Assembly (NCBI GenBank): GCA_003483065.1
Contig: DMWY01000001.1
Span: forward strand, 8,606 to 72,605
DNA length: 64,000 bases
From: Candidatus Moraniibacteriota bacterium
GTDB taxonomy: Bacteria; Patescibacteriota; Minisyncoccia; Moranbacterales; UBA2206
Reading direction: 5' to 3'
Position numbers and translations under genes: made by a program. Shown here piece by piece: positions 1-64,000 of this stretch (position 1 is its first letter; the number at the start of each line of letters is the position of its first letter). A model generated the notes under the pieces. That model ran no database searches. It saw only the letters and a program-made list of their open reading frames with translations, and was not told the origin of the DNA.

Positions 1-201
1 GTCCTCACAAAGATCTAGTGTGGCTAATTTTTCTTCTACTTCTAACCAATTAGGGTTATCATATCGTCCATATCTGCCAACCTCTTCTTTTTTATCATGA
101 TATCGAATTACTTGCTCTGTATCTTCAAAAAAATAGGTAGCTGAAGTATGGATGGGATTGACTACATTATTATTAAAGTACGGTTTTCTTTTTTTGCTCA
201 T
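1..201 (-). CDS. 5'-partial CDS (start codon at 199-201, runs off the window edge): Cys/Met-metabolism PLP-dependent enzyme, O-acetylhomoserine sulfhydrylase / cystathionine gamma-synthase family
   Basis: My own reverse-strand translation gives MSKKRKPYFNNNVVNPIHTSATYFFEDTEQVIRYHDKKEEVGRYGRYDNPNWLEVEEKLATLD. This resembles the MetY/MetB/MetC N-terminus (PIYQTTSY.FDDTEH ... Y.R..NPT...LE..lAaLEG). It is not in the ORF track because it is truncated by the window edge. Confidence 0.5.
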   Translation of the reverse strand, partial: MSKKRKPYFNNNVVNPIHTSATYFFEDTEQVIRYHDKKEEVGRYGRYDNPNWLEVEEKLATLDLCED

Positions 202-317
202 AATTAATTTATATTTTATATAATTAGCAGATTGTGTATTTTGGTAAAATAAACTAGCTTCATACAAAGAATACCATATGATAATTTCGTGTCAATTTAT
301 TGTAGAGCCCATTTTAT

Positions 318-346
318 TTGACTAAATTTATTTTAAATTGTATTAT
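318..346 (+). promoter_or_regulatory. sigma70-like promoter: -35 TTGACT (318-323), 17-nt spacer, -10 TATTAT (341-346). Strong SD AGGAGG at 366-371 precedes the ATG at 379.
   Basis: Read directly from the sequence; this is canonical hexamer spacing. Confidence 0.5.
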
Positions 347-378
347 AAGTTAATCATTTTCAATTAGGAGGAAAGAAT

Positions 379-1329
379 ATGAAAGAGGTCTTTAAAAATC
401 TAAATAAAGGAGAAAAGGATATGAAAAAAGTCTTCAAAAATCACCAAGAGAGAGTTGGGAATACCCCAATTGTTAGATGGGGTATGTACAGAGATGTGGA
501 AATTTTTTTAAAGCTGGAGGGAACAAACCCGACCGGAAGTTTAAAAGACCGCTCTGCTTTGGCCATCATTAAAAACAAATTGGAAAACGGCGAACTCAAA
601 AAGGGGATGAGATTGCTGGATGCTTCAAGCGGAAGTTTTGCTTGCTCAATGGCATATTTTGGCAACCGGTTCGGATTCAAGTCAGTGGTTGTAGTGAACA
701 AAAAATTGACGAGAATCAATGACATGTTTCTTCAGGGACAGGAAGCGGAGATAATCCATTACGGTGATGTTACGGGTGATGGCTACAGACGTTGTCTGGA
801 AATGATTCAGGAATCTCCTGGAAAATATTGTTTCCTAGACCAATTGAACAACTGGGCAAGTCCACAGGCTCATTATGATTCAACCGCGCCTGAAATTATT
901 GAAGCAATGCCAGATGTCGATTTTATAGCGGCCAGTATGGGGTCAGGTGCCACATTATGTGGCATATCAACTTTTATAAATGAAAAAAAACCCGAAGTGA
1001 AGATTATTGCTTCGAATGGAAAAATGGGTGGCAAAAAAATCGCCGGTACATTTGTAGAAGGACCGGATTATATTACGCCTTTCATTAAATCTTTGCAGGA
1101 GAAAAAACTGATCGATTTCATTGGCTATGTTTCTTATGAGCAGGCTATAAATCATGTTAGGCAAGATTTGATGACAAAAGGATTCAATGTTGGTCCTCAG
1201 ACTGGTGGTGTGTTTGAAGCAGTCATTCAGGCAATCGATACACTTAATCTTAGGGGAAATCTTGTCATTATTTCTGGAGATCACTCTTGGAAGAATATGG
1301 ACAAGCTTTTTCCGGAAATGTTTTCTTAA
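379..1329 (+). CDS. Cysteine synthase / cystathionine beta-synthase family (fold-type II PLP) enzyme. An alternative start at 421 is possible.
   Basis: GNTPIV and NPTGSLKDRSA (PLP-lysine motif) are present, with SSGSFACSMA and GSGATLCG glycine-rich loops. There are two in-frame ATGs (379 and 421), each with its own SD. Confidence 0.7.
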   Translation: MKEVFKNLNKGEKDMKKVFKNHQERVGNTPIVRWGMYRDVEIFLKLEGTNPTGSLKDRSALAIIKNKLENGELKKGMRLLDASSGSFACSMAYFGNRFGFKSVVVVNKKLTRINDMFLQGQEAEIIHYGDVTGDGYRRCLEMIQESPGKYCFLDQLNNWASPQAHYDSTAPEIIEAMPDVDFIAASMGSGATLCGISTFINEKKPEVKIIASNGKMGGKKIAGTFVEGPDYITPFIKSLQEKKLIDFIGYVSYEQAINHVRQDLMTKGFNVGPQTGGVFEAVIQAIDTLNLRGNLVIISGDHSWKNMDKLFPEMFS

Positions 1330-1471
1330 TCTTCAAACAGAGCTTCCTCTTAACGAATTGTCGTTAGGAGGAAGTTTTATTTTTCGAGTGGGATTTACTT
1401 CGTATGTTTTAAATGTTAAAATAAAAGTGGTAATAACTAAAAAATAATAAGCTTTAAATAATAAAATACAA

Positions 1472-3052
1472 ATGAACGAATATATAAAGAGTGGTGCATA
1501 TAAATGGAAAGTATGCATTTCTTTAAATTATGACTCAAAGCCAATAGAGTGCTTTGGCCAAGCGCGTCTGGAAAAAAGACCTGACGGGACACTTATTACA
1601 GTTCCTAGTTTTCAAAATGGCGACAAGCACATTCTAGTTTCAATTGACATGCAAAAGCAAATTAAGGTTCATACCTTTTCAGTAAATATTCAGCGTTGTT
1701 ATGCTCGGATTGATGGAGATGATCTTATTTTGAGTAATATTGCGATAGATTTATTTAAAAAAAATGAAAAAATCAAAATAAGAGGAGAAGTTTTGTTGAG
1801 ACAAATTTCCAATTTAATTGTTCCATTAGATGATTTATTTGTGGATATTAAATTGTTAGATGCTTCATCGATTTATAAAATACAAGATGGCAAGATTGTT
1901 TTTGACGAATCAAAAATTAAATTTATTAAAAGTACTCCTTCTTCGATTCAGGAGTATGCATTCAATAGTTTTGAAAATATATGCAAAGGAGGAAAACCAC
2001 TAGCCGTGCTTCTTAGTGCAGGCATTGATTCTCGCCTAAATATTGCCTTAGCTTATCATTTTTCAAAAAAATACAAAAACAAAATCATAGCCTATCATGA
2101 GTACAAAGATAAAAAAGAATATGAAATTGCGAAGCAGGTAGCGGATAGTTTGAAAATTCCCTTTATATGTGTTTCAAGGGATATGTTTCGAGAAGATCCT
2201 CTAGAATATGTTTTATCTCCTGAATTTATAGATTTTCATGGAGGTATTTATAGGGATACTCTTGCTCGATGGTATAGCTATATGGATTTAATGCGATTCA
2301 ATGATCCAGACTGTATAATAATAGGAATGGGAGCTGACGCCCACAAAGGAAGATATTATAGGGATATACATAAATTACCGGAGGATGCCAACAGAATTAT
2401 GGGATACAAAATCCAAAAAAAGGACATTCAGAATGAAAAAGACTTTGTGTCGTATTTTTCGAATGAATTAATCGATGAATTTTTTTCGGATATTACTAAG
2501 CGGTCCTTAATTTTTAATAGTATTCATTCTAGGACTGATTTTATTTTTTATCATGTTCGTACAGTTAAACAATCTGCATCGCGAACCCCCTTTTTTCATA
2601 TGAATTATGGAGTTCAATTTCCGCTTAAGGATGATAATTTTTTATCCCAAGCTTTTAGTTTACCTATGAAAGATAAGATGGACGGAGCCATTCCTTTGCG
2701 CTTTATTCAAAAACTGAATCCAGAAATTGACAGTATTCCTTATAATAGTGGAAATAGAAAATGCTATAGAAGACAATATATTAATTTAATCAGGCATCGA
2801 ATTAAATGCGTGTTATCAAAATTCCCCAATACTGATCGCCGAAATGAAAAAATAGCATGGGATCATCCGATGGTTATGGATCGACTTGACGGAGCTTCTA
2901 GCGAAATAACCGCAAAGCTTGAAAAATTTATTAAAGAAAATTTAGGAAAGAAAAAACCAAACGGACAAATCAAACCAGAATGTGCTTTGAGAGTATATTT
3001 ATTCTTAAGGCAGGCCGAAAAAAAACTGGGGGTTGAATTTATTTGTAAATAA
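1472..3052 (+). CDS. Asparagine-synthetase-like (AsnB C-terminal synthetase domain, PP-loop ATP pyrophosphatase) amidoligase lacking the N-terminal class-II glutaminase Cys
   Basis: LAVLLSAGIDSRL matches the AsnB LSGGLDSS PP-loop. The N-terminus MNEYIKSG has no Cys2 nucleophile. It follows the cysteine-synthase-like gene in the same orientation. Confidence 0.5.
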   Translation: MNEYIKSGAYKWKVCISLNYDSKPIECFGQARLEKRPDGTLITVPSFQNGDKHILVSIDMQKQIKVHTFSVNIQRCYARIDGDDLILSNIAIDLFKKNEKIKIRGEVLLRQISNLIVPLDDLFVDIKLLDASSIYKIQDGKIVFDESKIKFIKSTPSSIQEYAFNSFENICKGGKPLAVLLSAGIDSRLNIALAYHFSKKYKNKIIAYHEYKDKKEYEIAKQVADSLKIPFICVSRDMFREDPLEYVLSPEFIDFHGGIYRDTLARWYSYMDLMRFNDPDCIIIGMGADAHKGRYYRDIHKLPEDANRIMGYKIQKKDIQNEKDFVSYFSNELIDEFFSDITKRSLIFNSIHSRTDFIFYHVRTVKQSASRTPFFHMNYGVQFPLKDDNFLSQAFSLPMKDKMDGAIPLRFIQKLNPEIDSIPYNSGNRKCYRRQYINLIRHRIKCVLSKFPNTDRRNEKIAWDHPMVMDRLDGASSEITAKLEKFIKENLGKKKPNGQIKPECALRVYLFLRQAEKKLGVEFICK

Positions 3053-3061
3053 GATAATTTT

Positions 3062-4651
3062 ATGAAGCTATTGAATTTTCCAAAAAAAATTTATCACAAT
3101 ATTGTTGGATATAAATTAACAAATGATATTCAAAAATTTATCAATATAAACAAAAAATATTGGGGTGATTTTCATGGAGATTCAAAAAATGGATATGTTT
3201 TAATAACTGGTTTGAAAAATTCTGCCTCTAATTTTGTGTCGTCAGGAAGAGTCGCAAAATCAATCGAAGAGGAAACTGGTTGCTTACCAATCGTATTAGT
3301 GGATGCACTTAGCTTTTCTTCAAAATATTGGAAGAAAATATATGGATCATATAATATCGACAATTTTTTGTTTTACAGAAATTATCGGAGCAATATTTTT
3401 TTTATAGCTAAATCATTAGTTCTAACTGCAAAATTTTATTTCAAGCAAAAAAGCGTAAATGATTTGTTGAAATTGGAATTTGAAAATATCCGCATAGGAG
3501 ATTTGATATACGATACTATTTTGAGGTTTAATGTTGGATTGTATACAATAGATAAGGTTAAAATAACTTATTTTGGCGATATCTACTCAGCTTTTTTGCT
3601 GGTTATGATATATAAAAAAATATTTAAAAAATATAACATAAAATATATATGTCCAGATCTTTCTGTTTTCATAAGAGGAGGTATTCCACTGAGAATTGCA
3701 GATAAAAATGGTGCGACTGTGATATTGGCTAGTAGAAGAACAATGAAGAGTTATGAAGGATTGGATATTTTCGAAGGAAAACATCGGCCAAGAATGGCAG
3801 AGGTTAATGCTCTTAGGAAAAATACAAATTTGTATAATGATATCGATGGATATTTCGAAAATCGTTTTTCCGGTAATGTCAATGAAATGGATGTTCTAAA
3901 ATCCTATAAAGGAAAAATTGAGTACAATAAAGAATCCTTTTGTAAATACTTAAATTTGGATGAAAATAAACCGATAGTTTTCATAATGCCACACGCTTTT
4001 TCTGATGGACCTCATCATACTCCTATGCATAAGCTATTATTTAGAGATTTTTATGTTTGGCTGGTGGAAACTTTAAAATGCGTTTCTCGTATAAATGATG
4101 TTAACTGGGTTATTAAACCGCATCCAATGTCTTTCAAATATAGAGAAGAAGGAGAAGTGGAAAAATTAGTCAAATTATATGGCAAGAACAACATCCATAT
4201 TGTTCCTGAAGATTTTAACACAAAAAGCATAAAGAATATAGCGGATGTTTTGGTTACTGTACAAGGGAAATCTGGATTAGAATTCAGTTGCTTTGGCATT
4301 CCTGCTATTATTACATCACAAGCATCTTATAGCGGATTTGGATTCACGATTGAGCCAAAAACAGTTAACGAATATTTTGATTTGCTAAAAAATATACCTT
4401 CTATACAAAAATTAAATGAAGACCAAGTAAAAAGCGCAAAAGTTTTATCGGCGATAATGTTTCTTTATTCGCGTACTGACGACCCACTGTTTCCTAAGGG
4501 AGAAGATATTTTATATTTCAGATATAATGAGAAAGCAAGATGGAAACAGAATTGTTTACTTATGGAAAAATATAATAGATCCAAGGATGAATTTTACTTA
4601 AGAGTAAAGGATCTTATAAATTTAAATCTATATAAAAAATATCTAAACTGA
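3062..4651 (+). CDS. GT-B-like 'HP-motif' polymer glycosyl/phosphotransferase, KpsC/KpsS (Capsule_synth) or TagF-like
   Basis: VIKPHPMS ... TVQGKSGLEFSCFGIPAI resembles the Capsule_synth / glycerophosphotransferase C-terminal domain (catalytic His-Pro followed by a T.NS..G.EAl..G.P block). The family assignment is tentative. Confidence 0.35.
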   Translation: MKLLNFPKKIYHNIVGYKLTNDIQKFININKKYWGDFHGDSKNGYVLITGLKNSASNFVSSGRVAKSIEEETGCLPIVLVDALSFSSKYWKKIYGSYNIDNFLFYRNYRSNIFFIAKSLVLTAKFYFKQKSVNDLLKLEFENIRIGDLIYDTILRFNVGLYTIDKVKITYFGDIYSAFLLVMIYKKIFKKYNIKYICPDLSVFIRGGIPLRIADKNGATVILASRRTMKSYEGLDIFEGKHRPRMAEVNALRKNTNLYNDIDGYFENRFSGNVNEMDVLKSYKGKIEYNKESFCKYLNLDENKPIVFIMPHAFSDGPHHTPMHKLLFRDFYVWLVETLKCVSRINDVNWVIKPHPMSFKYREEGEVEKLVKLYGKNNIHIVPEDFNTKSIKNIADVLVTVQGKSGLEFSCFGIPAIITSQASYSGFGFTIEPKTVNEYFDLLKNIPSIQKLNEDQVKSAKVLSAIMFLYSRTDDPLFPKGEDILYFRYNEKARWKQNCLLMEKYNRSKDEFYLRVKDLINLNLYKKYLN

Positions 4652-5649
4652 TGAAAAAAACAAAAATCTTTTTTGCGTATAAGCATACGGATAATCCATG
4701 GGGCGGAGCGAATAATTTTATCCGGGCATTATATAATGAAATAAAAATCAATCCTGAATTTGATGTGCATCATAACATCAACTTAAAAAGTGACATTATT
4801 TTTTTTAGTCAATTATCTTGTGGGCCAGGGAATGTTTTATTTGGTAGTAAAAAACGCTATCGTTTTTCGGATATAAAAAAATTGAAAAATAAAAGTAAGG
4901 CCAAGCTAGTCGTTAGAGCAGTCAATCTCAATATAAATTCTCATCCTCCCAAGAGTCTGGGATCAATACTGGCGTATATAAGAACTGGTTTATGGTTGGA
5001 TATTGAAACAATAAAACTGGTTAATTTAGCTGATTTTGTTATTTTCCAAAGTGAATTTCAAAAAGAATTTTTCAAGAGATGGGGATACAAAGGAAAAAAT
5101 AATACAGTTATTCATAATGGAGCACCATTAATTTTTAAAAATAATAATTTTTTTGTTAAAGAAGTTAATAATCCATTGAAACTTGTGTCAAATTCAAATT
5201 ACAAGGAATTCAAAAAACATGACATAATTGCCAAGATATCTCTACTAAAAGAAGTAAGTGTAATTCATGTTGGGACTTGGTCTGATAAAATAAAAAATCA
5301 CAAAGTTGATATTAGAGGAACCTTAAGTCACGAAGAAATTGTGGAAATATATAAAAATTCAGACTATCTTTTGCATCCTGCCTTAAGTGATCCATGTCCA
5401 AATTCGGTTATCGAGGCTTTGTATTTTGGTTTGCCGGTTATTTATAATAACAGAAAAGGAAGTAGTCAAGAATTGGTCAAGGGTAACGGAATTTCACTTG
5501 ATGAAAATAACCTAGAAAAAACAATTCGAATTGCAAAGAATAATTTTACAGCATTAAAACAAAAACTTTCCAGTGCTCGTGACTATTATTCAATAAAGAG
5601 AGGAGTTTCTATGTATGCGGAAGTGTTTAATAAATTTAAAAATGAATAA
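4651..5649 (+). CDS. Glycosyltransferase, GT-B fold (GT4-like C-terminal motif)
   Basis: LHPALSDPCPNSVIEALYFGLPVIYN resembles the GT4 E..G..x.EA.a.G.PVI motif. The start overlaps the upstream stop (TGATG). Confidence 0.45.
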   Translation: MKKTKIFFAYKHTDNPWGGANNFIRALYNEIKINPEFDVHHNINLKSDIIFFSQLSCGPGNVLFGSKKRYRFSDIKKLKNKSKAKLVVRAVNLNINSHPPKSLGSILAYIRTGLWLDIETIKLVNLADFVIFQSEFQKEFFKRWGYKGKNNTVIHNGAPLIFKNNNFFVKEVNNPLKLVSNSNYKEFKKHDIIAKISLLKEVSVIHVGTWSDKIKNHKVDIRGTLSHEEIVEIYKNSDYLLHPALSDPCPNSVIEALYFGLPVIYNNRKGSSQELVKGNGISLDENNLEKTIRIAKNNFTALKQKLSSARDYYSIKRGVSMYAEVFNKFKNE

Positions 5650-5651
5650 TT

Positions 5652-6602
5652 ATGGAAGATGCAAAAAAAGAGAATATTTTTAGTAGTATTAACTGTCCAG
5701 TCTGCAAAAATAATAAGTTTAAAATTGTTATTGAATTAACACCAGATCAATTTCTAAACAAAGAAAGAAAAGAGTATTATAATTTAAAAGTGCTGGGAGT
5801 TGATGATAATACAAAATTTTTTATAAAAAAATGCAAAAAATGCGGATTTGTATTTGTTAATCCTAGGTTAAGAAGCGATCTTTATTCAGTAGTTTATAAC
5901 GAAGCTAAAGTTAGTCAAAATGAGGTTAAAAACTGGGAATTTAAAGAAGATGATCTGGGTAATTTATATAATTTATATAGTAAATATAGAGAAATATTTC
6001 CATTTCTAAGCGCCCTGCAGTTTTTCAGGGAATATTTTAAAAAAGCAAAAAATGATGGCTATAAACAGCTGAGATTATTGGATTATGGATGTGGACAAGG
6101 GCATATCTTGGATTTATGCAAAGTTTTTGGAATTGATGGAATTGGAGTGGATATTGATTCTTTTAGATTGAATTATTGTAAACAAAAAGATTTAAATGTC
6201 ATGCTTCCCTCAGAATTGCCAAGTTCGGAGAAATTTCATATTATCATTTCTGATGCTGTTATTGAGCATATTGATGATTTAGACGCATATTTCAAATATG
6301 CGAGCGAAAGACTTTCAAAAAATGGGATTTTTTATCTTACTGGATTAACCCCCAGCATTATAAGAATTGAAAAGAGGGATGGTTGTTATAAGCGGGTAAT
6401 GCCCTTAGAGCATATAAATTATTTTACTCGCAAAAACCTATTAAGATTAGCAGGTAGGTATGAATTTAAGGAAGCTAAAAGAAGCATAGGAGTTTTTGCC
6501 ACAAAAAACATTATGCAATACAGCTATCCCATCTTAAAGAAGTTTATATTCAGAGGGTTTTATCCAACTGGATATTTTGAAATAACACTAATAAAAAAAT
6601 AA
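5652..6602 (+). CDS. Class I SAM-dependent methyltransferase with N-terminal C4 zinc ribbon
   Basis: CPVCKNNKF...CKKCGFVFVNP forms the zinc ribbon, and LLDYGCGQGHILD is a SAM motif I. It is a paralog of 11192..12133. Confidence 0.6.
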   Translation: MEDAKKENIFSSINCPVCKNNKFKIVIELTPDQFLNKERKEYYNLKVLGVDDNTKFFIKKCKKCGFVFVNPRLRSDLYSVVYNEAKVSQNEVKNWEFKEDDLGNLYNLYSKYREIFPFLSALQFFREYFKKAKNDGYKQLRLLDYGCGQGHILDLCKVFGIDGIGVDIDSFRLNYCKQKDLNVMLPSELPSSEKFHIIISDAVIEHIDDLDAYFKYASERLSKNGIFYLTGLTPSIIRIEKRDGCYKRVMPLEHINYFTRKNLLRLAGRYEFKEAKRSIGVFATKNIMQYSYPILKKFIFRGFYPTGYFEITLIKK

Positions 6603-6606
6603 TAAA

Positions 6607-7983
6607 ATGAGAAGAAATGATCCATGGTTATATATACCAATTGAAACAAAGGCGCGTGATCTTTATGGGAAAACACTTCTAGCTTCTTTTGTCGCCATAA
6701 ATGGATTTAATGTTGTGCTTGGTTCCAAAAAAGATATTAACTCTAGGAGTCTATTTTTTCCAAAGGGAATTATTTTTAATGTCGGCTTGGCAAGGAATTT
6801 ATCCAATAATTCTAAAAGATTCAAAAAGGAAGGTCACAAGGTAGTGGTTATGGATGAGGAAGGTCTTGTTACATTGAGAGACGATATCTATCTTCATCAG
6901 CGAGTTTCCAAAGAAGGACTGGAAAATGCTGATTTATTTTTTTGTTGGGGAGAGAGGCAGGCTTGTATAGTTGAAGAAAAAGCCAGAAAAATGAACTGCA
7001 AAATATCTATCACAGGCAATCCTCGTTTTGATATGCTAAGAAAGGAATATAGAGTTATTTTTAATAAGGATGTTGAAGAAATTAAAAAAAAATACGGAAA
7101 ATTTATTTTGGTAAATACGAATTTCGGACGCGGAAATCATTTTGCTGGGGATAATTTTTTGCTAGATTCCTTGAAAGAAAAAGGATGGATGAATAATCCA
7201 GATGATAAAAAATATATTCTTGCTAATGTTGATTGGCAAAAGAAAATGTTTAAGGAATTTCAACAGATTATTTCAGAAATAGCTGAAAAATTTAAAGAGT
7301 ATAATATTATCATTCGGCCTCATCCTTCGGAGAAATATGAAATATGGGAAAAAATAGCTCAAACTTTTCCTAATGTTTTTGTCGTTCATTCTAGCAACGC
7401 CGTGCCTTGGATAATGGCGACCGATATACTGATACATAATGGCTGTACTACGGCAGTAGAAGCTTTTGTTCTAGGAACTGAAGCAGTAACATATCGTCCT
7501 TTTATCATTAAAGAACAAGAAACTGAATTTCCCAATAAAATTAGCTGGGAAGCGTTCAATTCAAAAGAGCTGATGGAGATAATTGAAAAAAAAATTAATA
7601 ACCCCATTATTAATGTTGAAGATCATAATATCAAGAAGAGATATTTAGACAATTTTATTTCTGGTGTAGAAGGAAAAATGGCTTCAGAACAGATTTCTTT
7701 TTATCTTAAGTCAATAGCGCAACCTAATCATAAAAAAATGAACATCCCTTTAATATTGTTATTTGATATCTATGAGCGAGTTATATTGATGCTAAAAAGG
7801 ATTGTATCTGGAAAAAATAGGGGCAGTGTTTCATTAGCTTATCAATTGCACAAAAATCCTGGCTTAGTGAAAAAGGATTTTCAGGATTTTATTGAAAAAA
7901 TATCCAGAATCGATAAAAAATTCGCTAATTTGAAAGTAAAAAGAATTGGATTGAGTTGCTATCAAATTTATGAAAATAAATAG
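6607..7983 (+). CDS. GT-B-like 'HP-motif' protein, KpsC/KpsS (Capsule_synth)-like
   Basis: IIIRPHPSEKYEIW ... HNGCTTAVEAFVLGTEAVTY is the same motif arrangement as in 3062..4651. The assignment is tentative. Confidence 0.35.
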   Translation: MRRNDPWLYIPIETKARDLYGKTLLASFVAINGFNVVLGSKKDINSRSLFFPKGIIFNVGLARNLSNNSKRFKKEGHKVVVMDEEGLVTLRDDIYLHQRVSKEGLENADLFFCWGERQACIVEEKARKMNCKISITGNPRFDMLRKEYRVIFNKDVEEIKKKYGKFILVNTNFGRGNHFAGDNFLLDSLKEKGWMNNPDDKKYILANVDWQKKMFKEFQQIISEIAEKFKEYNIIIRPHPSEKYEIWEKIAQTFPNVFVVHSSNAVPWIMATDILIHNGCTTAVEAFVLGTEAVTYRPFIIKEQETEFPNKISWEAFNSKELMEIIEKKINNPIINVEDHNIKKRYLDNFISGVEGKMASEQISFYLKSIAQPNHKKMNIPLILLFDIYERVILMLKRIVSGKNRGSVSLAYQLHKNPGLVKKDFQDFIEKISRIDKKFANLKVKRIGLSCYQIYENK

Positions 7984-9250
7984 TTTTATTTTGAGAATAA
8001 TAAGGTTGTTTGATGCTTTTTCCCCAAAAATTTTGGTAAGTTTCAGGATAAAAATTTTTCAGTTAGTGGGAAATCCTTTTTTTTCTCAAATTATTTCAAA
8101 TGATGAAATAATTAATTTTGGTGAAAAAAATAAGCATATTTTTTTTGGTTATTACGATGTGACTCCTTTTAATGATAGCGATAAATCATTATTAGTTATG
8201 CAGGCGTCACTTATGAATAGGGCTCCAAAAGAGAATGATTATGCTGAAATTGGTTATTATCATATTAACGAATTAAACCGAAGTTTTGTTTTTTTGGGAA
8301 AAACAAATACTTGGTGTTGGCAACAAGGATGTAGATTGCAATGGTATGGCGGAGGAAAAAATCAGATTATTTATAATTGCCTAGTTGATGGAGAATATGG
8401 ATCAATGATAAAAGAAATTTCTAGCGGAAATATAATAAAAAAAATAAATAAGTCGCTATATGCAATAAGCAAGGATGGAGAATGGGGGATTTCTTTGGAT
8501 TTTTCTCGTCTCCAGCGTCTCAGGCCGGGATATGGGTATGGAACCTTGCCAGACAAAAGCATTGGTGACCCATGTCCAGATTATAATGGCATAGAATTAG
8601 TTAATTTGAAAACAAATGAATCGCACCAGCTTTTTTCACTGAAAGAAATTTCCAAGATAGAACCGCACAATTCTATGAATGGAGCCCAGCATTATTTTAA
8701 CCATTTAATGTTTAATCCTTCTGGGAATAGATTTCTTTTTTTTCATTTATGGATGGATAAAAATAAAAAAAGATATTCAAGGCTGTTTGTAGCTGATAAG
8801 AATGGAGAAAATATAAAACTATTAAACAATAGTGGATCTATTTCCCATTATAATTGGATTTCAGAAGATGAAATAATTCTATACAGTTTAATAAAAGAAA
8901 AAAAAGAATATGCGTATGCTATTTTCGACAGTCGAAATGGTGGAATTAAATATTTTGGAAAAAATATTCCCAAAAGTGATGGGCATCCAACTTTATTGAA
9001 AAATAGTAAAATCATTATTACTGATACTTATCCTGATTTATTTTCGCAAAGAAAGCTACTCGCTTATAAAACAAAGGAAGATGAAACTAAGATTCTAGCG
9101 AGATTTGATAGTCCAAAAAATTTCGCAGGAGAATTTAGATGTGATTTGCATCCAAGAATCAGCAATAATGGGAAAATTATATGTGTCGACAGAATTATTG
9201 ATGGAAAAAGAAATATTTCCCTGATGCCATTTGATGCTAAATTATTGTAG
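7970..9250 (+). CDS. Hypothetical protein, possibly a beta-propeller (TolB / oligogalacturonate-lyase-like C-terminal region)
   Basis: The ORF overlaps the upstream gene by 14 nt. The C-terminal CDLHPRISNNGKIICVD resembles propeller-blade motifs. Confidence is very low. Confidence 0.25.
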   Translation: MKINSFILRIIRLFDAFSPKILVSFRIKIFQLVGNPFFSQIISNDEIINFGEKNKHIFFGYYDVTPFNDSDKSLLVMQASLMNRAPKENDYAEIGYYHINELNRSFVFLGKTNTWCWQQGCRLQWYGGGKNQIIYNCLVDGEYGSMIKEISSGNIIKKINKSLYAISKDGEWGISLDFSRLQRLRPGYGYGTLPDKSIGDPCPDYNGIELVNLKTNESHQLFSLKEISKIEPHNSMNGAQHYFNHLMFNPSGNRFLFFHLWMDKNKKRYSRLFVADKNGENIKLLNNSGSISHYNWISEDEIILYSLIKEKKEYAYAIFDSRNGGIKYFGKNIPKSDGHPTLLKNSKIIITDTYPDLFSQRKLLAYKTKEDETKILARFDSPKNFAGEFRCDLHPRISNNGKIICVDRIIDGKRNISLMPFDAKLL

Positions 9251-9256
9251 TCTTTT

Positions 9257-10342
9257 TTAATTTTTCATTAATAGAATTATTTTTCGTGCTCTTTCTTTCC
9301 AAGTATATTTTTTAGATTTTTCAAAAGCTTTTAAGGTTTTAAGATTTACAATATCCTTATTTTTGATTATTTCTTTTATTTTTGAGGCAATATCAGCACT
9401 GTTTTCGCTTTCATAAAAATAAACTTCGCTTTCATCAAGAACTTCTCTTATTCTTGGAAAATCGGCGACAATTATCGATCGCTTCGTTGCCATATATTCA
9501 AAAATTTTCAAAGGAGACATATAATTAATCGTAGGAACTTTTTTAGTGTAGCCTGCGAATAGAATATCGGCGGCTTTATAAACCAGAGCTGGATTATCGG
9601 TATAGCCCTTGAATAATAAATTAGACATTTCAGTGGTTGCTTTTCGAATATATTCTTGATCTTTTCCGAAGATAACAAAACAAATCCCAGGCATTTTTTT
9701 TGCAGTTTCGATTAGTGTTGGAATATCTCGATCTTCTTTGGTTGATCCAACATAAGTAACAATGATTTTTTCTGGCGGTAAATCTATTTTTTTTCGGGCA
9801 TCTTCTTTGAATATAGGGATATCAAATTCAGATAGATTTACGCCGTCTTGCAATATTTTGAAATTATTTTGGTCCAAGCCAAGTTTTATGAGTCCATCCT
9901 TAAGTCCTTGGCTTATTAAAATAACATGGTCAAGTTTTGAGGAAAATCTTTTGTGTATCCATTTCCACCAGCATCTTTCTGGGACATCATGCATTTCATA
10001 AAACACCTTTTTATTTTTGAAAAATAATTTTACCAAAAGTGCAAAAGTAATGTCTCTGGTATATATATATTCAAAGATTCTATATTTTATTATAAATAAA
10101 AAAAATAACACAATATCATCAAACACAAAAAATCCAATTTTTTGTTTTAGAAATATTGTTTGAAAATTGTTTTTTATCTTGTATTTCTCTTTTATTTTTT
10201 CTGGATTTTTACTAAAAGCTAATAGAGTTGTTTTGTAGCCATTTTCTTGAAATGCTTGGCACATCTTAACAACTTGGACTCGATTGGCTTGATCAATATC
10301 AAAATCAGCGTTTCTGGCATATAGAATTTTGTAGTTACTCAT
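9257..10342 (-). CDS. Glycosyltransferase family 4-like (GT-B)
   Basis: IFEYMATKRSIIVADFP is a GT4-like E-x7-E region, and the size fits. Confidence 0.55.
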   Translation of the reverse strand: MSNYKILYARNADFDIDQANRVQVVKMCQAFQENGYKTTLLAFSKNPEKIKEKYKIKNNFQTIFLKQKIGFFVFDDIVLFFLFIIKYRIFEYIYTRDITFALLVKLFFKNKKVFYEMHDVPERCWWKWIHKRFSSKLDHVILISQGLKDGLIKLGLDQNNFKILQDGVNLSEFDIPIFKEDARKKIDLPPEKIIVTYVGSTKEDRDIPTLIETAKKMPGICFVIFGKDQEYIRKATTEMSNLLFKGYTDNPALVYKAADILFAGYTKKVPTINYMSPLKIFEYMATKRSIIVADFPRIREVLDESEVYFYESENSADIASKIKEIIKNKDIVNLKTLKAFEKSKKYTWKERARKIILLMKN

Positions 10343-10416
10343 AATTGTTATTTGAGAATAATTTTAAATAGTGCTAATATTGTTATATTACCATAAATAA
10401 AATAATTGTTAAATCT

Positions 10417-11187
10417 ATGAATAAAATTGAATTAAAATATTTTTTTAAGTTAAAAAATATAGGTAAAATAGTAAAAAAATTGATTATGCAACACTGGAAT
10501 CAGAAAAAGAAAATTCCAGAATATAAAAATATTATAGATGGTCTCACTGAGAATTCAATAACAGTATTTACAAGTATTATAGGAGACAAAGATATTCTTT
10601 TAGATAATCAAATCACCGAAGGCGCGAATTTTATAGCTTTTACTAATCAGAAAAGTGATGTATGGAAAACAATAAAACCGTATGATAAGTTTAAGGACGA
10701 CAGAAGAAATTCGCGGATCTATAAAATAATGCCTCATATGTTTTTTGATACGGAGTATTCTATCTGGATGGATGGGAATGTAAAATTAAAAGTTCCGGCA
10801 AAAGAAGTAGTCGATAAATTTCTCAAAGATAAAAACATTGCTTTATGGAAGCATAAAAATAGAGATTGTATTTATGCTGAGGCGGAAGCATGCTACGAGC
10901 AAAATAGAGAAACTCCAGAAGCTCTAGGAGAGCAAATAGAGGCGTATAGAAAACTAGATACCCCAGAACATAACGGACTTTATGCGGCTACAGTTATAAT
11001 TAGACGGCATACAAAAAAAATAAATGAATTAAATGAAAAATGGTGGGCGCATTATTCAAGATATTCAAAAAGAGACCAGATAAGTTTTCCGGTGGTGTTT
11101 CCTAAGGAAGAAATAAATTGCATAGAGGATGGAGAAATGTGGAAAAATAAATATTTTGAAAGAATAGAACATATTACAGAAGTATAA
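10417..11187 (+). CDS. Putative glycosyltransferase-like protein (DUF616 / TOD1-MUCI70-like?)
   Basis: YKIMPHMFFDTEYSIWMDGNVKL is reminiscent of the DUF616 core. The call is from memory and is low confidence. Confidence 0.3.
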   Translation: MNKIELKYFFKLKNIGKIVKKLIMQHWNQKKKIPEYKNIIDGLTENSITVFTSIIGDKDILLDNQITEGANFIAFTNQKSDVWKTIKPYDKFKDDRRNSRIYKIMPHMFFDTEYSIWMDGNVKLKVPAKEVVDKFLKDKNIALWKHKNRDCIYAEAEACYEQNRETPEALGEQIEAYRKLDTPEHNGLYAATVIIRRHTKKINELNEKWWAHYSRYSKRDQISFPVVFPKEEINCIEDGEMWKNKYFERIEHITEV

Positions 11188-11191
11188 AAAT

Positions 11192-12133
11192 ATGGAAAAA
11201 ATAAACTGCCCAATTTGCGATAATAGTAAATTTACCTTCGTACTGAGCGGAAGCGATACTTTGCATAATATCGAAGGAAATTTCAATGTTGTGAAATGTG
11301 AAAAATGTTCGTTGATGTTAACTAATCCACGACCAGATTTCTATGAAATAAAAAAATACTATCCGGATGATTATACACCCTATAAATTAAATTTTAATCG
11401 TGCTGAAAAAATAGCTAAAATAAGAAAAAAATACAAATGGTTTTTTAGAATAATTGATCCAAAAATGACGCTAGATTTAAATACGAATCAAGAGAATGCT
11501 AATGTTTTAGAAATTGGATGTGGAGCAGGAAATTTTCTTTATGAATTAAAATTATTACACCCAAAATGGAATATAATGGGGGTAGATTTTAATGTAAAAA
11601 GCATAGATGTCTTAAAAAAATATGGGATGAATGTTTTTGCTTCTGATTTAATAAATCTTAATATTGAATCGAGCAGTGTGGATATTGTTTATGGTTGGAT
11701 GATTATGGAACATGTACACGAGATAAATAAAACTTTATCAGAAGTGCGTCGAGTTTTGAAAGATGATGGGAAATTTTGCTTTTCGATTCCAAATGCTAAA
11801 AGTTGGGAGCTTAGATTTTTTAGTAAAAATTGGTTCGCTTTGCAACTGCCAACTCACTTGTATCATTTTACGGAAAATACCATATCGAAAATTCTGGAAA
11901 AAAATGGCCTTGAAGTGGAAAAAATAATTCATCAAAAAAGCGTAACTAATATTTTTCTAAGTCTCAGAATAATTGCAGAAAAAAGTTTTTTGCCAAAAAT
12001 AATGAAGAAATTTTTGAGTCGACTTTTAAGTTGGAATATTGTATGTTTTATTTTAACATTGCCAATTGCATCTATTCTTGCAATAAGTAAGCAATCTGGT
12101 CGCTTAACGATTATTGCAAATAAAAAATTATGA
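11192..12133 (+). CDS. Class I SAM-dependent methyltransferase with N-terminal zinc ribbon and a C-terminal hydrophobic segment
   Basis: CPICDNSKF...CEKCSLMLTNP forms the zinc ribbon, and VLEIGCGAGNFL is a SAM motif I. Confidence 0.6.
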   Translation: MEKINCPICDNSKFTFVLSGSDTLHNIEGNFNVVKCEKCSLMLTNPRPDFYEIKKYYPDDYTPYKLNFNRAEKIAKIRKKYKWFFRIIDPKMTLDLNTNQENANVLEIGCGAGNFLYELKLLHPKWNIMGVDFNVKSIDVLKKYGMNVFASDLINLNIESSSVDIVYGWMIMEHVHEINKTLSEVRRVLKDDGKFCFSIPNAKSWELRFFSKNWFALQLPTHLYHFTENTISKILEKNGLEVEKIIHQKSVTNIFLSLRIIAEKSFLPKIMKKFLSRLLSWNIVCFILTLPIASILAISKQSGRLTIIANKKL

Positions 12134-12942
12134 ACAATAGCACCGGGATGGTGAGTATTATATTAGTTACTTATAACGCTGAAAAATTTATTTTTCAGAC
12201 TATTGAAAGTTGCCTTAATCAATCTTATGAAAATACAGAGATACTTATTTTAGATAATGCCTCAAGTGATAAAACTTTGGAAATATTGAAAACTTTTAAC
12301 GATCAACGGATAAATATTTTTGAAAAAGAAAAAAATATTGGTCCTTATGCTGGACTAAATTTTCTTCTTGACCAGGCCAAAGGGGAATACATAGCTATTC
12401 AGGATCATGATGATATTTGGTTTCCGGAAAAAATAGAAAAACAAATAGAATTTTTAGATAAAAATCAACAAATTTTAGCATGTGGAACGGAAACTTTTTA
12501 TTATTATGAAAAAAGAGAAATTTTCTTATTGGATAAATGTCAAGGTTTTGTAGATTTTGTCAATCACACCTCGCTCGTTTTTCGCAACAATGAATTTAGA
12601 TATGACACAAGTTATGTTTTGGCGGATGAGTATTTTGAGAGAAAAGTATTGGGAAAAAATAGCAAGATATTTTGCATAAGTGAACCACTTACGATTCATA
12701 GAATAAGAAATGACGGAAACAATCTTTCGCATAGTAGATTTTCATTTACTAAAAAGAATTTAAAAGATTTTTTTGAAATTAATGGTTTTAGCGTGAGAGC
12801 TATTCTATATATAGGCAGTCTATTGCTTGTTAAGTATTTCAATGAAAAGATAGTTTGGTTTATTATTAATATTATAAAAATAAAATCAAAAAGAATTAGT
12901 AAGCATAAATTTGCCTTGAAATATCCCGAAATAATAACTTAA
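12130..12942 (+). CDS. Glycosyltransferase family 2 (GT-A)
   Basis: VSIILVTYNAEKFI, LDNASSDKT and DHDDIW (DxD) are present. The ATG overlaps the upstream TGA (ATGA). Confidence 0.7.
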   Translation: MNNSTGMVSIILVTYNAEKFIFQTIESCLNQSYENTEILILDNASSDKTLEILKTFNDQRINIFEKEKNIGPYAGLNFLLDQAKGEYIAIQDHDDIWFPEKIEKQIEFLDKNQQILACGTETFYYYEKREIFLLDKCQGFVDFVNHTSLVFRNNEFRYDTSYVLADEYFERKVLGKNSKIFCISEPLTIHRIRNDGNNLSHSRFSFTKKNLKDFFEINGFSVRAILYIGSLLLVKYFNEKIVWFIINIIKIKSKRISKHKFALKYPEIIT

Positions 12943-12944
12943 GA

Positions 12945-14837
12945 TTATTTATCAAAATATTCCCTAAACCAAAGTTCTAAGGTAATAAGAGCCCAAATAC
13001 GATAAGCATGGCTGATTTGCGTATTTACATGTTCATCTAGAAGGGCTCGCACAGCTTCTTTTTTAAATAACTTTCTATTTATTGCTTTCTCAGATAAAAG
13101 AGTGTCATAAGCGAAATTCTTGAGTTCAGCGCGAAACCAGACATCAATAGGAATACCAAAGCCCATTTTTGGGCGAAACATTACCTCATCTGGCACAAGG
13201 CCACGCAAAGCTTCTTTGAGAATGTATTTTTTATTATTCAGACCTTTGATTTTTAGATTGAATGGAATCTGAGCGGTGAGTTCGAGCAGTTCATGGTCAA
13301 GAAAAGGGGATCGGCCTTCGAGGGCAACTGCCATCGAATCGATGTCAACTTTCACCATCAAATCATCTGGGAGATAGGTTGAAAAATCAGCGAAAAGGCA
13401 TTGATCCATTTTATTTTTCGTTTCAGCTTCGCCAAATTTTTCCGCGACGATATTATAAGAGTCAATATTTTTAGTTTTTTCTTTGAAACTGTCAGTATAA
13501 ATTTCATTTTTAAGTTCATTGGAGAAATAACGGATATAATTTACATATCTATAATCGTATTTTTGAGAAAGTGTATTTGAAAAAACATAAGCTCGATCAA
13601 AAAAAGTATTCTTAATATTTTTTGCTAAAAATTTGGCAATCGGCAAGATGATTTGTTTGTGAAAGGGAATCAATTTATTATAAAGTATTCCAAATTTTTG
13701 CACGCTATATCTCCCATACCCAGCAAAATTTTCATCCCCACCATCGCCGTTAAGTGCCACTGTCACGAAATCTCTGGTCATCTTGGAAACATAATATGTC
13801 GGCAGGGCGCTGGAATCAGCAAAAGGTTCTTCGTATTGTTTCACTAGCATCGGCAAAAGTTCAATAGCATTTGGTTTCACAACAAATTCCTTGTGATCAG
13901 TTTTGAATTTTTCTGCAACAATGCGGGCGTATTTCAATTCATTATATTTTTCTTCTTCAAAACCGATGGAAAAAGTTTTCACTGGCTTGTTTGAGAGCTT
14001 ACTCATGAGAGCCACAATGGCGCTAGAATCAATTCCTCCAGAAAGAAAAGTTCCGAGTGGAACATCGGAAATCATCCTCAGTCTGACTGATTCTTCTAAC
14101 TTTTTCATTATTCTTTTTTTCCATTCGTCTTCCGACATGTCTAATTTTTTAGAATAATCCAATTTCCAATATCTCTCTTTTTCTACCTTTTTTGTTTTTA
14201 GATTAATCAAAAGATAGTGTGCTGGTTCTAATTTTTTGAGATCTTTAAATCCAGTAAGAGGAGTAGGACAGTATTGCAAAGTAAGATAATGATGAATGGC
14301 AACATAATCCGGTTCCTTTCGATATTCTTTTTGTGTGAGAATGGCTTTGAGCTCGGAAGCGAAAATAAAAACATTTTCATTAAGATAATATTTGAAAGGT
14401 TTTTTCCCCACGCGATCACGCGCACAAAAAATCGTTTTTTCTTTTTCGTCATAGATTGCGAAAGAAAACATTCCGCGCAAATGTTCCAAGCATTTTTTTC
14501 CGAATTTATCATAAAGTGCCAAAAGCACCTCCGTGTCTGCTTTGGATTTGAAAGTGTAGCCTTCTTTGATTAACATCTCCCGTTTTTCTTGAAAATTATA
14601 TATCTCTCCATTGAAAACTATCCAATAGCGATTTAGGTAATTCATTGGTTGGTGGCCAAGAGGGGAGAGATCGATAATGGAAAGTCGTCGATGCCCAAGT
14701 CCAATTTTTTTATCTTGTGAGATATATACTCCGCCATCATCCGGACCGCGGTGCAGAATTTTTTCGTTCATAGCCAAAATATCCTGCTCCGAAACAGAAT
14801 CATTTTCAAAATAAATTTTACCAGTTATTCCACACAT
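12945..14837 (-). CDS. asnB: Asparagine synthase (glutamine-hydrolysing) family amidotransferase; in this context possibly a WbpS-like uronic-acid amidotransferase
   Basis: MCGITG supplies the N-terminal Cys nucleophile. LSGGIDSSAIVALM is the PP-loop. The protein is 630 aa. Confidence 0.85.
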   Translation of the reverse strand: MCGITGKIYFENDSVSEQDILAMNEKILHRGPDDGGVYISQDKKIGLGHRRLSIIDLSPLGHQPMNYLNRYWIVFNGEIYNFQEKREMLIKEGYTFKSKADTEVLLALYDKFGKKCLEHLRGMFSFAIYDEKEKTIFCARDRVGKKPFKYYLNENVFIFASELKAILTQKEYRKEPDYVAIHHYLTLQYCPTPLTGFKDLKKLEPAHYLLINLKTKKVEKERYWKLDYSKKLDMSEDEWKKRIMKKLEESVRLRMISDVPLGTFLSGGIDSSAIVALMSKLSNKPVKTFSIGFEEEKYNELKYARIVAEKFKTDHKEFVVKPNAIELLPMLVKQYEEPFADSSALPTYYVSKMTRDFVTVALNGDGGDENFAGYGRYSVQKFGILYNKLIPFHKQIILPIAKFLAKNIKNTFFDRAYVFSNTLSQKYDYRYVNYIRYFSNELKNEIYTDSFKEKTKNIDSYNIVAEKFGEAETKNKMDQCLFADFSTYLPDDLMVKVDIDSMAVALEGRSPFLDHELLELTAQIPFNLKIKGLNNKKYILKEALRGLVPDEVMFRPKMGFGIPIDVWFRAELKNFAYDTLLSEKAINRKLFKKEAVRALLDEHVNTQISHAYRIWALITLELWFREYFDK

Positions 14838-16194
14838 GAGCGTTTAGAAATTTTTGTAAACCAAAAAGTAAGTCGGTATTAATACCATAAGAATAGAGAA
14901 GATTAATGAGGATAAAAAAGAATAACCCTAAATATAAAAATATTTTTATAATTATATGATGAAGTTTGTTCTTAATTAGCTCATCATTTAGTTTAAAGGA
15001 GAGCCATACACCATAGGCATATATGAGAAATGTAATTGGCCAAATAAAAACAAGAGATCTATCAGCATGTTCATTAATAGAGGATAATAATGTAAAAGTT
15101 AAAGCAGAAAAATAAAGAGAGAGAATTTTATATTGCTTATAATGAAATAAAATAAAGATTACATATATAAATATTATCACAAATGCAAAGTTAAAAAAAA
15201 TCCAATTAAAATATCTATCCTCAATAATCGCAAATCCAGGGAATAAGTCACTATATTTATAATGGTTTGTTTGTTTGCTTATTGCTGTTGTTGATGGCGA
15301 AGATGATGGTGATGGCGATGGCGAGAATGATGAAGAAGAAGATGAAGAAGATGAAGCTGAGGATGATAAAGATGATGAAGAAGATAAGACGGGACTTGTT
15401 TTTGGTGATTCAATAGTGGAATTAATAATATTAGAATTTATGATAAATGATTTGATGCCATAAGGATTATCCCCATCTAAATAATAAGATGTTGGAAGAT
15501 AAAAAATAAATAAAATGAAAATTGAAAGGGCTATTTTTTTTAGCATAAGCAAATCGATTTTTTTTATAAAAAAAGAATAAAAAATATAAAAAAGAGCTAG
15601 AGTTATCATTAAATATAAAAAGATTGTATGAGTATATAGTCCTAGCGGAATCAATACTAACAATATTATTTTCCAATGTTTATAATTGCCCAATATAATT
15701 GCAAATATAACAAATATTAATAAAACAGCAAAAAATCCAGGTACTATCCACCAAAATCCATGGTACCGGCCACCATTATATAGGGCGAGAAAAAAAAGCA
15801 AGAAAGCAATTAGCTTTTTGTCTGTTTCTATATTTTTTAAAAAAATAATCAACGAAGGCAATAGAATCAAAATTCCAATATAGAAGCTTAAATGAAAAAC
15901 ATCCACAGCCTTTATGTTTAGTAATTGACCAATAGAACCGAAAAATAATCGATAAGACAAATGTTCAAATCCAAAATAATCATTAAAAGAAGATAGAAAC
16001 TCTTCACAAGAAAAAAGAGAAGGACATTTAATAATTGAATTTATATGATATATGTATGTTTGAGCTTCCTCTCCTCTTGACCACTCGTGATCAAATAGAA
16101 CAGAAATTAAGAAAAATTTCCATCCAATAAAAAATAAGGAGGATAATAAAATCCACTTATTGCTTTTGATGAAAATTATAATTCTCTCAATCAT
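14818..16194 (-). CDS. Polytopic membrane protein with an internal Ser/Pro/Thr-rich low-complexity loop
   Basis: The sequence is highly hydrophobic and contains SSSSSLSSSASSSSSSSSSFSPSPSPSSSPSTT. It overlaps the asnB start by 20 nt. Confidence 0.45.
   Translation of the reverse strand: MIERIIIFIKSNKWILLSSLFFIGWKFFLISVLFDHEWSRGEEAQTYIYHINSIIKCPSLFSCEEFLSSFNDYFGFEHLSYRLFFGSIGQLLNIKAVDVFHLSFYIGILILLPSLIIFLKNIETDKKLIAFLLFFLALYNGGRYHGFWWIVPGFFAVLLIFVIFAIILGNYKHWKIILLVLIPLGLYTHTIFLYLMITLALFYIFYSFFIKKIDLLMLKKIALSIFILFIFYLPTSYYLDGDNPYGIKSFIINSNIINSTIESPKTSPVLSSSSSLSSSASSSSSSSSSFSPSPSPSSSPSTTAISKQTNHYKYSDLFPGFAIIEDRYFNWIFFNFAFVIIFIYVIFILFHYKQYKILSLYFSALTFTLLSSINEHADRSLVFIWPITFLIYAYGVWLSFKLNDELIKNKLHHIIIKIFLYLGLFFFILINLLYSYGINTDLLFGLQKFLNAHVWNNW
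15290..15440 (-). repeat. Trinucleotide-biased low-complexity DNA encoding the poly-Ser/Pro linker (coordinates approximate)
   Basis: (GAW)n-like runs on the + strand; the + strand mirror ORF 15275..15463 is poly-Asp/Glu. Confidence 0.6.
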
Positions 16195-17332
16195 TTTTTA
16201 GTATTTCTAGGTATTTTTCAATGGAATTTTCCCAACCAAAATTAATATTTAACTTAATTTTATTATTCTTTTTGTATCTTTTAATTTTTTCTTTATCTAA
16301 AATAAGCTCTGTTATTTTTTTTGCTACTAATTCTTTTTCTGATTTTTCAATCAAGAGTCCATTTTGATTATCTTGGATAACTTCATCCGCACCTTCATTG
16401 GGCGTAGCAATGATTGCACAGCCACAAGCCATTGCTTCCAGAAGGGAAGTTGAAAGTCCTCCCCCTGGCATTGAAGAATGCAGATAAATGTCAGAAATTT
16501 TTAGAATACTGATAACTTTTTCTCGTGGTAAATTCCCAAACATTTTTACGCAACTTTCTTTTTTGGATATTTTTTCTAGATATTGAAAATCTTCCCCGTC
16601 GCCAATTATCAAAAAAACAATTTTTTCTTTCAAGTCTTTGGGCAGAAGTTTTATTGCTTCGATACTATTTTCAACCCCTTTCCATTTGTATAATCTTCCA
16701 ATAAAAGAAATTATTATCTTATTTTCAAATTCTTTTTTTGTTTCTAAATCAGGAATAATTTTTTCAATAGCTTCAAAATCTAAACCGCGATAAATAATCG
16801 GCGACTCTCTTTTGTCGAACTTGAAAACAAATTTTTGAACAGCCTTGGAAATGGAAATGTTTAAATCGGAAAATCTAAAAATTAAAAATCCAAAAGTATA
16901 ATCATATGATTTTGCAATAGCCGTTTTGAAATTGCTTGAGAGTTTTACAAAATCTGAGCCATGCTCAATGTGGATCCAACGAACTTTTTTTATTTTAGCA
17001 TAAATAAGAGTGAGAAGCGAGGTATTGAAAAATCTAGTGCGAGAAATTGTGATATCAAATTTTTGATTGAATAATCTCAGAAAAAGCGACCAGAATTTCA
17101 ACGACCAAAATTTTGGCAGGGGATAATTGGAAATAATTTCAAAAGCTGGAAAACGAATAATTTTTACATTGTTGTATAGTATTTCAGATTCAGGAGAATT
17201 TTTTGGTAATTTCGGCGTAAAAACAGTTATATCTATCCCTCTTTGAGATAGATATTTATTGAATTCATCAGCGTGTGATTCTAGCCCGCCAGTATGAGGC
17301 GGGTAATATGGGCAAAATATTAGAAGTTTCAT
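16187..17332 (-). CDS. Glycosyltransferase family 4
   Basis: LEAMACGCAIIATPNEGADEVIQDNQNGLLIE is present. Confidence 0.7.
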   Translation of the reverse strand: MKLLIFCPYYPPHTGGLESHADEFNKYLSQRGIDITVFTPKLPKNSPESEILYNNVKIIRFPAFEIISNYPLPKFWSLKFWSLFLRLFNQKFDITISRTRFFNTSLLTLIYAKIKKVRWIHIEHGSDFVKLSSNFKTAIAKSYDYTFGFLIFRFSDLNISISKAVQKFVFKFDKRESPIIYRGLDFEAIEKIIPDLETKKEFENKIIISFIGRLYKWKGVENSIEAIKLLPKDLKEKIVFLIIGDGEDFQYLEKISKKESCVKMFGNLPREKVISILKISDIYLHSSMPGGGLSTSLLEAMACGCAIIATPNEGADEVIQDNQNGLLIEKSEKELVAKKITELILDKEKIKRYKKNNKIKLNINFGWENSIEKYLEILKND

Positions 17333-17676
17333 TTTTTATTATTTATTTCTTTTAAGCTTTCTTTTCTGGTCAAAATCGATATATTTTGTTCTAATCTTTC
17401 GATAGAATTGAGGAGCTTAAAGATGATAAGGAAAATTAGAATGAATCCAACTAAAATAACAGCGTTGATGTTACCTTCAATTCCTATAAGTGTGGCCAGG
17501 CTTATGCTGGCTTTGGGATAAATAACAATTGCAATCATTCCACCCCACACAATTAGCCTAATGAGAAGTTTCAAAAAAGTTTGTTGGCGTTGTTTTTTGA
17601 AATATCGATCCGCACCCTGATAAATCATCAAGGCGGAAATTATTATAACTGCAATTTGGTACAAATGGATGTTCAT
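17329..17676 (-). CDS. DUF2304-like small membrane protein (typical partner of GtrB-like GT2)
   Basis: The protein is 115 aa with two or three TM helices and a C-terminal amphipathic LEQNISILTRK segment. Confidence 0.5.
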   Translation of the reverse strand: MNIHLYQIAVIIISALMIYQGADRYFKKQRQQTFLKLLIRLIVWGGMIAIVIYPKASISLATLIGIEGNINAVILVGFILIFLIIFKLLNSIERLEQNISILTRKESLKEINNKK

Positions 17677-17685
17677 AATATTAGT

Positions 17686-17711
17686 AATTTTAAATTTTTA
17701 ATTTTAAATTT
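17686..17711. repeat. Left inverted-repeat arm (2x AATTTTAAATTT) flanking the four-helix-bundle gene
   Basis: Its reverse complement AAATTTAAAATT occurs twice at 18141-18159. Confidence 0.5.
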
Positions 17712-17742
17712 GAAATGAAATATTAATTATTAAATTTTAAAT

Positions 17743-18111
17743 CTATTCTTTTTTATTCTCAATAGTTTTAATGATTTTTGAGAAAATTAATGTTAATTCT
17801 TGGGCTTCTTTCCAATAAATTCTACATTCTTCAGTTACGCTAGGTATAGATTTGGAAATAAGTTGCAACCAATATTTTGTTTCTTTTGCTTCTTTTTTAC
17901 AAATATAAATTTTATTTTTAAAATCTTTTTTTGAACTAGCTCCATTTGCTTCACAATAATTAGCGCCAATACTAGTTGCCGATCTAACTAGTTGGCTTAT
18001 AATCGGGATTGTTATTATATTTTTTTCTATTCCAGAAAGAAATACGATCATATCCTCACTAAATTTTGAAGTTCTATCTTCTAGGTCGTATTGTTTTTTG
18101 TTTTCGTTCAT
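17743..18111 (-). CDS. Four-helix-bundle protein (TIGR02436-type, '23S rRNA intervening-sequence protein' family)
   Basis: SIGANYCEANGASSKKDFKNKIYICKKEAKETKYWLQLI matches the IAEG.GR.S..DF..FL.IA.GS..E core of that family. Confidence 0.7.
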   Translation of the reverse strand: MNENKKQYDLEDRTSKFSEDMIVFLSGIEKNIITIPIISQLVRSATSIGANYCEANGASSKKDFKNKIYICKKEAKETKYWLQLISKSIPSVTEECRIYWKEAQELTLIFSKIIKTIENKKE

Positions 18112-18140
18112 TTATAAATTTGATATTGATTAAAAATTAT

Positions 18141-18159
18141 AAATTTAAAATTTAAAATT
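18141..18159. repeat. Right inverted-repeat arm (AAATTTAAAATT x2, overlapping)
   Basis: Reverse complement of the left arm. It lies 2 nt downstream of the GT2 stop. Confidence 0.5.
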
Positions 18160-18161
18160 GT

Positions 18162-18839
18162 TCAAGAAATTATACTCCAAATCATTTTATATAATGTTTT
18201 GAGACCGGTGAGAAAATCTTGTTTTTGAATTTTGCCCATTGAATATTCGGTGTAGCGAACAGTGATTGGAACTTCCTTGTATTTTAGCTTATATTTTCTA
18301 ATTTCGCGAATTACTTCGCTGTCATATTCATAACGATCAGACTTAGTATTGATAACTTCGGCAGCGTGACGAGAGTAGGCGCGAAAGCCGGACTGGGAAT
18401 CGGTCACCCAAAGGCCATAGAGGTACCAGGTGAAAAAATTTCCAATTTTGTTGGCTAGAATTTTGTGTGCCGGCATACCTTTGGGGTTGAGAAGTCGAGT
18501 GCCGAGCACTACATCAAAATTTTCAAATTCAATCGGCGCGGTCAACCTAGCAATGTCGGCTGGATCATGCTGTCCATCACCGTCAAGTGTGACAATAATA
18601 TCCGCGCCCAAAATTTTGGCCGCTTCAATGCCGGTTTTAGTAGCGGCGCCTTTCCCGCGATTTAGGCGATGGCGAAAAACCAAACCACCCAAGATTTCTT
18701 GGGCTTTGGAAAAAGTGTCATCGACGCTTCCGTCATCAACTACGACGATGTTTTCATAACCGGACTTTTTGATTTCAGCTATGACATCGCAAATGACTTT
18801 TCCTTCATTGTAGGCCGGAATAACAATATATATTTTCAT
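18162..18839 (-). CDS. Glycosyltransferase family 2, soluble polyprenyl-phosphate sugar synthase-like (DPM1-like)
   Basis: IVIPAYNEGKVI, VVVDDGSVDDT and TLDGDGQHDP are present. The gene has markedly higher GC than its surroundings. Confidence 0.8.
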   Translation of the reverse strand: MKIYIVIPAYNEGKVICDVIAEIKKSGYENIVVVDDGSVDDTFSKAQEILGGLVFRHRLNRGKGAATKTGIEAAKILGADIIVTLDGDGQHDPADIARLTAPIEFENFDVVLGTRLLNPKGMPAHKILANKIGNFFTWYLYGLWVTDSQSGFRAYSRHAAEVINTKSDRYEYDSEVIREIRKYKLKYKEVPITVRYTEYSMGKIQKQDFLTGLKTLYKMIWSIIS

Positions 18840-18952
18840 TTTTCCAGTATAACATAAAAGCTGATTTTGGATAATTGCCGTTTTTTTGAAATTATAGTAT
18901 TATTTATTCATAGGGAGATAAGCAGCATCTTTAATTTTTTAAGTTTATTTTT

Positions 18953-19891
18953 ATGTCAGAAAACAAAAAAATATCAGTGGTAGTGCCGTTGTATAACGAA
19001 GAGGGGAATGTCAAAAATTTGCATGCTAAGATTCTGAGTGCTTGTCAGAATCTTGGTCGAGAATTTGAAATTATTTTTATTGATGATGGATCGAAAGATA
19101 AGACAGTGGAAAACTGCCAAGGACTTTCGCCATTGAAGCTGATTGAATTTAGAAGAAATTTTGGCCAAACCGCTGCTTTTGATGCGGGGATAAAAAATGC
19201 CGAAGGAGATATTATTATCACGATGGATGGTGATTTACAAAATGATCCGGCAGATATTGGGTTGCTTTTAGAAGAAATGGAAAAAGGTTTTGATATTGTT
19301 TCCGGTTGGAGATTTAACAGAAAAGATAATTTTTCTAAAAAGTTCTTTTCACGGGGAGCTAATCTGCTTCGAAAGATTTTGATTCACGACAAAATACATG
19401 ACAGTGGCTGTTCTTTGAAAGCTTATCGAAAAGAGTGTTTTGCGGACGTGGATCTTTTTGGTGAAATGCATCGTTTTATCCCGGCACTTTTAGAATTGCA
19501 GGGGTATAAGGTGGGAGAAGTGAAAGTCTCGCATCATCCACGAGTCAGTGGAGTGACGAAATATAATTGGAAGAGGGGAATGAAAGGTTTTGTGGATATG
19601 GTTTCTATTTGGTTTTGGGGAAAATATTCCAACAGGCCGTTGCATCTTTTTGGCGGTTCAGGAATAATTTTGTCCTTGGCTGGTTTTGGAATCTTGACTT
19701 GGATGGCGATTGGAAAGATATTTTTTGCTATGTCACTTTCACAAAAAATTTGGCCACTGATGGGTGTGTTTTTTATCATGATTGGCATCCAACTTTTCAT
19801 TTTCGGACTTTTAGCTGATATTCTTGTTAAGAATTATTACAAAAGCCAAAATAGAATGAACTACTCGATTAAAGAGATAAAAGAATCATGA
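18953..19891 (+). CDS. GtrB/ArnC-like GT2 polyprenyl-phosphate glycosyltransferase with two C-terminal TM helices
   Basis: VVPLYNEEGNV, IFIDDGSKDKT, TMDGDLQNDP and a C-terminal hydrophobic pair are present. Confidence 0.8.
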   Translation: MSENKKISVVVPLYNEEGNVKNLHAKILSACQNLGREFEIIFIDDGSKDKTVENCQGLSPLKLIEFRRNFGQTAAFDAGIKNAEGDIIITMDGDLQNDPADIGLLLEEMEKGFDIVSGWRFNRKDNFSKKFFSRGANLLRKILIHDKIHDSGCSLKAYRKECFADVDLFGEMHRFIPALLELQGYKVGEVKVSHHPRVSGVTKYNWKRGMKGFVDMVSIWFWGKYSNRPLHLFGGSGIILSLAGFGILTWMAIGKIFFAMSLSQKIWPLMGVFFIMIGIQLFIFGLLADILVKNYYKSQNRMNYSIKEIKES

Positions 19892-19979
19892 AGCATGAAG
19901 CATATAACATGAAACATAAAATTAATTAAAAAATAATTCGTAATTCGTACATTTGTATGGATTCGTAATTCGTAAGGGA

Positions 19980-21314
19980 ATGAAAATTGCAATTATTGGA
20001 ACGGGTTATGTGGGATCAGTGACGGGGGCTTGTTTTGCTGAAATGGGCAACACTGTCATTTGCGTGGATAATAATCCACAAAAAGTTGAACAATTCAGAA
20101 GTGGAAAAGTTCCACTGCACGAAAAAGGATTGGATGAGTTGGTGGCGCGAAACTTGAAAAATGAAACTTTGAATTTTACCACTAATTTGAAAGAGGCACT
20201 GGACGCTAGTGACATAGTTTTTATCGCGGTTGGTACTCCGCCCAATGAAGATGGCAGTGCTGACTTGAGTCACGTAATTGGTGTGGCAAAATCAATCGGA
20301 CAAATGATAGAACATGAACTGATTATTGTGGACAAATCAACTGTGCCAGTGGGAACGGCAGAATTAGTCAAAAAAACCATCAAAGAGGAACAAGAAATGC
20401 GGGGAGTGAATATTCCCTTTCATGTTGTGAGTAATCCTGAGTTTTTGGCGCAAGGAACGGCAGTAAAGGACTTTCTTGAGCCTAGTCGCATTGTGGTGGG
20501 GGCAGATGATGAGAAGACCCTAAAAGCAATGGAAGAGCTGTATGCGCCTTTTATGCGCCGGGAGGGTCGTTTTTATGCTATGGATCCAAAAACTGCTGAA
20601 ACAGTGAAGTATGCGGCTAACAGCTTTTTGGCAGCTAAGATATCAATCAACAATGAATTAGCTAATATTTGTGCCAGAGTGGGTGCGGATTTTGATTTAG
20701 TGAGGAAGGCAATGGGGGCCGATCCGAGAATTGGTGAGCCTTTTATGTATGCTGGTCCGGGGTTTGGTGGGAGTTGTTTTCCAAAGGATGTCAAAGCTCT
20801 CATTAAGATTGCCAAAGATTATGGCTATACAGCAGAAATGTTTTTGCAGACATTGGAAACTAATGAGAAACAAAAACATGTTCTGGCGGATATGGTGATA
20901 GAAAAATTTCCCGATAATTTAGAAGGCAAAATTTTCTCTGTTTGGGGTTTGGCTTTCAAGGCGGGGACAGATGATATGCGAGAATCTTCGGCGCTTACAA
21001 TCATCAACAAACTTATCGACAATGGCGCAAAAATTCAAGCCTATGATCCGGAAGCGATGAAGATGGCGAAAACTTCGGAGTATTTCGGCGACAATTCTGC
21101 AATTACTTATTTTGAAAATAAATATGAAGCGCTCAGTGGAACGGATGGACTTTTGATCATTACAGAATGGAAAGAATTTCGTACCCCGGATTTTTCTCAA
21201 ATGAAAAAAAATCTAAAACAGCCGTTGATTTTTGATGGCCGACTTATGTATGACGTCAAAAAGATGCAAGAGCTTGGTTTTGAATATCGTTCAATTGGAA
21301 GAAGAGTTGAATAA
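19980..21314 (+). CDS. ugd: UDP-glucose 6-dehydrogenase
   Basis: MKIAIIGTGYVGSVTGACFAEMGN is the Rossmann N-terminus. GGSCFPKDV contains the catalytic Cys. The ORF-track start at 19953 is a TTG extension. Confidence 0.9.
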   Translation: MKIAIIGTGYVGSVTGACFAEMGNTVICVDNNPQKVEQFRSGKVPLHEKGLDELVARNLKNETLNFTTNLKEALDASDIVFIAVGTPPNEDGSADLSHVIGVAKSIGQMIEHELIIVDKSTVPVGTAELVKKTIKEEQEMRGVNIPFHVVSNPEFLAQGTAVKDFLEPSRIVVGADDEKTLKAMEELYAPFMRREGRFYAMDPKTAETVKYAANSFLAAKISINNELANICARVGADFDLVRKAMGADPRIGEPFMYAGPGFGGSCFPKDVKALIKIAKDYGYTAEMFLQTLETNEKQKHVLADMVIEKFPDNLEGKIFSVWGLAFKAGTDDMRESSALTIINKLIDNGAKIQAYDPEAMKMAKTSEYFGDNSAITYFENKYEALSGTDGLLIITEWKEFRTPDFSQMKKNLKQPLIFDGRLMYDVKKMQELGFEYRSIGRRVE

Positions 21315-21316
21315 AA

Positions 21317-21736
21317 TTATTTTCTGAAAACTAATTTTTTTCGCATAAAGAAATTCCAAAAAAGAACAAAAATAACAGCGATAATTTTGGCTAGCATTAC
21401 GGGGAGGCCGAGTTTGTCAGACAGCGACCAAAGGATGAATTCTGTCCAAAGAAGTCCAATAGCACCAACAGAGGCAAAGATAATAAATTCTTTTTTGATT
21501 CTGCCACTACTTTCAAAAACAAAAAGAACATTAATGGTGAAATTAGTTAGTATCCCACAACAATAGCTCACTGCGGCTGCGACAAGGTGGTTGATATGCA
21601 AGAATTGGTACAGAGCGAAAAGAACTGAAAGATCAACAAGTGTGGCTGTTCCGCCCGCCACTAAATACCGGAGAAATTGATGAAAAGTCTTCTCCGGCTT
21701 TTTTTTGAGGAAATTTTTTATATCTTCAATTTGCAT
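21317..21736 (-). CDS. GtrA-family small membrane protein (polyprenyl-P-sugar flippase family)
   Basis: FLRYLVAGGTATLVDLSVLF is present, with 4 TM helices and ~140 aa. The ATG at 21734-21736 is preferred over the TTG at 21748. Confidence 0.65.
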   Translation of the reverse strand: MQIEDIKNFLKKKPEKTFHQFLRYLVAGGTATLVDLSVLFALYQFLHINHLVAAAVSYCCGILTNFTINVLFVFESSGRIKKEFIIFASVGAIGLLWTEFILWSLSDKLGLPVMLAKIIAVIFVLFWNFFMRKKLVFRK

Positions 21737-23639
21737 TTTGTTTTTCAATTAGTGGACTATTCTTTATCACTTTAACGAAATTTATTTCTCGTTGTCCGAT
21801 GATAACTTCAAATTCTGAACTTTTTGTGGAATATAGTTTTTCAAAATCAATTTTACCCACACCGCCATTGGACATCTTGAGGCTTCGACTCATTCGATCG
21901 GTAGAAATTACAAAATAGTCGAAATTATTTTCTTTGAAAGTTTTATTTTTAAAATCAATATAGCATTTGCCGACAAAAGCTTCACACACCGCTCCTTTGT
22001 CCGACCAAATTGTCATTTCGTGAGCACCTGGTAGATTATTGAGATAGCTTCCTACTTCGAAACTGCCTTCGCCCATTCCTTTCAAATTAACGATGTAATC
22101 TCTTGGTAATATTTCCGAAGCATAGGCGAGAAAATCAGGCTTAATTTGAAAAAGGCTAAACAAAAGAATTAGAATTGAAAAAACATAAGCGACGGGAAGT
22201 TTCCAATCTTCTTTTATTTTTATATATTTCAGAAGTTGAACCATTCCGATGGCGGCCATAACAAAAGTTAATGGATAAGTCATAATTTGATAGCGCACAG
22301 TTGTGGTGACATTGTTAAGGGCGGAACCGAGATAGAAAAATAAAATGAAAATAATTATATAGATGACCGTGATTAGATCGCGATCCATTTCTTTTTTGCG
22401 AAAAATGAAAAATATTGGCGCAAGCATTAATACTAAAATGAATGGCGAAATACTAAACATTAGACTGTATAGATCAGCAATCATAGAGCCGACGTATTGA
22501 TTGGCGATAATCCAAAAGGAACCCATTTTTTGAGTGGAAGTGATAGTTTTTACGCTGGCGTCAATTGTGTCAAGATCAATGCCGATTCCTTTGGGTGAAG
22601 AAATAAATTCTTGAATGTTATATATATCTATTTTTAAAAATACGTTCAGAAAAACAATGACGGTAAAGATGACAAAAATTGCAACAATTGAGCGGGAAAG
22701 AATTTTTTTGTAGCGAATTAGAAATTTGAAAATAAAAGCAAATATTCTGTTTTTCAAGAGAAATGTATCAATACCCAAAAGGAAAATTATTCCCACAAAA
22801 ATCGGCCAAGTTGAAGAAAAAACCGGATTGCCGATTGTAGCATTGAACAAAACGGAAATTTTTACCCAAGTAGCGGGGAAAAAAATAAAAGCAGTGGCAA
22901 TGGCGGTGGCAAACAAGGTCAAATAATTGACAAAAGATTGTTTTAGATATTTTTCAATTTCAATTTTTTGGTGGGCATACAGAATATATTCCAAAAAGAA
23001 AAGCAGAAAAAAATAGATAAAAAGCATATTGGCGACATATTTAGTGATGACCGAAAGCCCAAGAAAGACTCCTGACAAAATCAAATATTTTTTTTCGCCG
23101 GATTTGAAAAAATTGAACAAACTTAGCGTTGAAAGCGCAGTGAGGATCCAAAGTATGGCATCAGAATTGATGATGAGTGAAATTCCAAGCAGAATAGGGG
23201 AGAGGCCAATGAAAATCAAAGCAAAATTAGCGGTGTTTTCTCCTAATAATTTCTTGATAAGAAAATAGAAAATCGGTAAAACCAGAAGCGTGAAGATAAA
23301 AACTGGAAAACGAAGTTTGTGATAGATGTCGCGAATAGCATTGAGCTCAGAAACAGTTTTGGGTTCATAGCGAAGCTTGCCTAAATCTTTTATGTCTTGA
23401 GAAATGAATGGCAATCCAGCACCGGAAATTATCGCCAAGGGTATCCCAGGTTTGTCGCAGATATTGGTACTTTTCCAGTTTTGAGTTTTTATGCTTTTCC
23501 AAAATTGCGGTACGCGATCATATGACCAATATGGTTCATCCACACCAGAAAAATTTCGAAGACGTGGAAGTCCGAAATATAGACTGGAGATTATAACTAC
23601 GGCGAAAATTAGGATGGCGGTTATTTTTTTCTGATTCAT
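21726..23639 (-). CDS. GT-C fold glycosyltransferase, ArnT/PMT-like (COG1807-like), DE-type
   Basis: VDEPYWSY lies directly after TM1, then CDKPGIPLAI (compare hPPLgk of PMT/ArnT); there are more than 10 TM helices and a soluble C-terminal domain. Confidence 0.5.
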   Translation of the reverse strand: MNQKKITAILIFAVVIISSLYFGLPRLRNFSGVDEPYWSYDRVPQFWKSIKTQNWKSTNICDKPGIPLAIISGAGLPFISQDIKDLGKLRYEPKTVSELNAIRDIYHKLRFPVFIFTLLVLPIFYFLIKKLLGENTANFALIFIGLSPILLGISLIINSDAILWILTALSTLSLFNFFKSGEKKYLILSGVFLGLSVITKYVANMLFIYFFLLFFLEYILYAHQKIEIEKYLKQSFVNYLTLFATAIATAFIFFPATWVKISVLFNATIGNPVFSSTWPIFVGIIFLLGIDTFLLKNRIFAFIFKFLIRYKKILSRSIVAIFVIFTVIVFLNVFLKIDIYNIQEFISSPKGIGIDLDTIDASVKTITSTQKMGSFWIIANQYVGSMIADLYSLMFSISPFILVLMLAPIFFIFRKKEMDRDLITVIYIIIFILFFYLGSALNNVTTTVRYQIMTYPLTFVMAAIGMVQLLKYIKIKEDWKLPVAYVFSILILLFSLFQIKPDFLAYASEILPRDYIVNLKGMGEGSFEVGSYLNNLPGAHEMTIWSDKGAVCEAFVGKCYIDFKNKTFKENNFDYFVISTDRMSRSLKMSNGGVGKIDFEKLYSTKSSEFEVIIGQREINFVKVIKNSPLIEKQNAN

Positions 23640-23651
23640 TTTTTTGAATAT

Positions 23652-25526
23652 TTATTTATTTGCCGATTGGGCACTGGTTATTTTAACATAATTATTAGTT
23701 CGTCCGCCAATGATAATTTTAAAGTCGCTAGATTCCTTTCCAGAATACATTTTTGTGAGATTTACTAATTCTGTGCCAATTTTGTAGTCTTGTGTTCCCA
23801 CTACCTTCGCTTCGCTAAATACCTCGTCTCTCTCACTTCGCGAAGTTACAAAGTAGTCAAAAGTGAGATTATCTTTCGCTTGCTGAGAACACTTACCAAT
23901 AAATTTTTCGCAAACTTGTTTCTTATCTGAAAAAATAACTAAATCTTTCGCATCAGGCAAAGCATTGAGATATTCTGATGCTTCCCAAGATCCGTCGGCC
24001 ATATCTCTAGGGTTGACAATGTATTTTTGTGGTAGAATTTCTGAAGAATAGGAAAGAAAAAATGGTCTAATGGATCGAAGTGAAATAATTGAAGTTAAAA
24101 TAAGTAAGGTTATTAGGATATAAAAAGTAGTTTCAGGAAGATATTTCTGGATGCTTTTTGACTTTATGAATTCATGAAGTCCAATAGCGGCAAGAATTGA
24201 GGCGAGGGGATAGATAACAATTTGATAGCGGACAGTCGAACTTATATGTGCTATAGAATTAGCTAAATAGAAAACTAAAATAAATGAAAGTAGATTGAAG
24301 GCCATTAAGAGATTATTTTTTTCTTTGATATTCTTGGAGAAAATCAGAAAGAAAACAGCTGAAATGAGAAATAGCGTAGTTATTGGTGGAATACCATAAA
24401 TTAAAGGGTAAAAAGCTGATAATAGACTGCTTAAAAATTCTGCAAAGGATGATGTGTCAGCTTTAGGCATGAAATGAATTGTTTCAAAATCGTAGTACTT
24501 CATTTCCTGAATGACATTTATAAAAACAAAAAATATTAAAAATAATACAAAAGAACTGATGATTTTTATGAATATTGATTTGTGAGTGCGAAAAGGAGCG
24601 CATATTTTTTGGACAAAAAAGCTTTTGAGTATGAATATATCAGCTGAAATTATAGCTAACATCGCTAGAAACATTGGCCATATTCTTTCAAAAGCCATAC
24701 TGAGAATAGTCGTTTCAAGGAGGCTTTTTATCGGTTTTATCCAGGCATTGGGATAAAAAATCAAAATAGTCGCGATTGAAATTAGAACGAGAATAAAATA
24801 ATCCCGCATTGATTTTTTGAAATACTGAATATTTTCTTCCTTAGAACAATCATCTAGGATATATTTTAGAAAAATCAAAGCTAGAAAAAAAGGAAAAAGC
24901 AAATTTGCAACAAATTTATTCAAAATTGAAAAACCAAGAATAATTCCGGCAAGATATAGAAACTTTCTGTTATTCTCTTTTTGATAAACCAAAAAACTCA
25001 AAAGAGAAAAAGGCATCAAAATCCAAAGAATGGCATCAGTGTTTACGATTAGGGAAATGCCCAGGAGAATTGGGGAGAGTCCGATAAAAATGATTGATAG
25101 CAGGGCGATTTTTTCATTCCATAATCTTTTGATGAAAAAATAAAAAAATGGCAAGGATAACAATGTGAATATATATACCGGTAATCGCAAAACGAGATAG
25201 ATTTTCTTAATAGTAGCTAATTGTTCCGGTGTTTTTGCTTGGGAGCGTATTTTTTCATATTTCTGCGGATCAGGAATAAAAGGTAACCCGATACCGGAAA
25301 TAGCAGCCAATGTTACGCCTGGTTTGTCGCATAAGCTAGTGCCTTTCCAGTTACCCTTTTTTATACTTTTCCAAAATCTCGGCACTCGATCATATGACCA
25401 AAGCGCTTCGTCGATTGCGCTGAATTTTTCAATTCTAGGAATGCCAAAATAGAGGTTTACAGAAATCACTGCGATAAACACAAGAATAGCTGGTATTTCT
25501 TTTTTTATTTTTGAAAATTTAACCAT
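23652..25526 (-). CDS. GT-C fold glycosyltransferase, tandem paralog of 21726..23639
   Basis: IDEALWSYDRVPRFWKSIKKGNWKGTSLCDKPGVTLAAISGIGLPF is collinear with its neighbour. Confidence 0.5.
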   Translation of the reverse strand: MVKFSKIKKEIPAILVFIAVISVNLYFGIPRIEKFSAIDEALWSYDRVPRFWKSIKKGNWKGTSLCDKPGVTLAAISGIGLPFIPDPQKYEKIRSQAKTPEQLATIKKIYLVLRLPVYIFTLLSLPFFYFFIKRLWNEKIALLSIIFIGLSPILLGISLIVNTDAILWILMPFSLLSFLVYQKENNRKFLYLAGIILGFSILNKFVANLLFPFFLALIFLKYILDDCSKEENIQYFKKSMRDYFILVLISIATILIFYPNAWIKPIKSLLETTILSMAFERIWPMFLAMLAIISADIFILKSFFVQKICAPFRTHKSIFIKIISSFVLFLIFFVFINVIQEMKYYDFETIHFMPKADTSSFAEFLSSLLSAFYPLIYGIPPITTLFLISAVFFLIFSKNIKEKNNLLMAFNLLSFILVFYLANSIAHISSTVRYQIVIYPLASILAAIGLHEFIKSKSIQKYLPETTFYILITLLILTSIISLRSIRPFFLSYSSEILPQKYIVNPRDMADGSWEASEYLNALPDAKDLVIFSDKKQVCEKFIGKCSQQAKDNLTFDYFVTSRSERDEVFSEAKVVGTQDYKIGTELVNLTKMYSGKESSDFKIIIGGRTNNYVKITSAQSANK

Positions 25527-25561
25527 AGTAACAGTATAGTTTCAAAAAGCCAGTTTGTAAA

Positions 25562-27676
25562 CTATTTATTTTCAATTTTTCTTTTTTGAATATAGAAAAA
25601 TGAGCCAATAATAATTCCGGATATTAAGCTAAAAAATGTAGCAAAGTAGAAAGTTTTTGGGCAATAGCTGATTTCAATTAAATGATTGCCTTTTTCAAGT
25701 GGAAAATCAAAGAAAATTTCATTTTTTGTTATTTTGATTTTCCGACCATCAATTTTCACTTGCCAATTTTTATCATATTTTAGATAAGTGTTTATAATCT
25801 CATCAGAAGAATTGTTGATTTGCATAATCATATGCCCTTCTTCTTTTTTCAAGTAATGACCAGCTATGTTGTTTTTTATCAAATCGAGTTCATTATTATT
25901 ATCATTTAAATAAATAATTCTATCAGTATTGACTATGGAAGCGACTCCTGCCTTTTTTAAATTTTGGTAGTTTGGCGGTAATGCGTCATTGGAAGCAGGC
26001 ACTCCTCTTAACTTAATGCCTAATTTAGCATAATAATTAACATAGTTTTTTTCCTTGAGTTGGCTGTTTCCAAATGGACTCCAATTTTTATACAAAAGAG
26101 ACTCTGTTCCTACTATGGGAGTAGAATTTAATATAACTCTTTTGTTTTCTAATTCCTTAGGAATGGATGCTGTTTTATAATTGGATATATTATGTATTCT
26201 GGCGGACAGTACATCTTTACTAAAATAAATTAAATCAAAAAAAACTATTGCAATAAGAGCTATTTTGATTGATGGCAAGGCTTTGGCAAAAATGTGAGGG
26301 TGCCATTTTCTAAGAATAAATAACAAAAATAAAATACTAAACATTACTAGTACGATTATTTTGAGAATCGAAAAATATGGATAATTTTGAATATAATCAA
26401 ATGAGACATAGGAATTTATTTTTCTGGCAGTTCCTCCGGTTTCCGTACTTGCCAATACGAACATGTATATTATTGGAGATAATACAAGTAAAATGCCACT
26501 GCGTGTATTTCTAAAAGAAATCTCATTTAATTTTTCTATTAACATGGCCACCAAAAGAGCGATTCCGAAGCTGGAAAGTGCAGCGGTTCTTACCCATTCT
26601 CTAAAAAGTGTGATTATTGGCGTGTAGCTGGGAAATATTTTATTGTGATCCATAAAAGCAAATATCAAAAAAACCCATATAAATATAAAAGATAAAACAA
26701 TCTCCCTTGATTTTTTCAACATAAGTAAAGCCAAAACTGATAAAATCATAGAACTGATACCAAAATAGGTATATATTTCTCCATAACCAAAAGCATCAGT
26801 TATTTGTTGCCCTATGAAATTTTCATATTTTCCAAAGAGATAAGGAATAAAAGAAAAGACGGCCATGCGAGGGCTTAGGGAGCCCTTAAGATAATCTAGG
26901 TTGGAACTGCGCATACTTTGGTTGAATAACTCGTAAGTGGGTGCGAGTTGGGGAAGAGTTTCAAGAATAATTAGGGGAATGATAACTAAAAAATAAAAAA
27001 TAAATGTTCTAAGGGATATTTTTTTATAAGAAAAAACAATCATATATAAAAATATTCCTAAGCCAATAATGACTGCTGATTGCATATGCCCCCATAAAAT
27101 TGCATTGGCTATTACCAGAGATTGGAATAGAATATATCTGAATTTTTTCTTTTCAATAAAAAGATCCGCCAGGAGAAAGGCGGTCGGAATTAGATAAAGA
27201 GACATAGTCATATTGAAATGCACCTGATGATTAAGGAAAAAAGTGTTGAAATAAAATATTACATTTGCTGTGACAAAACCCAAAAGTCCAATGCCTCTGC
27301 GTTTTAACAGAAAATAAAGACTCAATGAGCCTAATAAATATTCGAATAAATGTAGTATCTTATAAGATAAGAGGGGACCAAAAATCAAAATACTCACATC
27401 ATTTAGCGGATTGAGAAAAGCGTTTTCCGGATCGGCATAAATAGGAAATCCAGAGTACATTCTTTCTGTCCAAAAAGGGAAGGAATGTTCCTGAGTAATT
27501 TTTTCATAAAAGTATGTTCTAGCAGGAACATGTTTTGTTTGTACATCAGATATTTTTCCCTCGCTACCCCAAAAAAAATTAGACGGAGTTAAGAATTGTC
27601 CAAAAAAAATAATGTATGTCAAGAATGAAAAACATACAGCGGATAAAAAAATTTTGTTACGAAGGATTATTCTCAT
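25562..27676 (-). CDS. YfhO-like large polytopic membrane glycosyltransferase (GT-C)
   Basis: The protein is 704 aa. The N-terminal FWTERMYSGFPIYADPENAFLNPLN resembles the YfhO W..g.P..a.p...f.P signature. Confidence 0.4.
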   Translation of the reverse strand: MRIILRNKIFLSAVCFSFLTYIIFFGQFLTPSNFFWGSEGKISDVQTKHVPARTYFYEKITQEHSFPFWTERMYSGFPIYADPENAFLNPLNDVSILIFGPLLSYKILHLFEYLLGSLSLYFLLKRRGIGLLGFVTANVIFYFNTFFLNHQVHFNMTMSLYLIPTAFLLADLFIEKKKFRYILFQSLVIANAILWGHMQSAVIIGLGIFLYMIVFSYKKISLRTFIFYFLVIIPLIILETLPQLAPTYELFNQSMRSSNLDYLKGSLSPRMAVFSFIPYLFGKYENFIGQQITDAFGYGEIYTYFGISSMILSVLALLMLKKSREIVLSFIFIWVFLIFAFMDHNKIFPSYTPIITLFREWVRTAALSSFGIALLVAMLIEKLNEISFRNTRSGILLVLSPIIYMFVLASTETGGTARKINSYVSFDYIQNYPYFSILKIIVLVMFSILFLLFILRKWHPHIFAKALPSIKIALIAIVFFDLIYFSKDVLSARIHNISNYKTASIPKELENKRVILNSTPIVGTESLLYKNWSPFGNSQLKEKNYVNYYAKLGIKLRGVPASNDALPPNYQNLKKAGVASIVNTDRIIYLNDNNNELDLIKNNIAGHYLKKEEGHMIMQINNSSDEIINTYLKYDKNWQVKIDGRKIKITKNEIFFDFPLEKGNHLIEISYCPKTFYFATFFSLISGIIIGSFFYIQKRKIENK

Positions 27677-27835
27677 TAGATTATAGAAATGTTATTGGAT
27701 TGATAAATTTTGTAACTATTAATATAATAGTAGGTATAGCTTACTCAGTCAATTTTCACCCTTTTTGCGCTTGCCGATATCGAAAGTTAATCCTATAATA
27801 AAAATGCAGTTTTAAATTTGAATTAAACTTAATTT

Positions 27836-29629
27836 ATGACAAACCTATTAACCAAAAAATATGCCGTTGCGATTGTTATGCTAGCGATAGTCATCGGCGC
27901 TTTTACTTTCCGTTTTTACAATTTTTCTGATTGGTTATATTTCAAGATGGACCAATCGCGCGACGCGCAACTCATTAGTCATGCTATAAACGAAGGACCG
28001 ATGATGCTATCACTTTTGGGACCGAGAGCGGGCGCAACCGAAGTGGATAATGGCTTTTTGCGACTTGGTCCGGCCTATTATTATTTTCAATACATTTCTG
28101 GTTTTGTTTTCAATTCTACCGCTCCACAAGTCTTTGCCTATCCGGATTTGTTTTTTTCGATTTTGGGGATAATTTTGCTCTATTTTTTCTCGAGAATTTA
28201 TTTTTCCAAAAATATTTCACTTCTCATTTCGGCGATGTACGCTTTTTCTTTTATTGTGATTCAGTATTCTCGTTTTGCTTGGAATCCTAACTCGTTGCAA
28301 TTTTTTGCCCTGCTAACTTTTTTGGGACTTTTGAAATTTTTGAGCGAACAAAAATTAAAAAGAAAAATAGGCTGGCTAATTGTTTGGGCACTCGGGCTCT
28401 CTATTGGATCACAACTACATTTTTTTGGTTTCTTTGTGCTCACAGCTATTTCTGGGTGTCTCATTTTTTTTCACAGTCAATTTTGGCGATTACAAAAAAT
28501 CAAAGATATATTTCAGAAAAATATTTTGCAAAAAATAGCCGTTTATTCTTTGATTTTCATCTCTGTCTTCGCTTTGATTTATTCGCCTGTGATCATAAGC
28601 GACATAATGAGAAAGGGTGAAAACGCCGGAAATTTCATTCAAGCTTTGAGTTCTAAGGCGAAAAACAAAACTTTCGCAGAAAAAATATCCAAGAATTTTT
28701 CTGAGAATACTAAATATTATTGTCTCATCACCACTTCTTTTTGCGGAGAAGGGGAACCGTTTGATAGCGCAAAAAGTGCCTTGGCGTCAATTTTTTCGCT
28801 CGCATTGATTTTTTCCGGTTTGATTTTGATTGGGAAAGCCTTGCAAAAAGAAAAGAGTATTGAGAGGAGAAATTTTTTGGCGTTGCTGTTTTTATGGGTA
28901 GGCATGTTTTTCATTTTTACTTTTCCGGTTTCTTTTCAGCTTCGTCCAAGATTTTTCATTCTAGTTTTTGCTGTGCCATTTTTGCTTAGCGGAATAATAT
29001 TTGATTTTTTTCAAGAAAAATGGACAAAAAAAGCAATGTATTTTATTTTGGTATTTGCAACTATGATAATTGGATTAAATATATATGGAACACTGGCATG
29101 GTTTTCGGAGATGAATCAATCTCAAACTAAGGATGTGGAAATAAGTCGTACGTTGATTTTGAAAAACCAAGATGGTGTGACTTTAGGTGAACTGCAAAAA
29201 GCATCGGATTTTATCTATGAAAAAAGAAAAATAGGCAAAGACGTTTATTATTATGTAAAACCTGAGCATATAAATCCGATAAAATATATTTTAGCGCAAA
29301 AGAAAGACGCTAATTTTGTTTATGCGACTTTAAGTTTAAATGAAAATCCTAATGCTCAGTATTTTGCGATTATTCCTTCTGATGCTGATCCAAAAAAAGT
29401 TTTGGAAAAAAAATATGAAGTGCCGGTTGAGATATTATCTTCTCAAAATTGTGGCCAAATTTCAGTTTATGAGATAACTTTTCCCGAAAGAACTATTTCT
29501 AAGAATTTCAGATTTAACAAAAAATATTCCAAAACCGATCGACTTTTTTGGAAAGATGTTTTTGGAATAAGGAAAAGTTCAATTGAGGACGAAGATGAAT
29601 TAACTGATGATATAAATATGAATGAGTAA
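27836..29629 (+). CDS. GT-C-like membrane glycosyltransferase, 'DQSRD' paralog 1
   Basis: RFYNFSDWLYFKMDQSRDAQL...LGPAYYYF...PDLFFSIL...QYSRFAWNPNS is present. Confidence 0.5.
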   Translation: MTNLLTKKYAVAIVMLAIVIGAFTFRFYNFSDWLYFKMDQSRDAQLISHAINEGPMMLSLLGPRAGATEVDNGFLRLGPAYYYFQYISGFVFNSTAPQVFAYPDLFFSILGIILLYFFSRIYFSKNISLLISAMYAFSFIVIQYSRFAWNPNSLQFFALLTFLGLLKFLSEQKLKRKIGWLIVWALGLSIGSQLHFFGFFVLTAISGCLIFFHSQFWRLQKIKDIFQKNILQKIAVYSLIFISVFALIYSPVIISDIMRKGENAGNFIQALSSKAKNKTFAEKISKNFSENTKYYCLITTSFCGEGEPFDSAKSALASIFSLALIFSGLILIGKALQKEKSIERRNFLALLFLWVGMFFIFTFPVSFQLRPRFFILVFAVPFLLSGIIFDFFQEKWTKKAMYFILVFATMIIGLNIYGTLAWFSEMNQSQTKDVEISRTLILKNQDGVTLGELQKASDFIYEKRKIGKDVYYYVKPEHINPIKYILAQKKDANFVYATLSLNENPNAQYFAIIPSDADPKKVLEKKYEVPVEILSSQNCGQISVYEITFPERTISKNFRFNKKYSKTDRLFWKDVFGIRKSSIEDEDELTDDINMNE

Positions 29630-31397
29630 TATTTTGGAAAAAATAAAAAAATATCAAATTGCAATAATATTATCGCTAATTATTATTGTCGGTATATTTT
29701 TGCGCACCTATCATTTTTCGGATTGGTTGTTTTTTCAATCTGACCAATCAAGGGATTTGAATTTGGTAAGTCATGCAGTTGAAAATGGTCCTGGTTGGCT
29801 ACCGCTTTTAGGGCCAAAAGCCGGAGGAACATTTTTGCGCTTGGGTCCGATTTTCTATTATTTTCTATATCTTTCCGGAAAAATTTTTGGACTGAGCGAA
29901 CCTTGGAAAGCTGCTTTTCCGGATTTGTTTTTTTCTGTTTTGACCATTCCACTTTTCTATTTTTTCCTCAAAGAATTTTTTTCCAAAAATTGGACACTTA
30001 TAATCACGGCTTCATACGCAGTTTGTTTTTTTGCGGTTCAATATTCTCGCTTTGCTTGGAATCCCAATTCTCTGCCTTTTTTCAATCTGCTTTTCTTTTA
30101 TGCTTTATTGAAATTTTTTGATGCTTCGGATAGACGAAGAATGATTTGCTGGACAATAGTTACGGGAATTTCTTATGCCATTGCTAGTCAACTTCATTTT
30201 GTTTGTTTTTTTAGTTTTCCGATTGCCACCTTGGCAATTATTTTATTTCGAAAAATTATTCTTAAATATTCAGTCGGTCAATTTTTCAAATATGTCCCGA
30301 TTGTTATTGCCATTTTTATTTTATTTTATATTCCAATGATACTTAGCGATATGCAAGCCGACGGGAATAATGCGATTAATTTTTTGGTTTCTTTTGAAAG
30401 TAAGAGTTCGGATTCTGGGATAGCAGAGCTTGCAAAGACAAATATTTTTAATTTTTCCAAGTACTTTGCAATTATTTGGTCGGGCGTGGTTGATGCGGAT
30501 AAAAAAACATACAAATTATTTTCATACTTTATGCTTGCCGGATTGATTGGTGGAGGCTTGCTTTTTAGAAAAGAAACAGACGTAAGAAAAAAAATGTTTA
30601 TATTTGCAATTTTTGCGTGGCTTATTTCTTATTTCATTGTTTATTTCCCTCTAGGATCAAAGGTTCAGCCGAGACATTTTTTGCCGATTTTGCCGTTGCC
30701 ATTTATCTTTTGGGGATTTTTGATTTTATTTATAAATAAAATCAGCTGGAAATATAAATCTTTGATCATTGGGTCAATGTTGTTTTTGCCTATCGCGCTT
30801 AACGCGTATAGCGTCAAAACTTGGTTTGGCGAGCTTGGCGATTCGCAAACTAAAATTTCTCATCCGAGAAAATCAGCGCTTTTGAAATCAGTAGAGGGTG
30901 AAGATTGGTGGCATTTGAAAAAAACGGCTGAATATATAAAAAATGATTGCTATGGAGAAGATAAAAAAATATTCATTATTCCGCTTAAGAAAAGCTATCG
31001 CGATCTTATTAGTTATTCACTGGAAAGTATTGGAGAAAAAAGGGAATACAGTATAAAACTCGGATCGATGGAATATTATCCGGACAGTTGCTATTATTTT
31101 ATGTATTTTATGAAAAATTATTCTCCTGATTATTTTGATGGGCAAATAAGAAAAATAAGCGAAAAAAGTTTTGGTGATATTGGCGTTGTGCATTTTAAAA
31201 TAAATTCACAAGCGATAGCAGGGGGGGATAAAATTGAAAATCCTTTCAGAAAAGAAGACGGAGGGCAAGAAAGAAAAGATAGTAATATTGAAAGTGGCTC
31301 AGATGACAATAGCTCAATCGATGGAAGTGAGGATAATTCATGGTTGATTCCAAAAAGAAGAGAAAGAATTTTCTGGAAAGATTTATTTAATCAATAA
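29622..31397 (+). CDS. GT-C-like membrane glycosyltransferase, 'DQSRD' paralog 2, with acidic/Ser-rich C-terminal tail
   Basis: RTYHFSDWLFFQSDQSRDLNL...QYSRFAWNPNS is present. The tail reads GGQERKDSNIESGSDDNSSIDGSEDNS. The ORF overlaps paralog 1 by 8 nt. Confidence 0.5.
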   Translation: MSNILEKIKKYQIAIILSLIIIVGIFLRTYHFSDWLFFQSDQSRDLNLVSHAVENGPGWLPLLGPKAGGTFLRLGPIFYYFLYLSGKIFGLSEPWKAAFPDLFFSVLTIPLFYFFLKEFFSKNWTLIITASYAVCFFAVQYSRFAWNPNSLPFFNLLFFYALLKFFDASDRRRMICWTIVTGISYAIASQLHFVCFFSFPIATLAIILFRKIILKYSVGQFFKYVPIVIAIFILFYIPMILSDMQADGNNAINFLVSFESKSSDSGIAELAKTNIFNFSKYFAIIWSGVVDADKKTYKLFSYFMLAGLIGGGLLFRKETDVRKKMFIFAIFAWLISYFIVYFPLGSKVQPRHFLPILPLPFIFWGFLILFINKISWKYKSLIIGSMLFLPIALNAYSVKTWFGELGDSQTKISHPRKSALLKSVEGEDWWHLKKTAEYIKNDCYGEDKKIFIIPLKKSYRDLISYSLESIGEKREYSIKLGSMEYYPDSCYYFMYFMKNYSPDYFDGQIRKISEKSFGDIGVVHFKINSQAIAGGDKIENPFRKEDGGQERKDSNIESGSDDNSSIDGSEDNSWLIPKRRERIFWKDLFNQ

Positions 31398-31412
31398 AAT
31401 AATAGTTAAATT

Positions 31413-33038
31413 ATGAATTTTTTGAAAAAAATTGGCAGAAAAGAAAAAATAATAGTCGTTATTAGTTTTCTTGTTTTTTTGGTTATTGGAATATTTTTGC
31501 GAACATACCATTTCTCTGATTGGCTTAGATTTAATATGGATCAGTCGCGTGATGCAGAATTGATAGAAAACTTGAGTGAAAACAATGATTTGCCAAAATT
31601 AGGCCCGGGAGCGGGCGGAACAGAATTTCAATTGGGCCCGGCATTTTATTATTTTCAATTAATTTCAGCAAAAATATTTGGCGTGGAGCCGGAAAAATTA
31701 GCTTATCCGGACTTGTTTTTTTCAATTTTGTCGATCGGCCTGTTCTTTCTTTTGGTAAAAATTTATTTTGAAATTCCCATCGCATTGACTTTGACTTGGC
31801 TGTATTCAATTTCATATTTTGTGGTTAAATTTTCTCGTTTTGCTTGGAATCCAAACTCTACGCCATTTTTTGTGATGTTTTTTATCTATGCGCTTTATAA
31901 TTTGGCAATTTCACAAAAAAGGAAAATTGTTTGGGCAATTTTGACAGGAGTGTCTTTGGGAATTTGCATTCAATTACACACCTCGCTTTTGATAATTCTG
32001 CCGATACTTTCTTTTTTTGTAGCTATTATTTTTATCAGGAAAAAAATAGTTTCGACAACTATAATAGTAATTGTTATCGCAACTACTATTTTTGCTAATG
32101 TTCCACAAATTGTCACGGAAATTAGAAGTGGCGGATTTAATTCCAAACAATTTATATTGGGGATTACTAATAAAAATGAGCGAAATAATAGCTGGGCGAA
32201 TAATCTTGCCTTGAATTTTTCTTGTCATATCAAAACCAATAATCACATCCTTACTTCCATGGGAAATGAAAATGAGTGCGGGTATGAAAATGATTGGAAA
32301 ACATTCAAGAAGTTGGATGGCAAAAGAATGACTATTGGAGAAAAAATATTTTTTGTTGCATCAATTTTGCTATCATTGATATTTTCATTGGGAGGATATT
32401 TTCTTCTATTTAAAAAAACTATAAAAGAAAGCGATAAGAATAAAAAACTTTTCTTGGGTTTTATAGTGGGTTATATATTTTTGTCTTTTGTTTTCTACAT
32501 AACTTGGGCTACTGAATTGGCAGTGCGTTTTTTCCTGCCATTGTCATTTGTTCCGTTTATAATCCTAGGTTTTTGGTTGAATTTTTTTGAGAAAAAATTC
32601 AAAAAAGGCCTATGGATTGTGGTAATAATCATTGCTAGCATTTCGTTTTTTAATTTGCAAAAAATATCACATACGTACAGGGATTTGCAATATGGCGGGA
32701 AGGAGATTAATGGCGATTTTGATTATCTGACTTTAGGAGAGGGAAAATATGTGGTTGATTTTGTCAAAAACAATACTGATAAAAAAACAAACGTTATCGA
32801 TGCGCAAGCTGGTTATCTTTTTAAATCAATTCGCTCACTTCAATTTTTGGCGGGGAAAGAAAATATCGAAATAATTCAACTGAAAAAAGAGATTGAATTA
32901 AATTCTGGAGACAGACTGTTTTATTTGAAAAATGCTGAGAATAAATGCGAACTCTCTCAAGAGATAGCAAAAAAATATGACATTGAAAAATGTTCAATTT
33001 TTCGCCAATTTTCAATTTTTGTATTAAAAGTTAAATAA
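31413..33038 (+). CDS. GT-C-like membrane glycosyltransferase, 'DQSRD' paralog 3
   Basis: RTYHFSDWLRFNMDQSRDAEL...KFSRFAWNPNS is present. Confidence 0.5.
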   Translation: MNFLKKIGRKEKIIVVISFLVFLVIGIFLRTYHFSDWLRFNMDQSRDAELIENLSENNDLPKLGPGAGGTEFQLGPAFYYFQLISAKIFGVEPEKLAYPDLFFSILSIGLFFLLVKIYFEIPIALTLTWLYSISYFVVKFSRFAWNPNSTPFFVMFFIYALYNLAISQKRKIVWAILTGVSLGICIQLHTSLLIILPILSFFVAIIFIRKKIVSTTIIVIVIATTIFANVPQIVTEIRSGGFNSKQFILGITNKNERNNSWANNLALNFSCHIKTNNHILTSMGNENECGYENDWKTFKKLDGKRMTIGEKIFFVASILLSLIFSLGGYFLLFKKTIKESDKNKKLFLGFIVGYIFLSFVFYITWATELAVRFFLPLSFVPFIILGFWLNFFEKKFKKGLWIVVIIIASISFFNLQKISHTYRDLQYGGKEINGDFDYLTLGEGKYVVDFVKNNTDKKTNVIDAQAGYLFKSIRSLQFLAGKENIEIIQLKKEIELNSGDRLFYLKNAENKCELSQEIAKKYDIEKCSIFRQFSIFVLKVK

Positions 33039-33042
33039 TTTG

Positions 33043-34647
33043 TCAATTTCGTTCCAAGTAAATAAAAAATCTTCCATACGAATCATATGTAATTGGTGGT
33101 AGCGGTTCATTTAGTACTTTATTTTTTTTCTTTGAGCTAGTTAAATAAAATATCTGATCTGAAGATGAATTTTTTGTAAGACCAGTATCGTCTTTATTAA
33201 TGGAGATTAAGTTTATATCAGATTTGGCCACGAAAAATTTGATTGAGTTTGATGATTTTCTGAGATATTGTTTCTTTCCTTCGATATAAGCCACACCTCC
33301 TTTATTTGAATTGTTAATAATAAATTGAGAAATTACCTCTATTTCTTTTAGCGTAACATTTTCTATGGTGGCGATATCTTGACGAAGACCACCATTTTCA
33401 ATTTTTTTAAAATCAGCGAAATAATTCAAGGTGAAAAAAATATTGGTTGCGATAAGTATGAATATTGATAAGAATGGGATATAAGCATAGTTGCCAAGCA
33501 ATCTATCTGTTAAAAATTTTATCCATAAGCCAAGTAAAATAAAAGGCAAAAAAATCAGAGGGAGAAAGAATCTCATTGAAATTTCATATGCCAGAGGCAC
33601 AAAAAGTAAATAAGCAATTCCTGAATACAGAAAGATTAGTATCAAGAAAGATTTTCTGTTCCAGTCCTGCTCTTGCAAAAAATATTTAATTCCAATCACT
33701 AAACCACCCACAGCAAAGACTAATCCAGACAAAAAAATTATCCAATCAGTTTTTTTGCTGGTTAGTTTGATGGTACATCCATCGGATATCGCATAGCCTG
33801 AAAGAGTGACAACACTGCTTTGTACCCAACAGCTTGAATCTTGTAGGACATTTCTCATCAATTTGTTTTTTGAATCTTTTCTGGCATTTACACCAGAAAA
33901 GAATTCGGCGATATTTTTGCCACCTGTTTGATATTCATTAATAAATTGAGGAATGTTTAGAAATAATGATATTGTTAAAATTATAAAAAAATATTTAAAT
34001 AGGTTTATTTTTTTAATAAATAAAAATCCAAAGACAATTATCGTAGTTATCGGAAGAAGCAATAGCGATGTTGTGTGTAATTGAACTCCGACGCCAATGG
34101 CTATACCGGTGATTATCGCCCAAAATGCTCTGTTGGTATTTTTTTGAGAAATAATATTGTGGATTCCATAAAGACTTAGAATTGTCCAAAATGGCGTAGA
34201 GTTGGGATTCCAAGCGAAACGGGCATATTGAATAGCATAAAAAGACATAGTCAATAAGGTAGCCATTGATAATGATATCTTGATATTAAAATATTTGCGA
34301 AGAAAAAAGAAAAGAAGTGGTATGCACAATATTGATGAAACTAAATCCGGATAAGCCATTTTATCAGGAAAGTTTCCGAATATCTTAGCGGAAATTATTT
34401 GAAAATAATAAGGCATTGGTCCAAGTTTGAAAAAAGTGCCACCCGCTTTAGATCCCAATAACGGAAGCGGGCTTGTTCCATCAACTACACTACCGATCAA
34501 AATGGCATCACGACCCTGATCCATATTAAAGCGAAGCCAATCATGAAATTTATAGGTGCGAAAAAAAATACCTACTATTAATATAAGGCCAAAAATCGCA
34601 TAAATAAATCGCTTAGAATTTAAAATTGTTTTTATTTGTTGGAACAT
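33043..34647 (-). CDS. GT-C-like membrane glycosyltransferase, 'DQGRD' paralog 4 (convergent)
   Basis: RTYKFHDWLRFNMDQGRDAIL...QYARFAWNPNS is present. Confidence 0.5.
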   Translation of the reverse strand: MFQQIKTILNSKRFIYAIFGLILIVGIFFRTYKFHDWLRFNMDQGRDAILIGSVVDGTSPLPLLGSKAGGTFFKLGPMPYYFQIISAKIFGNFPDKMAYPDLVSSILCIPLLFFFLRKYFNIKISLSMATLLTMSFYAIQYARFAWNPNSTPFWTILSLYGIHNIISQKNTNRAFWAIITGIAIGVGVQLHTTSLLLLPITTIIVFGFLFIKKINLFKYFFIILTISLFLNIPQFINEYQTGGKNIAEFFSGVNARKDSKNKLMRNVLQDSSCWVQSSVVTLSGYAISDGCTIKLTSKKTDWIIFLSGLVFAVGGLVIGIKYFLQEQDWNRKSFLILIFLYSGIAYLLFVPLAYEISMRFFLPLIFLPFILLGLWIKFLTDRLLGNYAYIPFLSIFILIATNIFFTLNYFADFKKIENGGLRQDIATIENVTLKEIEVISQFIINNSNKGGVAYIEGKKQYLRKSSNSIKFFVAKSDINLISINKDDTGLTKNSSSDQIFYLTSSKKKNKVLNEPLPPITYDSYGRFFIYLERN

Positions 34648-34660
34648 TATTTTGCATTAA

Positions 34661-36139
34661 TTATTTTTTCTTGCGGACGATATTTTTGAAATAAAGTATA
34701 TCGTCTTTTTTTATTTCTCCGAAGATATAAAGAATAAAAAGATAAAAACCAAAAAGAATTGCTGACCAAAAAAGGAAAGCGATTTCTCCCTGAGAGAAAA
34801 AGAGTGATGCGCCATACATCAGGATTCCAGCCAAAAGTGTTCTTATTAGACTCTTTAGTTTTATCAAAACTCCAAAATCGCGCCAGAGATAATAGAGCAT
34901 CCAGAGCATTATTATCAGGGATGTGATGGTGGTGGCAATGGCTGAACCGACAATACCATATTTTCCAATTAGAATATAATTTAAAATTGCATTGATAACA
35001 AAACCCAGAATGGAAATGAGCATGGTAATTTTGGTTTTGCCAGCGCCATTCATCGCAAAACTCATCACATAGAAGATTGTGAGAAATCCGACTCCATACT
35101 CCAAAATCGACATAGCTTGCGCTCCAGAGGCATATTTTGCCCCGTAGAAGTCCAAAAGAATGGGCTTGGCGAAAACGGACATCAAAATGATCATTGGCAC
35201 TAAAAGAATAAGCATAATGCGCAGTGAATCTCCCAAAATCTTGGCGGTTTTTTCGTGATTATTTTGTGAAGTTGATTTTGACACCATAGGCAAAAGAAAA
35301 ACTGTCATAGCATAAAAAACATAGTAGGGGATTCGACCGACCGTGAGGGCTGCGTTATAAATTCCAGTTAATTTGTCATCATGCAAAATGGCTTTTACCA
35401 AATAGAGATCAATGCTGATTAAAAGTTCATAAGCCAAAAAGAAAATGACAATTTGCCAGGCGTAATTTAGTAATTTTTTCCAAGGAAAAAAAATTTCAAC
35501 CTTATTTTCCTTTTGCGCTTGTTTTTCAAGTTGCGGAGAGATGTAAAATTTATCTATTAAAAAAGCTACCAAAAAAACTGATCCAGGAGCGACGATATAT
35601 CCAACTATCGAACCTTCTACTTTCCAAAAATAGGCCAGCGAAATCACAAAAGCAATTCGGAAAATTGAACGTAGTGTTTTGAGGGTAGCTTGAAGATTGA
35701 ATTTGTGTAGTCCGGTATAGAAGGAAAAATAAAAGGATGCGGCTGCGAAAGCTGGGATTATGAGGGTGGAAATGCGAAAAAGGGGAATGAGGGTTGGGTC
35801 GCCCAGTAGTCGGCAAATAAGCGGAATGGAAAAAAAGAAAATTATTGTAATACCCGCAATTATTATTGTTTGCAATATTATCGCTTGGTGTTTTATTTTT
35901 TGCACCATTCGAGAATTATTTTCAAAATATTCGCTAATATATTTGCTCATTGCCGTTGGAATGCCATTGCCGATGAGAATTATGACCATTGTGGTGAGTG
36001 TGATGACAAGCCCATATCGTCCATAATCTGCGGGGCCCAAAAATCTTCCCAAAACACTGTGAATAATGAAACCGGAAAGATTGAAAAAAATTTCCGAGAT
36101 TGTCACCCAGACGGCCGATTTAGCTAGATTGCTTTTCAT
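34661..36139 (-). CDS. Wzx-type oligosaccharide/polysaccharide flippase (MOP superfamily)
   Basis: The protein is 492 aa with ~12 TM helices. The N-terminal AKSAVWVTISEIFFNLSGFIIHSVLGRFLGPADYG is present. Confidence 0.65.
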   Translation of the reverse strand: MKSNLAKSAVWVTISEIFFNLSGFIIHSVLGRFLGPADYGRYGLVITLTTMVIILIGNGIPTAMSKYISEYFENNSRMVQKIKHQAIILQTIIIAGITIIFFFSIPLICRLLGDPTLIPLFRISTLIIPAFAAASFYFSFYTGLHKFNLQATLKTLRSIFRIAFVISLAYFWKVEGSIVGYIVAPGSVFLVAFLIDKFYISPQLEKQAQKENKVEIFFPWKKLLNYAWQIVIFFLAYELLISIDLYLVKAILHDDKLTGIYNAALTVGRIPYYVFYAMTVFLLPMVSKSTSQNNHEKTAKILGDSLRIMLILLVPMIILMSVFAKPILLDFYGAKYASGAQAMSILEYGVGFLTIFYVMSFAMNGAGKTKITMLISILGFVINAILNYILIGKYGIVGSAIATTITSLIIMLWMLYYLWRDFGVLIKLKSLIRTLLAGILMYGASLFFSQGEIAFLFWSAILFGFYLFILYIFGEIKKDDILYFKNIVRKKK

Positions 36140-36705
36140 AAAAAGGATTTTATTTTTTTATAAATTTCTTCTTGATTTTGATTGCCATCAATCAGTTTCA
36201 TGTTCCACGTGAGATATTTTTCGTCATATAATTCTTTTTTCTTTTGGAGATAATCAATTCCTTGATCAGGTTTTCTTTCTCGAGACATAATAATTTTTGG
36301 ATTAGCTTGAAGATAGATGGCTATGTCAGGAGATTTGATGAATTTTTCACAAGGAATGTTTTTTTGTGAATTACTTAGAAAATAAATATTAATTACACTG
36401 TCATAAAAATACCGATCAGAGAGAATATAATCATATTTTTCTTTTTCTAATTTTCTATATAATTTTTTGAAACGCCAAATATCAATCATCAGAAATATTC
36501 TTCGCAGGATAATTTGAAGGAAAGTGGCTTTCGTTACGCTCTTACTAGAGCCAATTTTTTTTCTTGCAAATTTATTAGCCAAAGAAAAAGCTATTGCATG
36601 AAAATAAAAAACCCGCTTATTTTGCGATTTCAAATATTCTTTTAGCAATTCTGCTTGAGTTGATTTTCCTGAGCCATCGAGGCCGGAAATTGTGATTAAT
36701 TTCAT
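36136..36705 (-). CDS. dTMP-kinase-like P-loop nucleotide kinase
   Basis: ISGLDGSGKSTQ is the P-loop, and LSDRYFYDSV is a DRY motif at the Tmk-typical position. The ORF overlaps the Wzx start by 4 nt. Confidence 0.45.
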   Translation of the reverse strand: MKLITISGLDGSGKSTQAELLKEYLKSQNKRVFYFHAIAFSLANKFARKKIGSSKSVTKATFLQIILRRIFLMIDIWRFKKLYRKLEKEKYDYILSDRYFYDSVINIYFLSNSQKNIPCEKFIKSPDIAIYLQANPKIIMSRERKPDQGIDYLQKKKELYDEKYLTWNMKLIDGNQNQEEIYKKIKSFL

Positions 36706-36734
36706 TTTATTTTTTACTAATTACGAATTGTATG

Positions 36735-38243
36735 TCAGTACATAATAACAGCTACGGGTTTCATTTTAGCAACAACATGAGCAATTTTATTAGCTTCAAT
36801 ACCTTCGATAACCTTATCAATATCTTTGTAACGAGAAGAATCTTGATTGATAACAATCGAAGATTTAGCATTATAAATTAGAATATTTTTTTCTTTCATT
36901 TTTGCGAAAAGTTCATCTTTATTAGAAATGGTTTTTTCATGAGAATTGGTGCCCTTACCTGTTCCATGAGGAGCTGAAAAAAAGCTGTCTTGATTTTCAT
37001 CTGTTCCAACGCAAATATAGGCATCAGTTGCCATTGAAGATGGAATGAAAACAGGCTCGCCAGTTTCTTTGTAGATTGAATGATTTTGCATTTTGCTAGG
37101 GCCATATGCTCTGGAAGTATTGCTTCTATGAACAAAGACATCACGCCCAAAATGCTCTTCTTTGGAAATTGAAATATGGGGCATGTCATAAAGCAAATCC
37201 ATTTCCGGATCACGTCCGAGAACTTTTTTTATCGTTTTGGAGATATTATGAGTGATGACTGCTCTGTTGGCTGTGCCGAAATTAGAAGCGGCCGCTCGAG
37301 CGTTCATATAAAGTTTTCCATCCGCTTCTTTTCCAGCGTAGCGAAGCAGGGAATTATTTTCTGATAAATGATTTTTTATCATCTCTTGCATTTTTTTGTA
37401 AGTCTCTTTTTTTCTAGAACGAAAAGTCATTTTTCCAAGTTCTACCATAAGAGCTTGTGAAAGATGCTCGCGTTTTTTTGCAGTATGAGTATACATTGTA
37501 TATTGACCCAAAATTCCTGAGCCTGTGTGAATCATAAAAAGATATTGTCCTTTTTCTATTCCCATTTTTTTGGCAATTTTTTCGTCAACAATCTCATCTA
37601 CTTTCATAAGATCCAGAAAATGATTACCCGCTGCACCCAAAATCCCTAGTCGATATTTAGCAAAGAATAAATATAGTTTTGGTATCACATCAAAGATATC
37701 TTGTTTCTCCATGGTTTTTGGAAAAAAATTTCCATCACCTTGAGTGTTTTCAAGCTCGTTTTTTGTTTTGATTCCGAGGTGTCTGATTATAGCAGATGTT
37801 CCTTCTCGACAAATATCAACTATAACATCAAAGGGGACTTTGGTTCCGACAAATTTTTTAGTTGGAACGGTAACTACTAATTCCTTGAAAATATTGTCAA
37901 TATCATTGCTAGTCAAATTATCTTCAGTTAAATTAGTTTTAATTAGACGCATTCCACAGTTTGGGTCTGAGTCATTGACTTGAGGCAGGATATAATTTTC
38001 GCTGACTATAGTTGTTCCGGAAGCATTTTTTCTGCCTGGTTTTGAACAAACATCCGGCATAGCGACTAAATTACGAAAAAGTGTATCTTGATTAGAAGCA
38101 ATATCTTCTAATTTTTCAAAAGAATCATCCTTAGGCATCAATTCTTCGCTCATAAAAAAAACGGCTGGAACAGACATTTTTGCTGTTTGAAATTTTTGTT
38201 TGTGCTCAGAAAGGTTGTTAATTTTATAATTATTATTGTCCAT
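36735..38243 (-). CDS. rtcB: RtcB-family RNA ligase
   Basis: AMPDVCSKPG, NCGMRL, HTGSGILGQ and SAPHGTGKG match conserved RtcB blocks. The start is set at the internal Met (38243), 4 nt after the upstream stop. Confidence 0.55.
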   Translation of the reverse strand: MDNNNYKINNLSEHKQKFQTAKMSVPAVFFMSEELMPKDDSFEKLEDIASNQDTLFRNLVAMPDVCSKPGRKNASGTTIVSENYILPQVNDSDPNCGMRLIKTNLTEDNLTSNDIDNIFKELVVTVPTKKFVGTKVPFDVIVDICREGTSAIIRHLGIKTKNELENTQGDGNFFPKTMEKQDIFDVIPKLYLFFAKYRLGILGAAGNHFLDLMKVDEIVDEKIAKKMGIEKGQYLFMIHTGSGILGQYTMYTHTAKKREHLSQALMVELGKMTFRSRKKETYKKMQEMIKNHLSENNSLLRYAGKEADGKLYMNARAAASNFGTANRAVITHNISKTIKKVLGRDPEMDLLYDMPHISISKEEHFGRDVFVHRSNTSRAYGPSKMQNHSIYKETGEPVFIPSSMATDAYICVGTDENQDSFFSAPHGTGKGTNSHEKTISNKDELFAKMKEKNILIYNAKSSIVINQDSSRYKDIDKVIEGIEANKIAHVVAKMKPVAVIMY

Positions 38244-38247
38244 AAAT

Positions 38248-39366
38248 TTAGATTTCTTTATAAATTTCTTGATAAATTTCGGCGATTTTTTTGATGTCGA
38301 AATTTTCCTCACAAAATTTTCGGGCATTTTTTCCAAGGAGGTTTCTTTTTTCCTTGTTTTGATATAAATCAGAAATCGCATCAGTTAATTGTTTTAGATT
38401 GTCTTTCTCAATTATAACAGAATTATTATTATTGCCCAATTCTTTTAGAATTTCCAGATTTGTTAGAATGACCGGTTTTTCGCAAGCCATCGTTTCAATA
38501 ACTGCTAGGGGAATATCAAATTTGCCGTGCATATTTTGCACTGGAAAAAGACTGATGTCGCAGAGATTATAAACTTCCCTCATGTCGTATTTTCCATCAT
38601 CAAAAAAAGAAACTTTTTCCAGGAGATTATTTTTTTTTATTTTTTCCATAACCTCTTCTTTTTTCTGCGCGTCTTTTTCGTTTTTAATTCTAACTGCCAG
38701 GGTGAGTTTAGCTTCGGGAATTTTTTTGGAAATTTCAATGAAACTATCAACAACTAAATCAATCGCGCCAAGGCGCACATATTCTCCAGAAAAATTTATC
38801 ACAAAATCATTCGGTGAAATATTTTTCTCTTTCATAAGCCCCAAGTTTTTTTCTTGAGGTTGATATTTTTCCAGATCAATTCCTGGGTAAACCCTTTTGA
38901 CATTTTGAAACCCAAGGGAATTTAATTTGCTCTTGGCATAATCGGAATAGGTGATGATAAGATCGGCAAACATCAAATTTTTTATGTCATCCGACGACCA
39001 TAAATCGTCGCGAAGAGAGGCGACAGTTTGAATAGTTTTAGTTTTAAAAGATTTGAAAAAATGCTTAATCAGGAAGGAGTTGAGTTTGGTTGGAGTGAAG
39101 AAATAATGATTGATATCAAACTGACCTTTAGTTTTGAATTGAAAAAAAAGAGCGCGAATTTTTTGAGAAAAGTTAAAATCGCGAATTTCTGAAGTTGAAT
39201 AAACCGAATGCTGGTGAACATTATCAGATAATTCAGGCAAAATTCCCTTGGTCATCAGATTAATTTCAAAACCCGCTAGGTTTTTTGCTAGGTAATATGC
39301 AAAATTTTTTGAACCTTCGTCCCACGGCGGGGCAATCGGCCTCGTTACTAGAAGTATCTTTTTCAT
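38248..39366 (-). CDS. Glycosyltransferase family 4
   Basis: VIETMACEKPVILTN is present. Confidence 0.65.
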   Translation of the reverse strand: MKKILLVTRPIAPPWDEGSKNFAYYLAKNLAGFEINLMTKGILPELSDNVHQHSVYSTSEIRDFNFSQKIRALFFQFKTKGQFDINHYFFTPTKLNSFLIKHFFKSFKTKTIQTVASLRDDLWSSDDIKNLMFADLIITYSDYAKSKLNSLGFQNVKRVYPGIDLEKYQPQEKNLGLMKEKNISPNDFVINFSGEYVRLGAIDLVVDSFIEISKKIPEAKLTLAVRIKNEKDAQKKEEVMEKIKKNNLLEKVSFFDDGKYDMREVYNLCDISLFPVQNMHGKFDIPLAVIETMACEKPVILTNLEILKELGNNNNSVIIEKDNLKQLTDAISDLYQNKEKRNLLGKNARKFCEENFDIKKIAEIYQEIYKEI

Positions 39367-39725
39367 AAATTTTTATAAATCTCTTTTTTCTCATCTCCTG
39401 AAATTACCTGAATGGTAATTTTTTTGTTTCTATAATTATCTTCAAAATTCACATTGGCAAAATAATTCTCTCCTTTTTTAACAGTCACATTAGCCTCGTT
39501 GATTTTATCATTACCAGACAAAACAATCCATTGGAAATTATCTTTATCGCTATGATTTTCAATTGTGAAATCTAAATCTTCCGATTTGGAATCAGAGAAA
39601 GACACTGACCACCAATTTTTTCCGACATTCGGATCAAGAATTTTTTCGCTCAGATAAAAAAGCCAAACAGAACTGGCGATGAATAAAATTATTAGAAAAA
39701 ATATAATCTTTTTTTGTTGAGACAT
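39363..39725 (-). CDS. Small N-terminally anchored hypothetical protein
   Basis: There is one TM helix followed by a ~90-aa soluble domain. The ORF overlaps its neighbour by 4 nt. Confidence 0.4.
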   Translation of the reverse strand: MSQQKKIIFFLIILFIASSVWLFYLSEKILDPNVGKNWWSVSFSDSKSEDLDFTIENHSDKDNFQWIVLSGNDKINEANVTVKKGENYFANVNFEDNYRNKKITIQVISGDEKKEIYKNL

Positions 39726-39737
39726 AAAATGTGAAAA

Positions 39738-41633
39738 TTATTTTTTATAATATACCGCTACGTCACCGTTGTTATAAACCTTGCTAAAATTTTTGAGTTT
39801 TGCAAATTGGGAGCTGTCAAATTTTGGATTAACTAGGATATAATTAGTTTTTGTTTCTTGAAAGCATTTTTGAGCGTCTTGACCGGCCGGATTGGAAATC
39901 ATATAGAGAGTGCACATTTCACGAGGTTTAGTGGGATCTTCATAACGCTTAAAATAGCCACGAGACTGAGGGTATCTATAGCCTTGCATAAAAAACAATT
40001 TTATCCAAGAATCTGCAGTGATATAATTATGATCTTTTAGAATCACATCTTCATTGTTAGTATTTTTCACTAGATAATTGGAGGCATCATAGGTTTCAAT
40101 AACGGGAGTGAAATCAGGGGCTTTTTTGAAAGCTTGAACGCTGTCGAGCAGTCCGCCAGTTAAAACAAAAATTAGGATAATTAAAAACGAACCATCCAGA
40201 AACTTTTTGGGAATTATTTTTTTTGAGTTGACCAAATTAGAATTGAAAATGGAGAATAATCCATAAGCAGAAAGAATCGCAAGGGGATAGCTCATATAAT
40301 TTCCAATACGAGAGCTGGGTAAGTTGATGAAAATTAATTCTGGTTTGGTGGACATGATAAAAAGCATAGCTGTCCAAGCGGAAACTAAAGTGAATCCAAA
40401 GTTTTTTCTTTTATAATTTAGAGCCAAAAGTAGAAGCCCTAGAAATCCAAGAGCCAAACGAACCTCACCAACGGAAGACTTTATGTTATCCATACTCAAT
40501 CCTTCGCGAGTGGCTTTCGAGGGTGTGCCGACAGCAGTTTCTACGGCGTTAGTACGCACATAATTTGGAGTGAAGATGAAAAAGAAAAAAATCAATCCGA
40601 TTGCAAAAGTTGTGATAACAGGAATGGAAAAAACCAAATCAAATATTTTTCCAAAGATATTTTTCAAATCCTTATAATTTAGAATTAAGAAAACAACAAT
40701 AAGAAAAGAAAAAATAAATAAGAATATAAAAGCAGTGAGATGATGTGTATAAAAAAGTCCGAAAGTGGAAAAAATTCCAAGTGAAAGAAATTTTCTTGAA
40801 TCAAAAAGTGAAACTGTGTCATAATTTAGAAGTTCGGAAGCTCTGAGATAAAAATAGAAGGCCATAGGCATCAAGAGATTTCCCAAAATATTTCCCATTA
40901 CGCCTCCACTAACAAATTTGGCTTGAGGAGAGGAAACAGCAAAAAGAACTCCCAAGAAAAGAATTGAAAGAATGGCAATGTTTTTGTTTTTGAAAACTCG
41001 TAAAGTCAAAACAAAAACAGTGAGAATACTAAGGAGATTAATGAGTAGTAAAAAAATAACTGGGAAAGCTGAAAAGAAACTTTTCCCACTAAGCATATTT
41101 ATCTCTGACAGGGCAATGTGTTCGCCAATGATAAAATCGGGCATTCCTTCATAAACAGGAAGTTTGTGTGTTTCAGACATTTCCTTGGCCCAATAGTTGT
41201 GATGTCCCATATCGGTGGCAGTTGGAGCAACTGTTCCGCTAAGGTAGGCAGTTTTGATAAAAATTGTCAAAAACAAAAGAAGTAAAAGGAGGAAAAATTG
41301 ATTCTTTGAAAAAGAAAATAATTCATCTTCTTTTACGTTAACATTTTCAATCTTTTTTAGTTTATAAAAAATAAAACAAGTTATCGAAAAAAATAAAACT
41401 CCTAAAACAGAAGAAATAGCAGTGATCGGAATGTTTAGTTTGGAATAAGCAAATGCTATAAAATCGACAACAATCAAACTTAGTCCAAAGGAAAAAATAA
41501 ATCTTTCCATTTTACTTATTTGATTTTCGCCTTTGCTAAAAACCGCCAAAAGCAAAAAATACCCCGGAACAAACAGAATTACTAAAATAGATATATAAAA
41601 TAAAACTTGACTGTAAATAAATTCAAATGTCAT
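39738..41633 (-). CDS. Large polytopic membrane protein (possible GT-C-like or polymerase); family not recognised
   Basis: The protein is 631 aa with more than 12 hydrophobic segments. Confidence 0.35.
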   Translation of the reverse strand: MTFEFIYSQVLFYISILVILFVPGYFLLLAVFSKGENQISKMERFIFSFGLSLIVVDFIAFAYSKLNIPITAISSVLGVLFFSITCFIFYKLKKIENVNVKEDELFSFSKNQFFLLLLLLFLTIFIKTAYLSGTVAPTATDMGHHNYWAKEMSETHKLPVYEGMPDFIIGEHIALSEINMLSGKSFFSAFPVIFLLLINLLSILTVFVLTLRVFKNKNIAILSILFLGVLFAVSSPQAKFVSGGVMGNILGNLLMPMAFYFYLRASELLNYDTVSLFDSRKFLSLGIFSTFGLFYTHHLTAFIFLFIFSFLIVVFLILNYKDLKNIFGKIFDLVFSIPVITTFAIGLIFFFFIFTPNYVRTNAVETAVGTPSKATREGLSMDNIKSSVGEVRLALGFLGLLLLALNYKRKNFGFTLVSAWTAMLFIMSTKPELIFINLPSSRIGNYMSYPLAILSAYGLFSIFNSNLVNSKKIIPKKFLDGSFLIILIFVLTGGLLDSVQAFKKAPDFTPVIETYDASNYLVKNTNNEDVILKDHNYITADSWIKLFFMQGYRYPQSRGYFKRYEDPTKPREMCTLYMISNPAGQDAQKCFQETKTNYILVNPKFDSSQFAKLKNFSKVYNNGDVAVYYKK

Positions 41634-41670
41634 ATTATTTCAAGTGTAATCATTTTAATCATTTGCTAAC

Positions 41671-41690
41671 CCGCCTACCGGCGAGGCAGG
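41671..41690. repeat. GC-rich hairpin element (reverse complement reads CCTGCCTCGCCGGTAGGCGG); supplies the last codons and stop of the GT4 gene
   Basis: It is near-identical to 44283-44303 and related to 57668-57687. Confidence 0.5.
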
Positions 41691-42811
41691 TCAGTGGTTC
41701 TGATTACTTTTTCCATCTCCTCCAAATATCTCTTCGAAATTTTTTCCCAGGTGAAATTTTCTTGTACATATTTTCCAGCCATTTCTCCGAAATTCTTGGC
41801 AAATTCCGGTCCAGCGGAAAAAATAGCGTTGATTTTTTTGATCCATTGTTCAGTGTTTTCACTTTCAACTAGAAAACCGTTCTTGCCATCCTTAATCGCG
41901 TCAGCCAAGCCTTGCATATTCGAAGCTATGATTACTCTTTCGCAAGCCGCAGCTTCAATTGCGTTTATGCCAAAACCTTCTGAGGAACTTTTATAATGAA
42001 TATTAGGAGAGACTACTAAATCAGCCGTGTTTAGCAAAACTCTCAAATCCTTTTGTGGAATGTTAGGGATAAGTTTTACTCTGTTTTCTAAATTGTTTTT
42101 TGTTATCTCTTTTTCACAATCGGAAAAATTGTCTGGATCGCCAGCGGTATTTCTATCAACACGACCTCCTACAGCGAATAGGATTATATTTTCTGGTAGG
42201 CGAGGCATTATATTTTTAATAAACCAAGCAGTGCCTTTATGCGGAACAAATCTGCCTAGACGCAAGATGACTTTTTTGTCTAAAGTATCTTTGCCCCAAA
42301 GAGCAGACAAGTCTTGTCGAGAAAATTCTTTTCTGAAATTTTCAATAAAAACTCCATTAGGAATAAAAACGCAATTTTCCTTAGGTACTCCAATTTTTAT
42401 AGCTTCTTCGACAGCAAAATTTCCCACCATAAAAAGTTTGTCCATTTTCTTTATCGAAGGAATATTTGTGAGGCTATAAATTTTTGGTAAAATTCCTTTC
42501 TTATGACAAAACGTTATATCGAGCGCATGGATAATTGAAAAAAACTTTTTTTTAGGATGAAAAAGTTTTAGGGAAAAAGCTAGGGGAGCTAAAACGCCAT
42601 TCCCTACGAGACAGGCGTCATAATTCATCATTAAAAAAAATGCGCGCAGGAAAGTTATTGGCACAAAAACCGGAAGCCACCATTTGCCACGACCATTGGC
42701 GATAATCTTAACTTGGGTGATTTTTGAAAGTCCTTGAGCTAAATTATAATTTTGACTTTCCACCCCACCAAGAATTGGAGGATAGGAGTGAGAGATGAAT
42801 AATATTTTCAT
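41675..42811 (-). CDS. Glycosyltransferase family 4
   Basis: GINAIEAAACERVIIASN is present. Confidence 0.7.
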   Translation of the reverse strand: MKILFISHSYPPILGGVESQNYNLAQGLSKITQVKIIANGRGKWWLPVFVPITFLRAFFLMMNYDACLVGNGVLAPLAFSLKLFHPKKKFFSIIHALDITFCHKKGILPKIYSLTNIPSIKKMDKLFMVGNFAVEEAIKIGVPKENCVFIPNGVFIENFRKEFSRQDLSALWGKDTLDKKVILRLGRFVPHKGTAWFIKNIMPRLPENIILFAVGGRVDRNTAGDPDNFSDCEKEITKNNLENRVKLIPNIPQKDLRVLLNTADLVVSPNIHYKSSSEGFGINAIEAAACERVIIASNMQGLADAIKDGKNGFLVESENTEQWIKKINAIFSAGPEFAKNFGEMAGKYVQENFTWEKISKRYLEEMEKVIRTTDLPRR

Positions 42812-42831
42812 TGACTTTATAACTTTTAACT

Positions 42832-43815
42832 TTATAACTTATTATATTTATCTTTTTTCCATTGATAGAAAAGTTCTTCGGTGAGTTGGCGGGCGGATTT
42901 GATCATGTCAGCAATGAGAGCAAAAACAACCAGTTGAATTCCAAGGAGCAAAGAGATAGCAGAAAAAACTATATAATGAAGATAGGGGGCGATTTTCAAA
43001 TCCTGAATATAATTAAAAAGGAAAATGAGAAATCCGATAATTCCGATTGACATCAAAAATATTCCTGGCCAACCGAAAAATTTAAGTGGCCTGACATCGC
43101 GAATAGCTTTTAGGATAATTTTGAAGGAGTTGCTAATGAATTTGAAAATAGATTTTGTAATTTTAGCTTCGCGGTTGTCAAAATAAGTGACAACTATCGG
43201 TATCCACTTTAGTTTTAGATTTTTTCCAATAGCATCAATAATAGTATCTTGTGTGTAGGTGAAATAAGTATTGGTTAAATTAAGGCGAAGTAATGTTTCG
43301 CGATTATGAGCGCGAAAACCACAAGTTAGGTCGTTAGTTTTATAATTTAGAAAAAATCCGATAATGGAAGCGGCAAAGCGATTAAAAAAACTTCGAACCC
43401 ATGGGATATTTTTAGCTTTGTGCTTACCAAAGCGATCGGCGATTGTCATATCCACTTCACCTTTGAGTATCGGAAGGAGAAGTTTAGGAATGTCATTAGG
43501 ATCGAACTGTCCGTCGGCGTCGATATTGACCATGAAGTCAGCGCCTTTCTCCAAGGAACTTTCTACGGCTTGTTTGAAAGAATAGGCGAGTCTTCGATTG
43601 GGTTTGTAGGAAATGACAATATCAGCTCCAGAATTTTTGGCAACTTCGGCGGTATTGTCGCTTGAGCCGTCGTCCACTACTTGAATTAATTTTTCAGTAA
43701 TACGCGCACCTTCCTCAGAATAGAAATCATTCGAAAGACTTTCCTTGATTCTGACAATTGTTTTTCCAAGATCCTTCTCTTCATTATAGGCTGGAATGTT
43801 GATGATTAATTTCAT
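42832..43815 (-). CDS. GtrB/ArnC-like GT2 polyprenyl-phosphate glycosyltransferase with C-terminal TM helices
   Basis: INIPAYNEEKDL, VVDDGSSDNT and NIDADGQFDP are present, with two C-terminal TM segments. Confidence 0.8.
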   Translation of the reverse strand: MKLIINIPAYNEEKDLGKTIVRIKESLSNDFYSEEGARITEKLIQVVDDGSSDNTAEVAKNSGADIVISYKPNRRLAYSFKQAVESSLEKGADFMVNIDADGQFDPNDIPKLLLPILKGEVDMTIADRFGKHKAKNIPWVRSFFNRFAASIIGFFLNYKTNDLTCGFRAHNRETLLRLNLTNTYFTYTQDTIIDAIGKNLKLKWIPIVVTYFDNREAKITKSIFKFISNSFKIILKAIRDVRPLKFFGWPGIFLMSIGIIGFLIFLFNYIQDLKIAPYLHYIVFSAISLLLGIQLVVFALIADMIKSARQLTEELFYQWKKDKYNKL

Positions 43816-43816
43816 A

Positions 43817-44047
43817 TTAGTTCTTTTTAATTATTAATTTCGGGTCGACACAATTGAAATCACATTTAGCGTTATCGACACCTTGATGAAAAACATCATT
43901 GGTGCATGCTTTCAATTTTTCTTCACATTGTTTTCTGGTGCCAGAAAAATAATCTCGGTTAACGTCATAACCGAAAAATTTTGCTACGAAATAGGCTGCG
44001 GCCAAAAAAAGGACAATCCAAATGGCAAATTTAACAATACTAAACAT
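43817..44047 (-). CDS. Small membrane protein with four Cys (hypothetical)
   Basis: The protein is 76 aa with one TM helix. The start abuts the stop of the upstream GT2. Confidence 0.3.
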   Translation of the reverse strand: MFSIVKFAIWIVLFLAAAYFVAKFFGYDVNRDYFSGTRKQCEEKLKACTNDVFHQGVDNAKCDFNCVDPKLIIKKN

Positions 44048-44161
44048 AAGTATTATAGGCTTAAAAATTAACTTTTATTATAACTTGATTATAGCCTAAA
44101 AGGGATTATCTGGCAATGCATAATTTCAACAGATGACATAATTTGATTTTGGCTTTACAAT

Positions 44162-45388
44162 ATGAGTATGAAAAAGAAAAAAATTGGAATCAATGCAAGT
44201 TATCTTCGAAAGCCTCACACTGGTATTGGGCAAGTGACAACCAACTTTTTAAAAATGTTGGTAAGAGACAAGATACAAGAAACCTGCCTCGCCGGCAGGC
44301 AGGCAAGATACAAGCAGGATGATTTGGAGTTTGTTTTGTATTTAGAAGAAGATATTCCAAAAGATTTTAAACTTCCTGATAATTTTAGCAAGAAAATATT
44401 CCTACCGGTTTATAAGCGTGATGATTTGATTCGAAAAATTTGGTGGGAAAAATTTCTTTTGCCGCGCCTCGTTAGAAAAGACGGTTGCGATGTTTTCATC
44501 AGTCTCTACCAAAGTCCGACTGTTTTGGATAAATCAATCCGTCACATTATGATAGTGCATGATATCATCCCAAAACTATTTTCGCAGTATTTGGATAATG
44601 CAAGAAAGAAATTATATTGGAAATTAATGGAATATGGCATAAAAATGGCGGACAAGATTATTGCTGTTTCCAAAAGGACAGAAAAAGATCTAATTGAACA
44701 CTTAAGTATAGGCGCAGACAAAATTACTACTGAATATATTGATGTGGATGATACATATAAGATAGAGGCGCAAAATTTTGCGTCTCTGCGAGAGCAAAAT
44801 ATTTTAAAGAAGTATAAAATAAATCCAGGATATATTTTGGCTGGTGGAGGATATGAAGTGCGCAAAAATGTTGAAGGAGCGGTGCGAGCATATAAATTAC
44901 TACTAGAAAGAAACAAAAAAGAAAATTTTTTGCCAAATTTTCCGCGCCTTGCGATATATGGAAAAGTTTTGCCGGAAAGTTTGAGTTTGGCGACGCCGAT
45001 AGAAAAAATATTGAGAGAATTAAACTTAACAAAACATGTGATTCTTTTGGGCGAAGTTCCGCAAAAAGATTTACCGGCTCTTTTTGAAAATGCTGTCATA
45101 TTTATTTATCCTTCTTTTTATGAAGGTTTCGGAATGCAAATTCTCGAAGCAATGAATGTTGGCACGCCTGCTATCACTTCAAAGGTTTCCTCATTGCCGG
45201 AAGTCGGTGGAGATAGTGTGTTATATTGTAATCCTGATGACATATCGGATATTGCGATGGTTTTGAAAAATGTTTTGACTAATTATGACTTGCGAGAACA
45301 ACTAAAAAACAGAGGTCAAGAACGAGCCAAGCAATTTTCGTGGGAAAAATTTAGTGAGAAGATTTTGAATATAATCGAAGAAATGTAA
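44162..45388 (+). CDS. Glycosyltransferase family 4
   Basis: EGFGMQILEAMNVGTPAITS is present. Confidence 0.75.
   Translation: MSMKKKKIGINASYLRKPHTGIGQVTTNFLKMLVRDKIQETCLAGRQARYKQDDLEFVLYLEEDIPKDFKLPDNFSKKIFLPVYKRDDLIRKIWWEKFLLPRLVRKDGCDVFISLYQSPTVLDKSIRHIMIVHDIIPKLFSQYLDNARKKLYWKLMEYGIKMADKIIAVSKRTEKDLIEHLSIGADKITTEYIDVDDTYKIEAQNFASLREQNILKKYKINPGYILAGGGYEVRKNVEGAVRAYKLLLERNKKENFLPNFPRLAIYGKVLPESLSLATPIEKILRELNLTKHVILLGEVPQKDLPALFENAVIFIYPSFYEGFGMQILEAMNVGTPAITSKVSSLPEVGGDSVLYCNPDDISDIAMVLKNVLTNYDLREQLKNRGQERAKQFSWEKFSEKILNIIEEM
44281..44303. repeat. GC-rich palindromic mini-insert AACCTGCCTCGCCGGCAGGCAGG inside the GT4 gene, flanked by an 11-bp direct repeat CAAGATACAAG (44269-44279 and 44304-44314)
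   Basis: Read directly from the sequence. It encodes the ETCLAGRQAR segment. Confidence 0.55.
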
Positions 45389-47032
45389 ATGAATTTATTT
45401 TTTGAAAAAATAATTAATAACCTCAACAAACCAAAGAGCTGGTTGATTTTGGTGAATGTGGCTTTAGTTTTATTTTTGATTATTTTTAATAATTTAGGGA
45501 TTATTCCTTTGCGAATAGGGGATTTTGTTTTCTTTGCAATTCTGACTTTGTTTTTGGCGCTATACCGTCCTGGGTGGGCGTTTTTGTTTTTCATTGGAAC
45601 GATTGCGCTAGAAAACATTAATCTGGCGCCGACCGAACTTGGAATTGCGATTAGGCCATACCAATTTATCGGCGCGCTTACAATTACGGCAATTATCATT
45701 CGCTTGTTATCAGGAAAACTGAATTTCAAGTTGATGAAACCAAAACGGTGTGACTGGTTGATTGTAATTATAGGTATTTCAAGTTTCCTAAGTATTGCCA
45801 ATGCAGAAAATAAAATAATTAGTCTGAAACTTTCTATAATCTTGGTGACTTTTGTGGCTTTATACTTTTTAGTGCGAAATTATATTCAAAATTTGGAAGA
45901 TTTGAAAAAAGTTATTCCATTTTTTCTAAGCTCTTCTTTGGTCGTTGTGATTTATGGAATCTGGCAAAATATTTGGTTCTTGCGGGGATTGAATGGTTTT
46001 GAGGTGATGCCTGGAAGGCCAAATGCCACATTTTCCGAGGCGGATTGGCTGGGAATTTATTTGATTTTAGTTATATCTGTTCTATATGGCTTAGTTTATA
46101 GCCGTCATTCTGAGCGAAGCGAAGCGGAGTCGAAGAATCTACTATTTAATAATACTAAAACTAAACAATTTGCAGATCCTTCGTATTCGCTCAGGATGAC
46201 GGGCTTATTTATATTTTTAACACTATCTTTTATATTATTAATTTTAACCGTAAGTAGAAGTGCATGGCTTGGTGCATTTGCCGTGACATTTATTTTTCTT
46301 TTCACTATTTTTACAAATTTAAAATTTTATCCAAAACATTGGCAATGGAAAAAAACAATTCAGATGAAGCTGATTATAGTTCCGGCGCTACTCGTTGCGA
46401 TTGGTGCCGTGTATATTTTTCATCTGACAAATTTCCAATTGTTTAATCGTGTTCAATCGACTGGTTCGGGAATGCAAAAAATAACCGTAAGTTGTGATGG
46501 GAATATAAACTTGCCGGAAAATATTGATAGTGTTTTAGAGCTAAAAAAATACAGTTGCCAGCATATTAATTTAGAAGAAATAAATCTTGAAAAATCTCAA
46601 GGAAAATATGTTACGGAAATTTATCGCAAAGATCCGAATGTGAGCATAAGAGCACAAATTTATCAAAAATCTTGGCAGGAAATAAAAAATCATTGGGTTT
46701 TGGGGATGGGTTGGGGGAGTATTGGGAAAATTCTAGGAGAGGATAGTCGAGGCACGAGTCTCAATTCTTCCAATATATTTTTGGAAATTTGGCTCGGTAG
46801 TGGAATTTTGGGTTTCGCGTCTTTTGTGATTATGCTATCGTATATACTAGTAAGTGCGATAAAGAAATATTATTTTGCTAAAAATAAAGAGGAAAGGATT
46901 TTTGGATTGTTTGTGATTATTTCTTGGTTTGCAATTATCATTCCCAACCTTTTTAATGCCGGAATATTCTTGGGATTTCTATGGCTCTGGCTTGCAATTT
47001 CTAACTTACGAATAGAGCGAAATTACGAATAA
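45389..47032 (+). CDS. O-antigen ligase / Wzy-like polymerase family membrane protein
   Basis: VSRSAWLGAFAV and NIFLEIWLGSGILGF resemble the Wzy_C blocks. There are ~12 TM helices. Confidence 0.55.
   Translation: MNLFFEKIINNLNKPKSWLILVNVALVLFLIIFNNLGIIPLRIGDFVFFAILTLFLALYRPGWAFLFFIGTIALENINLAPTELGIAIRPYQFIGALTITAIIIRLLSGKLNFKLMKPKRCDWLIVIIGISSFLSIANAENKIISLKLSIILVTFVALYFLVRNYIQNLEDLKKVIPFFLSSSLVVVIYGIWQNIWFLRGLNGFEVMPGRPNATFSEADWLGIYLILVISVLYGLVYSRHSERSEAESKNLLFNNTKTKQFADPSYSLRMTGLFIFLTLSFILLILTVSRSAWLGAFAVTFIFLFTIFTNLKFYPKHWQWKKTIQMKLIIVPALLVAIGAVYIFHLTNFQLFNRVQSTGSGMQKITVSCDGNINLPENIDSVLELKKYSCQHINLEEINLEKSQGKYVTEIYRKDPNVSIRAQIYQKSWQEIKNHWVLGMGWGSIGKILGEDSRGTSLNSSNIFLEIWLGSGILGFASFVIMLSYILVSAIKKYYFAKNKEERIFGLFVIISWFAIIIPNLFNAGIFLGFLWLWLAISNLRIERNYE
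46104..46200. mobile_element. ~97-bp palindromic mini-element with terminal inverted repeats GTCATTCTGAGCGAA / TTCGCTCAGGATGAC, inserted in-frame in the Wzy-like gene
   Basis: The TIR matches at 14 of 15 positions. It encodes SRHSERSEAESKNLL...SYSLRMTG. Related copies are at 54786-54862 and 56433-56476. Confidence 0.6.
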
Positions 47033-47080
47033 TAAATTTAATAAATTCGTACTTTCGTTTAATTCGTATTTTCGTAAATT

Positions 47081-48241
47081 ATGAAGATAGGCATCGACAT
47101 TCGACTTATAGGCAAAAAACAAACTGGTAGCGAAGCAGTGTTTTTTAATCTGGCTAAGAATTTAGCTAAGATTGATAGCGAAAATGAATACAAGCTATTT
47201 ACTGACATAACTGACACTACAGTATTACAGAATACTGGAGTAAGTCTTGGAATAGATAATCAGAAAAATTTTGAAATAATTTCACTTCCGACCAGAAATA
47301 AATTTAGCTGGAATTTTTGGACACTCCCAATATATTTGCGAAAAAAACCAGTCGATGTTTATCTCACACAATATATCACGCCTTGGTTTGTGCCAAAAAA
47401 AGTGAAAATAGTCACAATTATTCATGATATTTCTTTTGAATTTTATCCTCAATTTATCAAGTTTTGGGATTTGTTTTTTTTGAAATCATTGATTCCAAAA
47501 AGTCTCAAGCGCGCGGACAAGATAATGGCTGTTTCAAAATTTACTCAAGACGAGATAATTAAATATTATAAAGTCGATCCAAAAAAAGCTGATTGGTTTC
47601 ATAATGCGGTGTCCGAGGATTTTTCGATGCAAGATATATCGGAGGAAAAGATAAAAACAATCAAAAAGAAATATAATCTCCCAGAAAGATACATTCTATA
47701 TATTGGCACATTGCAACCAAGAAAGAATATTCCAGCGCTTATCGAAGCAGTTGCGCTACTAAAAACTGAGCCTAATTTAAAACTAAAACTTAATTCTTTG
47801 AAATTAGTTATCGCGGGAGGTAAGGGACATAATTATGACAAACTCATAGACGAAGTTGTTGGAAGGAACAATTTAGCCGAAGATGTTTTTTTCCCGGGAT
47901 ATATTGATGAAGAAGATAAGGCGGCAATCATGAAGGGTGCGGATATTTTTGTGTTTCCTTCATTTTATGAAGGTTTTGGTATGCCAATCATTGAGGCGAT
48001 GTCATTGGGCGTGCCAACTATTGTTTCTGATATTCCTCCACATAGAGAAATTGCAAACAACGCAACGCTATATTTCAAACCGGAAATTCCCGGTGAACTA
48101 ACCCAAAAAATCAAGGAAATAATTATCAATGAAATGGTGCGAGATAGTTTATCGAGAAATGGAAAGTTGCAAGCCGAAAAATTTTCTTGGCAAAAAACTG
48201 CGCAAAAATTGCTTAATATTTTCGTTGAAATGAATCATTGA
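47081..48241 (+). CDS. Glycosyltransferase family 4
   Basis: EGFGMPIIEAMSLGVPTIVSD is present. It is a paralog of 44162..45388. Confidence 0.75.
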   Translation: MKIGIDIRLIGKKQTGSEAVFFNLAKNLAKIDSENEYKLFTDITDTTVLQNTGVSLGIDNQKNFEIISLPTRNKFSWNFWTLPIYLRKKPVDVYLTQYITPWFVPKKVKIVTIIHDISFEFYPQFIKFWDLFFLKSLIPKSLKRADKIMAVSKFTQDEIIKYYKVDPKKADWFHNAVSEDFSMQDISEEKIKTIKKKYNLPERYILYIGTLQPRKNIPALIEAVALLKTEPNLKLKLNSLKLVIAGGKGHNYDKLIDEVVGRNNLAEDVFFPGYIDEEDKAAIMKGADIFVFPSFYEGFGMPIIEAMSLGVPTIVSDIPPHREIANNATLYFKPEIPGELTQKIKEIIINEMVRDSLSRNGKLQAEKFSWQKTAQKLLNIFVEMNH

Positions 48242-48327
48242 CTAAAAGTGTAAATATAAGTAGAATAATAGCAATTGCTAAATAATTATTTGGCAAGTAT
48301 TGGTTTTAATTTAAATAAACAAAAAAC

Positions 48328-49545
48328 ATGGCTTATCTAGAAAAAAATTTAGGGACAAGAGGAGAAGGAAATCAAAAATTTTATAAAAAAAGATGGTTTA
48401 AGGTTTTTGCAGTTGTTGTGATAATTTTGCTTTTGGGCGGAGGAATTTTCGCTTGGAAAACCGGAGGCGTACTGAACAAAATTTCTAAAGGCGGATTATT
48501 GCAATCTCTAGTGAAAAATATTCCCGGAGTCAATAATGATCTAAAGGGTGAAAAGGATGGCAGAATCAATGTTTTGCTTTTGGGCATGCGAGGAGAAGGT
48601 GTGGTTGGTGGTGGAACCCTAGCTGACACTATTATGGTAGCTAGTATTAACATTAAGGATAATAAAGCCTCTTTAATTTCAATTCCACGGGATTTGTATG
48701 TGGATAATCCTGGCTGGGGAAATAAAACTAAAATTAATGCTGTCTATGCTGCCGGAGAAGAAAATGGCAAAAAAAAGGGAATGGAAGATATGAAAAAAAT
48801 TATCGGAGACGTGACGGGACTTCCAATTCAATATGGAGTGAGTATAAATTTTGCCGGCTTCAAACAGCTCATCGATGCTATTGGCGGAGTTGAGATAACA
48901 CTAGATAAGCCTTTCGAAGAGGCTATGCAGTTTAACGAACCGCACGTTTGTGATTCATTTTTCACTATCCCAACCGGAAAATATCAAGACAAAACAGTTA
49001 AATATTTTAGCAAAACTACGCAAACCTACAAAACTAGAATTGTGGCTAGCTATCCTTTATGCGCAGCACCGGAAAATACCTTGGAATGTGGTGGAAATTT
49101 CAAACTTCCAGCAGGAAAGCAAACGCTCAATGGCGATCAGGCCCTTTGCTATGCCAGATCTCGTGTGACCTCGAACGATTTTGAAAGAGCTAAGCGTCAA
49201 CAAATAATCGTTCAATTAGTTAAGGATAAAATGTTAAGCATTGGAACATTGGCTGATTTTTCCAAGGGCAGTGCTATGTTAAAAGCTTTGGGGGATAATG
49301 TTAAAACAGATATGCAAATTTGGGAAATGCAAAAATTCTATGATCTTTATAAAAAATTGGGAAATTTGCAAGTCTATCAGAGAGTTTTGGAAAATAGTGA
49401 AGAGGGGTTGCTTTATAACCCAACCGATATGCCAAAAGAAGTTGGCTATATTCTCTTACCAATTGGAGGAAATTATGATCGCATTCATCAAATGGCAAAA
49501 GATATTTTTACTTTACCAGCGCAATCAGACATAAAGCCTAAATAG
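48328..49545 (+). CDS. LytR-CpsA-Psr (LCP) family glycopolymer-peptidoglycan ligase
   Basis: There is an N-terminal TM helix, then NVLLLGMRGEG, ADTIMVASINIKDNKASLISIPRDLYVD and KINAVYAAGEENG. Confidence 0.8.
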   Translation: MAYLEKNLGTRGEGNQKFYKKRWFKVFAVVVIILLLGGGIFAWKTGGVLNKISKGGLLQSLVKNIPGVNNDLKGEKDGRINVLLLGMRGEGVVGGGTLADTIMVASINIKDNKASLISIPRDLYVDNPGWGNKTKINAVYAAGEENGKKKGMEDMKKIIGDVTGLPIQYGVSINFAGFKQLIDAIGGVEITLDKPFEEAMQFNEPHVCDSFFTIPTGKYQDKTVKYFSKTTQTYKTRIVASYPLCAAPENTLECGGNFKLPAGKQTLNGDQALCYARSRVTSNDFERAKRQQIIVQLVKDKMLSIGTLADFSKGSAMLKALGDNVKTDMQIWEMQKFYDLYKKLGNLQVYQRVLENSEEGLLYNPTDMPKEVGYILLPIGGNYDRIHQMAKDIFTLPAQSDIKPK

Positions 49546-49594
49546 GAAATCTTATTTTACAAAGCATAAACTTGAAGCACATTTGGCAATTTAA

Positions 49595-50440
49595 TTGTTT
49601 TATGTTTCATGTTTTATGTTTCATGATCCAATGGAATTATCCATCATCATTACTAATTATAAAAATCCGGAACTCTTGAAAGTTTGTATTGATTCGATTA
49701 GGGAAAATATCACATTGCATGATTATGAAATTATTGTGGCGGATAGTGAGACAGAAGAAAAAACCGAAATGATGATGAGAGAGGAATATCCCCAAATAGA
49801 ATTTATTCCATCGAAAAAAAACATTGGCTTTAGCGGAACTGTTAACGCTGGATATCAGAAAGCTAAAGGAGAATACATACTTATTCTCAATGGTGACACT
49901 ATAATAAAAAAAGATTCGATCGAAAAATTGTTAAGCTATATCAAAAATAATCCCAATGTTGGCATAGTCGGACCACGTCTTTTGGGTTTCAATGAAAAAC
50001 CACAAGATTCTTGTTTTCGCTTTTATACCCCGCTAACTATCGTGTATCGCCGGACATTTTTGGGTAAATTTGGTTTTGCTAAAAAACATTCAGATAATTT
50101 TCTTATGAAAGATTATGATCATAAGGAGATAAAAGAAGTTGATTGGATTCAGGGATCGGCGATGATGACAAAAAAAGAGATTATGGATAAGGTTGGTTTG
50201 ATGGATGAAAAATATAAGCTATATTTTGAAGATGTGGATTGGTGTCGAAGATTTTGGGAAAAAGGTTATAGCGTTGTTTATTATCCAGACTCCGAAATCT
50301 ATCATTATCATGGCAGAGGAAGCGCGGGCAGAAGCGTTATCCAGTCATTACTTTCTAACCGTTTAACTTGGTGGCACATAAAAAGTGCAGTGAGATATTT
50401 TTGGAAATATTGGGGTAAGCCATTACCAAAACATAACTAG
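49595..50440 (+). CDS. Glycosyltransferase family 2
   Basis: LSIIITNYKNPELL, DSETEE and NGDT are present. 49595 is a TTG; the ATG at 49631 (MELSIIIT) is the more plausible start. Confidence 0.75.
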   Translation: MFYVSCFMFHDPMELSIIITNYKNPELLKVCIDSIRENITLHDYEIIVADSETEEKTEMMMREEYPQIEFIPSKKNIGFSGTVNAGYQKAKGEYILILNGDTIIKKDSIEKLLSYIKNNPNVGIVGPRLLGFNEKPQDSCFRFYTPLTIVYRRTFLGKFGFAKKHSDNFLMKDYDHKEIKEVDWIQGSAMMTKKEIMDKVGLMDEKYKLYFEDVDWCRRFWEKGYSVVYYPDSEIYHYHGRGSAGRSVIQSLLSNRLTWWHIKSAVRYFWKYWGKPLPKHN

Positions 50441-50457
50441 CATACGAACAATAATTT

Positions 50458-51777
50458 ATGGAATTAGAAAATTTTGAAGAAAAAATAAAACAAGAGATAA
50501 CAGAAGGGAAGGAAAAAGAAGAAAAAGAAAATATGGAGAAAAATCTCCATCTTTTTAAGCGCTATTCATATTTTTTGGTGGTTATTTTTCTAGTGGCGGG
50601 TAGCTTCTTTTTAGGATACAAAAAGGGACAACCTAATGTGTCAGACAACAAAAACGTTCCACTGGAAAAAGCAATTATTGAAAATAAGGCATCGCAAAAC
50701 GAAGAAGTTGATTTCTCACTTTTTTGGAAAGTTTGGGATTTGGTCAAAGAAAAGCATGTTGAGAGAAACAGCCTAGATGCGCAAAAAATGGTTTATGGAG
50801 CAATCAATGGAATGCTTAGCGCTACTAGCGATCCATACTCAAGCTTTTTCAATCCGGAGGAAAGTAAGATGTTTTCTGAAGATATTGCAGGGTCATTTGA
50901 TGGAATAGGCGCCGAACTTGGGATGAAAGATAAGATCCTCACTGTTATCGCTCCACTAGATGGTTCTCCGGCACAAAAGGCTGGAATTCGTAGTGGGGAT
51001 AAAATATTGAAAATTGATGAAAAATCATCTTTGGAACTTTCAATTGATCAAGCAGTAGATTTGATAAGAGGCAAAAAAGGAACGCAAGTGAAACTCACAA
51101 TTTTGCATGATGGCGAACAAGAAACTGTTGAGATAAATGTGATTCGAGATACTATAAAATTAGATAGTGCCAAGGTAGAATTTAAGGATGACGATATTGC
51201 CTATCTAAAAATAATAAAATTTTCTGATGATGTTGATGTGCAGTTTGACAGTGCGATGAATAAAATAATTGCCCAACAAAGTAAGGGAATAATTCTGGAT
51301 TTACGTGATAATCCAGGTGGTCTTTTGGATAAATCAATAAAAGTAGCCAGTCGCATGATAGCCAAGGGTAGTGTTGTAGTATTGGAAGAAAATAATGCCG
51401 GAAAGAAAAATAGTTTATATACAATCGGAGGAGATAAGTTAAGCTCCATTCCAATGGTAGTTCTCATAAACGAAGGCAGTGCTAGTGCTTCAGAAATTTT
51501 GGCAGGAGCCCTGAAAGATGATCGTGGGCTAACCTTGATTGGAGAAAAAACTTTTGGCAAGGGTAGCGTTCAGCAACTTATGGATCTTCCTGGTGGTTCA
51601 AGCGTGAAAATTACGGTTGCAAAATGGCTCACCCCCAAAGGTGATTATATTATGGAAAAAGGAATTTCTCCAGATATTGAAGTCGAGATGACTAATGATG
51701 ATTACAAAAACGAACGCGATCCACAATTGGATAAGGCGATGGAAATAATTAAGGAAAAAATTCACCCTGTTAAATAA
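50458..51777 (+). CDS. Carboxyl-terminal processing protease (S41 family) with PDZ domain
   Basis: There is an N-terminal TM helix. GIRSGDKILKIDE is the PDZ domain, and DLRDNPGGLLDKSIKVASR is the S41 core. Confidence 0.85.
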   Translation: MELENFEEKIKQEITEGKEKEEKENMEKNLHLFKRYSYFLVVIFLVAGSFFLGYKKGQPNVSDNKNVPLEKAIIENKASQNEEVDFSLFWKVWDLVKEKHVERNSLDAQKMVYGAINGMLSATSDPYSSFFNPEESKMFSEDIAGSFDGIGAELGMKDKILTVIAPLDGSPAQKAGIRSGDKILKIDEKSSLELSIDQAVDLIRGKKGTQVKLTILHDGEQETVEINVIRDTIKLDSAKVEFKDDDIAYLKIIKFSDDVDVQFDSAMNKIIAQQSKGIILDLRDNPGGLLDKSIKVASRMIAKGSVVVLEENNAGKKNSLYTIGGDKLSSIPMVVLINEGSASASEILAGALKDDRGLTLIGEKTFGKGSVQQLMDLPGGSSVKITVAKWLTPKGDYIMEKGISPDIEVEMTNDDYKNERDPQLDKAMEIIKEKIHPVK

Positions 51778-51788
51778 ATTTTAATTAT

Positions 51789-52232
51789 ATGAAAATAATA
51801 TTATTACAAGATGTGAAAAGTTTAGGGAAGAAGGGGGATGTGAAAGATGTGGCGGAAGGGTATGCGCAAAATTTTTTGCTTCCCAAAAAAATAGCGAGCG
51901 TTGCAACAGAAAATGCAGTTAAGTTTTTTCAATCACAAAAAGAAAAAGAACAAAAAAATAAAATAGCTGAAACAGAAAGGTTGAGAAATTTAGCTAGCAC
52001 TCTGAAAGACAAAAAAATTACCATCGAAGCTAAGGAAAAAAAGGGTAAGCTCTTTGGTTCAATAACAGTCAAAAACATCAAGGAAAGCCTGGAAAAAGAA
52101 GGCTTGAACATTTTAGAAAATTCAATTATAATTAAACAAGCAATCAAGAAGGTAGGGGAATATGAAATTGAAATAAAATTGTCAGAAGAAATAAGAGAAA
52201 AAATTAAATTGGAAGTAAGGGGGATTGAGTAG
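51789..52232 (+). CDS. rplI: 50S ribosomal protein L9
   Basis: MKIILLQDVKSLGKKGDVKDVAEGYAQNFLLPKKIA is present. Confidence 0.85.
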   Translation: MKIILLQDVKSLGKKGDVKDVAEGYAQNFLLPKKIASVATENAVKFFQSQKEKEQKNKIAETERLRNLASTLKDKKITIEAKEKKGKLFGSITVKNIKESLEKEGLNILENSIIIKQAIKKVGEYEIEIKLSEEIREKIKLEVRGIE

Positions 52233-52254
52233 CAACCTTAATAAATTTATTTTT

Positions 52255-52281
52255 AAAAGTCGCGGGGAAGAGCGACTTTTT
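52255..52281 (+). terminator. Rho-independent terminator (stem GTCGC/GCGAC, loop GGGGAAGA, T-run)
   Basis: Located 52259-52281. It lies 14 nt upstream of the pyrG ATG. Confidence 0.65.
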
Positions 52282-52294
52282 GTCTGAAAAAAAT

Positions 52295-53947
52295 ATGAAA
52301 AACAGAAAATATATCTTTGTTGTTGGGGGTGTGATGAGTGGAGTGGGAAAGGGGATAACTACTTCAGCTATTGGCGCGATTCTTCAAGCGCGTGGATTTA
52401 ATGTGACGGCTATAAAAATTGATCCCTATATCAATGTTGACGCTGGTACAATGAACCCAACCGAACACGGAGAAGTTTTTGTTTTGGATGATGGAGATGA
52501 AACTGATCAAGACATGGGAAATTATGAAAGATTTTTAGGTATCACTTTGAATCGTGATAATTATATGACAACTGGCAGAGTGTATGAAACGGTGATTCAT
52601 AAGGAAAGAAATCTTGAATATAATGGAAAGTGTGTAGAGGTTGTGCCACATATTCCAATGGAAGTTATTGAAAGAATAGAAAAAGCTTCCAAGAAAGCTG
52701 ATTCAGATGTGACTATGATTGAAATTGGTGGAACTGTTGGAGAATATCAAAATATTCTTTTCTTGGAAGCGGCCAGAATGTTAAAGATAAAACATCCAGA
52801 TGATGTGTTGTTTGTGATGGTTAGCTATCTGCCAATTCCTTCCAAAGTGGGAGAAATGAAAACGAAACCAACTCAATATGCCGTGCGGACACTCAACAGC
52901 GCCGGAATTTTGCCGGATGTAATTGTGGCAAGAAGTGACACTCGGCTTGATCAAAAAAGAAAAGAAAAAATTGCGATGTTTTGCAATATTCCAGAAAGAT
53001 ATGTGATCAGCGCTCCGGACATTGAGAGTATCTATGAGGTCGGAATAAATTTTGAACGGGATGACTTGAGTCGGTTGCTTCTCAAGAAACTAGGTCTGCC
53101 ATACAAGAAAACCGACTTGAAAAAATGGTATGATCTTTTAGAGAAAATTAAAAATCCAAAGGGAGAAGTGAAGATTGGGATAGTGGGAAAATATTTTGGC
53201 ACAGGTGATTTCGTGCTTTCGGATGCTTATCTTAGTGTGATTGAAGCGATAAAGCATGCTGCTTATAAACTTCAATTGAAACCAATAATAAGTTGGGTTA
53301 ATAGTGAGGCCTTTGAAAAAGAGCCGGAAAAATTGGAAGAATTGAAAAATTATGATGGCGTAATTATCCCTGGCGGATTTGGTTCACGCGGAATTGAAGG
53401 GAAAATAAAAGCCATTAAATTTTTGCGAGAAAATGGAATTCCGTTTTTTGGACTTTGTTATGGAATGCAACTCGCCGTAGTGGAATATGCCAGAAATGTA
53501 TTGAATTTGAAAGACGCTAACACTACGGAAATCGACAGAAAAACAAAAAATCCAGTAATTGATATTATGCCAGAACAAAAGAAGAATCTAGCTGATCATA
53601 ATTTTGGAGCCACTATGCGACTGGGTGCCTATCCAGCGGTTATCAAAAAAGGAACGCTAGCTTATAAGGCTTATGGGAAAAACAAGATTTCAGAACGTCA
53701 CCGACATCGCTGGGAAGTTAATCCAGAGTATATTGAAAGATTAGAAAAAGCTGGTTTGGTTTTCTCTGGAAAATCAGCCGACGGAAAACTAATGGAAATA
53801 GCCGAGCTACCAAAAACCAAACATCCATTTTTTCTGGGGGCTCAATTTCATCCAGAATTCAAAACCGATCCAATTAATTCACATCCACTGTTTCTTGAAT
53901 TTATAAAAGCAAGCCACTCGCGAATTGTCGCGAATAAAAAACAATAA
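52295..53947 (+). CDS. pyrG: CTP synthase
   Basis: KYIFVVGGVMSGVGKGIT is present, with a C-terminal GATase domain (GLCYGMQ, HPEF). The start is set at the ATG at 52295 rather than the TTG at 52280. Confidence 0.95.
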   Translation: MKNRKYIFVVGGVMSGVGKGITTSAIGAILQARGFNVTAIKIDPYINVDAGTMNPTEHGEVFVLDDGDETDQDMGNYERFLGITLNRDNYMTTGRVYETVIHKERNLEYNGKCVEVVPHIPMEVIERIEKASKKADSDVTMIEIGGTVGEYQNILFLEAARMLKIKHPDDVLFVMVSYLPIPSKVGEMKTKPTQYAVRTLNSAGILPDVIVARSDTRLDQKRKEKIAMFCNIPERYVISAPDIESIYEVGINFERDDLSRLLLKKLGLPYKKTDLKKWYDLLEKIKNPKGEVKIGIVGKYFGTGDFVLSDAYLSVIEAIKHAAYKLQLKPIISWVNSEAFEKEPEKLEELKNYDGVIIPGGFGSRGIEGKIKAIKFLRENGIPFFGLCYGMQLAVVEYARNVLNLKDANTTEIDRKTKNPVIDIMPEQKKNLADHNFGATMRLGAYPAVIKKGTLAYKAYGKNKISERHRHRWEVNPEYIERLEKAGLVFSGKSADGKLMEIAELPKTKHPFFLGAQFHPEFKTDPINSHPLFLEFIKASHSRIVANKKQ

Positions 53948-53955
53948 ACACGAAT

Positions 53956-53990
53956 AAAAAACGAACTCATTAAGGGGTTCGTTTTTTTAG
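53956..53990. terminator. Bidirectional rho-independent terminator (AACGAAC / GTTCGTT stem, T-runs on both strands) between pyrG and rpmA
   Basis: Read from the sequence. Confidence 0.7.
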
Positions 53991-54014
53991 TTTATATTTG
54001 TTGTATGTTCGTGT

Positions 54015-54287
54015 CTATTCTACAGAAACAAATTTCTTTGAGATCATTTTACCAGTAAATTTTCGAACTTTTTTGGCAGTAAATTTAACTACGCCTTCTT
54101 TCAAAGCGAAGAGAGTGTCATCTTCCGCGCGCTTAACATCCTTGCCTGGTCGGAATTTTGTTCCCCGTTGGCGGATAATGATTTGTCCAGGAGTGACTTT
54201 TTCTCCCGCAAATTTTTTCACACCTAATCTTTTCGAAATTGAATCTCGTCCCAGTTGAGTGGAACCACCTGCTTTACGATGAGCCAT
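54015..54287 (-). CDS. rpmA: 50S ribosomal protein L27
   Basis: [31 protein letters not shown] is present. Confidence 0.9.
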
Positions 54288-54359
54288 ATAATTGAATTAC
54301 TAAATTGTTTATTATTACTTAAATAATCTTACTTTATTTGTGGTATAATGTCAACAGCT

Positions 54360-54779
54360 ATGGATAAAAACGTCATAAAAGCAAAAACTAAAGATTTTTG
54401 GCAAAAATATGAATATAAAATAATCCTGATTATAGGCTTTGTTTTAGTGGCTGTAATTTCTTTTGAAGGAGGAGTTTTGAAAAGCCAAAAAATGGCTCAA
54501 AATCCGCTTATTATTGAAAAGCCGGCCGATAACAACAATCAGGCTGTTTGCGGTGTCTCTCAAAGCCAAAATTTGCCCACTGAGACGAAAAAAGACCCAA
54601 ATGAGGTAAGTGCCCTGCCCCAAAATTGCGCTTTCGTAGGGTCAAAAAATTCCAATAAATATCATTTGTCGATTTGCCGTTATGCTAAGAATATAAGCCC
54701 GAAAAACCTAGTTTGCTTTTCTTCGAAAATTGAGGCAGAATCAAGAGGATACTTGCCGGATAAAAATTGTATAAAATAA
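54360..54779 (+). CDS. Membrane-anchored protein with C-terminal Ada-like Zn-binding domain
   Basis: KYHLSICRYAKNISPKNLVCFSSKIEAESRGYLPDKNC is comparable to the Ada N-terminal FCRPSCRAR...AGFRPCKRC. The ORF-track ATG at 54348 lies inside a TGnTATAAT box, so the ATG at 54360 is preferred. Confidence 0.4.
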   Translation: MDKNVIKAKTKDFWQKYEYKIILIIGFVLVAVISFEGGVLKSQKMAQNPLIIEKPADNNNQAVCGVSQSQNLPTETKKDPNEVSALPQNCAFVGSKNSNKYHLSICRYAKNISPKNLVCFSSKIEAESRGYLPDKNCIK

Positions 54780-54785
54780 ATATAT

Positions 54786-54862
54786 GTCATTGCGAGCGAA
54801 GCGAAGCAATCTCAGAATTAAGTTACGAGATCGCCGCAGTCGCTACGCTCCTTCGCAATAAC
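54786..54862. mobile_element. Second copy of the palindromic mini-element (GTCATTGCGAGCGAAGCGAAGC ... CCTTCGCAATAAC), intergenic
   Basis: The left terminus matches copy A at 20 of 22 positions. Confidence 0.55.
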
Positions 54863-54870
54863 AACCAAAT

Positions 54871-55572
54871 ATGAAAAATGATATCATTGTAATTTCTCTT
54901 GGAGGATCATTAATCGTTCCAAAAAGAATCGATTGGCAGTTTTTGAAAAAATTCAGAGAATTAATAATTTGCGAAATTAAGAAAGGAAAAAGATTTGCGA
55001 TCATCACGGGTGGAGGATATGCGGCGCGGGAATATGCGCAAGCAGCGAGCAAGGTGACAAAACTCACCAAAGATGATCAAGACTGGCTTGGAATTCATAC
55101 GACTAGACTCAACGCGCATCTTATTAAAACTATTTTTAGACAATATGCCAATCAACGAATCAACAAAAATCCGCGCACCAAAGAAGATTTAACGAGTCAC
55201 TTTGCTAATGGAGAGGGAATTATGGTGGCTGCCGGATGGAAACCAGGATGGTCAACGGACTATGTCGCCACAATTATCGCGGAAAGACTGGGCGCCAAAA
55301 AACTCATCAATCTTTCTAATATCAAATATGCTTGCGACAAAGATCCAAAAAAATATCCTGATGCAAGAATAATCAAAGAAATCAATTGGAAAAATTTTAG
55401 GCGTATTGTCGGCAACCGCTGGGACCCAGGACTTAATATGCCATTTGACCCAGTCGCTTCAAAACTGGCCCAAGAAAACAATCTCGAGGTTATCATTGCC
55501 GAGGGCAAAAATCTTAAGAATTTAAAAAACATTTTGGAGGAAAAGGAGTTTCAGGGGACGGTAATAAGATAG
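54871..55572 (+). CDS. Amino-acid-kinase-fold protein, archaeal-type UMP kinase-like
   Basis: IVISLGGSLI and AIITGGGYAAREYAQAAS (GGG..AR.Y) are present. The protein is 233 aa. Confidence 0.5.
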   Translation: MKNDIIVISLGGSLIVPKRIDWQFLKKFRELIICEIKKGKRFAIITGGGYAAREYAQAASKVTKLTKDDQDWLGIHTTRLNAHLIKTIFRQYANQRINKNPRTKEDLTSHFANGEGIMVAAGWKPGWSTDYVATIIAERLGAKKLINLSNIKYACDKDPKKYPDARIIKEINWKNFRRIVGNRWDPGLNMPFDPVASKLAQENNLEVIIAEGKNLKNLKNILEEKEFQGTVIR

Positions 55573-55611
55573 TGAATAGCAATTAGTTTATTGGTGAATA
55601 GTTTTTTTAAT

Positions 55612-55640
55612 TTGACATTTCTATTGCATTTTGCTTAAAT
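55612..55640 (+). promoter_or_regulatory. sigma70-like promoter (TTGACA, 17 nt, TTAAAT) bracketed by the 7-8-bp inverted repeat TTGACAT/ATGTCAA
   Basis: Read from the sequence. Downstream is a 5-bp hairpin (55672-55685), then SD AAGGAGGGG. Confidence 0.4.
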
Positions 55641-55702
55641 GTAATGTCAAATAGAGTACACAAACAATAACTGCCTAAAAAGGCAAAAAAGGAGGGGTAA
55701 TT

Positions 55703-55912
55703 ATGAAATTAAGAGTTAAAGAAATTTTTCATTCTTACAATCGTACTGTTGCGGAATTAGAAAAAAATACCGCCGAGGCAGCAACAAGGGGTGATGGTCA
55801 AATAAAAGATCTCGGGAGGCTTATTAATAAAATGGATATATTGGGAAGATTGTTGGGGGAGTGTGACCTGGAAATTAAAATCAATCCAAACGATGCTCAA
55901 TTTCTACAATAA
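55703..55912 (+). CDS. Small (69 aa) hypothetical helical protein, monocistronic
   Basis: It has a strong SD and its own promoter and terminator. No family is recognised. Confidence 0.45.
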   Translation: MKLRVKEIFHSYNRTVAELEKNTAEAATRGDGQIKDLGRLINKMDILGRLLGECDLEIKINPNDAQFLQ

Positions 55913-55933
55913 TCTTTCTGGATTTATCAAAAC

Positions 55934-55972
55934 TAAGGCATACGCAGTCCAAGATTGCGTATGCCTTTTAAA
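55934..55972. terminator. Strong rho-independent terminator (11-bp stem AGGCATACGCA/TGCGTATGCCT)
   Basis: Read from the sequence. It is bidirectional between convergent genes. Confidence 0.75.
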
Positions 55973-56422
55973 TTACCTAAAACTAACTTTTTTATACTTC
56001 AACAAAAAATAAATTAAAGAATAAAAAACCAAAGCGATGATTCCGGCAGTGATGAGGAAACCAACAATAAGGGGTAGAACTAATTCTAGAAAAATAATTT
56101 TGCTGAAAAAATATTCTAGTCCCAGATGATAGGTCGAGTTAAAATTATCAATCAATTCTTGCGAATTAGTTTTGAAAATAAAAGCTCCAATCCCAGCTGA
56201 GATTGGTAGAGTAACAACCGTCGCCCACATATTAAAAGCTAAGGCTCCGGCGGTAGCTGATAAGCGATTGAAGCGGAAAAGCGAAGCTAAAATTAGAGTA
56301 GCTAGGAGTCCTTCTCCCGGAATGATTCCTAAAAAAATTCCCAAAGATGCTCCTGCGGCAATTTTGTGCGGGGTGTCGTCGATAAGAAAGAATTTTTTGA
56401 TAAAGGTTTTTAGTTTTTTCAT
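55973..56422 (-). CDS. DUF2062-like small membrane protein
   Basis: KIAAGASLGIFLGIIPGEG...FNRLSATAGALAFN is present. The start is set at the internal Met, because the upstream 23 codons derive from repeat copy C. Confidence 0.45.
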   Translation of the reverse strand: MKKLKTFIKKFFLIDDTPHKIAAGASLGIFLGIIPGEGLLATLILASLFRFNRLSATAGALAFNMWATVVTLPISAGIGAFIFKTNSQELIDNFNSTYHLGLEYFFSKIIFLELVLPLIVGFLITAGIIALVFYSLIYFLLKYKKVSFR

Positions 56423-56432
56423 ATAACTAAGT

Positions 56433-56476
56433 AGATCCTTCGACTTCGTCCGAGTACGGACTTCGCTCAGGATGAC
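56433..56476. mobile_element. Partial (right-half) copy of the palindromic mini-element (...TTCGCTCAGGATGAC)
   Basis: It shares AGATCCTTCG...TTCGCTCAGGATGAC with copy A. Confidence 0.45.
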
Positions 56477-56487
56477 AACTGAGGTTG

Positions 56488-57642
56488 TCATTTTTTCTTT
56501 ACGCTTAAACTTTTGGTTTCTTTGTCGAGAACTTTGGCTTCTTCAATTTCCTTTTTGGCATCATACGGCAAAACGCCCAAAATATTTCGCAGTGCTATAC
56601 CATCTACTTTCAACACATCTTCCCAATGATCCAGCGGTTCCAAAACTTCACGCAATTTTTTCTCGTCGTATTTATAAGTCTTACGAAGTGACCTGGCAAT
56701 AACGCCTTGCGGACCAAAAACTCTTTCCACGCCTTCTTGATCCATATAGCCCAAAATATCTTCTTGTAATTTAGCCAAGCGATCCTTTGTCAGGGTAATA
56801 GCTGATTTTAGGTCGATATATTCTTCAATTGATTTATTTATTTCATCTGTGTCGATGTGACGCAATTCTTTGAATTTATGTTTCCACATCGGGCAAAGAT
56901 TTTGGTATCCGCACCAATCGCAAAGAGGGGATATTGTTGGTTCAAAATTGCCAGCCTCGATGACTTTTATAGTGTCCAAAAAAAGTTGTTCACTTTTTTT
57001 CAATTGTTCCAATGTCCGAGTGGCGGATAATTTCATGCCATGTTTCAAATAGTATAAACTTACTTTTATTTTGTCTAAGTTATTGATTTCTTTGGGATAT
57101 TGCGAAAGAAAAGCTTGCAGATAAACCGAAAGCTGAATGTCGTTGTCAACTTTTTCTTGATTGGGCATTTTCTTAGTAGTCTTATAATCGATAATCTCAA
57201 AACCATCTTCGGTTTTGTCGATACGGTCAATTATTCCGGAGATGATATGTCTTTCTTGGGCTTGCCCCGTGGTCGCCGTAGGTGACTTTGCGGGGCCAAT
57301 TTCAATTTGAAAGCGTGATTCTAAATTGATAATATTAAAATCCGCGGGATTATTTTTTTGGTAGTAATCTTGAATAATTTTGACGCCTTGGGAAAAGGCG
57401 GCGCGTTCTTCGGTTTCTCCGTCAAAAACTGCTGGGTTCCAAGCATTGGAAAAATGCTCCATGGCTTGATCCAAAGTGGGGGAGAGAATGCCTGGTGTGT
57501 GGATAAATTTCATTGTTTCATGAATTGTCGAGCCAAAAACCGCCTCCTTAGATTTAGGCACCTTAATGTGGTCAATATTTTGAAATTTATATTTCAGCGG
57601 ACAATTTTGATAGGCATCAAAGGCCGAGTATGATATGCGCAT
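56488..57642 (-). CDS. PD-(D/E)XK nuclease with Cas4/AddB-like Fe-S cysteines (1 N-terminal + 3 C-terminal)
   Basis: GIIDRIDK...EIIDYKT is the D/ExK motif, and QLSVY follows. C14 plus CDWCGYQNLC supply the cysteines. Confidence 0.6.
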   Translation of the reverse strand: MRISYSAFDAYQNCPLKYKFQNIDHIKVPKSKEAVFGSTIHETMKFIHTPGILSPTLDQAMEHFSNAWNPAVFDGETEERAAFSQGVKIIQDYYQKNNPADFNIINLESRFQIEIGPAKSPTATTGQAQERHIISGIIDRIDKTEDGFEIIDYKTTKKMPNQEKVDNDIQLSVYLQAFLSQYPKEINNLDKIKVSLYYLKHGMKLSATRTLEQLKKSEQLFLDTIKVIEAGNFEPTISPLCDWCGYQNLCPMWKHKFKELRHIDTDEINKSIEEYIDLKSAITLTKDRLAKLQEDILGYMDQEGVERVFGPQGVIARSLRKTYKYDEKKLREVLEPLDHWEDVLKVDGIALRNILGVLPYDAKKEIEEAKVLDKETKSLSVKKK

Positions 57643-57667
57643 AAAATTATTATTTAGTAGTAAGCTT

Positions 57668-57687
57668 GTCTGCCGATGAGGCAGGTA
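57668..57687. repeat. GC-rich hairpin GTCTGCC-GATGA-GGCAGGTA in the divergent intergenic region
   Basis: It has the same CTGCC-N5-GGCAG architecture as 41671-41690 and 44283-44303. Confidence 0.4.
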
Positions 57688-57709
57688 TTATGTAGTAAGT
57701 ATAAGGTAT

Positions 57710-57737
57710 TTGACAGTTTTTTAAAAGGCGCTATAAT
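57710..57737 (+). promoter_or_regulatory. sigma70-like promoter TTGACA, 16 nt, TATAAT, followed by a near-palindrome TACTAAATTAGTA (57745-57757) before the Rrf2 start
   Basis: Read from the sequence. The palindrome is a candidate Rrf2/IscR autoregulatory site. Confidence 0.5.
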
Positions 57738-57770
57738 TAAAGCATACTAAATTAGTAGGATATAAACAAT

Positions 57771-58157
57771 ATGAAGTTTTCTACAAAAGCAGAATACGGG
57801 CTTAGAGCAATGGTTAATTTAGCCAGCTGTTTTCCTGAACTCAAAAATATTAAAAGTATTTCCCAAGAAGAAAAAATATCAGCCAAGTATTTAGAGAGAT
57901 TAATTGGAGAATTGCGAGAAAGAAAAATAGTGAAAAGTTTGAAAGGAAAAAATGGGGGATATGTTTTAGCACGAAAGCCGGAGCAAATAACCGCTGGGGA
58001 AATTATTGAAATTATGGATGGCTCGATGGTACCGAAATGTTATGGCAATCAATGTACTCACATGAAGACTTGTGCTTCCAGTTTCGTGTGGATAAAATTA
58101 GGTGAGCAAATTAGAAAAACTTTGTATGGGATTAAGTTAGGTGATTTAATAAAATAA
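57771..58157 (+). CDS. iscR: Rrf2-family transcriptional regulator (IscR-like, 3-Cys cluster ligands)
   Basis: MKFSTKAEYGLRAM is the HTH. CYGNQCTHMKTC supplies the cysteines. Confidence 0.8.
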   Translation: MKFSTKAEYGLRAMVNLASCFPELKNIKSISQEEKISAKYLERLIGELRERKIVKSLKGKNGGYVLARKPEQITAGEIIEIMDGSMVPKCYGNQCTHMKTCASSFVWIKLGEQIRKTLYGIKLGDLIK

Positions 58158-58169
58158 ATAATAATTTTT

Positions 58170-59387
58170 ATGAAACAAATATATTTCGATCACGCGGCAA
58201 CTACGCCCGTAGACAAAAAAGTATTGCAAGAAATGATGCCATATTTTAATCAGAATTTTGGCAATGCTTCATCGATTCATTCTTTTGGTCAGGAAGCATT
58301 GCTGGCAGTGGAAAAAGCCAGAATGCAAGTGGCTAAATATTTCAATGCTAATCTAAACGAAATTATTTTTACTAGCGGAGCGACAGAATCAAATAATTTA
58401 GCGATAAAAGGGACAGACAGAGCTTATTTTAAAAAAGAGAAAAAGAAACCACATATTATCACAACTACCTTTGAACATCATTGTGTTCTGGAGACTGTGA
58501 AAAAAATGGAAAAAGAAAATTTAATCGAAGCAACTTTTATAAATCCAAAAAAAGATGGAGTGATTGATGTTCGTGATATAAAAAATGCAATCAAGTCGAA
58601 TACAATTTTGGTTTCTGTGATGTATGTCAACAATGAAATCGGCACGGTGCAACCGATTTCTGAAATAGGAAGAATGATAAAATCAAAAAACAGTGAACAA
58701 GGAACAGGAGACAAGAAAATTATATTCCACACAGATGCGACTCAGGCAGTGGCTTATTTTGATTGTAATGTTGAAAAATTGGGAGTAGATTTGATGAGTA
58801 TGTCAGCGCATAAAATATATGGACCAAAAGGAGTGGGGGCGTTATATGTCAAGTTTGGGCTTGATATAGCCAAAATTCAAGATGGTGGAGCGCAAGAATT
58901 TGGACTGCGCGCAGGCACTCTAAATGTACCAGGGATAGTTGGACTAGGAAGTGCGATATCAATGATTAGAAATCAAGATTCAGTAAATACAAAAATAAGA
59001 GAACTGAGAGATTATTTAGTTGCAAAAATTCTCAAAGAAATTCCAGATTCAAGATTAAATGGTTCAAAGATAAAAAGATCACCGAATAATGTGAATGTAA
59101 ATTTTTCGCGAGTAGAAGGGGAGAGTCTTTTAATGATGCTTTCAGCGGAGGGAGTTTTTGCTTCAACCGGTTCAGCTTGTTCATCGGGATCGCTTTCGCC
59201 ATCACACGTGCTTTTGTCGCTTGGTTTGAAACCAGAAGAAACGCATGGCTCACTCAGATTGACACTGGGAAAAAATACGACCAAAAAAGAAATTGATTAT
59301 GCGGTGAAAGCAATTAAAAAATCAGTAGAAAAATTGAGAAAAGTTTCTGGCAATGTGCTTAAGGATTATTATAAAAATAAATCTTAA
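58170..59387 (+). CDS. iscS: Cysteine desulfurase (NifS/IscS)
   Basis: IYFDHAATTP is present. SAHKIYGPKG contains the PLP-Lys. SACSSGS contains the active Cys. Confidence 0.9.
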   Translation: MKQIYFDHAATTPVDKKVLQEMMPYFNQNFGNASSIHSFGQEALLAVEKARMQVAKYFNANLNEIIFTSGATESNNLAIKGTDRAYFKKEKKKPHIITTTFEHHCVLETVKKMEKENLIEATFINPKKDGVIDVRDIKNAIKSNTILVSVMYVNNEIGTVQPISEIGRMIKSKNSEQGTGDKKIIFHTDATQAVAYFDCNVEKLGVDLMSMSAHKIYGPKGVGALYVKFGLDIAKIQDGGAQEFGLRAGTLNVPGIVGLGSAISMIRNQDSVNTKIRELRDYLVAKILKEIPDSRLNGSKIKRSPNNVNVNFSRVEGESLLMMLSAEGVFASTGSACSSGSLSPSHVLLSLGLKPEETHGSLRLTLGKNTTKKEIDYAVKAIKKSVEKLRKVSGNVLKDYYKNKS

Positions 59388-59452
59388 TGTTTGTAAATTT
59401 ATTAAAGTTTCTTTATGAACTTTTAACTTTATAGACTTTTAACTTAACTTAT

Positions 59453-59839
59453 ATGTATTCAAAAAAAGTTCTGGAACATTTTACTCGTCCACACAATCAG
59501 GGTGTGATAAAAAATCCATCAGGAGTTGGAATGGTTGGCAATCCAACTTGCGGTGATATGATGAAAATTTATATCAAGGTAAAAAAAGATGTCAAAAAGA
59601 GGGAAGTGATAAGTGATATCAAATTTGAAACTCTGGGATGCGCTAGCGCGATTGCGACCTCATCTATGATCACCGATTTGGCAAAAAACAAGACTTTGGA
59701 GGAGGCATTAAAGATTACCAGGAATGATGTGGCGGAAGCTCTAGAGGGTTTGCCGCCAATAAAAATGCATTGTTCGAATTTAGCAGCTGATAGTTTGAGA
59801 GAAGCGGTAAGGGATTATAGAGATAAGAATAAAAAATAA
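59453..59839 (+). CDS. iscU: Fe-S cluster scaffold IscU/NifU
   Basis: NPTCGDMMK, LGCASAIATSSM and HCSNLAADS are present. Confidence 0.9.
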   Translation: MYSKKVLEHFTRPHNQGVIKNPSGVGMVGNPTCGDMMKIYIKVKKDVKKREVISDIKFETLGCASAIATSSMITDLAKNKTLEEALKITRNDVAEALEGLPPIKMHCSNLAADSLREAVRDYRDKNKK

Positions 59840-59867
59840 AATAAATTTATCAATAAAATTGTTTTTT

Positions 59868-59897
59868 AAAAACCGCTCTAAAAAAGCGGTTTTTATT
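59868..59897 (+). terminator. Rho-independent terminator (ACCGCT / AGCGGT stem + T-run)
   Basis: Read from the sequence. Confidence 0.75.
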
Positions 59898-60023
59898 AAA
59901 GGGGAGTGGGGCGAGAGAAATGTCTATAGTGTCGCACAATGATACTTATACGACACTATGTATTATCCTAGGCCCTACTGAATAGATTAAGGTCTGCATA
60001 CATCAATCTATCCTAATATAAAT

Positions 60024-60065
60024 AAAAACGGCTCTCAAGTTAATTTTGGAAGCCGTTTTTTTATT
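60024..60065. terminator. Hairpin AACGGCT...AGCCGTT with T-runs on both strands; terminator for the M23 peptidase gene
   Basis: Read from the sequence. Confidence 0.6.
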
Positions 60066-60069
60066 TTTC

Positions 60070-61302
60070 TTATTTTAAATATTTCATTGGATTGATTGAA
60101 GCGCCAACTGGAATCATAAGTCCTTTGACATATTTTGATTGGACTGTTTCAAAACTTTTTGAAGTGAAAACAGAAAAGTGAAGATGTGGGCCAGTTGAAT
60201 TTCCAGTATTGCCACTTTTTCCAATCTTGTCCCCTATTTTTAGAGTGCTACCTTTTGAAACGAGTTGACTACTAAGATGTCCATATAATGTGAGTAGTCC
60301 ATCATTATGGTCAACCGCAACCCATTTGCCATAAGCATATTTTCCATTGTTGCCGATTCCGACAACTTTTCCGCCTTTGGCTGTGAAAATATTATTACCA
60401 GTGCTAAGTCCAAAATCAACTCCGTTATGAGGTTTGCCACCATAAGCGCCTCGTTTGGCATAGGAAGTCATTCCATATCCCTGGGTGATTCTTACTGAAG
60501 AGACTGGATAGTTGAAATATCCGCCTTTAGCAGGAGGCAAATTACTATAATCAACGGCCTTGCTTGATTCTAGGCTATATATTTCATCTTCAATGTCGGA
60601 TAAAAGTTTTTCATACTTTGCTTTTTCTGCTTGAGTCTCGACGAGAATTTTTTGTTTTTGATTTTCACTTAATTGTAATTCATATTTGTCATCTTGCAAT
60701 TCTTTTTTTAGTTTTTCACTTTGCTCATAGGATCCTTGAAGTTCTTTTTGGTCATCAACTAATTCTTGCTGATTCTTTTTTATGGTGGCTAATAGGTCTG
60801 ACACTCTAACTCCGGATTGTCTGATATAATCCACTTGTCCAAAAGGATTTGTAAATGTATTATCCAGAAGAACTATATCTAAAATTCCCTGTTGGTCATA
60901 ATCATAATAGGACTGCATCAAGCCGGAAAGCATTTTCTTTTGATAGATGATATCCTTTTCTTTTTCTTCGATGCTATTTTCCAAGGTAGTTATTTTTTCA
61001 GAAATACTGGTTAGATTTTTAATTGTTTCAAGAAGGGTTTGTTGGTTTTGGGCTTGTTCTTTGTTTATATAACCAATTTGACTATTGACGACTTCTAGTT
61101 GCTTAGTTTTGACTTCTATTATTTTTTCATATTTTTCAATTTTATCGCAATCATCAGAACATTTTTTTTGTAATGTCTGGTCAGTTGGATAGAGAGTTTT
61201 GCACTTATCCTCACAATCAACAGCAAAAACTTTTTCCAAATTTAAAAATGAAAAAATTGCGATAAAAATAAAAAATATTAATTTTGTTTTTTTGTTTAAC
61301 AT
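60070..61302 (-). CDS. M23-family peptidoglycan metalloendopeptidase with N-terminal signal/TM and coiled-coil region
   Basis: HNGVDF and GPHLHFSV are present, with a Gln/Glu-rich coiled coil. Confidence 0.8.
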   Translation of the reverse strand: MLNKKTKLIFFIFIAIFSFLNLEKVFAVDCEDKCKTLYPTDQTLQKKCSDDCDKIEKYEKIIEVKTKQLEVVNSQIGYINKEQAQNQQTLLETIKNLTSISEKITTLENSIEEKEKDIIYQKKMLSGLMQSYYDYDQQGILDIVLLDNTFTNPFGQVDYIRQSGVRVSDLLATIKKNQQELVDDQKELQGSYEQSEKLKKELQDDKYELQLSENQKQKILVETQAEKAKYEKLLSDIEDEIYSLESSKAVDYSNLPPAKGGYFNYPVSSVRITQGYGMTSYAKRGAYGGKPHNGVDFGLSTGNNIFTAKGGKVVGIGNNGKYAYGKWVAVDHNDGLLTLYGHLSSQLVSKGSTLKIGDKIGKSGNTGNSTGPHLHFSVFTSKSFETVQSKYVKGLMIPVGASINPMKYLK

Positions 61303-61321
61303 GAGTTTTATTTTCTTTCTT

Positions 61322-62851
61322 TTATATTTTGCCTATTGTATTTTTTAATCTCGATGATGTTTCTTCTTTCCCAAGCACCCAAGCGCATTCAAAGGGTGAA
61401 GGTGATTTTTTCTCTCCCGTAAGCGTGGCGCGCAGTGGCCAGAGGAGCTCTCCCCTATTTTCTCCCGCAGATTCCATCAGAATTTTTTCCAAATTTTCGC
61501 GTGTCCAATTCTCGTCCGTTATATTTTCCAAAACGTTCAAAGATTTTTCCAGGGATTTTTTCAAGTCATCGTCCGACATATCTTTCCAGCGTAAAAGTTC
61601 CTTGTCAAAATTTGCGTCGTGAAAAAAGAACTGATTACTCTCCCCCACTTCTGACAAATTTTGTAAACGGTCTTGTTCGATTGACAAAACTTTCTTAATA
61701 TATTCGTCCGATTTTTTTTCTGCGCTAGTATTTTTATAAAACTCTTTTTCTTTGAAAAATTCCAAAGATTTTTCATACAATTCTTCAATGGAAAGTTTTT
61801 TTATCCACTGCGAATTTATCCAATCTAATTTTTTGATGTCAAAAACTGCGCCCGCTTTATGAACATGCGCCAAATCAAATTTTTCCACTAATTCATCAAG
61901 CGTGAAAATTTCCTGCGTTTCTCCTTTTCCTGGATTCCAACCGAGCATTGCCACGAAATTGATAATCGCTTCCTTGAGATAGCCTTTCTTTATATAATCT
62001 TCCACCGCCACATCACCTTGGCGTTTGGAAAGTTTGGATTTATCAGGATTAAGAAGAAGCGGTAGATGAGCGAATTTTGGAGCTTCCCAGCCAAAATAGC
62101 GATATAATAGAATATGAATCGGCATACTTGGAAGCCATTCTTCACCACGAATAACATGAGTAGTTTGCATATCATGATCATCTATAACACTAGCCAGATG
62201 ATAGGTTGGAAATCCATCAGATTTTAGAAGTATTTGATCGGTAACTAAATTAGTATTGAATTTAACACGTCCTCGAATTACGTCATCAACCTCAATCGTT
62301 TCATCTTGTGGAACTTTAATTCGAATAGTATAAGGACAATTATTTTTTAGATTTTTATTTATTTCTTCTTCACTAACATTTTGTAAGCAAAATCTATCAT
62401 AAATAGGGGGTTGTTTTTTGGCGGTTTGTTCTTTCCTCATTTCCTCGAGTCTTTCTGGTTCACAAAAACAATAGTAAGCATAACCATTTTTTACCAGCCC
62501 ATCAGCATATTTTTTGTAAATTTCTAATTTTTCTGATTGAATATATGGCCCATACTCGCCCACTTCAAAAACTCCAGGGTAATTTTTTGATTCCTGACTA
62601 TTTGCATTGTTACTTAACACTTTACTTAACATCACTCCTTCATTTCTTTCTAATCCCAGAAAATCCAGTGAATTTATTAATTTTTCCACCGCACCTTCGA
62701 CAAATCTTTTTCGATCAGTATCTTCAATTTTAAGTAGAAAATCGCCACTATTTTTTTTGGCAAATAAATAGGCATAAAGCGCAGTTCGAAGACCTCCTAC
62801 ATGTAAGTATCCGGTCGGCGACGGCGCAAATCTAGTTCTGATTTTGTTCAT
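61322..62851 (-). CDS. gltX: Glutamyl-tRNA synthetase
   Basis: RFAPSPTGYLHVGGLRTALYAY (HIGH region) and KLSKRQ (KMSKS-like) are present. Confidence 0.9.
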   Translation of the reverse strand: MNKIRTRFAPSPTGYLHVGGLRTALYAYLFAKKNSGDFLLKIEDTDRKRFVEGAVEKLINSLDFLGLERNEGVMLSKVLSNNANSQESKNYPGVFEVGEYGPYIQSEKLEIYKKYADGLVKNGYAYYCFCEPERLEEMRKEQTAKKQPPIYDRFCLQNVSEEEINKNLKNNCPYTIRIKVPQDETIEVDDVIRGRVKFNTNLVTDQILLKSDGFPTYHLASVIDDHDMQTTHVIRGEEWLPSMPIHILLYRYFGWEAPKFAHLPLLLNPDKSKLSKRQGDVAVEDYIKKGYLKEAIINFVAMLGWNPGKGETQEIFTLDELVEKFDLAHVHKAGAVFDIKKLDWINSQWIKKLSIEELYEKSLEFFKEKEFYKNTSAEKKSDEYIKKVLSIEQDRLQNLSEVGESNQFFFHDANFDKELLRWKDMSDDDLKKSLEKSLNVLENITDENWTRENLEKILMESAGENRGELLWPLRATLTGEKKSPSPFECAWVLGKEETSSRLKNTIGKI

Positions 62852-62852
62852 A

Positions 62853-63446
62853 TTATTTTATACTTTTTAATTTTTCCACAAACTCCGGAAATTCTTTTAG
62901 ATTAAAATGTCCCTTATCTTCAAAAATTACTTTTTCTGTATTAGGTAGGAGTTTAGAATATTTTTCTATTTCGGAAAATGGAACCATTGGATCATCCTTA
63001 GAATGATAAAGAAAAATTTTGGAACATTGAGTAGAAAATTTTTCTAAAGATTCTCCTAGTGCAAAATCTCCTAGGTAATCATCGCTATGTGGTGCAGCGA
63101 TTAAAAAAGCAGCTTTAATTTTAACTGGGAAATTATTTTCTGATAAATACTTAGTTAAGAAAAGCCCACCAAGTGATCCACCAATTAAGATTATATTGTC
63201 TTCTAAGAATTTAAAGCTTTTTTCAAACCATATTTTCCATTCGATATATTTGGCATTGTAAGCACTGGGCATCTGCGGCAAGAAAACTTCATAATTTTCA
63301 CCAAGATCTCTTTGCAAATTATCTCGCCATTTTTTTCGTCCAGTTAAATATTCTTTTGTAAATTCATGATTCCGAAGATAATCCAAGTACTCTTCATAGG
63401 TCTCAAAAACATCTCCTCCGTGAATAATAAGAATTTGTTGTGGCAT
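62853..63446 (-). CDS. Alpha/beta-hydrolase-fold serine esterase (YdeN/RBBP9-like)
   Basis: LIGGSLGG is the nucleophile elbow. The protein is ~197 aa. Confidence 0.5.
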   Translation of the reverse strand: MPQQILIIHGGDVFETYEEYLDYLRNHEFTKEYLTGRKKWRDNLQRDLGENYEVFLPQMPSAYNAKYIEWKIWFEKSFKFLEDNIILIGGSLGGLFLTKYLSENNFPVKIKAAFLIAAPHSDDYLGDFALGESLEKFSTQCSKIFLYHSKDDPMVPFSEIEKYSKLLPNTEKVIFEDKGHFNLKEFPEFVEKLKSIK

Positions 63447-63472
63447 AATTAGTTTATTTCGTAAATATTTGT

Positions 63473-63919
63473 TTATTTTGTGTCTTCTACGGCTTCTTTT
63501 TCCTCCTTGTCTTTTTTAATTATTCTCCAATGCAGAAGACAAAGTGGCAAAGCGACAAGAAGCATCGTGAATGAGTCAACGTAATTTGTTTGTCTTTCTC
63601 TTTTGAAACAAATATCTCCGGAATTATTTTCTTTCCAGTTTTTATAATCAACCAGAAGAGATGCTAGTTGATCTTTTTGTTCTTGAGTTGTTATTTCACT
63701 ATCTTTTGCATTTTCTATGGACTTGGAAGCTGTAAGCTCATACATCGGAGGCTCATTTCTGCACATTCCATATCCTCCTTTTTCCGCTTCCGGAAAAACA
63801 TATGCCTTTAGCGTCGTGTTTATAATTCTTCCAGCTCCGACTGCTACGAAAATAAGACTGATAAGTGCTGCTAGATACAAGTAGATAGAACGAATTAGTT
63901 TTGTTGTTTTTGTTGTCAT
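63473..63919 (-). CDS. Hypothetical membrane protein
   Basis: There are two hydrophobic segments. No motif is recognised. Confidence 0.3.
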   Translation of the reverse strand: MTTKTTKLIRSIYLYLAALISLIFVAVGAGRIINTTLKAYVFPEAEKGGYGMCRNEPPMYELTASKSIENAKDSEITTQEQKDQLASLLVDYKNWKENNSGDICFKRERQTNYVDSFTMLLVALPLCLLHWRIIKKDKEEKEAVEDTK

Positions 63920-64000
63920 AGTTTTTATTTATTAATTAATACAAATTCTAAATATTTTACATTTTAAAGAATTATTCTGTTCACATGTTGCCTTCCATTC

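Follow-up and report, generated by a model that had tools for sequence, protein, structure and literature searches.

Four adjacent GT-C class A-like membrane proteins with an Asp-Gln motif in a Moranbacteria glycan island

The 64,000-nucleotide stretch of Candidatus Moraniibacteriota DNA analysed here (the window) encodes four homologous membrane proteins that make up a divergent, uncharacterised subfamily of a known kind of enzyme. We consider them, with fairly high confidence, to be best explained as GT-C class A glycosyltransferases (PMT_2/ArnT/PMT-like) that would move a sugar from a lipid carrier to an acceptor on the cell surface. In all four, the second acidic residue of the Asp-Glu (D-E) signature of PMT and ArnT enzymes is absent and Gln is found instead, which could mean an altered chemistry rather than the canonical mechanism.

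Paralog 1 (27836-29629, + strand, 597 aa), a predicted GT-C class A membrane glycosyltransferase, matches a hypothetical protein from Candidatus Moranbacteria bacterium GW2011_GWF2_36_83 with 100% identity. It is followed by paralog 2 (29622-31397, +, 591 aa; PMT_2 E = 1.5e-4, under the Pfam cut-off), paralog 3 (31413-33038, +, 541 aa; PMT_2 E = 3.3e-8) and, convergent with paralog 3, paralog 4 (33043-34647, −, 534 aa; PMT_2 E = 7.3e-9), with 4 nt between the last two stop codons. Genes 1 and 2 overlap by 8 nt (ATGAGTAA, 29622-29629, +), in which gene 1 stops and gene 2 starts, and the same 8-nt junction was found at another locus (L005). The outer coordinates of the four-gene group, the + + + then convergent − arrangement and the overlap had all been proposed in an earlier reading of the sequence alone (the sequence-only reading), and the ORF listing reproduced them exactly. 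The same is true of the proposed homology: in the alignment the other three paralogs are 37, 32 and 30% identical to paralog 1, and even the least similar pair gives a BLASTP E of 2e-62 over 559 columns, far beyond chance. Compared with paralog 1, a neighbouring DE-type GT-C gene reaches only E = 0.18, so the four paralogs are a separate family.

Structural comparison places this family among the GT-C enzymes. The AF2 model of paralog 1 (pLDDT 89.8, pTM 0.90) returned 21 Foldseek matches with E <= 0.001, and all 21 are GT-C enzymes. The predicted topology is consistent with 11 transmembrane helices, an N-terminus on the inside and, on the outside, a small alpha/beta domain at the C-terminus, and the polytopic core, the N-terminal module of TM1-7 and the two juxtamembrane helices between TM1 and TM2 that mark GT-C class A are all seen. 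In this class the two juxtamembrane helices, JM1 and JM2, lie between TM1 and TM2, and every member depends on an Asp at the JM1 tip (PMC12041299). D39 of paralog 1 matches this Asp in position: in the AF2 model it stands at the tip of JM1, the N-terminus of helix 38-53, which follows TM1 directly. Positive-inside analysis puts it outside, the K+R density per residue being 0.28-0.35 for the proposed cytoplasmic loops and 0-0.14 for the proposed outside loops (mean, 268 sequences). The model and the loop analysis thus bear out the earlier placement of the DQ pair outside the membrane after TM1.

Pfam agrees with Foldseek in giving a GT-C fold. Paralog 1 scores 35.1 bits against PMT (PF02366, cut-off 22.7), paralogs 3 and 4 score 34.4 and 36.5 bits against PMT_2 (PF13231, cut-off 26.1), and paralog 2 scores 22.4 bits against PMT_2, under the gathering threshold of 26.1. 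NCBI names the homologs 'glycosyltransferase family 39 protein' or 'phospholipid carrier-dependent glycosyltransferase', and an NCBIfam search of the paralogs gave weak, sub-threshold Agl23 matches and no specific subfamily model. The suggestion of a possibly unclassified GT-C subfamily therefore holds at the level of a subfamily model, but not at the level of the family, where the Pfam and NCBI assignments place it. Profile searches of the PDB sequences with 4-sequence and 57-sequence alignments gave no match even at E <= 10, and the link to solved structures comes from fold comparison alone.

The motifs DQ[SG]RD, RFAWNPN, QLH and [PVM]R[FH]F are common to all four paralogs. DQSRD of paralog 1 (D39-D43; 27950-27964, +), with D39 as the putative catalytic Asp, has its equivalents at 29742-29756, 31539-31553 and 34507-34521 (−) in paralogs 2, 3 and 4, respectively. 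RFAWNPN (R146-N152; 28271-28291, +; equivalents at 30048-30068, 31836-31856 and 34201-34221 (−)) lies in the second outside loop, QLH (Q193-H195; 28412-28420, +; equivalents at 30189-30197, 31971-31979 and 34075-34083 (−)) in the third, and PRFF of paralog 1 (R372, F373; 28946-28957, +) in the fifth. The longer consensus strings first attributed to all four copies stand in their core motifs but need amendment at the edges, since paralog 2 has RDL and not RDA, paralog 4 has LLGS and PDLVSS in place of LLGP and PDLFFS, and paralog 3 has KFSRF for QY[SA]RF.

The C-terminal regions are more individual. Paralogs 1 and 2 do share the R[LI]FWKD[VL]F motif ascribed to them, as RLFWKDVF (29540-29563, +) and RIFWKDLF (31365-31388, +). 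The looser pattern R-x-[FYW]-W-x-D is present in 104/128 sequences whose best match is paralog 1 and in 18/24 for paralog 2, with 0 carriers in the paralog 3 and paralog 4 best-match groups. In the paralog 1 model the block holding most of the motif (residues 571-580) has a mean pLDDT of 84, and the flanking blocks 64 and 46. Paralog 2 also has an acidic Ser/Asp-rich linker (residues 547-572; 31260-31337, +). This tail, described earlier as unique, is real and confined to paralog 2 among the four copies in the window; it is not unique to this genome, because orthologs of paralog 2 have similar, often longer, acidic linkers.

Conservation was counted over 268 aligned sequences. The primary Asp, D39, is kept in 263 of the 266 residues at its position and Q40 in 257 of 266, so that the D-Q state, raised earlier as possibly clade-wide, proves to be so; R42 is found in 263 sequences and D43 in 265. 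Gln at position 40 is family-wide and not obligatory, a few members having E, A, S or G: related array members have DE, DA, DS or DG in place of DQ. The outside-facing polar residues R42, D43, R146, N150, N152, Q193, H195, N263 and R372 are invariant or nearly so, with N150 and N152 present in 267/267 residues each. The conserved carboxylates that remain besides D39 are D43, one helical turn after it, and, at the outside end of TM2, D104.

The second outside loop has undergone a parallel loss, which the sequence-only reading had missed. The Asp found there in other enzymes (D158 of ArnT, D176 of M. tuberculosis PMT) is absent, no D or E occurs in residues 145-151 of any of the 268 sequences, and the invariant N150-P-N152 is there instead.

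Residue equivalences with ArnT, numbered via the 5ezm alignment, were obtained with hhalign. In both local and global modes FKMDQSRDAQ aligned to ArnT WQPDETRYAE, LGP to EKP, WNPNS to VLDPF, H195 to a Lys (K203) and PRFF to LPTY, with F373 at the ArnT LPGY segment that holds Y345. The pairings were the same in both modes at a probability of 17% (local) and 5% (global) and an E of about 1e-3, against a low-diversity template for which the homolog search gave only sequences >=76% identical to E. coli ArnT. Given these weak scores and the empty PDB search, the equivalences rest on consistent low-confidence alignments and on position in the secondary structure; at this level, DQ falls at the place of the ArnT D-E pair, as the sequence-only reading had suggested. 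Alignment to the two neighbouring DE-type proteins covered TM2 to TM5 only (probability 38%), short of the first outside loop.

In the characterised enzymes the acidic pair is D55/E56 (ArnT) or D77/E78 (Pmt1), and charge pairs are formed by E78-R138 in Pmt1 and D158-K203 in ArnT (PMC7801869). With Gln in place of the Glu, N-P-N in place of the Asp and His in place of the Lys, both charge pairs have probably been replaced by neutral hydrogen-bond networks, as judged from the aligned residues. The key residues of M. tuberculosis PMT are D74, D176, R441 and Y444, and its R441/Y444 are comparable to R372/F373 of PRFF in paralog 1 (PMC12331936).

The family is a large branch specific to this lineage. 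Clustered at 50% identity, it makes up 661 clusters with E <= 1e-30, and Moranbacteria commonly carry it as tandem arrays of 2 to 8 copies, with up to 8 in a 20-kb stretch. A GTDB scan yielded 280 loci, and one of these arrays, L005, has a putative recombination junction. Each paralog has orthologs of up to 80-86% identity in other Moranbacteria (at most 81% for paralog 3), and a neighbour-joining tree puts the four into separate clades, each of which also contains sequences from 13 to 67 further loci (35 for paralog 2). With identities between paralogs of only about 30-41%, depending on the alignment, the idea that the copies diversified locally is not borne out: these are old duplications, and arrays of several copies characterise the lineage as a whole. 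The dN/dS between orthologs is 0.11-0.16. The same ratio among the four copies, which had been proposed as a check, is uninformative because dS between them is saturated (1.5-4.0).

The four genes lie in a glycan island of roughly 50 kb. At one end are a DUF2304 membrane protein of the GacJ and Rv3632 family (17329-17676, −) and a GT2 similar to PpgS (18162-18839, −), with a PF05635 gene between them, and a GT2 with full-length similarity to ArnC and PgfS (18953-19891, +; NF007986 E = 7.8e-51, residues 4-309 of 312, under the curated cut-off), a candidate polyprenyl-phosphate sugar synthase. These are followed by a GtrA-family small membrane protein (21317-21736, −; PF04138 E = 5e-25), a candidate lipid-phosphate sugar flippase, two GT-C genes of PMT_2 type that have the canonical D-E motif (21726-23639 and 23652-25526, −; SGVDEPYW and SAIDEALW) and a YfhO-family GT-C gene (25562-27676, −; YfhO E = 2.4e-11, over just the C-terminal part of the profile) oriented divergently from paralog 1. 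Directly downstream of paralog 4 along the window is a Wzx/MurJ-superfamily flippase gene (34661-36139, −); this adjacency is conserved at another locus (L002), and the neighbourhood is conserved in another genome. Further on, the island contains a DUF6541/DUF1616 polytopic membrane protein (39738-41633, −), which we presume to have a GT-C fold, a GT2 similar to AglJ and PpgS (42832-43815, −), a candidate lipid-phosphate sugar synthase, and genes for a Wzy_C protein (O-antigen ligase/polymerase-like; 45389-47032, +), a GT4 (47081-48241, +) and a LytR-CpsA-Psr (LCP) ligase (48328-49545, +). The NCBIfam matches of the GT2 synthase candidates are all under the curated cut-offs. GT2 synthase candidates, GtrA- and Wzx-type flippases and GT-C enzymes are encoded together, as in a multi-component glycosylation system with the pairing of partners presumed; GacIJKL is an experimentally characterised analogous system (bioRxiv 10.1101/180810), and others have been characterised experimentally as well (PMC8035078, PMC11127046).

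A working scheme for the favoured GT-C class A reading would be as follows. Each paralog would take a sugar from a polyprenyl-phosphate-sugar at the external face of the membrane and pass it to a cell-surface acceptor activated by D39. The ArnC/PgfS-like, PpgS/GacI-like (with DUF2304) and AglJ-like GT2 enzymes of the island would supply the donors, which its GtrA-type or Wzx-type flippase would then flip. Binding of the lipid phosphate would fall to two residues of the fifth outside loop, R372 and F373, and to the LGP segment of the second juxtamembrane helix. A wall-linked glycopolymer is the most likely acceptor, because the Wzy_C protein and the LCP ligase are encoded nearby; a protein of the cell surface is a less likely one. 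Sugar, linkage or acceptor position probably varies from paralog to paralog, and the four may serve as alternative decorators or carry out consecutive steps in an assembly line outside the cytoplasm.

Two canonical acidic positions are neutral in these proteins. Any replacement of D77 or E78 abolishes Pmt1 activity (PMC7801869), and canonical DE-type GT-C genes adjoin the paralogs, so the proteins might instead be catalytically inactive GT-C-like subunits, such as acceptor-binding or scaffold partners for the adjacent DE-type and YfhO enzymes. We regard this as very improbable: the primary catalytic Asp is kept, the conserved outside polar residues form an active-site pattern, selection is strongly purifying, and the occurrence of Glu, Ala, Ser or Gly at position 40 in some array members suggests that this position is not critical here. 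The same residues could, in a bolder reading that we hold to be possible but doubtful, mark a mechanistically distinct, Moranbacteria-restricted GT-C class A lineage. An amide/imidazole network (Q40, N150, N152, Q193, H195) with D39 and D43 as catalytic carboxylates would then support a different chemistry or substrate class (for instance a retaining mechanism, a charged acceptor or a donor whose head group is unusual), and 2-8 recombining tandem copies per genome would generate variable surface glycans of importance for the host-attached life of these ultrasmall bacteria or for their evasion of phages.

A rival reading is that of true protein O-mannosyltransferases (GT39-type), which would transfer mannose from polyprenyl-phosphate-mannose to Ser/Thr of proteins that are secreted or lie on the surface, for example pilins or S-layer proteins. 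We think this unlikely, since the D-E pair and the second-loop Asp needed in characterised PMTs are not conserved (PMC12331936, PMC7801869), PMT-bearing bacteria usually have a single copy whereas 2 to 8 tandem copies are common here, the surrounding island, with Wzx, Wzy_C and LCP, is of the polysaccharide type, and no GDP-mannose pathway gene was identified among the scanned ORFs. Another rival is an oligosaccharyltransferase- or ligase-like role, in which a whole lipid-diphosphate oligosaccharide, flipped by the adjacent Wzx, would be transferred to a protein or polymer. The features of STT3/PglB/AglB (GT66) that were looked for, namely the DxD-type metal-binding acids of the second loop and a C-terminal domain with a WWDYG-type motif, are not present in the paralogs, and such a role is quite improbable.

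To our knowledge, the cell envelope of CPR (candidate phyla radiation) bacteria is almost without experimental description, and a literature search for GT-C enzymes in Patescibacteria or Moranbacteria returned nothing relevant. The family is among the most expanded gene sets of Moranbacteria envelope islands and, given its number of clusters and of tandem copies, probably shapes surface glycans. Nature here provides a strongly conserved example of a primary Asp retained next to neutral residues at two sites considered important in PMT and ArnT, those of the second acidic residue and of the second-loop Asp. GT-C enzymology thereby gains an existing system for testing which carboxylates catalysis really requires. 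DQxRD, RFAWNPN and QLH together give a simple signature for annotating the subfamily, whose practical importance is modest pending the identity of donor and acceptor.

Among known systems, ArnT (GT83; lipid A 4-amino-4-deoxy-L-arabinose transferase; 5ezm, 5f15) has the signature DExRYA where the paralogs have DQxRDA, D158 and K203 where they have N-P-N and His, and 13 helices where 11 are predicted for the paralogs, in which no equivalent of its Zn-site residues E84, H265 and H267 was seen. As far as we know, lipid A is not an expected product of Patescibacteria such as these, which would require an acceptor other than that of ArnT; an ArnT-type role in lipid A modification was rejected on the organism's biology. 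The PMTs (GT39; yeast Pmt1/2/4, M. tuberculosis PMT) have the Glu of D-E and the second-loop Asp, whereas the paralogs have Gln, no such Asp and no MIR domain, and form multi-copy tandem arrays in a polysaccharide island. The mycobacterial EmbA/B/C, AftA-D, PimE and MptA/B are likewise several paralogous GT-Cs, which use polyprenyl-phosphate sugars to build a single wall glycan stepwise, and several mycobacterial extracytoplasmic GT-C enzymes are metal-independent (PMC12041299). The closest functional analogy, by gene content, is to the Gram-positive multi-component systems (GacL of GacIJKL; GtlB, CsdD/F, YkcB; YfhO), which combine a PMT_2-type GT-C with a GT2 synthase, DUF2304, a GtrA- or Wzx-type flippase and an LCP ligase, as here; those systems usually have one GT-C per GT2, whereas this island has four DQ-type, two DE-type and one YfhO gene side by side.

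The ORF listing contains four long genes with the boundaries proposed by the sequence-only reading: paralog 1 at 27836-29629 (+, 597 aa), paralog 2 at 29622-31397 (+, 591 aa), paralog 3 at 31413-33038 (+, 541 aa) and paralog 4 at 33043-34647 (-, 534 aa). Paralogs 2, 3 and 4 align with paralog 1 at 37, 32 and 30% identity, and the pair with the lowest similarity among the four gives a BLASTP E value of 2e-62 over 559 columns; judged by sequence, the proteins are clearly homologous to one another. DQ[SG]RD, RFAWNPN, QLH and [PVM]R[FH]F are common to all four. The longer consensus strings of the earlier reading hold overall, with departures at RDL in paralog 2, KFSRF in paralog 3, and LLGS and PDLVSS in paralog 4. 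As claimed, genes 1 and 2 overlap by 8 nt (ATGAGTAA), paralog 2 carries an acidic tail rich in Ser and Asp, and paralogs 1 and 2 share R[LI]FWKD[VL]F at their C-termini. At 100% identity, paralog 1 matches a hypothetical protein recorded for Candidatus Moranbacteria bacterium (GW2011_GWF2_36_83...), which assigns the window to the candidate phyla radiation (Patescibacteria). The G+C content of the window is ~28-39%.

The D-Q state is clade-wide. In an alignment of 268 sequences, 145 of them added to represent clusters at 50% identity, position 40 (numbering of paralog 1) is Q in 257, E in four, A in two, S in two and G in one, whilst D39 is present in 263, R42 in 263 and D43 in 265. DQ[SAGV]RD is found in each of the 120 best matches from a database clustered at 90% identity. 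The four paralogs and their homologs, here termed the DQ family, amount to 661 clusters at E <= 1e-30 and 2107 at E <= 1e-10. Arrays in other genomes have one recurrent member with DE, DA, DS or DG that retains N-x-N, in several cases (loci L004-L083) the gene following the paralog 1 ortholog. Thus the Gln is typical of the family but not indispensable.

The proposal that the four copies had diversified locally proved wrong. Among the database matches, the closest orthologs of paralogs 1 to 4 are 84, 60, 81 and 51% identical, respectively, compared with ~30-41% between the paralogs, the latter varying with the alignment. A neighbour-joining tree was built from 249 ORFs of the family, taken from the window and from the loci retrieved from other genomes; each window paralog has an exclusive clade in it, with members from 67, 35, 13 and 22 loci for paralogs 1 to 4. 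Ortholog pairs gave dN/dS values of 0.11-0.16; among the paralogs, the comparison suggested earlier, dS was saturated. Scanning GTDB species genomes with a sequence pattern gave 280 loci. Of the 80 retained, nearly all carry either the label Moraniibacteriota, Parcubacteria or Patescibacteria or one that is uninformative or probably mis-assigned. Copies were counted in 83 related loci of up to ~22 kb, fetched with at most 10 kb either side of the match. Of these fetched loci, 64 contain tandem arrays of two to eight copies (two copies in 8 loci, three in 25, four in 12, five in 7, six in 6, seven in 5 and eight in 1), and the other 19 have one copy. The arrays are dynamic. In L005 (JAURXY010000034.1), the closest long-contig relative, the gene following the paralog 1 ortholog has the same 8-nt overlap; this gene (11787-13406) is paralog 2-like over residues 1-~35 and 80-90% identical to paralog 3 over the rest. 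From its sequence, it looks like a chimera formed by unequal crossover of tandem paralogs within the conserved GIFLRTYHFSDWL block.

A motif at the very C-terminus, R-x-[FYW]-W-x-D (29540-29563 in paralog 1, 31365-31388 in paralog 2), is found in 104/128 members of the paralog 1 group and 18/24 of the paralog 2 group, and in none of the paralog 3 or 4 groups. It is preceded by a disordered, often acidic linker. The block containing most of the motif has an average pLDDT of 84, against 64 and 46 for its flanks, so the motif may dock onto its own protein.

The four genes sit within an envelope-glycan island of ~50 kb that includes at least six GT4 genes, several GT2 genes, two methyltransferase genes, a UDP-glucose dehydrogenase gene, asparagine-synthase-like genes, a DUF6541/DUF1616 polytopic membrane protein, a Wzy_C protein, an LCP ligase and a Wzx/MurJ-type flippase adjoining paralog 4. 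By sequence, three GT2 proteins are similar to synthases of polyprenyl-phosphate sugars: 18953-19891, whose whole length aligns with ArnC (E = 7.8e-51) and PgfS (E = 3.7e-43), 18162-18839 (-), which matches PpgS (E = 1.9e-43), and 42832-43815, which matches AglJ and PpgS. Near the PpgS-like gene lies a DUF2304 gene (17329-17676, -); the family members GacJ and Rv3632 stimulate GacI and PpgS (bioRxiv 10.1101/180810). Between these two genes (17329-18839, -) is a PF05635 ('23S rRNA intervening sequence protein') gene, 17743-18111. A full-length glutamine-dependent asparagine synthase homolog (12945-14837, -) and a second, weakly Asn_synthase-like protein (1472-3052, +) are encoded among glycosyltransferase genes and may amidate a sugar or peptide. 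Three ORFs of the island, 426-458 aa long and located at 6607-9250 (+) and 14818-16194 (-), had no Pfam match. A PD-(D/E)XK nuclease gene with Cas4-like and DUF7376 matches (56488-57642, -) is unrelated to the paralogs.

Directly upstream of the four genes are a YfhO-type GT-C gene and two PMT_2 genes (21726-23639 and 23652-25526, -) that are 44% identical to each other. The PMT_2 proteins keep the canonical D-E (SAIDEALW, SGVDEPYW) and the Asp of the second outside loop (NTDAILW), and have no detectable BLAST similarity to the DQ family (E = 0.18). A GtrA-family gene (21317-21736, -; PF04138, E = 5e-25) overlaps the 3' end of the first of them by 11 nt, an arrangement suggestive of coupled translation. 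The order PMT_2, YfhO, DQ-type copies, flippase, thymidylate-kinase-like, RtcB, GT4, DUF1616, GT4, GT2 is kept in a second genome, whose paralog 1 ortholog is 61% identical. The thymidylate-kinase-like and RtcB RNA ligase genes (36136-38381, -) are flanked by the flippase gene on one side and a GT4 gene on the other, a placement conserved in another Moranbacteria genome (L002, 13330-15557). The RtcB ORF as listed (36735-38381) shares 134 nt with the GT4 ORF upstream of it (38248-39366), so the true RtcB start is probably further downstream.

Multi-component extracytoplasmic glycosylation begins with synthesis of a lipid-phosphate sugar inside the cell; once flipped, the sugar serves a GT-C enzyme on the outside (PMC8035078; PMC11127046). 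The island has the parts list of such pathways, which suggests that paralogs 1-4 are their outer-face transferases. The target that they decorate or extend would be a wall-linked glycopolymer, surface proteins being less likely, and the four would be distinguished by their sugar, linkage or acceptor site. The family should be of moderate interest to GT-C enzymologists and to those working on the candidate phyla radiation envelope.

The assignment to the GT-C fold was right, as was the placing of D-Q. Pfam PMT matches paralog 1 (35.1 bits, cut-off 22.7), and PMT_2 matches paralogs 3 and 4 above its cut-off and paralog 2 slightly below. The earlier suggestion of a possibly unclassified subfamily is only partly right. 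NCBIfam has no specific model for the family, and profile searches of PDB sequences gave no match. Within a well-known enzyme class, the DQ family forms a divergent subfamily specific to its lineage. Over the 268 members, K and R are dense in the N-terminus and in five short loops (0.28-0.35 per residue) and sparse in the loops alternating with them (0-0.14). This pattern is consistent with an 11-helix transmembrane topology, N-terminus inside and C-terminus outside, and it places residues 28-101 outside. In the predicted model of paralog 1, TM1 is helix 10-27 and this loop comprises helix 38-53, with D39-Q40 at its N-terminal tip, a beta hairpin (64-76) and helix 80-100. Class A GT-C enzymes likewise have a kinked TM3 and, separating TM1 from TM2, two juxtamembrane helices, the first of which holds an essential Asp at its tip (PMC12041299; PMC12331936); the loop and the position of D39 match this layout.

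An hhalign comparison of the family profile with E. coli ArnT gave identical pairings in local and global modes: FKMDQSRDAQ with WQPDETRYAE, RLGP with FEKP, WNPNS with VLDPF, H195 with the Lys of TKG, and PRFF with LPTY. Through a phmmer alignment of E. coli ArnT to PDB 5ezm, these pairings correspond to D55/E56, K85, D158, K203 and Y345 of the Cupriavidus enzyme. The hhalign support is weak (probability 17% local, 5% global), so the equivalences rest on the agreement of alignment, secondary structure and topology rather than on any single test.

The DQ family is marked by an active-site variant with conserved neutral residues. D43 (265/266) lies one helical turn from D39, at the position taken in ArnT by the Tyr of RYA; D104 (220/268) is at the outer end of TM2. 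The sequence-only reading missed a second substitution, in the second outside loop (RFAWNPN, 28271-28291, + in paralog 1, with equivalents in paralogs 2-4). N150 and N152 are invariant (267/267), and D or E is absent from residues 145-151 in all 268 sequences. H195, of the QLH at 28412-28420 (+) in paralog 1, which has equivalents in paralogs 2-4, is present in 266/268 and aligns with K203 of ArnT, which forms a salt bridge with D158; in Pmt1, where E78 forms a charge pair with R138, replacing D77 or E78 abolishes activity (PMC7801869). At the place of N-P-N, ArnT, PMT and PglB have an essential Asp or DxD: ArnT has D158 and Mycobacterium tuberculosis PMT has D176, whilst PglB and STT3 have DxD in the equivalent loop (PMC12331936; PMC7801869). 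The DQ family appears to have swapped both charge pairs for neutral hydrogen-bonding residues, retaining D39 and gaining D43 and D104.

Follow-up and report, generated by a model that had tools for sequence, protein, structure and literature searches.

The G+C-rich palindrome inside the glycosyltransferase gene at 44162..45388 belongs to a widespread, real element. Sequence comparison marks this copy as a DNA-level insertion absent from close orthologues, and its 21-mer recurs almost unchanged across many phyla, whether in unrelated genes or between genes, in either orientation and nested in other hairpins. We consider it probable that the palindrome is a copy of a REP-like, non-autonomous dispersed hairpin of 21 nt whose targets are single-stranded loops and whose neighbouring heptamers arise by slippage; near-identity across phyla, the large proportion of copies that lie in frame within genes and the association with heptamer arrays give it more interest than a routine REP-like repeat has. 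The window (the whole 64-kb stretch of DNA analysed) is A+T-rich, at 33% G+C. Orthologues of the GT4 gene carry the source name Candidatus Moranbacteria (CPR/Patescibacteria), and synteny with annotated contigs (DUF1616, GT4, GT2, small ORF, GT4, Wzy_C, GT4, LytR_cpsA_psr) places it in a cell-envelope glycan cluster.

The initial annotation had described a GC-rich palindrome at 44281-44303 (AACCTGCCTCGCCGGCAGGCAGG), flanked on both sides by an 11-bp CAAGATACAAG (44269-44279 and 44304-44314) and translated as part of the peptide ETCLAGRQAR; each of these readings proved exact, and the three ORFs named there as GT4 are all GT4 glycosyltransferases by Pfam. It had also taken the palindrome for a DNA-level element rather than a protein motif, which is upheld by the empty orthologous sites and by the presence of the 21-mer in unrelated genes, in both orientations and several frames. 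Orthologue comparison was decisive on this point: relative to the close orthologues L125 and L126, the window carries 42 additional nt in the DNA alignment (14 codons), made up of three heptamers and the 21-nt hairpin, and the segment is not conserved in the protein family. The filled site in the window reads TTGG-TAAGAGA-CAAGATA-CAAGAAA-[CCTGCCTCGCCGGCAGGCAGG]-CAAGATA-CAAGCAGGATGATTTGGAG, and the empty sites read TTGGCAAGAGACAAAAATAAT in L125 and TTGGCAAGATACAAACAAAATGATTTGGAG in L126. Alignment with the paralogue at 47081 (30% identity) begins only at residue 92, so that the site is uncovered. As for the 11-bp flank, which had been ascribed to insertion or slippage and likened to a target-site duplication, the gain itself stands, given the 42-nt filled site, but a classical target-site duplication does not, the repeat being part of an array of period 7 (TAAGAGA CAAGATA CAAGAAA [hairpin] CAAGATA CAAGCAG).

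Table 1. Copies of the hairpin element in the window, with associated heptamers and host genes.
Feature	Position	Strand	Remarks
Copy 1	44283..44303	-	Reads CCTGCCTGCCGGCGAGGCAGG on the - strand; inside GT4 gene; translated (T)CLAGRQA
Three added heptamers	44262..44282	+	TAAGAGA CAAGATA CAAGAAA; imperfect copies of the local CAAGATA
Resident heptamers	44304..44317	+	CAAGATA CAAGCAG, on the other side of the hairpin
Host gene, GT4 glycosyltransferase	44162..45388	+	Insertion at residues ~35-48
Copy 2	41670..41690	+	CCCGCCTACCGGCGAGGCAGG, preceded by A; overlaps the 3' end of GT4 41675-42811
Second host gene, GT4	41675..42811	-	C-terminus remodelled to ...IRTTDLPRR*
Copy 3	57665..57685	+	CTTGTCTGCCGATGAGGCAGG, preceded by G; GATGA-loop subfamily; intergenic between divergent ORFs

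Conceptual translation across the insertion gives ...KIQETCLAGRQARYK..., in a reading frame that is rare among the family and contains Cys and Arg. The spacing of the 11-bp repeats, 35 nt, is not a multiple of three, and the two repeat copies are read in different frames. Translational bypass between the repeats was rejected, since omission of the 35 nt shifts the frame into a TGA stop; excision of the hairpin from the mRNA is not supported, as the heptamers are needed for the frame and intragenic copies show reading-frame selection. Protein alignment of 45 orthologues reveals that the stretch NFLKKL...EFILYLEED is a hypervariable, indel-rich loop in which the segment is absent from many members. 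In the AlphaFold model of the host GT4 (mean pLDDT 89.9, pTM 0.88), the insertion follows helix 1 (21-34), precedes strand 2 (55-61) and forms the least confident part, with a mean pLDDT of 53 over residues 41-50. Copy 1 appears to be translated as part of a flexible GT4 loop.

The same loop holds several other kinds of insertion among the orthologues. The hairpin occurs inverted within AAAGTYA heptamers in L124, L151, L001/L131, L002 and L003; the inverted copies of L001 and L003 each have a further hairpin nested at the stem-loop junction. A different perfect palindrome with a GTAG head, GTAG-GGACAGGTCGCGACCTGTCC-GTAC, stands in L127, L128 and L129, the last being the closest relative (89% identity); among relatives, a GTAG-bearing different palindrome is recorded for L127, L129 and L151. 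In L136, TGCCTGCCGGCAGGCA lies between 13-nt direct repeats, while L135 has another hairpin within an AGTTAAA array, L154 a decayed copy within an AATTTCC array, and L137, L142, L149/150, L155 and L185 hairpin-free arrays of three to four heptamers. The alternation of hairpin, inverted hairpin, other palindrome and bare array at one loop indicates rapid turnover. In a neighbour-joining tree computed with the loop excluded, lineages that differ in state are intermingled, which calls for several events of gain, loss or replacement.

A scan of the 64 kb at up to 6 mismatches to the family consensus returned exactly three family sites, at 41670 (+), 44283 (-) and 57665 (+), where block shuffles gave 0-2 matches. 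At up to 3 mismatches to the 21-mer, only the copy 1 site and its reverse complement at 41670-41690 were found, against 0 in 100 dinucleotide-preserving shuffles. No inverted pairs of the hairpin occur in the 64-kb window. The near-identical reverse complement reported in the initial annotation is present, with 2 mismatches, and does form the DLPRR* end of its GT4 gene: copy 2 provides the last codons, LPRR, and a TAG stop that is created by a G-to-A variant in the stem. Orthologues of this gene that lack copy 2 end in ...EEMEKVSK*, where the frame in the window continues into the element; copy 2 has rebuilt the C-terminus and stop codon of the neighbouring GT4. Copy 2 and its flanks are common to Moranbacteria UBA4824 (L008), in which the copy adjoins an HtrA-like protease gene instead. 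The third hairpin, previously placed at 57668-57687, is real, although its full unit extends over 57665-57685. It lies 25 nt upstream of a perfect TTGACA-16-TATAAT promoter match, and its 21-mer recurs in L021 (two tandem copies), L126 and L135, being nested in L126 within another hairpin downstream of the orthologous GT4. The GC hairpin at 17285-17304, a candidate fourth member, was excluded because it codes for a conserved GT4 motif, PPHTGGL. The window contains no Rfam match at gathering score and no tRNA genes; in eight hairpin-bearing loci the sole Rfam matches are tRNA genes away from the hairpins. The hairpin of L025, considered as a tRNA splitter, splits only a tRNA-like 5' fragment that ARAGORN does not call as a gene.

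The unit is laid out as R|CCYG-CCTGCC-GGCGA-GGCAGG, that is, a purine, a 4-nt head (CCYG), a 6-bp G+C stem (CCTGCC/GGCAGG) and a 5-nt loop (GGCGA), and its boundaries are sharp at 21 nt. The unit can also pair as an 8-bp stem with a single bulged G; as DNA, the unit folds at about -7 kcal/mol in either form (6-bp stem with 5-nt loop, or 8-bp stem with bulged G). The asymmetry that one additional G introduces is reminiscent of the extrahelical bases employed by IS608 TnpA and integron integrases. The GATGA-loop subfamily is identical to the main unit at 17 of 21 positions, and all four differences are transitions. In a search anchored on one arm only, the GATGA loop was accompanied five times by CTGCC/GGCAG and four times by CCGCC/GGCGG, and never by mixed arms, indicating compensatory change in the stem.

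We scanned one genome per species (596 Gb) with the pattern CCTRCCGGCGAGGCAGG, which yielded at least 120 loci; a similar count is possible by chance alone in 596 Gb, and three results argue against chance, namely, the head, the preceding purine and the host skew. At loci below 56% G+C, 101 of the 111 matches listed carry the CCYG head, which was not part of the search pattern, and in high-G+C genomes the head is found in 8 of the 16 matches listed. Of 112 copies among the matches listed, 100 have a purine immediately ahead of the unit, and these 112 copies show no conserved target motif apart from the purine at -1. Among the matches listed, hosts are strongly skewed to CPR and Bacteroidota, with Omnitrophota, Elusimicrobia, Acidobacteriota, Planctomycetota and others also represented; among the Bacteroidota are megabase contigs and cultured isolates (Aureibaculum, Arenibacter, Agriterribacter and Zunongwangia). 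Complete genomes with the 21-mer include Campbellbacteria CP011215 and Berkelbacteria OY969116. One host is possibly an archaeal MAG. Loop variants are found at the same loci as the perfect palindrome CCTGCCTGCCGGCAGGCAGG, and several copies lie within the loop of a larger palindromic element (two copies in L115; also L070 and L068). Some intergenic copies are set between A-runs and T-runs, like bidirectional terminators (L026, L057 and L109). Phage was rejected as a vector, with only 4 matches in 2.9 million viral contigs, and the two copies 3.4 kb apart in L005, considered as element ends, are part of a 96-nt duplicated intergenic segment. We found no description of this sequence, or of such repeats in CPR, in the searchable literature, including papers citing the Rickettsia work discussed below.

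More than half of the copies among the matches listed (62 of 112) lie within open frames of at least 150 codons, where they appear in unrelated proteins as the peptides PASPAGR/G, xPAGEAG or LPRRQAG. Relative to solved structures, the copy in uvrA adds exactly 21 nt and a net 7 residues (LAVTF-PASPAGGSE-KNI vs LAVTI-GG-KNI), and the gatB loop is ~25 residues longer. For the 37 copies deep in long ORFs among the matches listed, the peptide is xPAGEAG in 16 and PASPAGR/G in 12, with 9 in the other four frames; two of the six frames thus account for 28 of the 37, whereas orientation is even (19 same-sense and 18 antisense). Frame bias in the absence of orientation bias suggests that the copies are translated and filtered by selection on the peptide. 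They persist in genes because the 21-nt unit equals seven codons and is free of stop codons in every frame, and because it is kept mainly in the two frames with Pro/Ala/Gly-rich peptides.

Based on these comparisons, the palindrome is probably a selfish element, which we picture as being copied in trans as a single-stranded hairpin by a putative enzyme encoded elsewhere, in the style of REP/RAYT or IS200/IS605. Insertion would not require target duplication, as suggested by the small number of copies with abutting 7-nt repeats and by the clean 21-nt gain in uvrA. Preferred targets would be transiently single-stranded DNA, such as the loops of other palindromes and slipped tandem repeats, a bias to which the period-7 flanks, inverted flanks and nested copies point. 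The flanking 7-nt copies, including the 11-bp repeat, may then derive from replication slippage at or around the hairpin, and within genes only net lengths divisible by three would survive, here 21 + 3x7. A tblastn search of the window and 1.3 Mb of loci with an approximate IS200 TnpA query gave no match; one gene per genome is easily missed, and 64 kb of the host genome was covered. Besides that empty search, several features count against this explanation: the head is CCYG rather than GTAG or CGTC, there are only three copies per 64 kb, near-identity across phyla is atypical of REPs, the copies share no target motif other than the purine at -1, neither alternative alleles within a population nor excision intermediates were seen, and the exact 7-nt unit could mean a fixed enzymatic stagger.

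Such a stagger is the core of the main rival, which we judge unlikely: a cut-and-paste nano-transposon with a 7-bp staggered cut, whose excision would leave the duplication, whose repeated cycles would build heptamer arrays, and which would explain the 11-bp repeat as a true target duplication joined to a footprint of older date. Among the matches listed, 16.5% of copies are flanked by direct repeats of 8 nt or more (controls, 1%) and 9.3% by inverted repeats of that length (controls, 1.4%). When flanks are joined, only period 7 is enriched, with period 8 weakly so, and the register of the repeats across the element fits only an offset of 21+7, other offsets being at background. Both results favor the staggered cut, as do a heptamer sequence that is locus-specific and derived from the local target, empty sites with approximately one heptamer copy where the filled site has four, and the hairpin-free arrays of three to four units in orthologous loops. 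However, ~85% of the otherwise perfect copies among the matches listed have no flanking repeat, and at only 14 of 103 (~14%) do 6 or 7 of 7 identical bases abut both ends; together with the uvrA copy, this differs from the fixed-length duplication at every copy by which, along with terminal inverted repeats, MITEs (deletion derivatives of DDE transposons) are recognized. Furthermore, because 21 = 3x7, an element dropped into an existing array keeps the same register, and the register test is therefore blind to the difference among a 7-bp target duplication, insertion into an existing array and slippage beside the hairpin. Even at a distance from hairpins, no multi-copy short tandem repeat is more frequent in the window than the heptamer array, with seven other arrays that lack a hairpin, and heptamer repeats are over-represented in bacteria generally, polymerase slippage having been proposed as the cause (PMC4692102).

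Two other readings fit the patchy, nested and orientation-free distribution less well. A functional cis-element under selection (a protein binding site, a DNA-uptake-type signal, or an RNA stabilizer or terminator), with intragenic copies as tolerated by-products, would account for the near-invariance of the 21-mer across phyla, the compensatory stem changes, the terminator-like settings at the three intergenic loci named above, the terminator-like score of copy 1 on the antisense strand, the position of copy 3 just upstream of a consensus promoter and the conservation of copy 2 in L008. We nevertheless regard it as distinctly improbable, given patchy presence among close orthologues, different palindromes that replace each other at one site, an orientation indifferent to transcription, nested and tandem copies, copies mid-way in essential genes and the lack of an Rfam match. 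Phase variation, in which slippage of the heptamer array switches a surface-glycan GT4 on and off and the hairpin is incidental or promotes slippage, draws on an array that spans codons ~34-52 of a GT4 belonging to a cell-envelope glycan cluster, on the many orthologues with three to four heptamer units at the same spot and on the frameshift caused by gain or loss of one 7-nt unit. It appears very unlikely, since the arrays are short, with imperfect units (only two are perfect in the window), gatB and other housekeeping genes also carry insertions of hairpin plus heptamers, and no length polymorphism was seen, one identical GT4 protein sequence being recorded on five contigs. A palindrome formed locally through slippage or template switching, or a conserved protein motif in G+C-rich codons, is scarcely credible: PP..GG motifs can mimic such palindromes, as at 17285-17304 (at the GT4 N-terminus), and CCTG/CAGG repeats are slippage-prone, but the identical 21-mer at more than 100 unrelated loci, the empty sites of close orthologues, the lack of conservation in the protein family and the use of different frames contradict a local origin.

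The dispersed-hairpin reading extends to a bolder proposal that we hold only tentatively and with some doubt: a 21-nt hairpin that spread almost unchanged through at least half a dozen phyla, into single-stranded loops that include those of essential genes, would be the smallest and most widely distributed mobile DNA described, with a conserved hairpin-transposition machinery and with heptamer arrays that are partly its footprints. Small palindromic repeats are commonly regarded as intergenic and specific to one lineage; this one is seven codons long, base-conserved across phyla and found repeatedly in housekeeping and cell-surface genes. If mobile, it would set a lower size limit for transposable DNA, repeatedly furnish proteins in genome-reduced bacteria with short Pro/Ala/Gly-rich loop insertions and altered C-termini, and point to a trans-acting enzyme shared by very distant bacteria. 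It also ties hairpins, in a way open to testing, to the excess of heptamer tandem repeats long noted in bacteria. On the practical side, such copies show up in protein alignments as indels and false "conserved motifs", and they give rise to artefacts when metagenome-assembled genomes are assembled or annotated.

Compared with REP, BIME and REPIN sequences, the family is similar in being a short, imperfect, G+C-rich palindrome with a conserved 4-nt head beside the stem, dispersed in either orientation, and its 21-nt hairpin-forming unit falls within the 20-40 nt of REPs. Most copies are without target duplication, and other mobile DNA inserts into the loops. The occasional intragenic and stop-supplying copies are a further likeness, as intragenic REPs and REPs that donate a stop codon to a neighbouring ORF have been described (PMC3733652). 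In contrast, known REP superfamilies are defined by GTAG or CGTC heads (PMC3733652), which are replaced here by CCYG (101 of the 111 low-G+C copies listed). The 21-nt unit, the location of more than half of the sampled copies in ORFs, the low density and the lack of inverted pairs in the window are also unlike REPs, whose copies are many, mostly extragenic and paired in inverted orientation; here, there are three in 64 kb, and 62 of the 112 listed lie in long ORFs. REPs are lineage-specific, whereas this family is nearly identical across phyla, and the tblastn search described above gave no match for a RAYT/Y1 HUH gene, which REPs typically flank, in the window and the 1.3 Mb of loci. With no GTAG or CGTC head and a RAYT link that is at most hypothetical, the family should not be filed as REP.

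In-frame insertion is the feature shared with the Rickettsia palindromic elements (RPEs), which Ogata and colleagues are said to have described in 2000 as palindromic selfish DNA that has entered many unrelated protein-coding genes in frame, in a genome that is small and A+T-rich, where it is translated and the surface loops of the proteins accommodate it. RPEs are reportedly ~105-146 bp long and confined to Rickettsia. The present family is similarly inserted in frame in unrelated genes (GT4, uvrA, gatB and others), with a frame bias, but its unit of 21 nt is five to seven times shorter and it is found in many phyla. Rickettsia palindromic elements are listed in PMC3184786. In size and nesting the family is also like the cyanobacterial SDRs; its sequence probably differs from theirs, and its host range is different. 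SDR4-6, attributed to work by Elhai and colleagues in 2008, are said to be 21-27-nt mobile-looking hairpin repeats, nested in one another, in an STRR heptamer-rich genome; SDRs reportedly lie mostly between genes, and a link between SDRs and heptamers has reportedly been drawn. Nostocaceae are the only hosts for which SDRs are reported.

The 'byp' elements are related to the GC clusters of yeast mitochondria; the window copy differs from them in being read through in frame rather than bypassed. The yeast clusters themselves, palindromes some tens of nt long, are G+C-rich in an otherwise A+T-rich genome and sporadic in distribution, with rapid turnover and with merger or nesting, and their short putative target duplications are not always present, the mechanism being described as unresolved (PMC4478555). 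They differ from the present family in their organelle setting, their units of 30-50 nt and their AG target duplication (PMC4478555).

The 21-nt hairpin unit also occurs in multiples: at three loci outside the window, units lie head to tail, with either no spacer or one of 8 nt between them, and one such series (L037) falls within a 620-codon open frame. In L025, a tRNA-like 5' fragment at 7455-7515 is interrupted by the hairpin (GCCCCCGTAGCTCAGTGGATA / hairpin / GAGCAGTGGTTTCC); ARAGORN calls no tRNA gene for this split fragment, which may represent an attachment-site remnant. L052 has the exact 21-mer at 1474-1494, in an open frame of 415 codons; binning assigns this contig to a Bathyarchaeota archaeon, which reflects either bin contamination or a cross-domain occurrence.

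A stretch of ~80 nt, comprising the copy 2 hairpin (41670-41690) and both of its flanks, is common to window 41610-41760 and to 1120-1280 of L008, a Moranbacteria UBA4824 locus. Its neighbour in UBA4824 is not the GT4 gene: there the shared stretch follows, on the downstream side, a gene for an HtrA-like protease. Either a rearrangement broke at the hairpin, or the repeat unit is larger than the hairpin. Near copy 3 (57665-57685), positions 57710-57737 match the sigma-70 consensus perfectly (TTGACA and TATAAT, 16 nt apart), 25 nt downstream of the hairpin and upstream of ORF 57771-58157.

Heptamer arrays are the dominant class among the multi-copy short tandem repeats of the window, and those inspected for sequence and ORF context are intergenic. 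None of the seven arrays listed in the table contains a hairpin.

Coordinates of repeats, palindromes and related features (L numbers, loci outside the window)
Feature	Sequence	Position	Strand or remark
Heptamer array AATTTTA x8	window	17686-17742	
Heptamer array TTAAAAT x4	window	18130-18159	
Heptamer array GAAACAT x5.6	window	19883-19921	
Heptamer array TAATTCG x5.4	window	19934-19975	
Heptamer array TTATAAC x3.6	window	42817-42842	
Heptamer array TGTTTCA x4.3	window	49596-49625	
Heptamer array CTTTATAA x4.4	window	59411-59445	
Tandem 21-nt units	L037	~1244-1306	head to tail
Tandem 21-nt units	L021	4082-4123	head to tail
Tandem 21-nt units	L077	5510-5560	head to tail
GC hairpin CCCGCCAGTATGAGGCGGG	window	17285-17304	resembles 21-nt family
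GT4-like ORF, N-terminal PPHTGGL	window	16187-17332	-
G+C-rich patch	window	39313-39345	
G+C-rich patch	window	61414-61448	
GTAG-GGACAGGTCGCGACCTGTCC-GTAC palindrome	L127	622-649	
GTAG-GGACAGGTCGCGACCTGTCC-GTAC palindrome	L129	655-682	
GTAG-GGACAGGTCGCGACCTGTCC-GTAC palindrome	L151	~2090-2117	
21-mer nested in palindrome loop	L115		two copies
21-mer nested in palindrome loop	L070		
21-mer nested in palindrome loop	L015		

The look-alike hairpin CCCGCCAGTATGAGGCGGG was rejected as a family member; it codes for PPHTGGL in the N-terminal motif of the GT4-like ORF, and PP..GG motifs can mimic the family palindromes when their codons are G+C-rich. The G+C-rich patches GGGACCGAGAGCGGGCGCAACCGA (28016-28041) and AGGCCCGGGAGCGGGCGGAACAGA (31598-31624) resemble each other across a distance of 3.6 kb and may reflect a protein motif common to paralogues or another repeat. 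Across the 64-kb window (1-64000), there are no tRNA genes and no Rfam matches at gathering score.

Another G+C-rich palindromic element, GTCATTGCGAGCGA...AGCGAAGCAATC or GTCATCCCGA...TCGGGATGAC, houses the 21-mer in its loop, reads as VIAS..AKQS in ORFs, and recurs in several CPR lineages. A second Moranbacteria palindrome family, GTAG-GGACAGGTCGCGACCTGTCC-GTAC, has the GTAG head typical of REP elements. Three relatives carry it in the GT4 loop that holds copy 1 in the window, and L151 has it at an unrelated site.

Follow-up and report, generated by a model that had tools for sequence, protein, structure and literature searches.

The Wzy_C/O-antigen-ligase-family gene of a Candidatus Moraniibacteriota bacterium carries, in frame, an insert made of two REP-like hairpin units in inverted orientation, a non-autonomous dimer assigned to the CGTC-tagged REP superfamily. 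In the encoded protein the insert falls between two transmembrane helices, in a loop under little constraint, and related Moranbacteria show repeated occupation of this loop, by elements of the same kind as well as by other small palindromes. The gene lies in a 64,000-nucleotide stretch of contig DMWY01000001.1 (hereafter the window). We assign a probability of roughly 60% to a joint reading in which the insert is a tolerated REP dimer, a gene-less derivative of a unit encoding a small GIY-YIG nuclease, and mobilised by that nuclease.

Architecture of the element in the Wzy-like gene

The complete element spans positions 46103–46201 on the plus strand, within an intact gene (45389..47032, plus strand) for a 547-residue membrane protein (Pfam Wzy_C, E = 2e-16). 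The preliminary description had placed a ~97-bp palindrome with terminal inverted repeats at 46104–46200, and its sequence (GTCATTCTGAGCGAAGCGAAGC starting at 46104, ...TTCGCTCAGGATGAC ending at 46200) and coordinates are borne out. The insertion is in frame and lacks a stop codon, as had been claimed, but the size of 97 nt with about 32 residues does not hold: because 97 is not a multiple of three, the flanking C and G were added (CGTC...GACG), which gives 99 nt or 33 codons, encoding RHSERSEAESKNLLFNNTKTKQFADPSYSLRMT. The inverted repeat itself pairs 46102–46118 with 46186–46202 (17 nt, 94% complementarity).

The left arm (46103–46142, plus strand) consists of a CGTC tag, a stem ATTCT...AGAAT closing a 22-nt loop (GAGCGAAGCGAAGCGGAGTCGA), and the tail CTAC. 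The right arm (46172–46201), read on the minus strand, contains a CGTC tag, a stem ATCCT...AGGAT around GAGCGAATACGA, and the tail CTGC. The tags point outwards, and the tails are separated by a 29-nt AT-rich spacer (46143–46171, plus strand), the position taken by a GIY-YIG gene in gene-carrying relatives (compare loci L352 and L364). Since the two stems differ, the arm pair is a heterodimer; the sole arm-to-arm mismatch (T versus C) is compensated within each arm (ATTCT/AGAAT versus ATCCT/AGGAT).

Folded as RNA, the whole element reaches −37.8 kcal/mol (z = −5.6 against shuffled controls), and as DNA −20 kcal/mol (z = −4.1). Under nearest-neighbour DNA parameters, a single arm is no more stably folded than shuffled sequence, and the support for arm hairpins therefore comes from covariation rather than energy: within-arm pairing in genome arms shows 88 C-G, 29 T-A, 3 T-G and 0 C-A combinations (Fisher p = 9e-25). 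The 22-nt terminus pattern occurs at two sites in the window compared with 0.00 expected from 100 shuffles. A 16-nt terminus pattern allowing up to three mismatches finds seven window sites against 1.12 expected, four of the seven being true termini.

The arms fit the CGTC-tagged REP superfamily

The CGTC-tagged REP superfamily comprises the families CGTC-1 to -4 (Di Nocera, De Gregorio & Rocco 2013, BMC Genomics 14:522, PMC3733652). In that survey, units carry the tag CGTC (variants TGTC and CCTC), a stem beginning with A-T pairs and a tail with the consensus CCA. Each unit studied here follows this layout: after a C/TGTC tag comes a stem whose first bases are AT, which encloses a loop and is followed by a short tail. 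The copy in the Wzy-like gene (copy 1) has CGTC at both ends (46103–46106 and the reverse complement of 46198–46201), and the other two copies in the window have TGTC; among 137 genome arms, 69% have C and 28% have T as the base preceding GTCAT. All window stems start with A-T pairs (ATTCT...AGAAT, ATCCT...AGGAT and ATTGC...GCAAT), and the 5-nt stem complement is present in 124 of the 137 genome arms. The tail is CCA in 76 of these 124 arms (61%) and otherwise CCC or CTC; the window tails read CTA, CTG and CTC. The window element resembles the CGTC REPs in its tag, A-T stem start, short unpaired tail and arrangement as inverted dimers with variable spacers. Like those REPs, the family sampled here is found for the most part between genes and downstream of ORFs; now and then a copy sits in frame within a gene, and target-site duplications are lacking.

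The window arms have five Watson-Crick pairs and 12–22-nt loops containing one or two GCGAAGC motifs, whereas the descriptions of CGTC-1 to -4 give 8–9-bp stems and 4–5-nt loops. Loops of other lengths are noted there for Bradyrhizobium CGTC-1, and the GCAAT-type arm is abundant in Bradyrhizobium. Canonical forms with an 8–10-bp stem, a 3–5-nt loop and the tail CCA are present in related loci (L370–L373 and L379–L381), and in L370 they occupy the site orthologous to that of a solitary arm in the window. A further difference concerns the hosts: the survey lists five phyla that do not include the CPR/Patescibacteria, to which the window belongs.

A mobile repeat had been proposed, and copies beyond the Wzy-like gene were found both in the window and in at least 120 genome contigs from many phyla that contain the 22-nt terminus. 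The terminus is also present in at least 120 IMG/VR contigs and at least 120 metagenome contigs, and the 36-nt left arm, with its Y/R positions, has exact matches in at least 120 metagenome contigs. A partner terminus lies within about 220 nt for 80 of 120 sampled arm matches. In the window, copies 1 and 2 are paired and copy 3 is a singleton.

Rfam assigned no family to the window at the gathering threshold, and tRNA genes elsewhere in the loci were the only matches in 38 related loci; an E-value search returned just far sub-threshold, miRNA-like hairpin matches. A hammerhead or other ribozyme, suggested by GUC, CUGA and GAA strings, was discarded as no Rfam ribozyme matched at E up to 10. 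By inspection, the termini also do not appear to fit attC, IS200/IS605 ends, dif or other known site types, which were set aside. In a literature search with the literal sequences, the full termini occurred in no paper and 13–14-nt cores only in three unrelated ones; the supplements of PMC3733652 contain no sequence matching the element.

Two further copies in the window

The second copy (54785–54862, plus strand) has GCAAT-type arms, reading TGTC ATTGC GAGCGAAGCGAA GCAAT CTC followed by a degenerate right arm that ends GCAATAAC. It had been described as an intergenic copy at 54786–54862, and it indeed fills a 91-nt gap between an ORF (54348..54779) and a UMP-kinase-like gene (54871..55572). 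The site is polymorphic: locus L369, whose kinase is 98% identical, has no element there, and L370 has an unrelated palindrome.

The third copy is a solo arm on the minus strand (56431–56477; TGTC ATCCT GAGCGAAGTCCGTACTCGGACGAAGTCGA AGGAT CTAC), in agreement with the half copy reported beside a Cas4-like gene. The stop codon of this PD-(D/E)XK/Cas4-like nuclease gene (56488..57642, minus strand) lies 12 nt upstream of the arm. The annotated DUF2062 ORF extends through the arm to 56491, and the arm encodes residues 1–23 of its 172 residues, which confirms the suspected spurious N-terminus. The gene almost certainly starts at the ATG at 56422 (55973..56422, minus strand), because the Pfam match begins at residue 26 and the L370 orthologue has 149 residues.

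At the junction of the solo arm (AACCTCAGT adjoining TGTCATCCTGA), L370 contains a REP-flanked GIY-YIG gene; by locus-tag order, such a gene is also found at the orthologous site in RIFOXYA12_FULL_35_19. In addition, the left arm of the gene-carrying element of L352 is almost identical to the solo arm. Judged from these sequences, the solo arm is probably a remnant of a GIY-YIG-carrying element, and may have been left behind after deletion of the gene-carrying unit.

A GIY-YIG nuclease gene is bracketed by CGTC-type REPs

All 16 examined loci with a small Slx1-like GIY-YIG nuclease gene have it bracketed by CGTC-type REPs. In 2.69 Mb of fetched loci, which were selected by the arm and of which about 1–2% carry the gene, 5 of 5 GIY-YIG ORFs are bracketed by arm termini at distances of 27–62 nt. 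REPs also flank the gene in 7 of 7 IMG/VR loci selected by the protein alone and in the four fetched plasmid or chromid loci of cultured alphaproteobacteria (4/4). The REP-flanked gene matches Pfam GIY-YIG (PF01541, E = 6e-17), and the nuclease profile matches the UPF0213 structures 1zg2 (E = 1.2e-5) and 1ywl; UPF0213 structures have been classed as prokaryotic Slx1-like (Dunin-Horkawicz et al. 2006, PMC1564403). Plasmid matches fall in genera that PMC3733652 names as hosts of CGTC REPs (Novosphingobium, Azospirillum, Sinorhizobium and Neisseria, the last with two plasmid records). The Azospirillum lipoferum gene is inserted between sufB and sufC. The 64-kb window itself contains no GIY-YIG gene.

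[quoted passage not shown] Since the gene is consistently REP-bracketed, the Wzy insert looks like a gene-less derivative. From this architecture, the parent unit would measure about 0.4–0.5 kb and read tag-REP-tail, a standalone Slx1-like/UPF0213 GIY-YIG gene of about 95 codons, and tail-REP-tag; the dimer in the Wzy-like gene would be the same unit without its gene. The nuclease may recognise the REP hairpin or an extruded cruciform and cut at or beside the tag, and repair or re-ligation would then copy or move the unit without creating a target-site duplication. Gene-less dimers would be mobilised in trans.

The link between REP and nuclease is positional, and an arm-gene-arm layout is equally expected if a separate selfish homing gene lands in the spacers of REP dimers. 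The REPs would then be kept or spread otherwise, whether by slippage during replication, by gene conversion, by some unknown enzyme or because the host selects for hairpins that act as terminators or stabilise mRNA, and the Wzy insert would be a tolerated dimer unrelated to the nuclease. Several observations fit this account. The gene is present in just ~1–2% of arm-selected loci, and it is not always oriented in the same way with respect to the tags: L371 and L379 have either tags that face the gene or a gene flanked by a complete dimer on each side. The two intergenic copies in the window each follow closely on a stop codon and lie between genes of the same direction, where PMC3733652 reports REPs with a presumed RNA-level action. 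Against a separate invader, canonical CGTC REPs are almost lacking away from the nuclease gene in two 50-kb segments, with 3 of 3 within about 300 nt of it in A. lipoferum and 5 of 6 in Sinorhizobium meliloti, the opposite of what is expected if the gene lands randomly among abundant pre-existing targets. Moreover, REP stems vary from host to host, yet the gene is bracketed in every case. Finally, arm peptides (CHPERSEAESKDL, VILSEAKDL, VILNLFQD and LLDAETSSA) appear in the extended N- and C-termini of database homologues, and the nuclease often owes its stop codon and its C-terminal residues (LLDAETSSA) to the right arm, which suggests long co-evolution. We therefore consider a separate invader unlikely and favour mobilisation by the nuclease.

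A broader generalisation is put forward tentatively, with somewhat less than even confidence. The CGTC REPs, among them RPE-4 and RPE-6, dRS3 and the GTCATTGCGAGCGAAGCGAAGCAATC repeats that are hugely abundant in soil bacteria and CPR, may represent the end hairpins, and derivatives lacking the gene, of a class of minimal mobile elements present throughout bacteria; the sole gene of such an element would encode a structure-acting, Slx1-like (UPF0213) GIY-YIG nuclease of about 95 residues.

A loop of the Wzy-like protein is occupied repeatedly

The Wzy-like gene is flanked on either side by a GT4 glycosyltransferase gene, and this synteny is kept in orthologous loci. With its 33 inserted, stop-free codons, the ORF is full length relative to its orthologues. 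In the AlphaFold model, the insert appears as a low-confidence loop (residues 244–263, pLDDT < 50) between helices 218–249 and 264–287. The protein merely gains a hydrophilic loop, and the insert survives because it measures 33 codons from tag to tag and is free of stops in the frame used. Of the two possibilities raised in the preliminary description, that the element tolerates or exploits in-frame insertion, only tolerance is upheld, as the family is mostly intergenic elsewhere: 5 of 62 family elements are embedded in ORFs, compared with 60% of control positions.

Loop DNA was compared between the window and eight fetched loci, alongside a protein alignment of orthologues. The nine loops vary in their occupant. 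L121 has the same element as the window; L122, L125 and L126 have other elements of the superfamily with intact termini; L123 and L128 have unrelated palindromes; and L124 and L127 have just a short AT-rich stretch. Among 120 orthologues, 29 carry CGTC-type elements in this hot spot, representing two arm types and two reading frames, with junctions 4, 6, 7 or 9 nt past a conserved Tyr codon and a scattered distribution over a neighbour-joining tree; most of the others have different repeats in the same loop. A clean, closely related empty allele was sought among the orthologues and none was found, even the shortest loops looking repeat-derived, so the exact insertion junction is undefined.

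A role for the loop hairpin in translational pausing, internal attenuation or selected loop diversification would account for the fact that most of the 120 orthologues show, in precisely this loop, a stretch recognisable as palindromic or derived from repeats, and for the strong RNA hairpin (−37.8 kcal/mol). It would also fit the comparison with L121, in which 270 nt around the element are 91–97% identical and the whole gene 79%. The same comparison, however, shows the gene to be mosaic elsewhere too. The loop occupants are unrelated in sequence, length (52–113 aa for the loop region) and stability, and some loops are short and unstructured (P0029 and P0100). A permissive loop that accumulates insertions is a simpler account of the same data, and recruitment for a function appears improbable.

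Target-site duplications and the origin of the insert

Direct repeats flanking the element were sought in 231 complete copies: 202 have none, and the remainder have 1–3 nt, as expected by chance. The flanks show YY directly before GTCAT and RR directly after ATGAC, and a larger palindrome, with inverted flanks of at least 6 nt, surrounds only six of the 231. Of the earlier wording "MITE- or REP-like", the second term accordingly stands, on tag, stem start, tail and dimer layout, and the first is dropped for want of target-site duplications. A classical MITE, that is, a deletion derivative of an IS with a DDE transposase, would likewise be small, have terminal inverted repeats and exist in several copies, but each arm here is itself a covarying hairpin, the GIY-YIG gene is the only gene found between such arms, and no transposase-encoding parent IS was found. 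In the 2013 survey (PMC3733652), too, CGTC REPs came without an associated transposase. We regard a MITE origin as very improbable.

An origin of the 33 residues as ancestral coding sequence of Wzy, resembling a repeat by chance, has nothing more than the open reading frame in its favour and can be practically dismissed, as the same 22–36-nt arms are intergenic in the window and present in hundreds of unrelated contigs, orthologues at 70–80% identity hold different sequences in this loop, and the orthologue comparison found no diverged version of the 32-residue segment first described.

Comparison with known systems

Rickettsia palindromic elements (RPEs) were reportedly described by Ogata et al. 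(2000, 2002). Like the Wzy insert, they are small palindromes in frame within protein genes, adding 20–30 or more residues at structure-compatible sites (PMC10969869; PMC3733652). The kinship of the window element with RPE-4 and RPE-6 rests on PMC3733652, which equates them with CGTC-4 and CGTC-1, respectively, and Neisseria dRS3 with CGTC-1. The window differs from RPEs in host phylum and in that one of its three copies is intragenic, the sampled family being mostly intergenic. Repeated occupation of one loop across orthologues is the notable feature here.

REPIN-RAYT systems were reportedly described by Bertels & Rainey (2011) and Nunvar et al. (2010). The likeness lies in a non-autonomous unit of two inverted REP hairpins and a spacer that forms one long hairpin, in a single small REP-flanked gene (the "REPtron") presumed to encode the mobilising enzyme, and in the lack of target-site duplication. 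REPIN-RAYT systems, however, have a GTAG tag and a Y1 (HUH) transposase, compared with a CGTC/TGTC tag and a GIY-YIG nuclease here, and REPIN families are lineage-specific, whereas the arms here are nearly the same in sequence from phylum to phylum.

Units reading TGTC ATTCCCGC GAAT GCGGGAAT CTA are found in L370, which is related to the window's genome, and appear to fit the Neisseria dRS3 pattern, ATTCCC-N8-GGGAAT; the window arms have another stem and a long loop. Free-standing GIY-YIG homing genes (phage Seg and I-TevI relatives) are likewise small selfish genes inserted between conserved genes. The nuclease described here differs in being of the Slx1-like/UPF0213 kind without a DNA-binding extension (NUMOD or similar), and its gene is bracketed by hairpins and accompanied by many gene-less copies.

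Implications for repeat turnover and mobility

In-frame palindromic repeats in genes have long been regarded as a peculiarity of Rickettsia. The present data show that the same superfamily inserts in frame in a bacterium of the CPR, whose genome is reduced. Many re-occupations of a single loop in an enzyme of cell-surface glycans document naturally how repeats turn over and to what extent insertions are tolerated by a membrane protein. In practical terms, when metagenomes are annotated, CGTC repeats give rise to numerous falsely extended ORFs and "hypothetical proteins", the N-terminus of the DUF2062 ORF being a case in point. The REP-bracketed, Slx1-like GIY-YIG nuclease found across several phyla is a concrete candidate for the source of CGTC REP mobility. 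If this is true, a GIY-YIG-driven, transposon-like system would be the counterpart of RAYT for a second REP superfamily and would account for the entry of in-frame palindromes into genes such as that of the Wzy-like protein.

An in-frame REP-like element in the Wzy-like gene

The element in the Wzy-like gene (copy 1) reads GTCATTCTGAGCGAAGCGAAGC...TTCGCTCAGGATGAC at 46104-46200, exactly as in the preliminary description. Its insertion in frame was also confirmed, but the length of 97 nt originally assigned to it is not a multiple of three; the element with both tags included (CGTC...GACG, 46103-46201) spans 99 nt, or 33 codons. The arms of copy 1 form a 17-nt inverted repeat with 94% complementarity, counting one or two flanking bases. 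The 22-nt terminus pattern was matched twice in the window (G+C ∼33%) versus 0 in 100 shuffles. The whole element folds much more stably than shuffled sequence, with energies of -37.8 kcal/mol for RNA (z -5.6) and -20 kcal/mol for DNA (z -4.1). The host gene (ORF 45389..47032) encodes a 547-aa Wzy_C protein and has a GT4 glycosyltransferase gene on each side. In an AlphaFold model built from 28 orthologues, residues 244-263 (pLDDT <50) sit between the helices spanning 218-249 and 264-287; a helix count that starts at the large Wzy_C loop of this model and works backwards would place the insert loop on the cytoplasmic side.

Copy 2, a dimer of two inverted arms (54785-54862), is intergenic, as had been claimed, and takes up the space separating a 143-aa ORF from a UMP-kinase-like gene; this site is polymorphic. 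Copy 3 is a single arm on the minus strand (56431-56477), located 12 nt past the stop of the PD-(D/E)XK/Cas4-like gene. Residues 1-23 of a DUF2062 ORF of 172 aa come from this arm. Because the Pfam match does not start until residue 26 and an orthologue elsewhere has 149 aa, this N-terminus is spurious, in agreement with the earlier suggestion that a half copy had been captured there.

The window contains other palindromes and repeats. Within the upstream GT4 gene (44162..45388), a G+C-rich palindrome (CCTGCCTCGCCGGCAGGCAGG, 44276-44316) is read in frame (peptide CLAGRQA). An 11-nt direct repeat, CAAGATACAAG, borders it on both sides; the palindrome may be another small inserted element with a duplicated target. 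A related palindrome (CCCGCCTACCGGCGAGGCAGG, 41663-41704) at the 3' end of a glycosyltransferase ORF (41675..42811, minus strand) appears to supply its C-terminal residues. Another G+C-rich palindrome (GCCCCG...CGGGGC, 57253-57300), in frame in the PD-(D/E)XK/Cas4-like gene (peptide GPAKSPTATTGQAQ), is one more candidate for an in-frame repeat insertion. Two copies of a 33-nt inverted repeat (TGAAGCATGAAGCATATAACATGAAACATAAAA, 19889-19921 and 49598-49630) are 30 kb apart and 88% complementary. Three tandem paralogous genes (27894-33000; period ∼1780 nt) and an inverted fourth copy (∼34100-34600), together covering repeat families D1, D3-D5, and I1-I3, are probably duplicated membrane proteins.

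Arm structure, family assignment, and distribution

Each arm forms a hairpin whose stem joins the five bases following GTC to the five that precede the tail (ATTGC/GCAAT, ATCCT/AGGAT, ATTCT/AGAAT, or ATCGC/GCGAT). The variable stem position covaries in a metagenome sample (88 C-G, 29 T-A, 3 T-G, and 0 C-A; Fisher p 9e-25), and the right arm shows the same covariation independently. Copy 1 has one arm-to-arm mismatch, which is compensated within each arm. GCGAAGC occurs once or twice in the arm loop (GAGCGAAGCGAA, or a 22-nt version); the sequence GCGNAGC is described as an extraordinarily stable 'mini-hairpin' DNA motif (PMC13037366). Under standard parameters, single arms folded no better than their shuffles.

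The CGTC-tagged REPs defined by Di Nocera et al. (2013; PMC3733652) have a CGTC tag, or TGTC/CCTC, 8-9-bp stems starting with A-T, 4-5-nt loops, and a CCA tail; they occur mostly as inverted dimers and were found in five phyla, and Rickettsia RPE-4/-6 and Neisseria dRS3 are equated with members of this superfamily in the same paper. The arms counted across the family resemble them in tag base (C or T in 97%), A-T stem start, CCA tail (61%), and dimer layout, but the arms in the window depart from these stem and loop sizes. Canonical CGTC REP units are present in the genome of a related Moranbacteria member, and the site orthologous to copy 3 is among their positions. Given this fit and the canonical units in a relative, the element is filed as a putative atypical-arm variant of the superfamily. 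Rfam contains no family matching it, and its identification as a GTAG/RAYT REPIN was rejected. The element had been called MITE- or REP-like; the REP-like part holds, whereas a classical MITE is rejected since 202 of 231 elements show no target-site duplication. The flanks read YY|GTCAT...ATGAC|RR.

Further copies of the 22-nt terminus were sought and turned up on more than 120 contigs of bacterial genomes (one per species) and on more than 120 IMG/VR contigs. Among the genome matches listed are Bradyrhizobium and many other alphaproteobacteria, Desulfomonilaceae, Planctomycetota, Chloroflexota, Cyanobacteria, Legionellales, Coxiellaceae, Rickettsiales, Verrucomicrobia, Omnitrophota, and Bacteroidota. 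A 36-nt arm of the CT type matched more than 120 metagenome contigs, those listed being mostly of ∼55% G+C. Arms are conserved, and spacers differ in nearly every copy. A long open frame surrounds 5 of 62 elements on contigs of moderate G+C, versus 60% of control positions, which indicates that the family is basically extragenic and the Wzy copy a tolerated exception; the proposal of a real insert and a tolerated in-frame REP-like element is supported. On one genome contig (L100, ∼5945-6160), six left arms stand in tandem with a period of 34-37 nt and no spacer sequence between them, suggesting that single arms can amplify in tandem.

Turnover of the Wzy loop

The GT4-Wzy-GT4 gene order is conserved in orthologous loci, and the Wzy orthologue alignment contains a hypervariable stretch between the conserved '...LIY' and 'LTVSRSAWLG' motifs. 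Loop DNA was compared in nine orthologous loci, the window and eight fetched (L121-L128). L121 carries the same element as the window. Other elements with intact GTCAT...ATGAC termini, of the GCAAT type in L122 and L126 and the CT type in L125, occur in two different reading frames and start 4, 6, 7, or 9 nt past the conserved Tyr codon. L123 and L128 contain unrelated perfect palindromes, and L124 and L127 only a short AT-rich stretch. Terminus-diagnostic peptides (HSERS...LRMT, VIA[RS]E...RND) were found in 29 of 120 orthologues and an AT-rich repeat peptide (ISNFQFSIF...) in at least 51 of 120. Such different occupants of a hypervariable loop rule out ancestral coding sequence. Occupant classes are interleaved on a neighbour-joining tree from which the loop was excluded, and the five nearest relatives of the window's Wzy protein have four different occupants, suggesting a permissive loop whose elements have been gained, lost, and replaced repeatedly.

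Over the 270 nt surrounding copy 1, the window and L121 share 91-97% identity, compared with 79% for the whole gene. The Wzy gene (45389-47032) is strongly mosaic relative to L121, L122, L123, and L128: identity to L123 is 100% over the first 180 nt and 36% in the 90-nt window holding the element, and identity to L128 reaches 94-96% in several 90-nt windows from gene nt 900 to 1260. This mosaicism indicates frequent recombination in the glycan locus.

The commonest loop occupant is an A+T-rich repeat family (ISNFQFSIFNQF.../NYELRI-like peptides; orthologues P0006, P0008, P0009, and ∼50 more), which seemingly also forms C-terminal tails (LRIERNYE at 47005-47029 in the window's gene). Similar A+T-rich repeats surround the gene-carrying element of L352 and could be preferred landing sites. 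Other orthologues have further short, repeat-like inserts, absent from the protein encoded in the window: VETQNFASLRL after the third or fourth helix (columns ∼160-170 of the orthologue alignment A1; window residue ∼140) and NL(S/P)A(D/G)EAG before WQWK (columns ∼408-416; residue ∼310), suggesting that several Wzy loops collect small palindromes.

Association with a standalone GIY-YIG nuclease gene

A ∼95-aa standalone GIY-YIG gene is bracketed by CGTC-type REPs in 16 of 16 loci (L015, L042, L352, L364, L370, and L371-L381). In L370, a 102-aa GIY-YIG gene (4557-4865; orthologous to window ∼56423-56487) lies between the PD-(D/E)XK and DUF2062 genes, flanked by TGTC-ATCCTGAA-CTTGT-TTCAGGAT-CCC units that begin at a junction shared with the window's solo arm, copy 3. 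Five such genes, encoding proteins 53-63% identical, were found in 371 loci (2.69 Mb; L015, L042, L352, L364, and L370; hosts including Planctomycetota, Omnitrophota, and Moranbacteria contigs), each bracketed by arm termini 27-62 nt off. The L352 left arm is almost identical to copy 3, and the L352 inner boundaries match those of copy 1. In L015, a Planctomycetota contig, a stretch of 63 nt or more from the 5' end of the downstream, pheT-like gene (MNVSYNWLKELVEFDL...) recurs on the opposite side of the element.

All seven IMG/VR loci in a sample picked by protein alone are flanked by CGTC-type REPs; these have the canonical form where the contig is G+C-rich and long loops where it is A+T-rich, and in two loci they are degenerate. 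A tblastn search of plasmids gave 33 records (Rhizobium, Sphingobium, Shinella, Sinorhizobium, Neisseria, Novosphingobium, Azospirillum), several of these genera being named as CGTC-REP hosts (PMC3733652); the gene was bracketed in 4 of 4 fetched regions, and in Azospirillum lipoferum it lies between sufB and sufC. Over a 50-kb stretch each of an Azospirillum and a Sinorhizobium replicon, 3 of 3 and 5 of 6 canonical CGTC REPs fall within ∼300 nt of the gene, so the association is not a by-product of high repeat density. Arm peptides are also encoded in the extended ends of database homologues. The GIY-YIG family is very large (8000 of 8000 scored candidates had E below 1e-10), and the nuclease profile matches the UPF0213 structures 1zg2 and 1ywl; UPF0213 standalone GIY-YIG proteins are classed as prokaryotic Slx1-like (Dunin-Horkawicz et al., 2006; PMC1564403). 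Searches of the open-access literature yielded no paper linking GIY-YIG genes with REPs, which does not by itself prove novelty.

The gene-less dimers may be derivatives of a REP-nuclease-REP unit. By analogy with the structure-specific Slx1, the nuclease would make its cut at the tag of a hairpin or cruciform, and gene-less dimers would be moved in trans. In the main rival to such a derivation, the nuclease gene invaded REP dimers secondarily. The in-frame REP is a variant on an already known kind; the positional association of CGTC-type REPs with the nuclease gene is the part worth pursuing.
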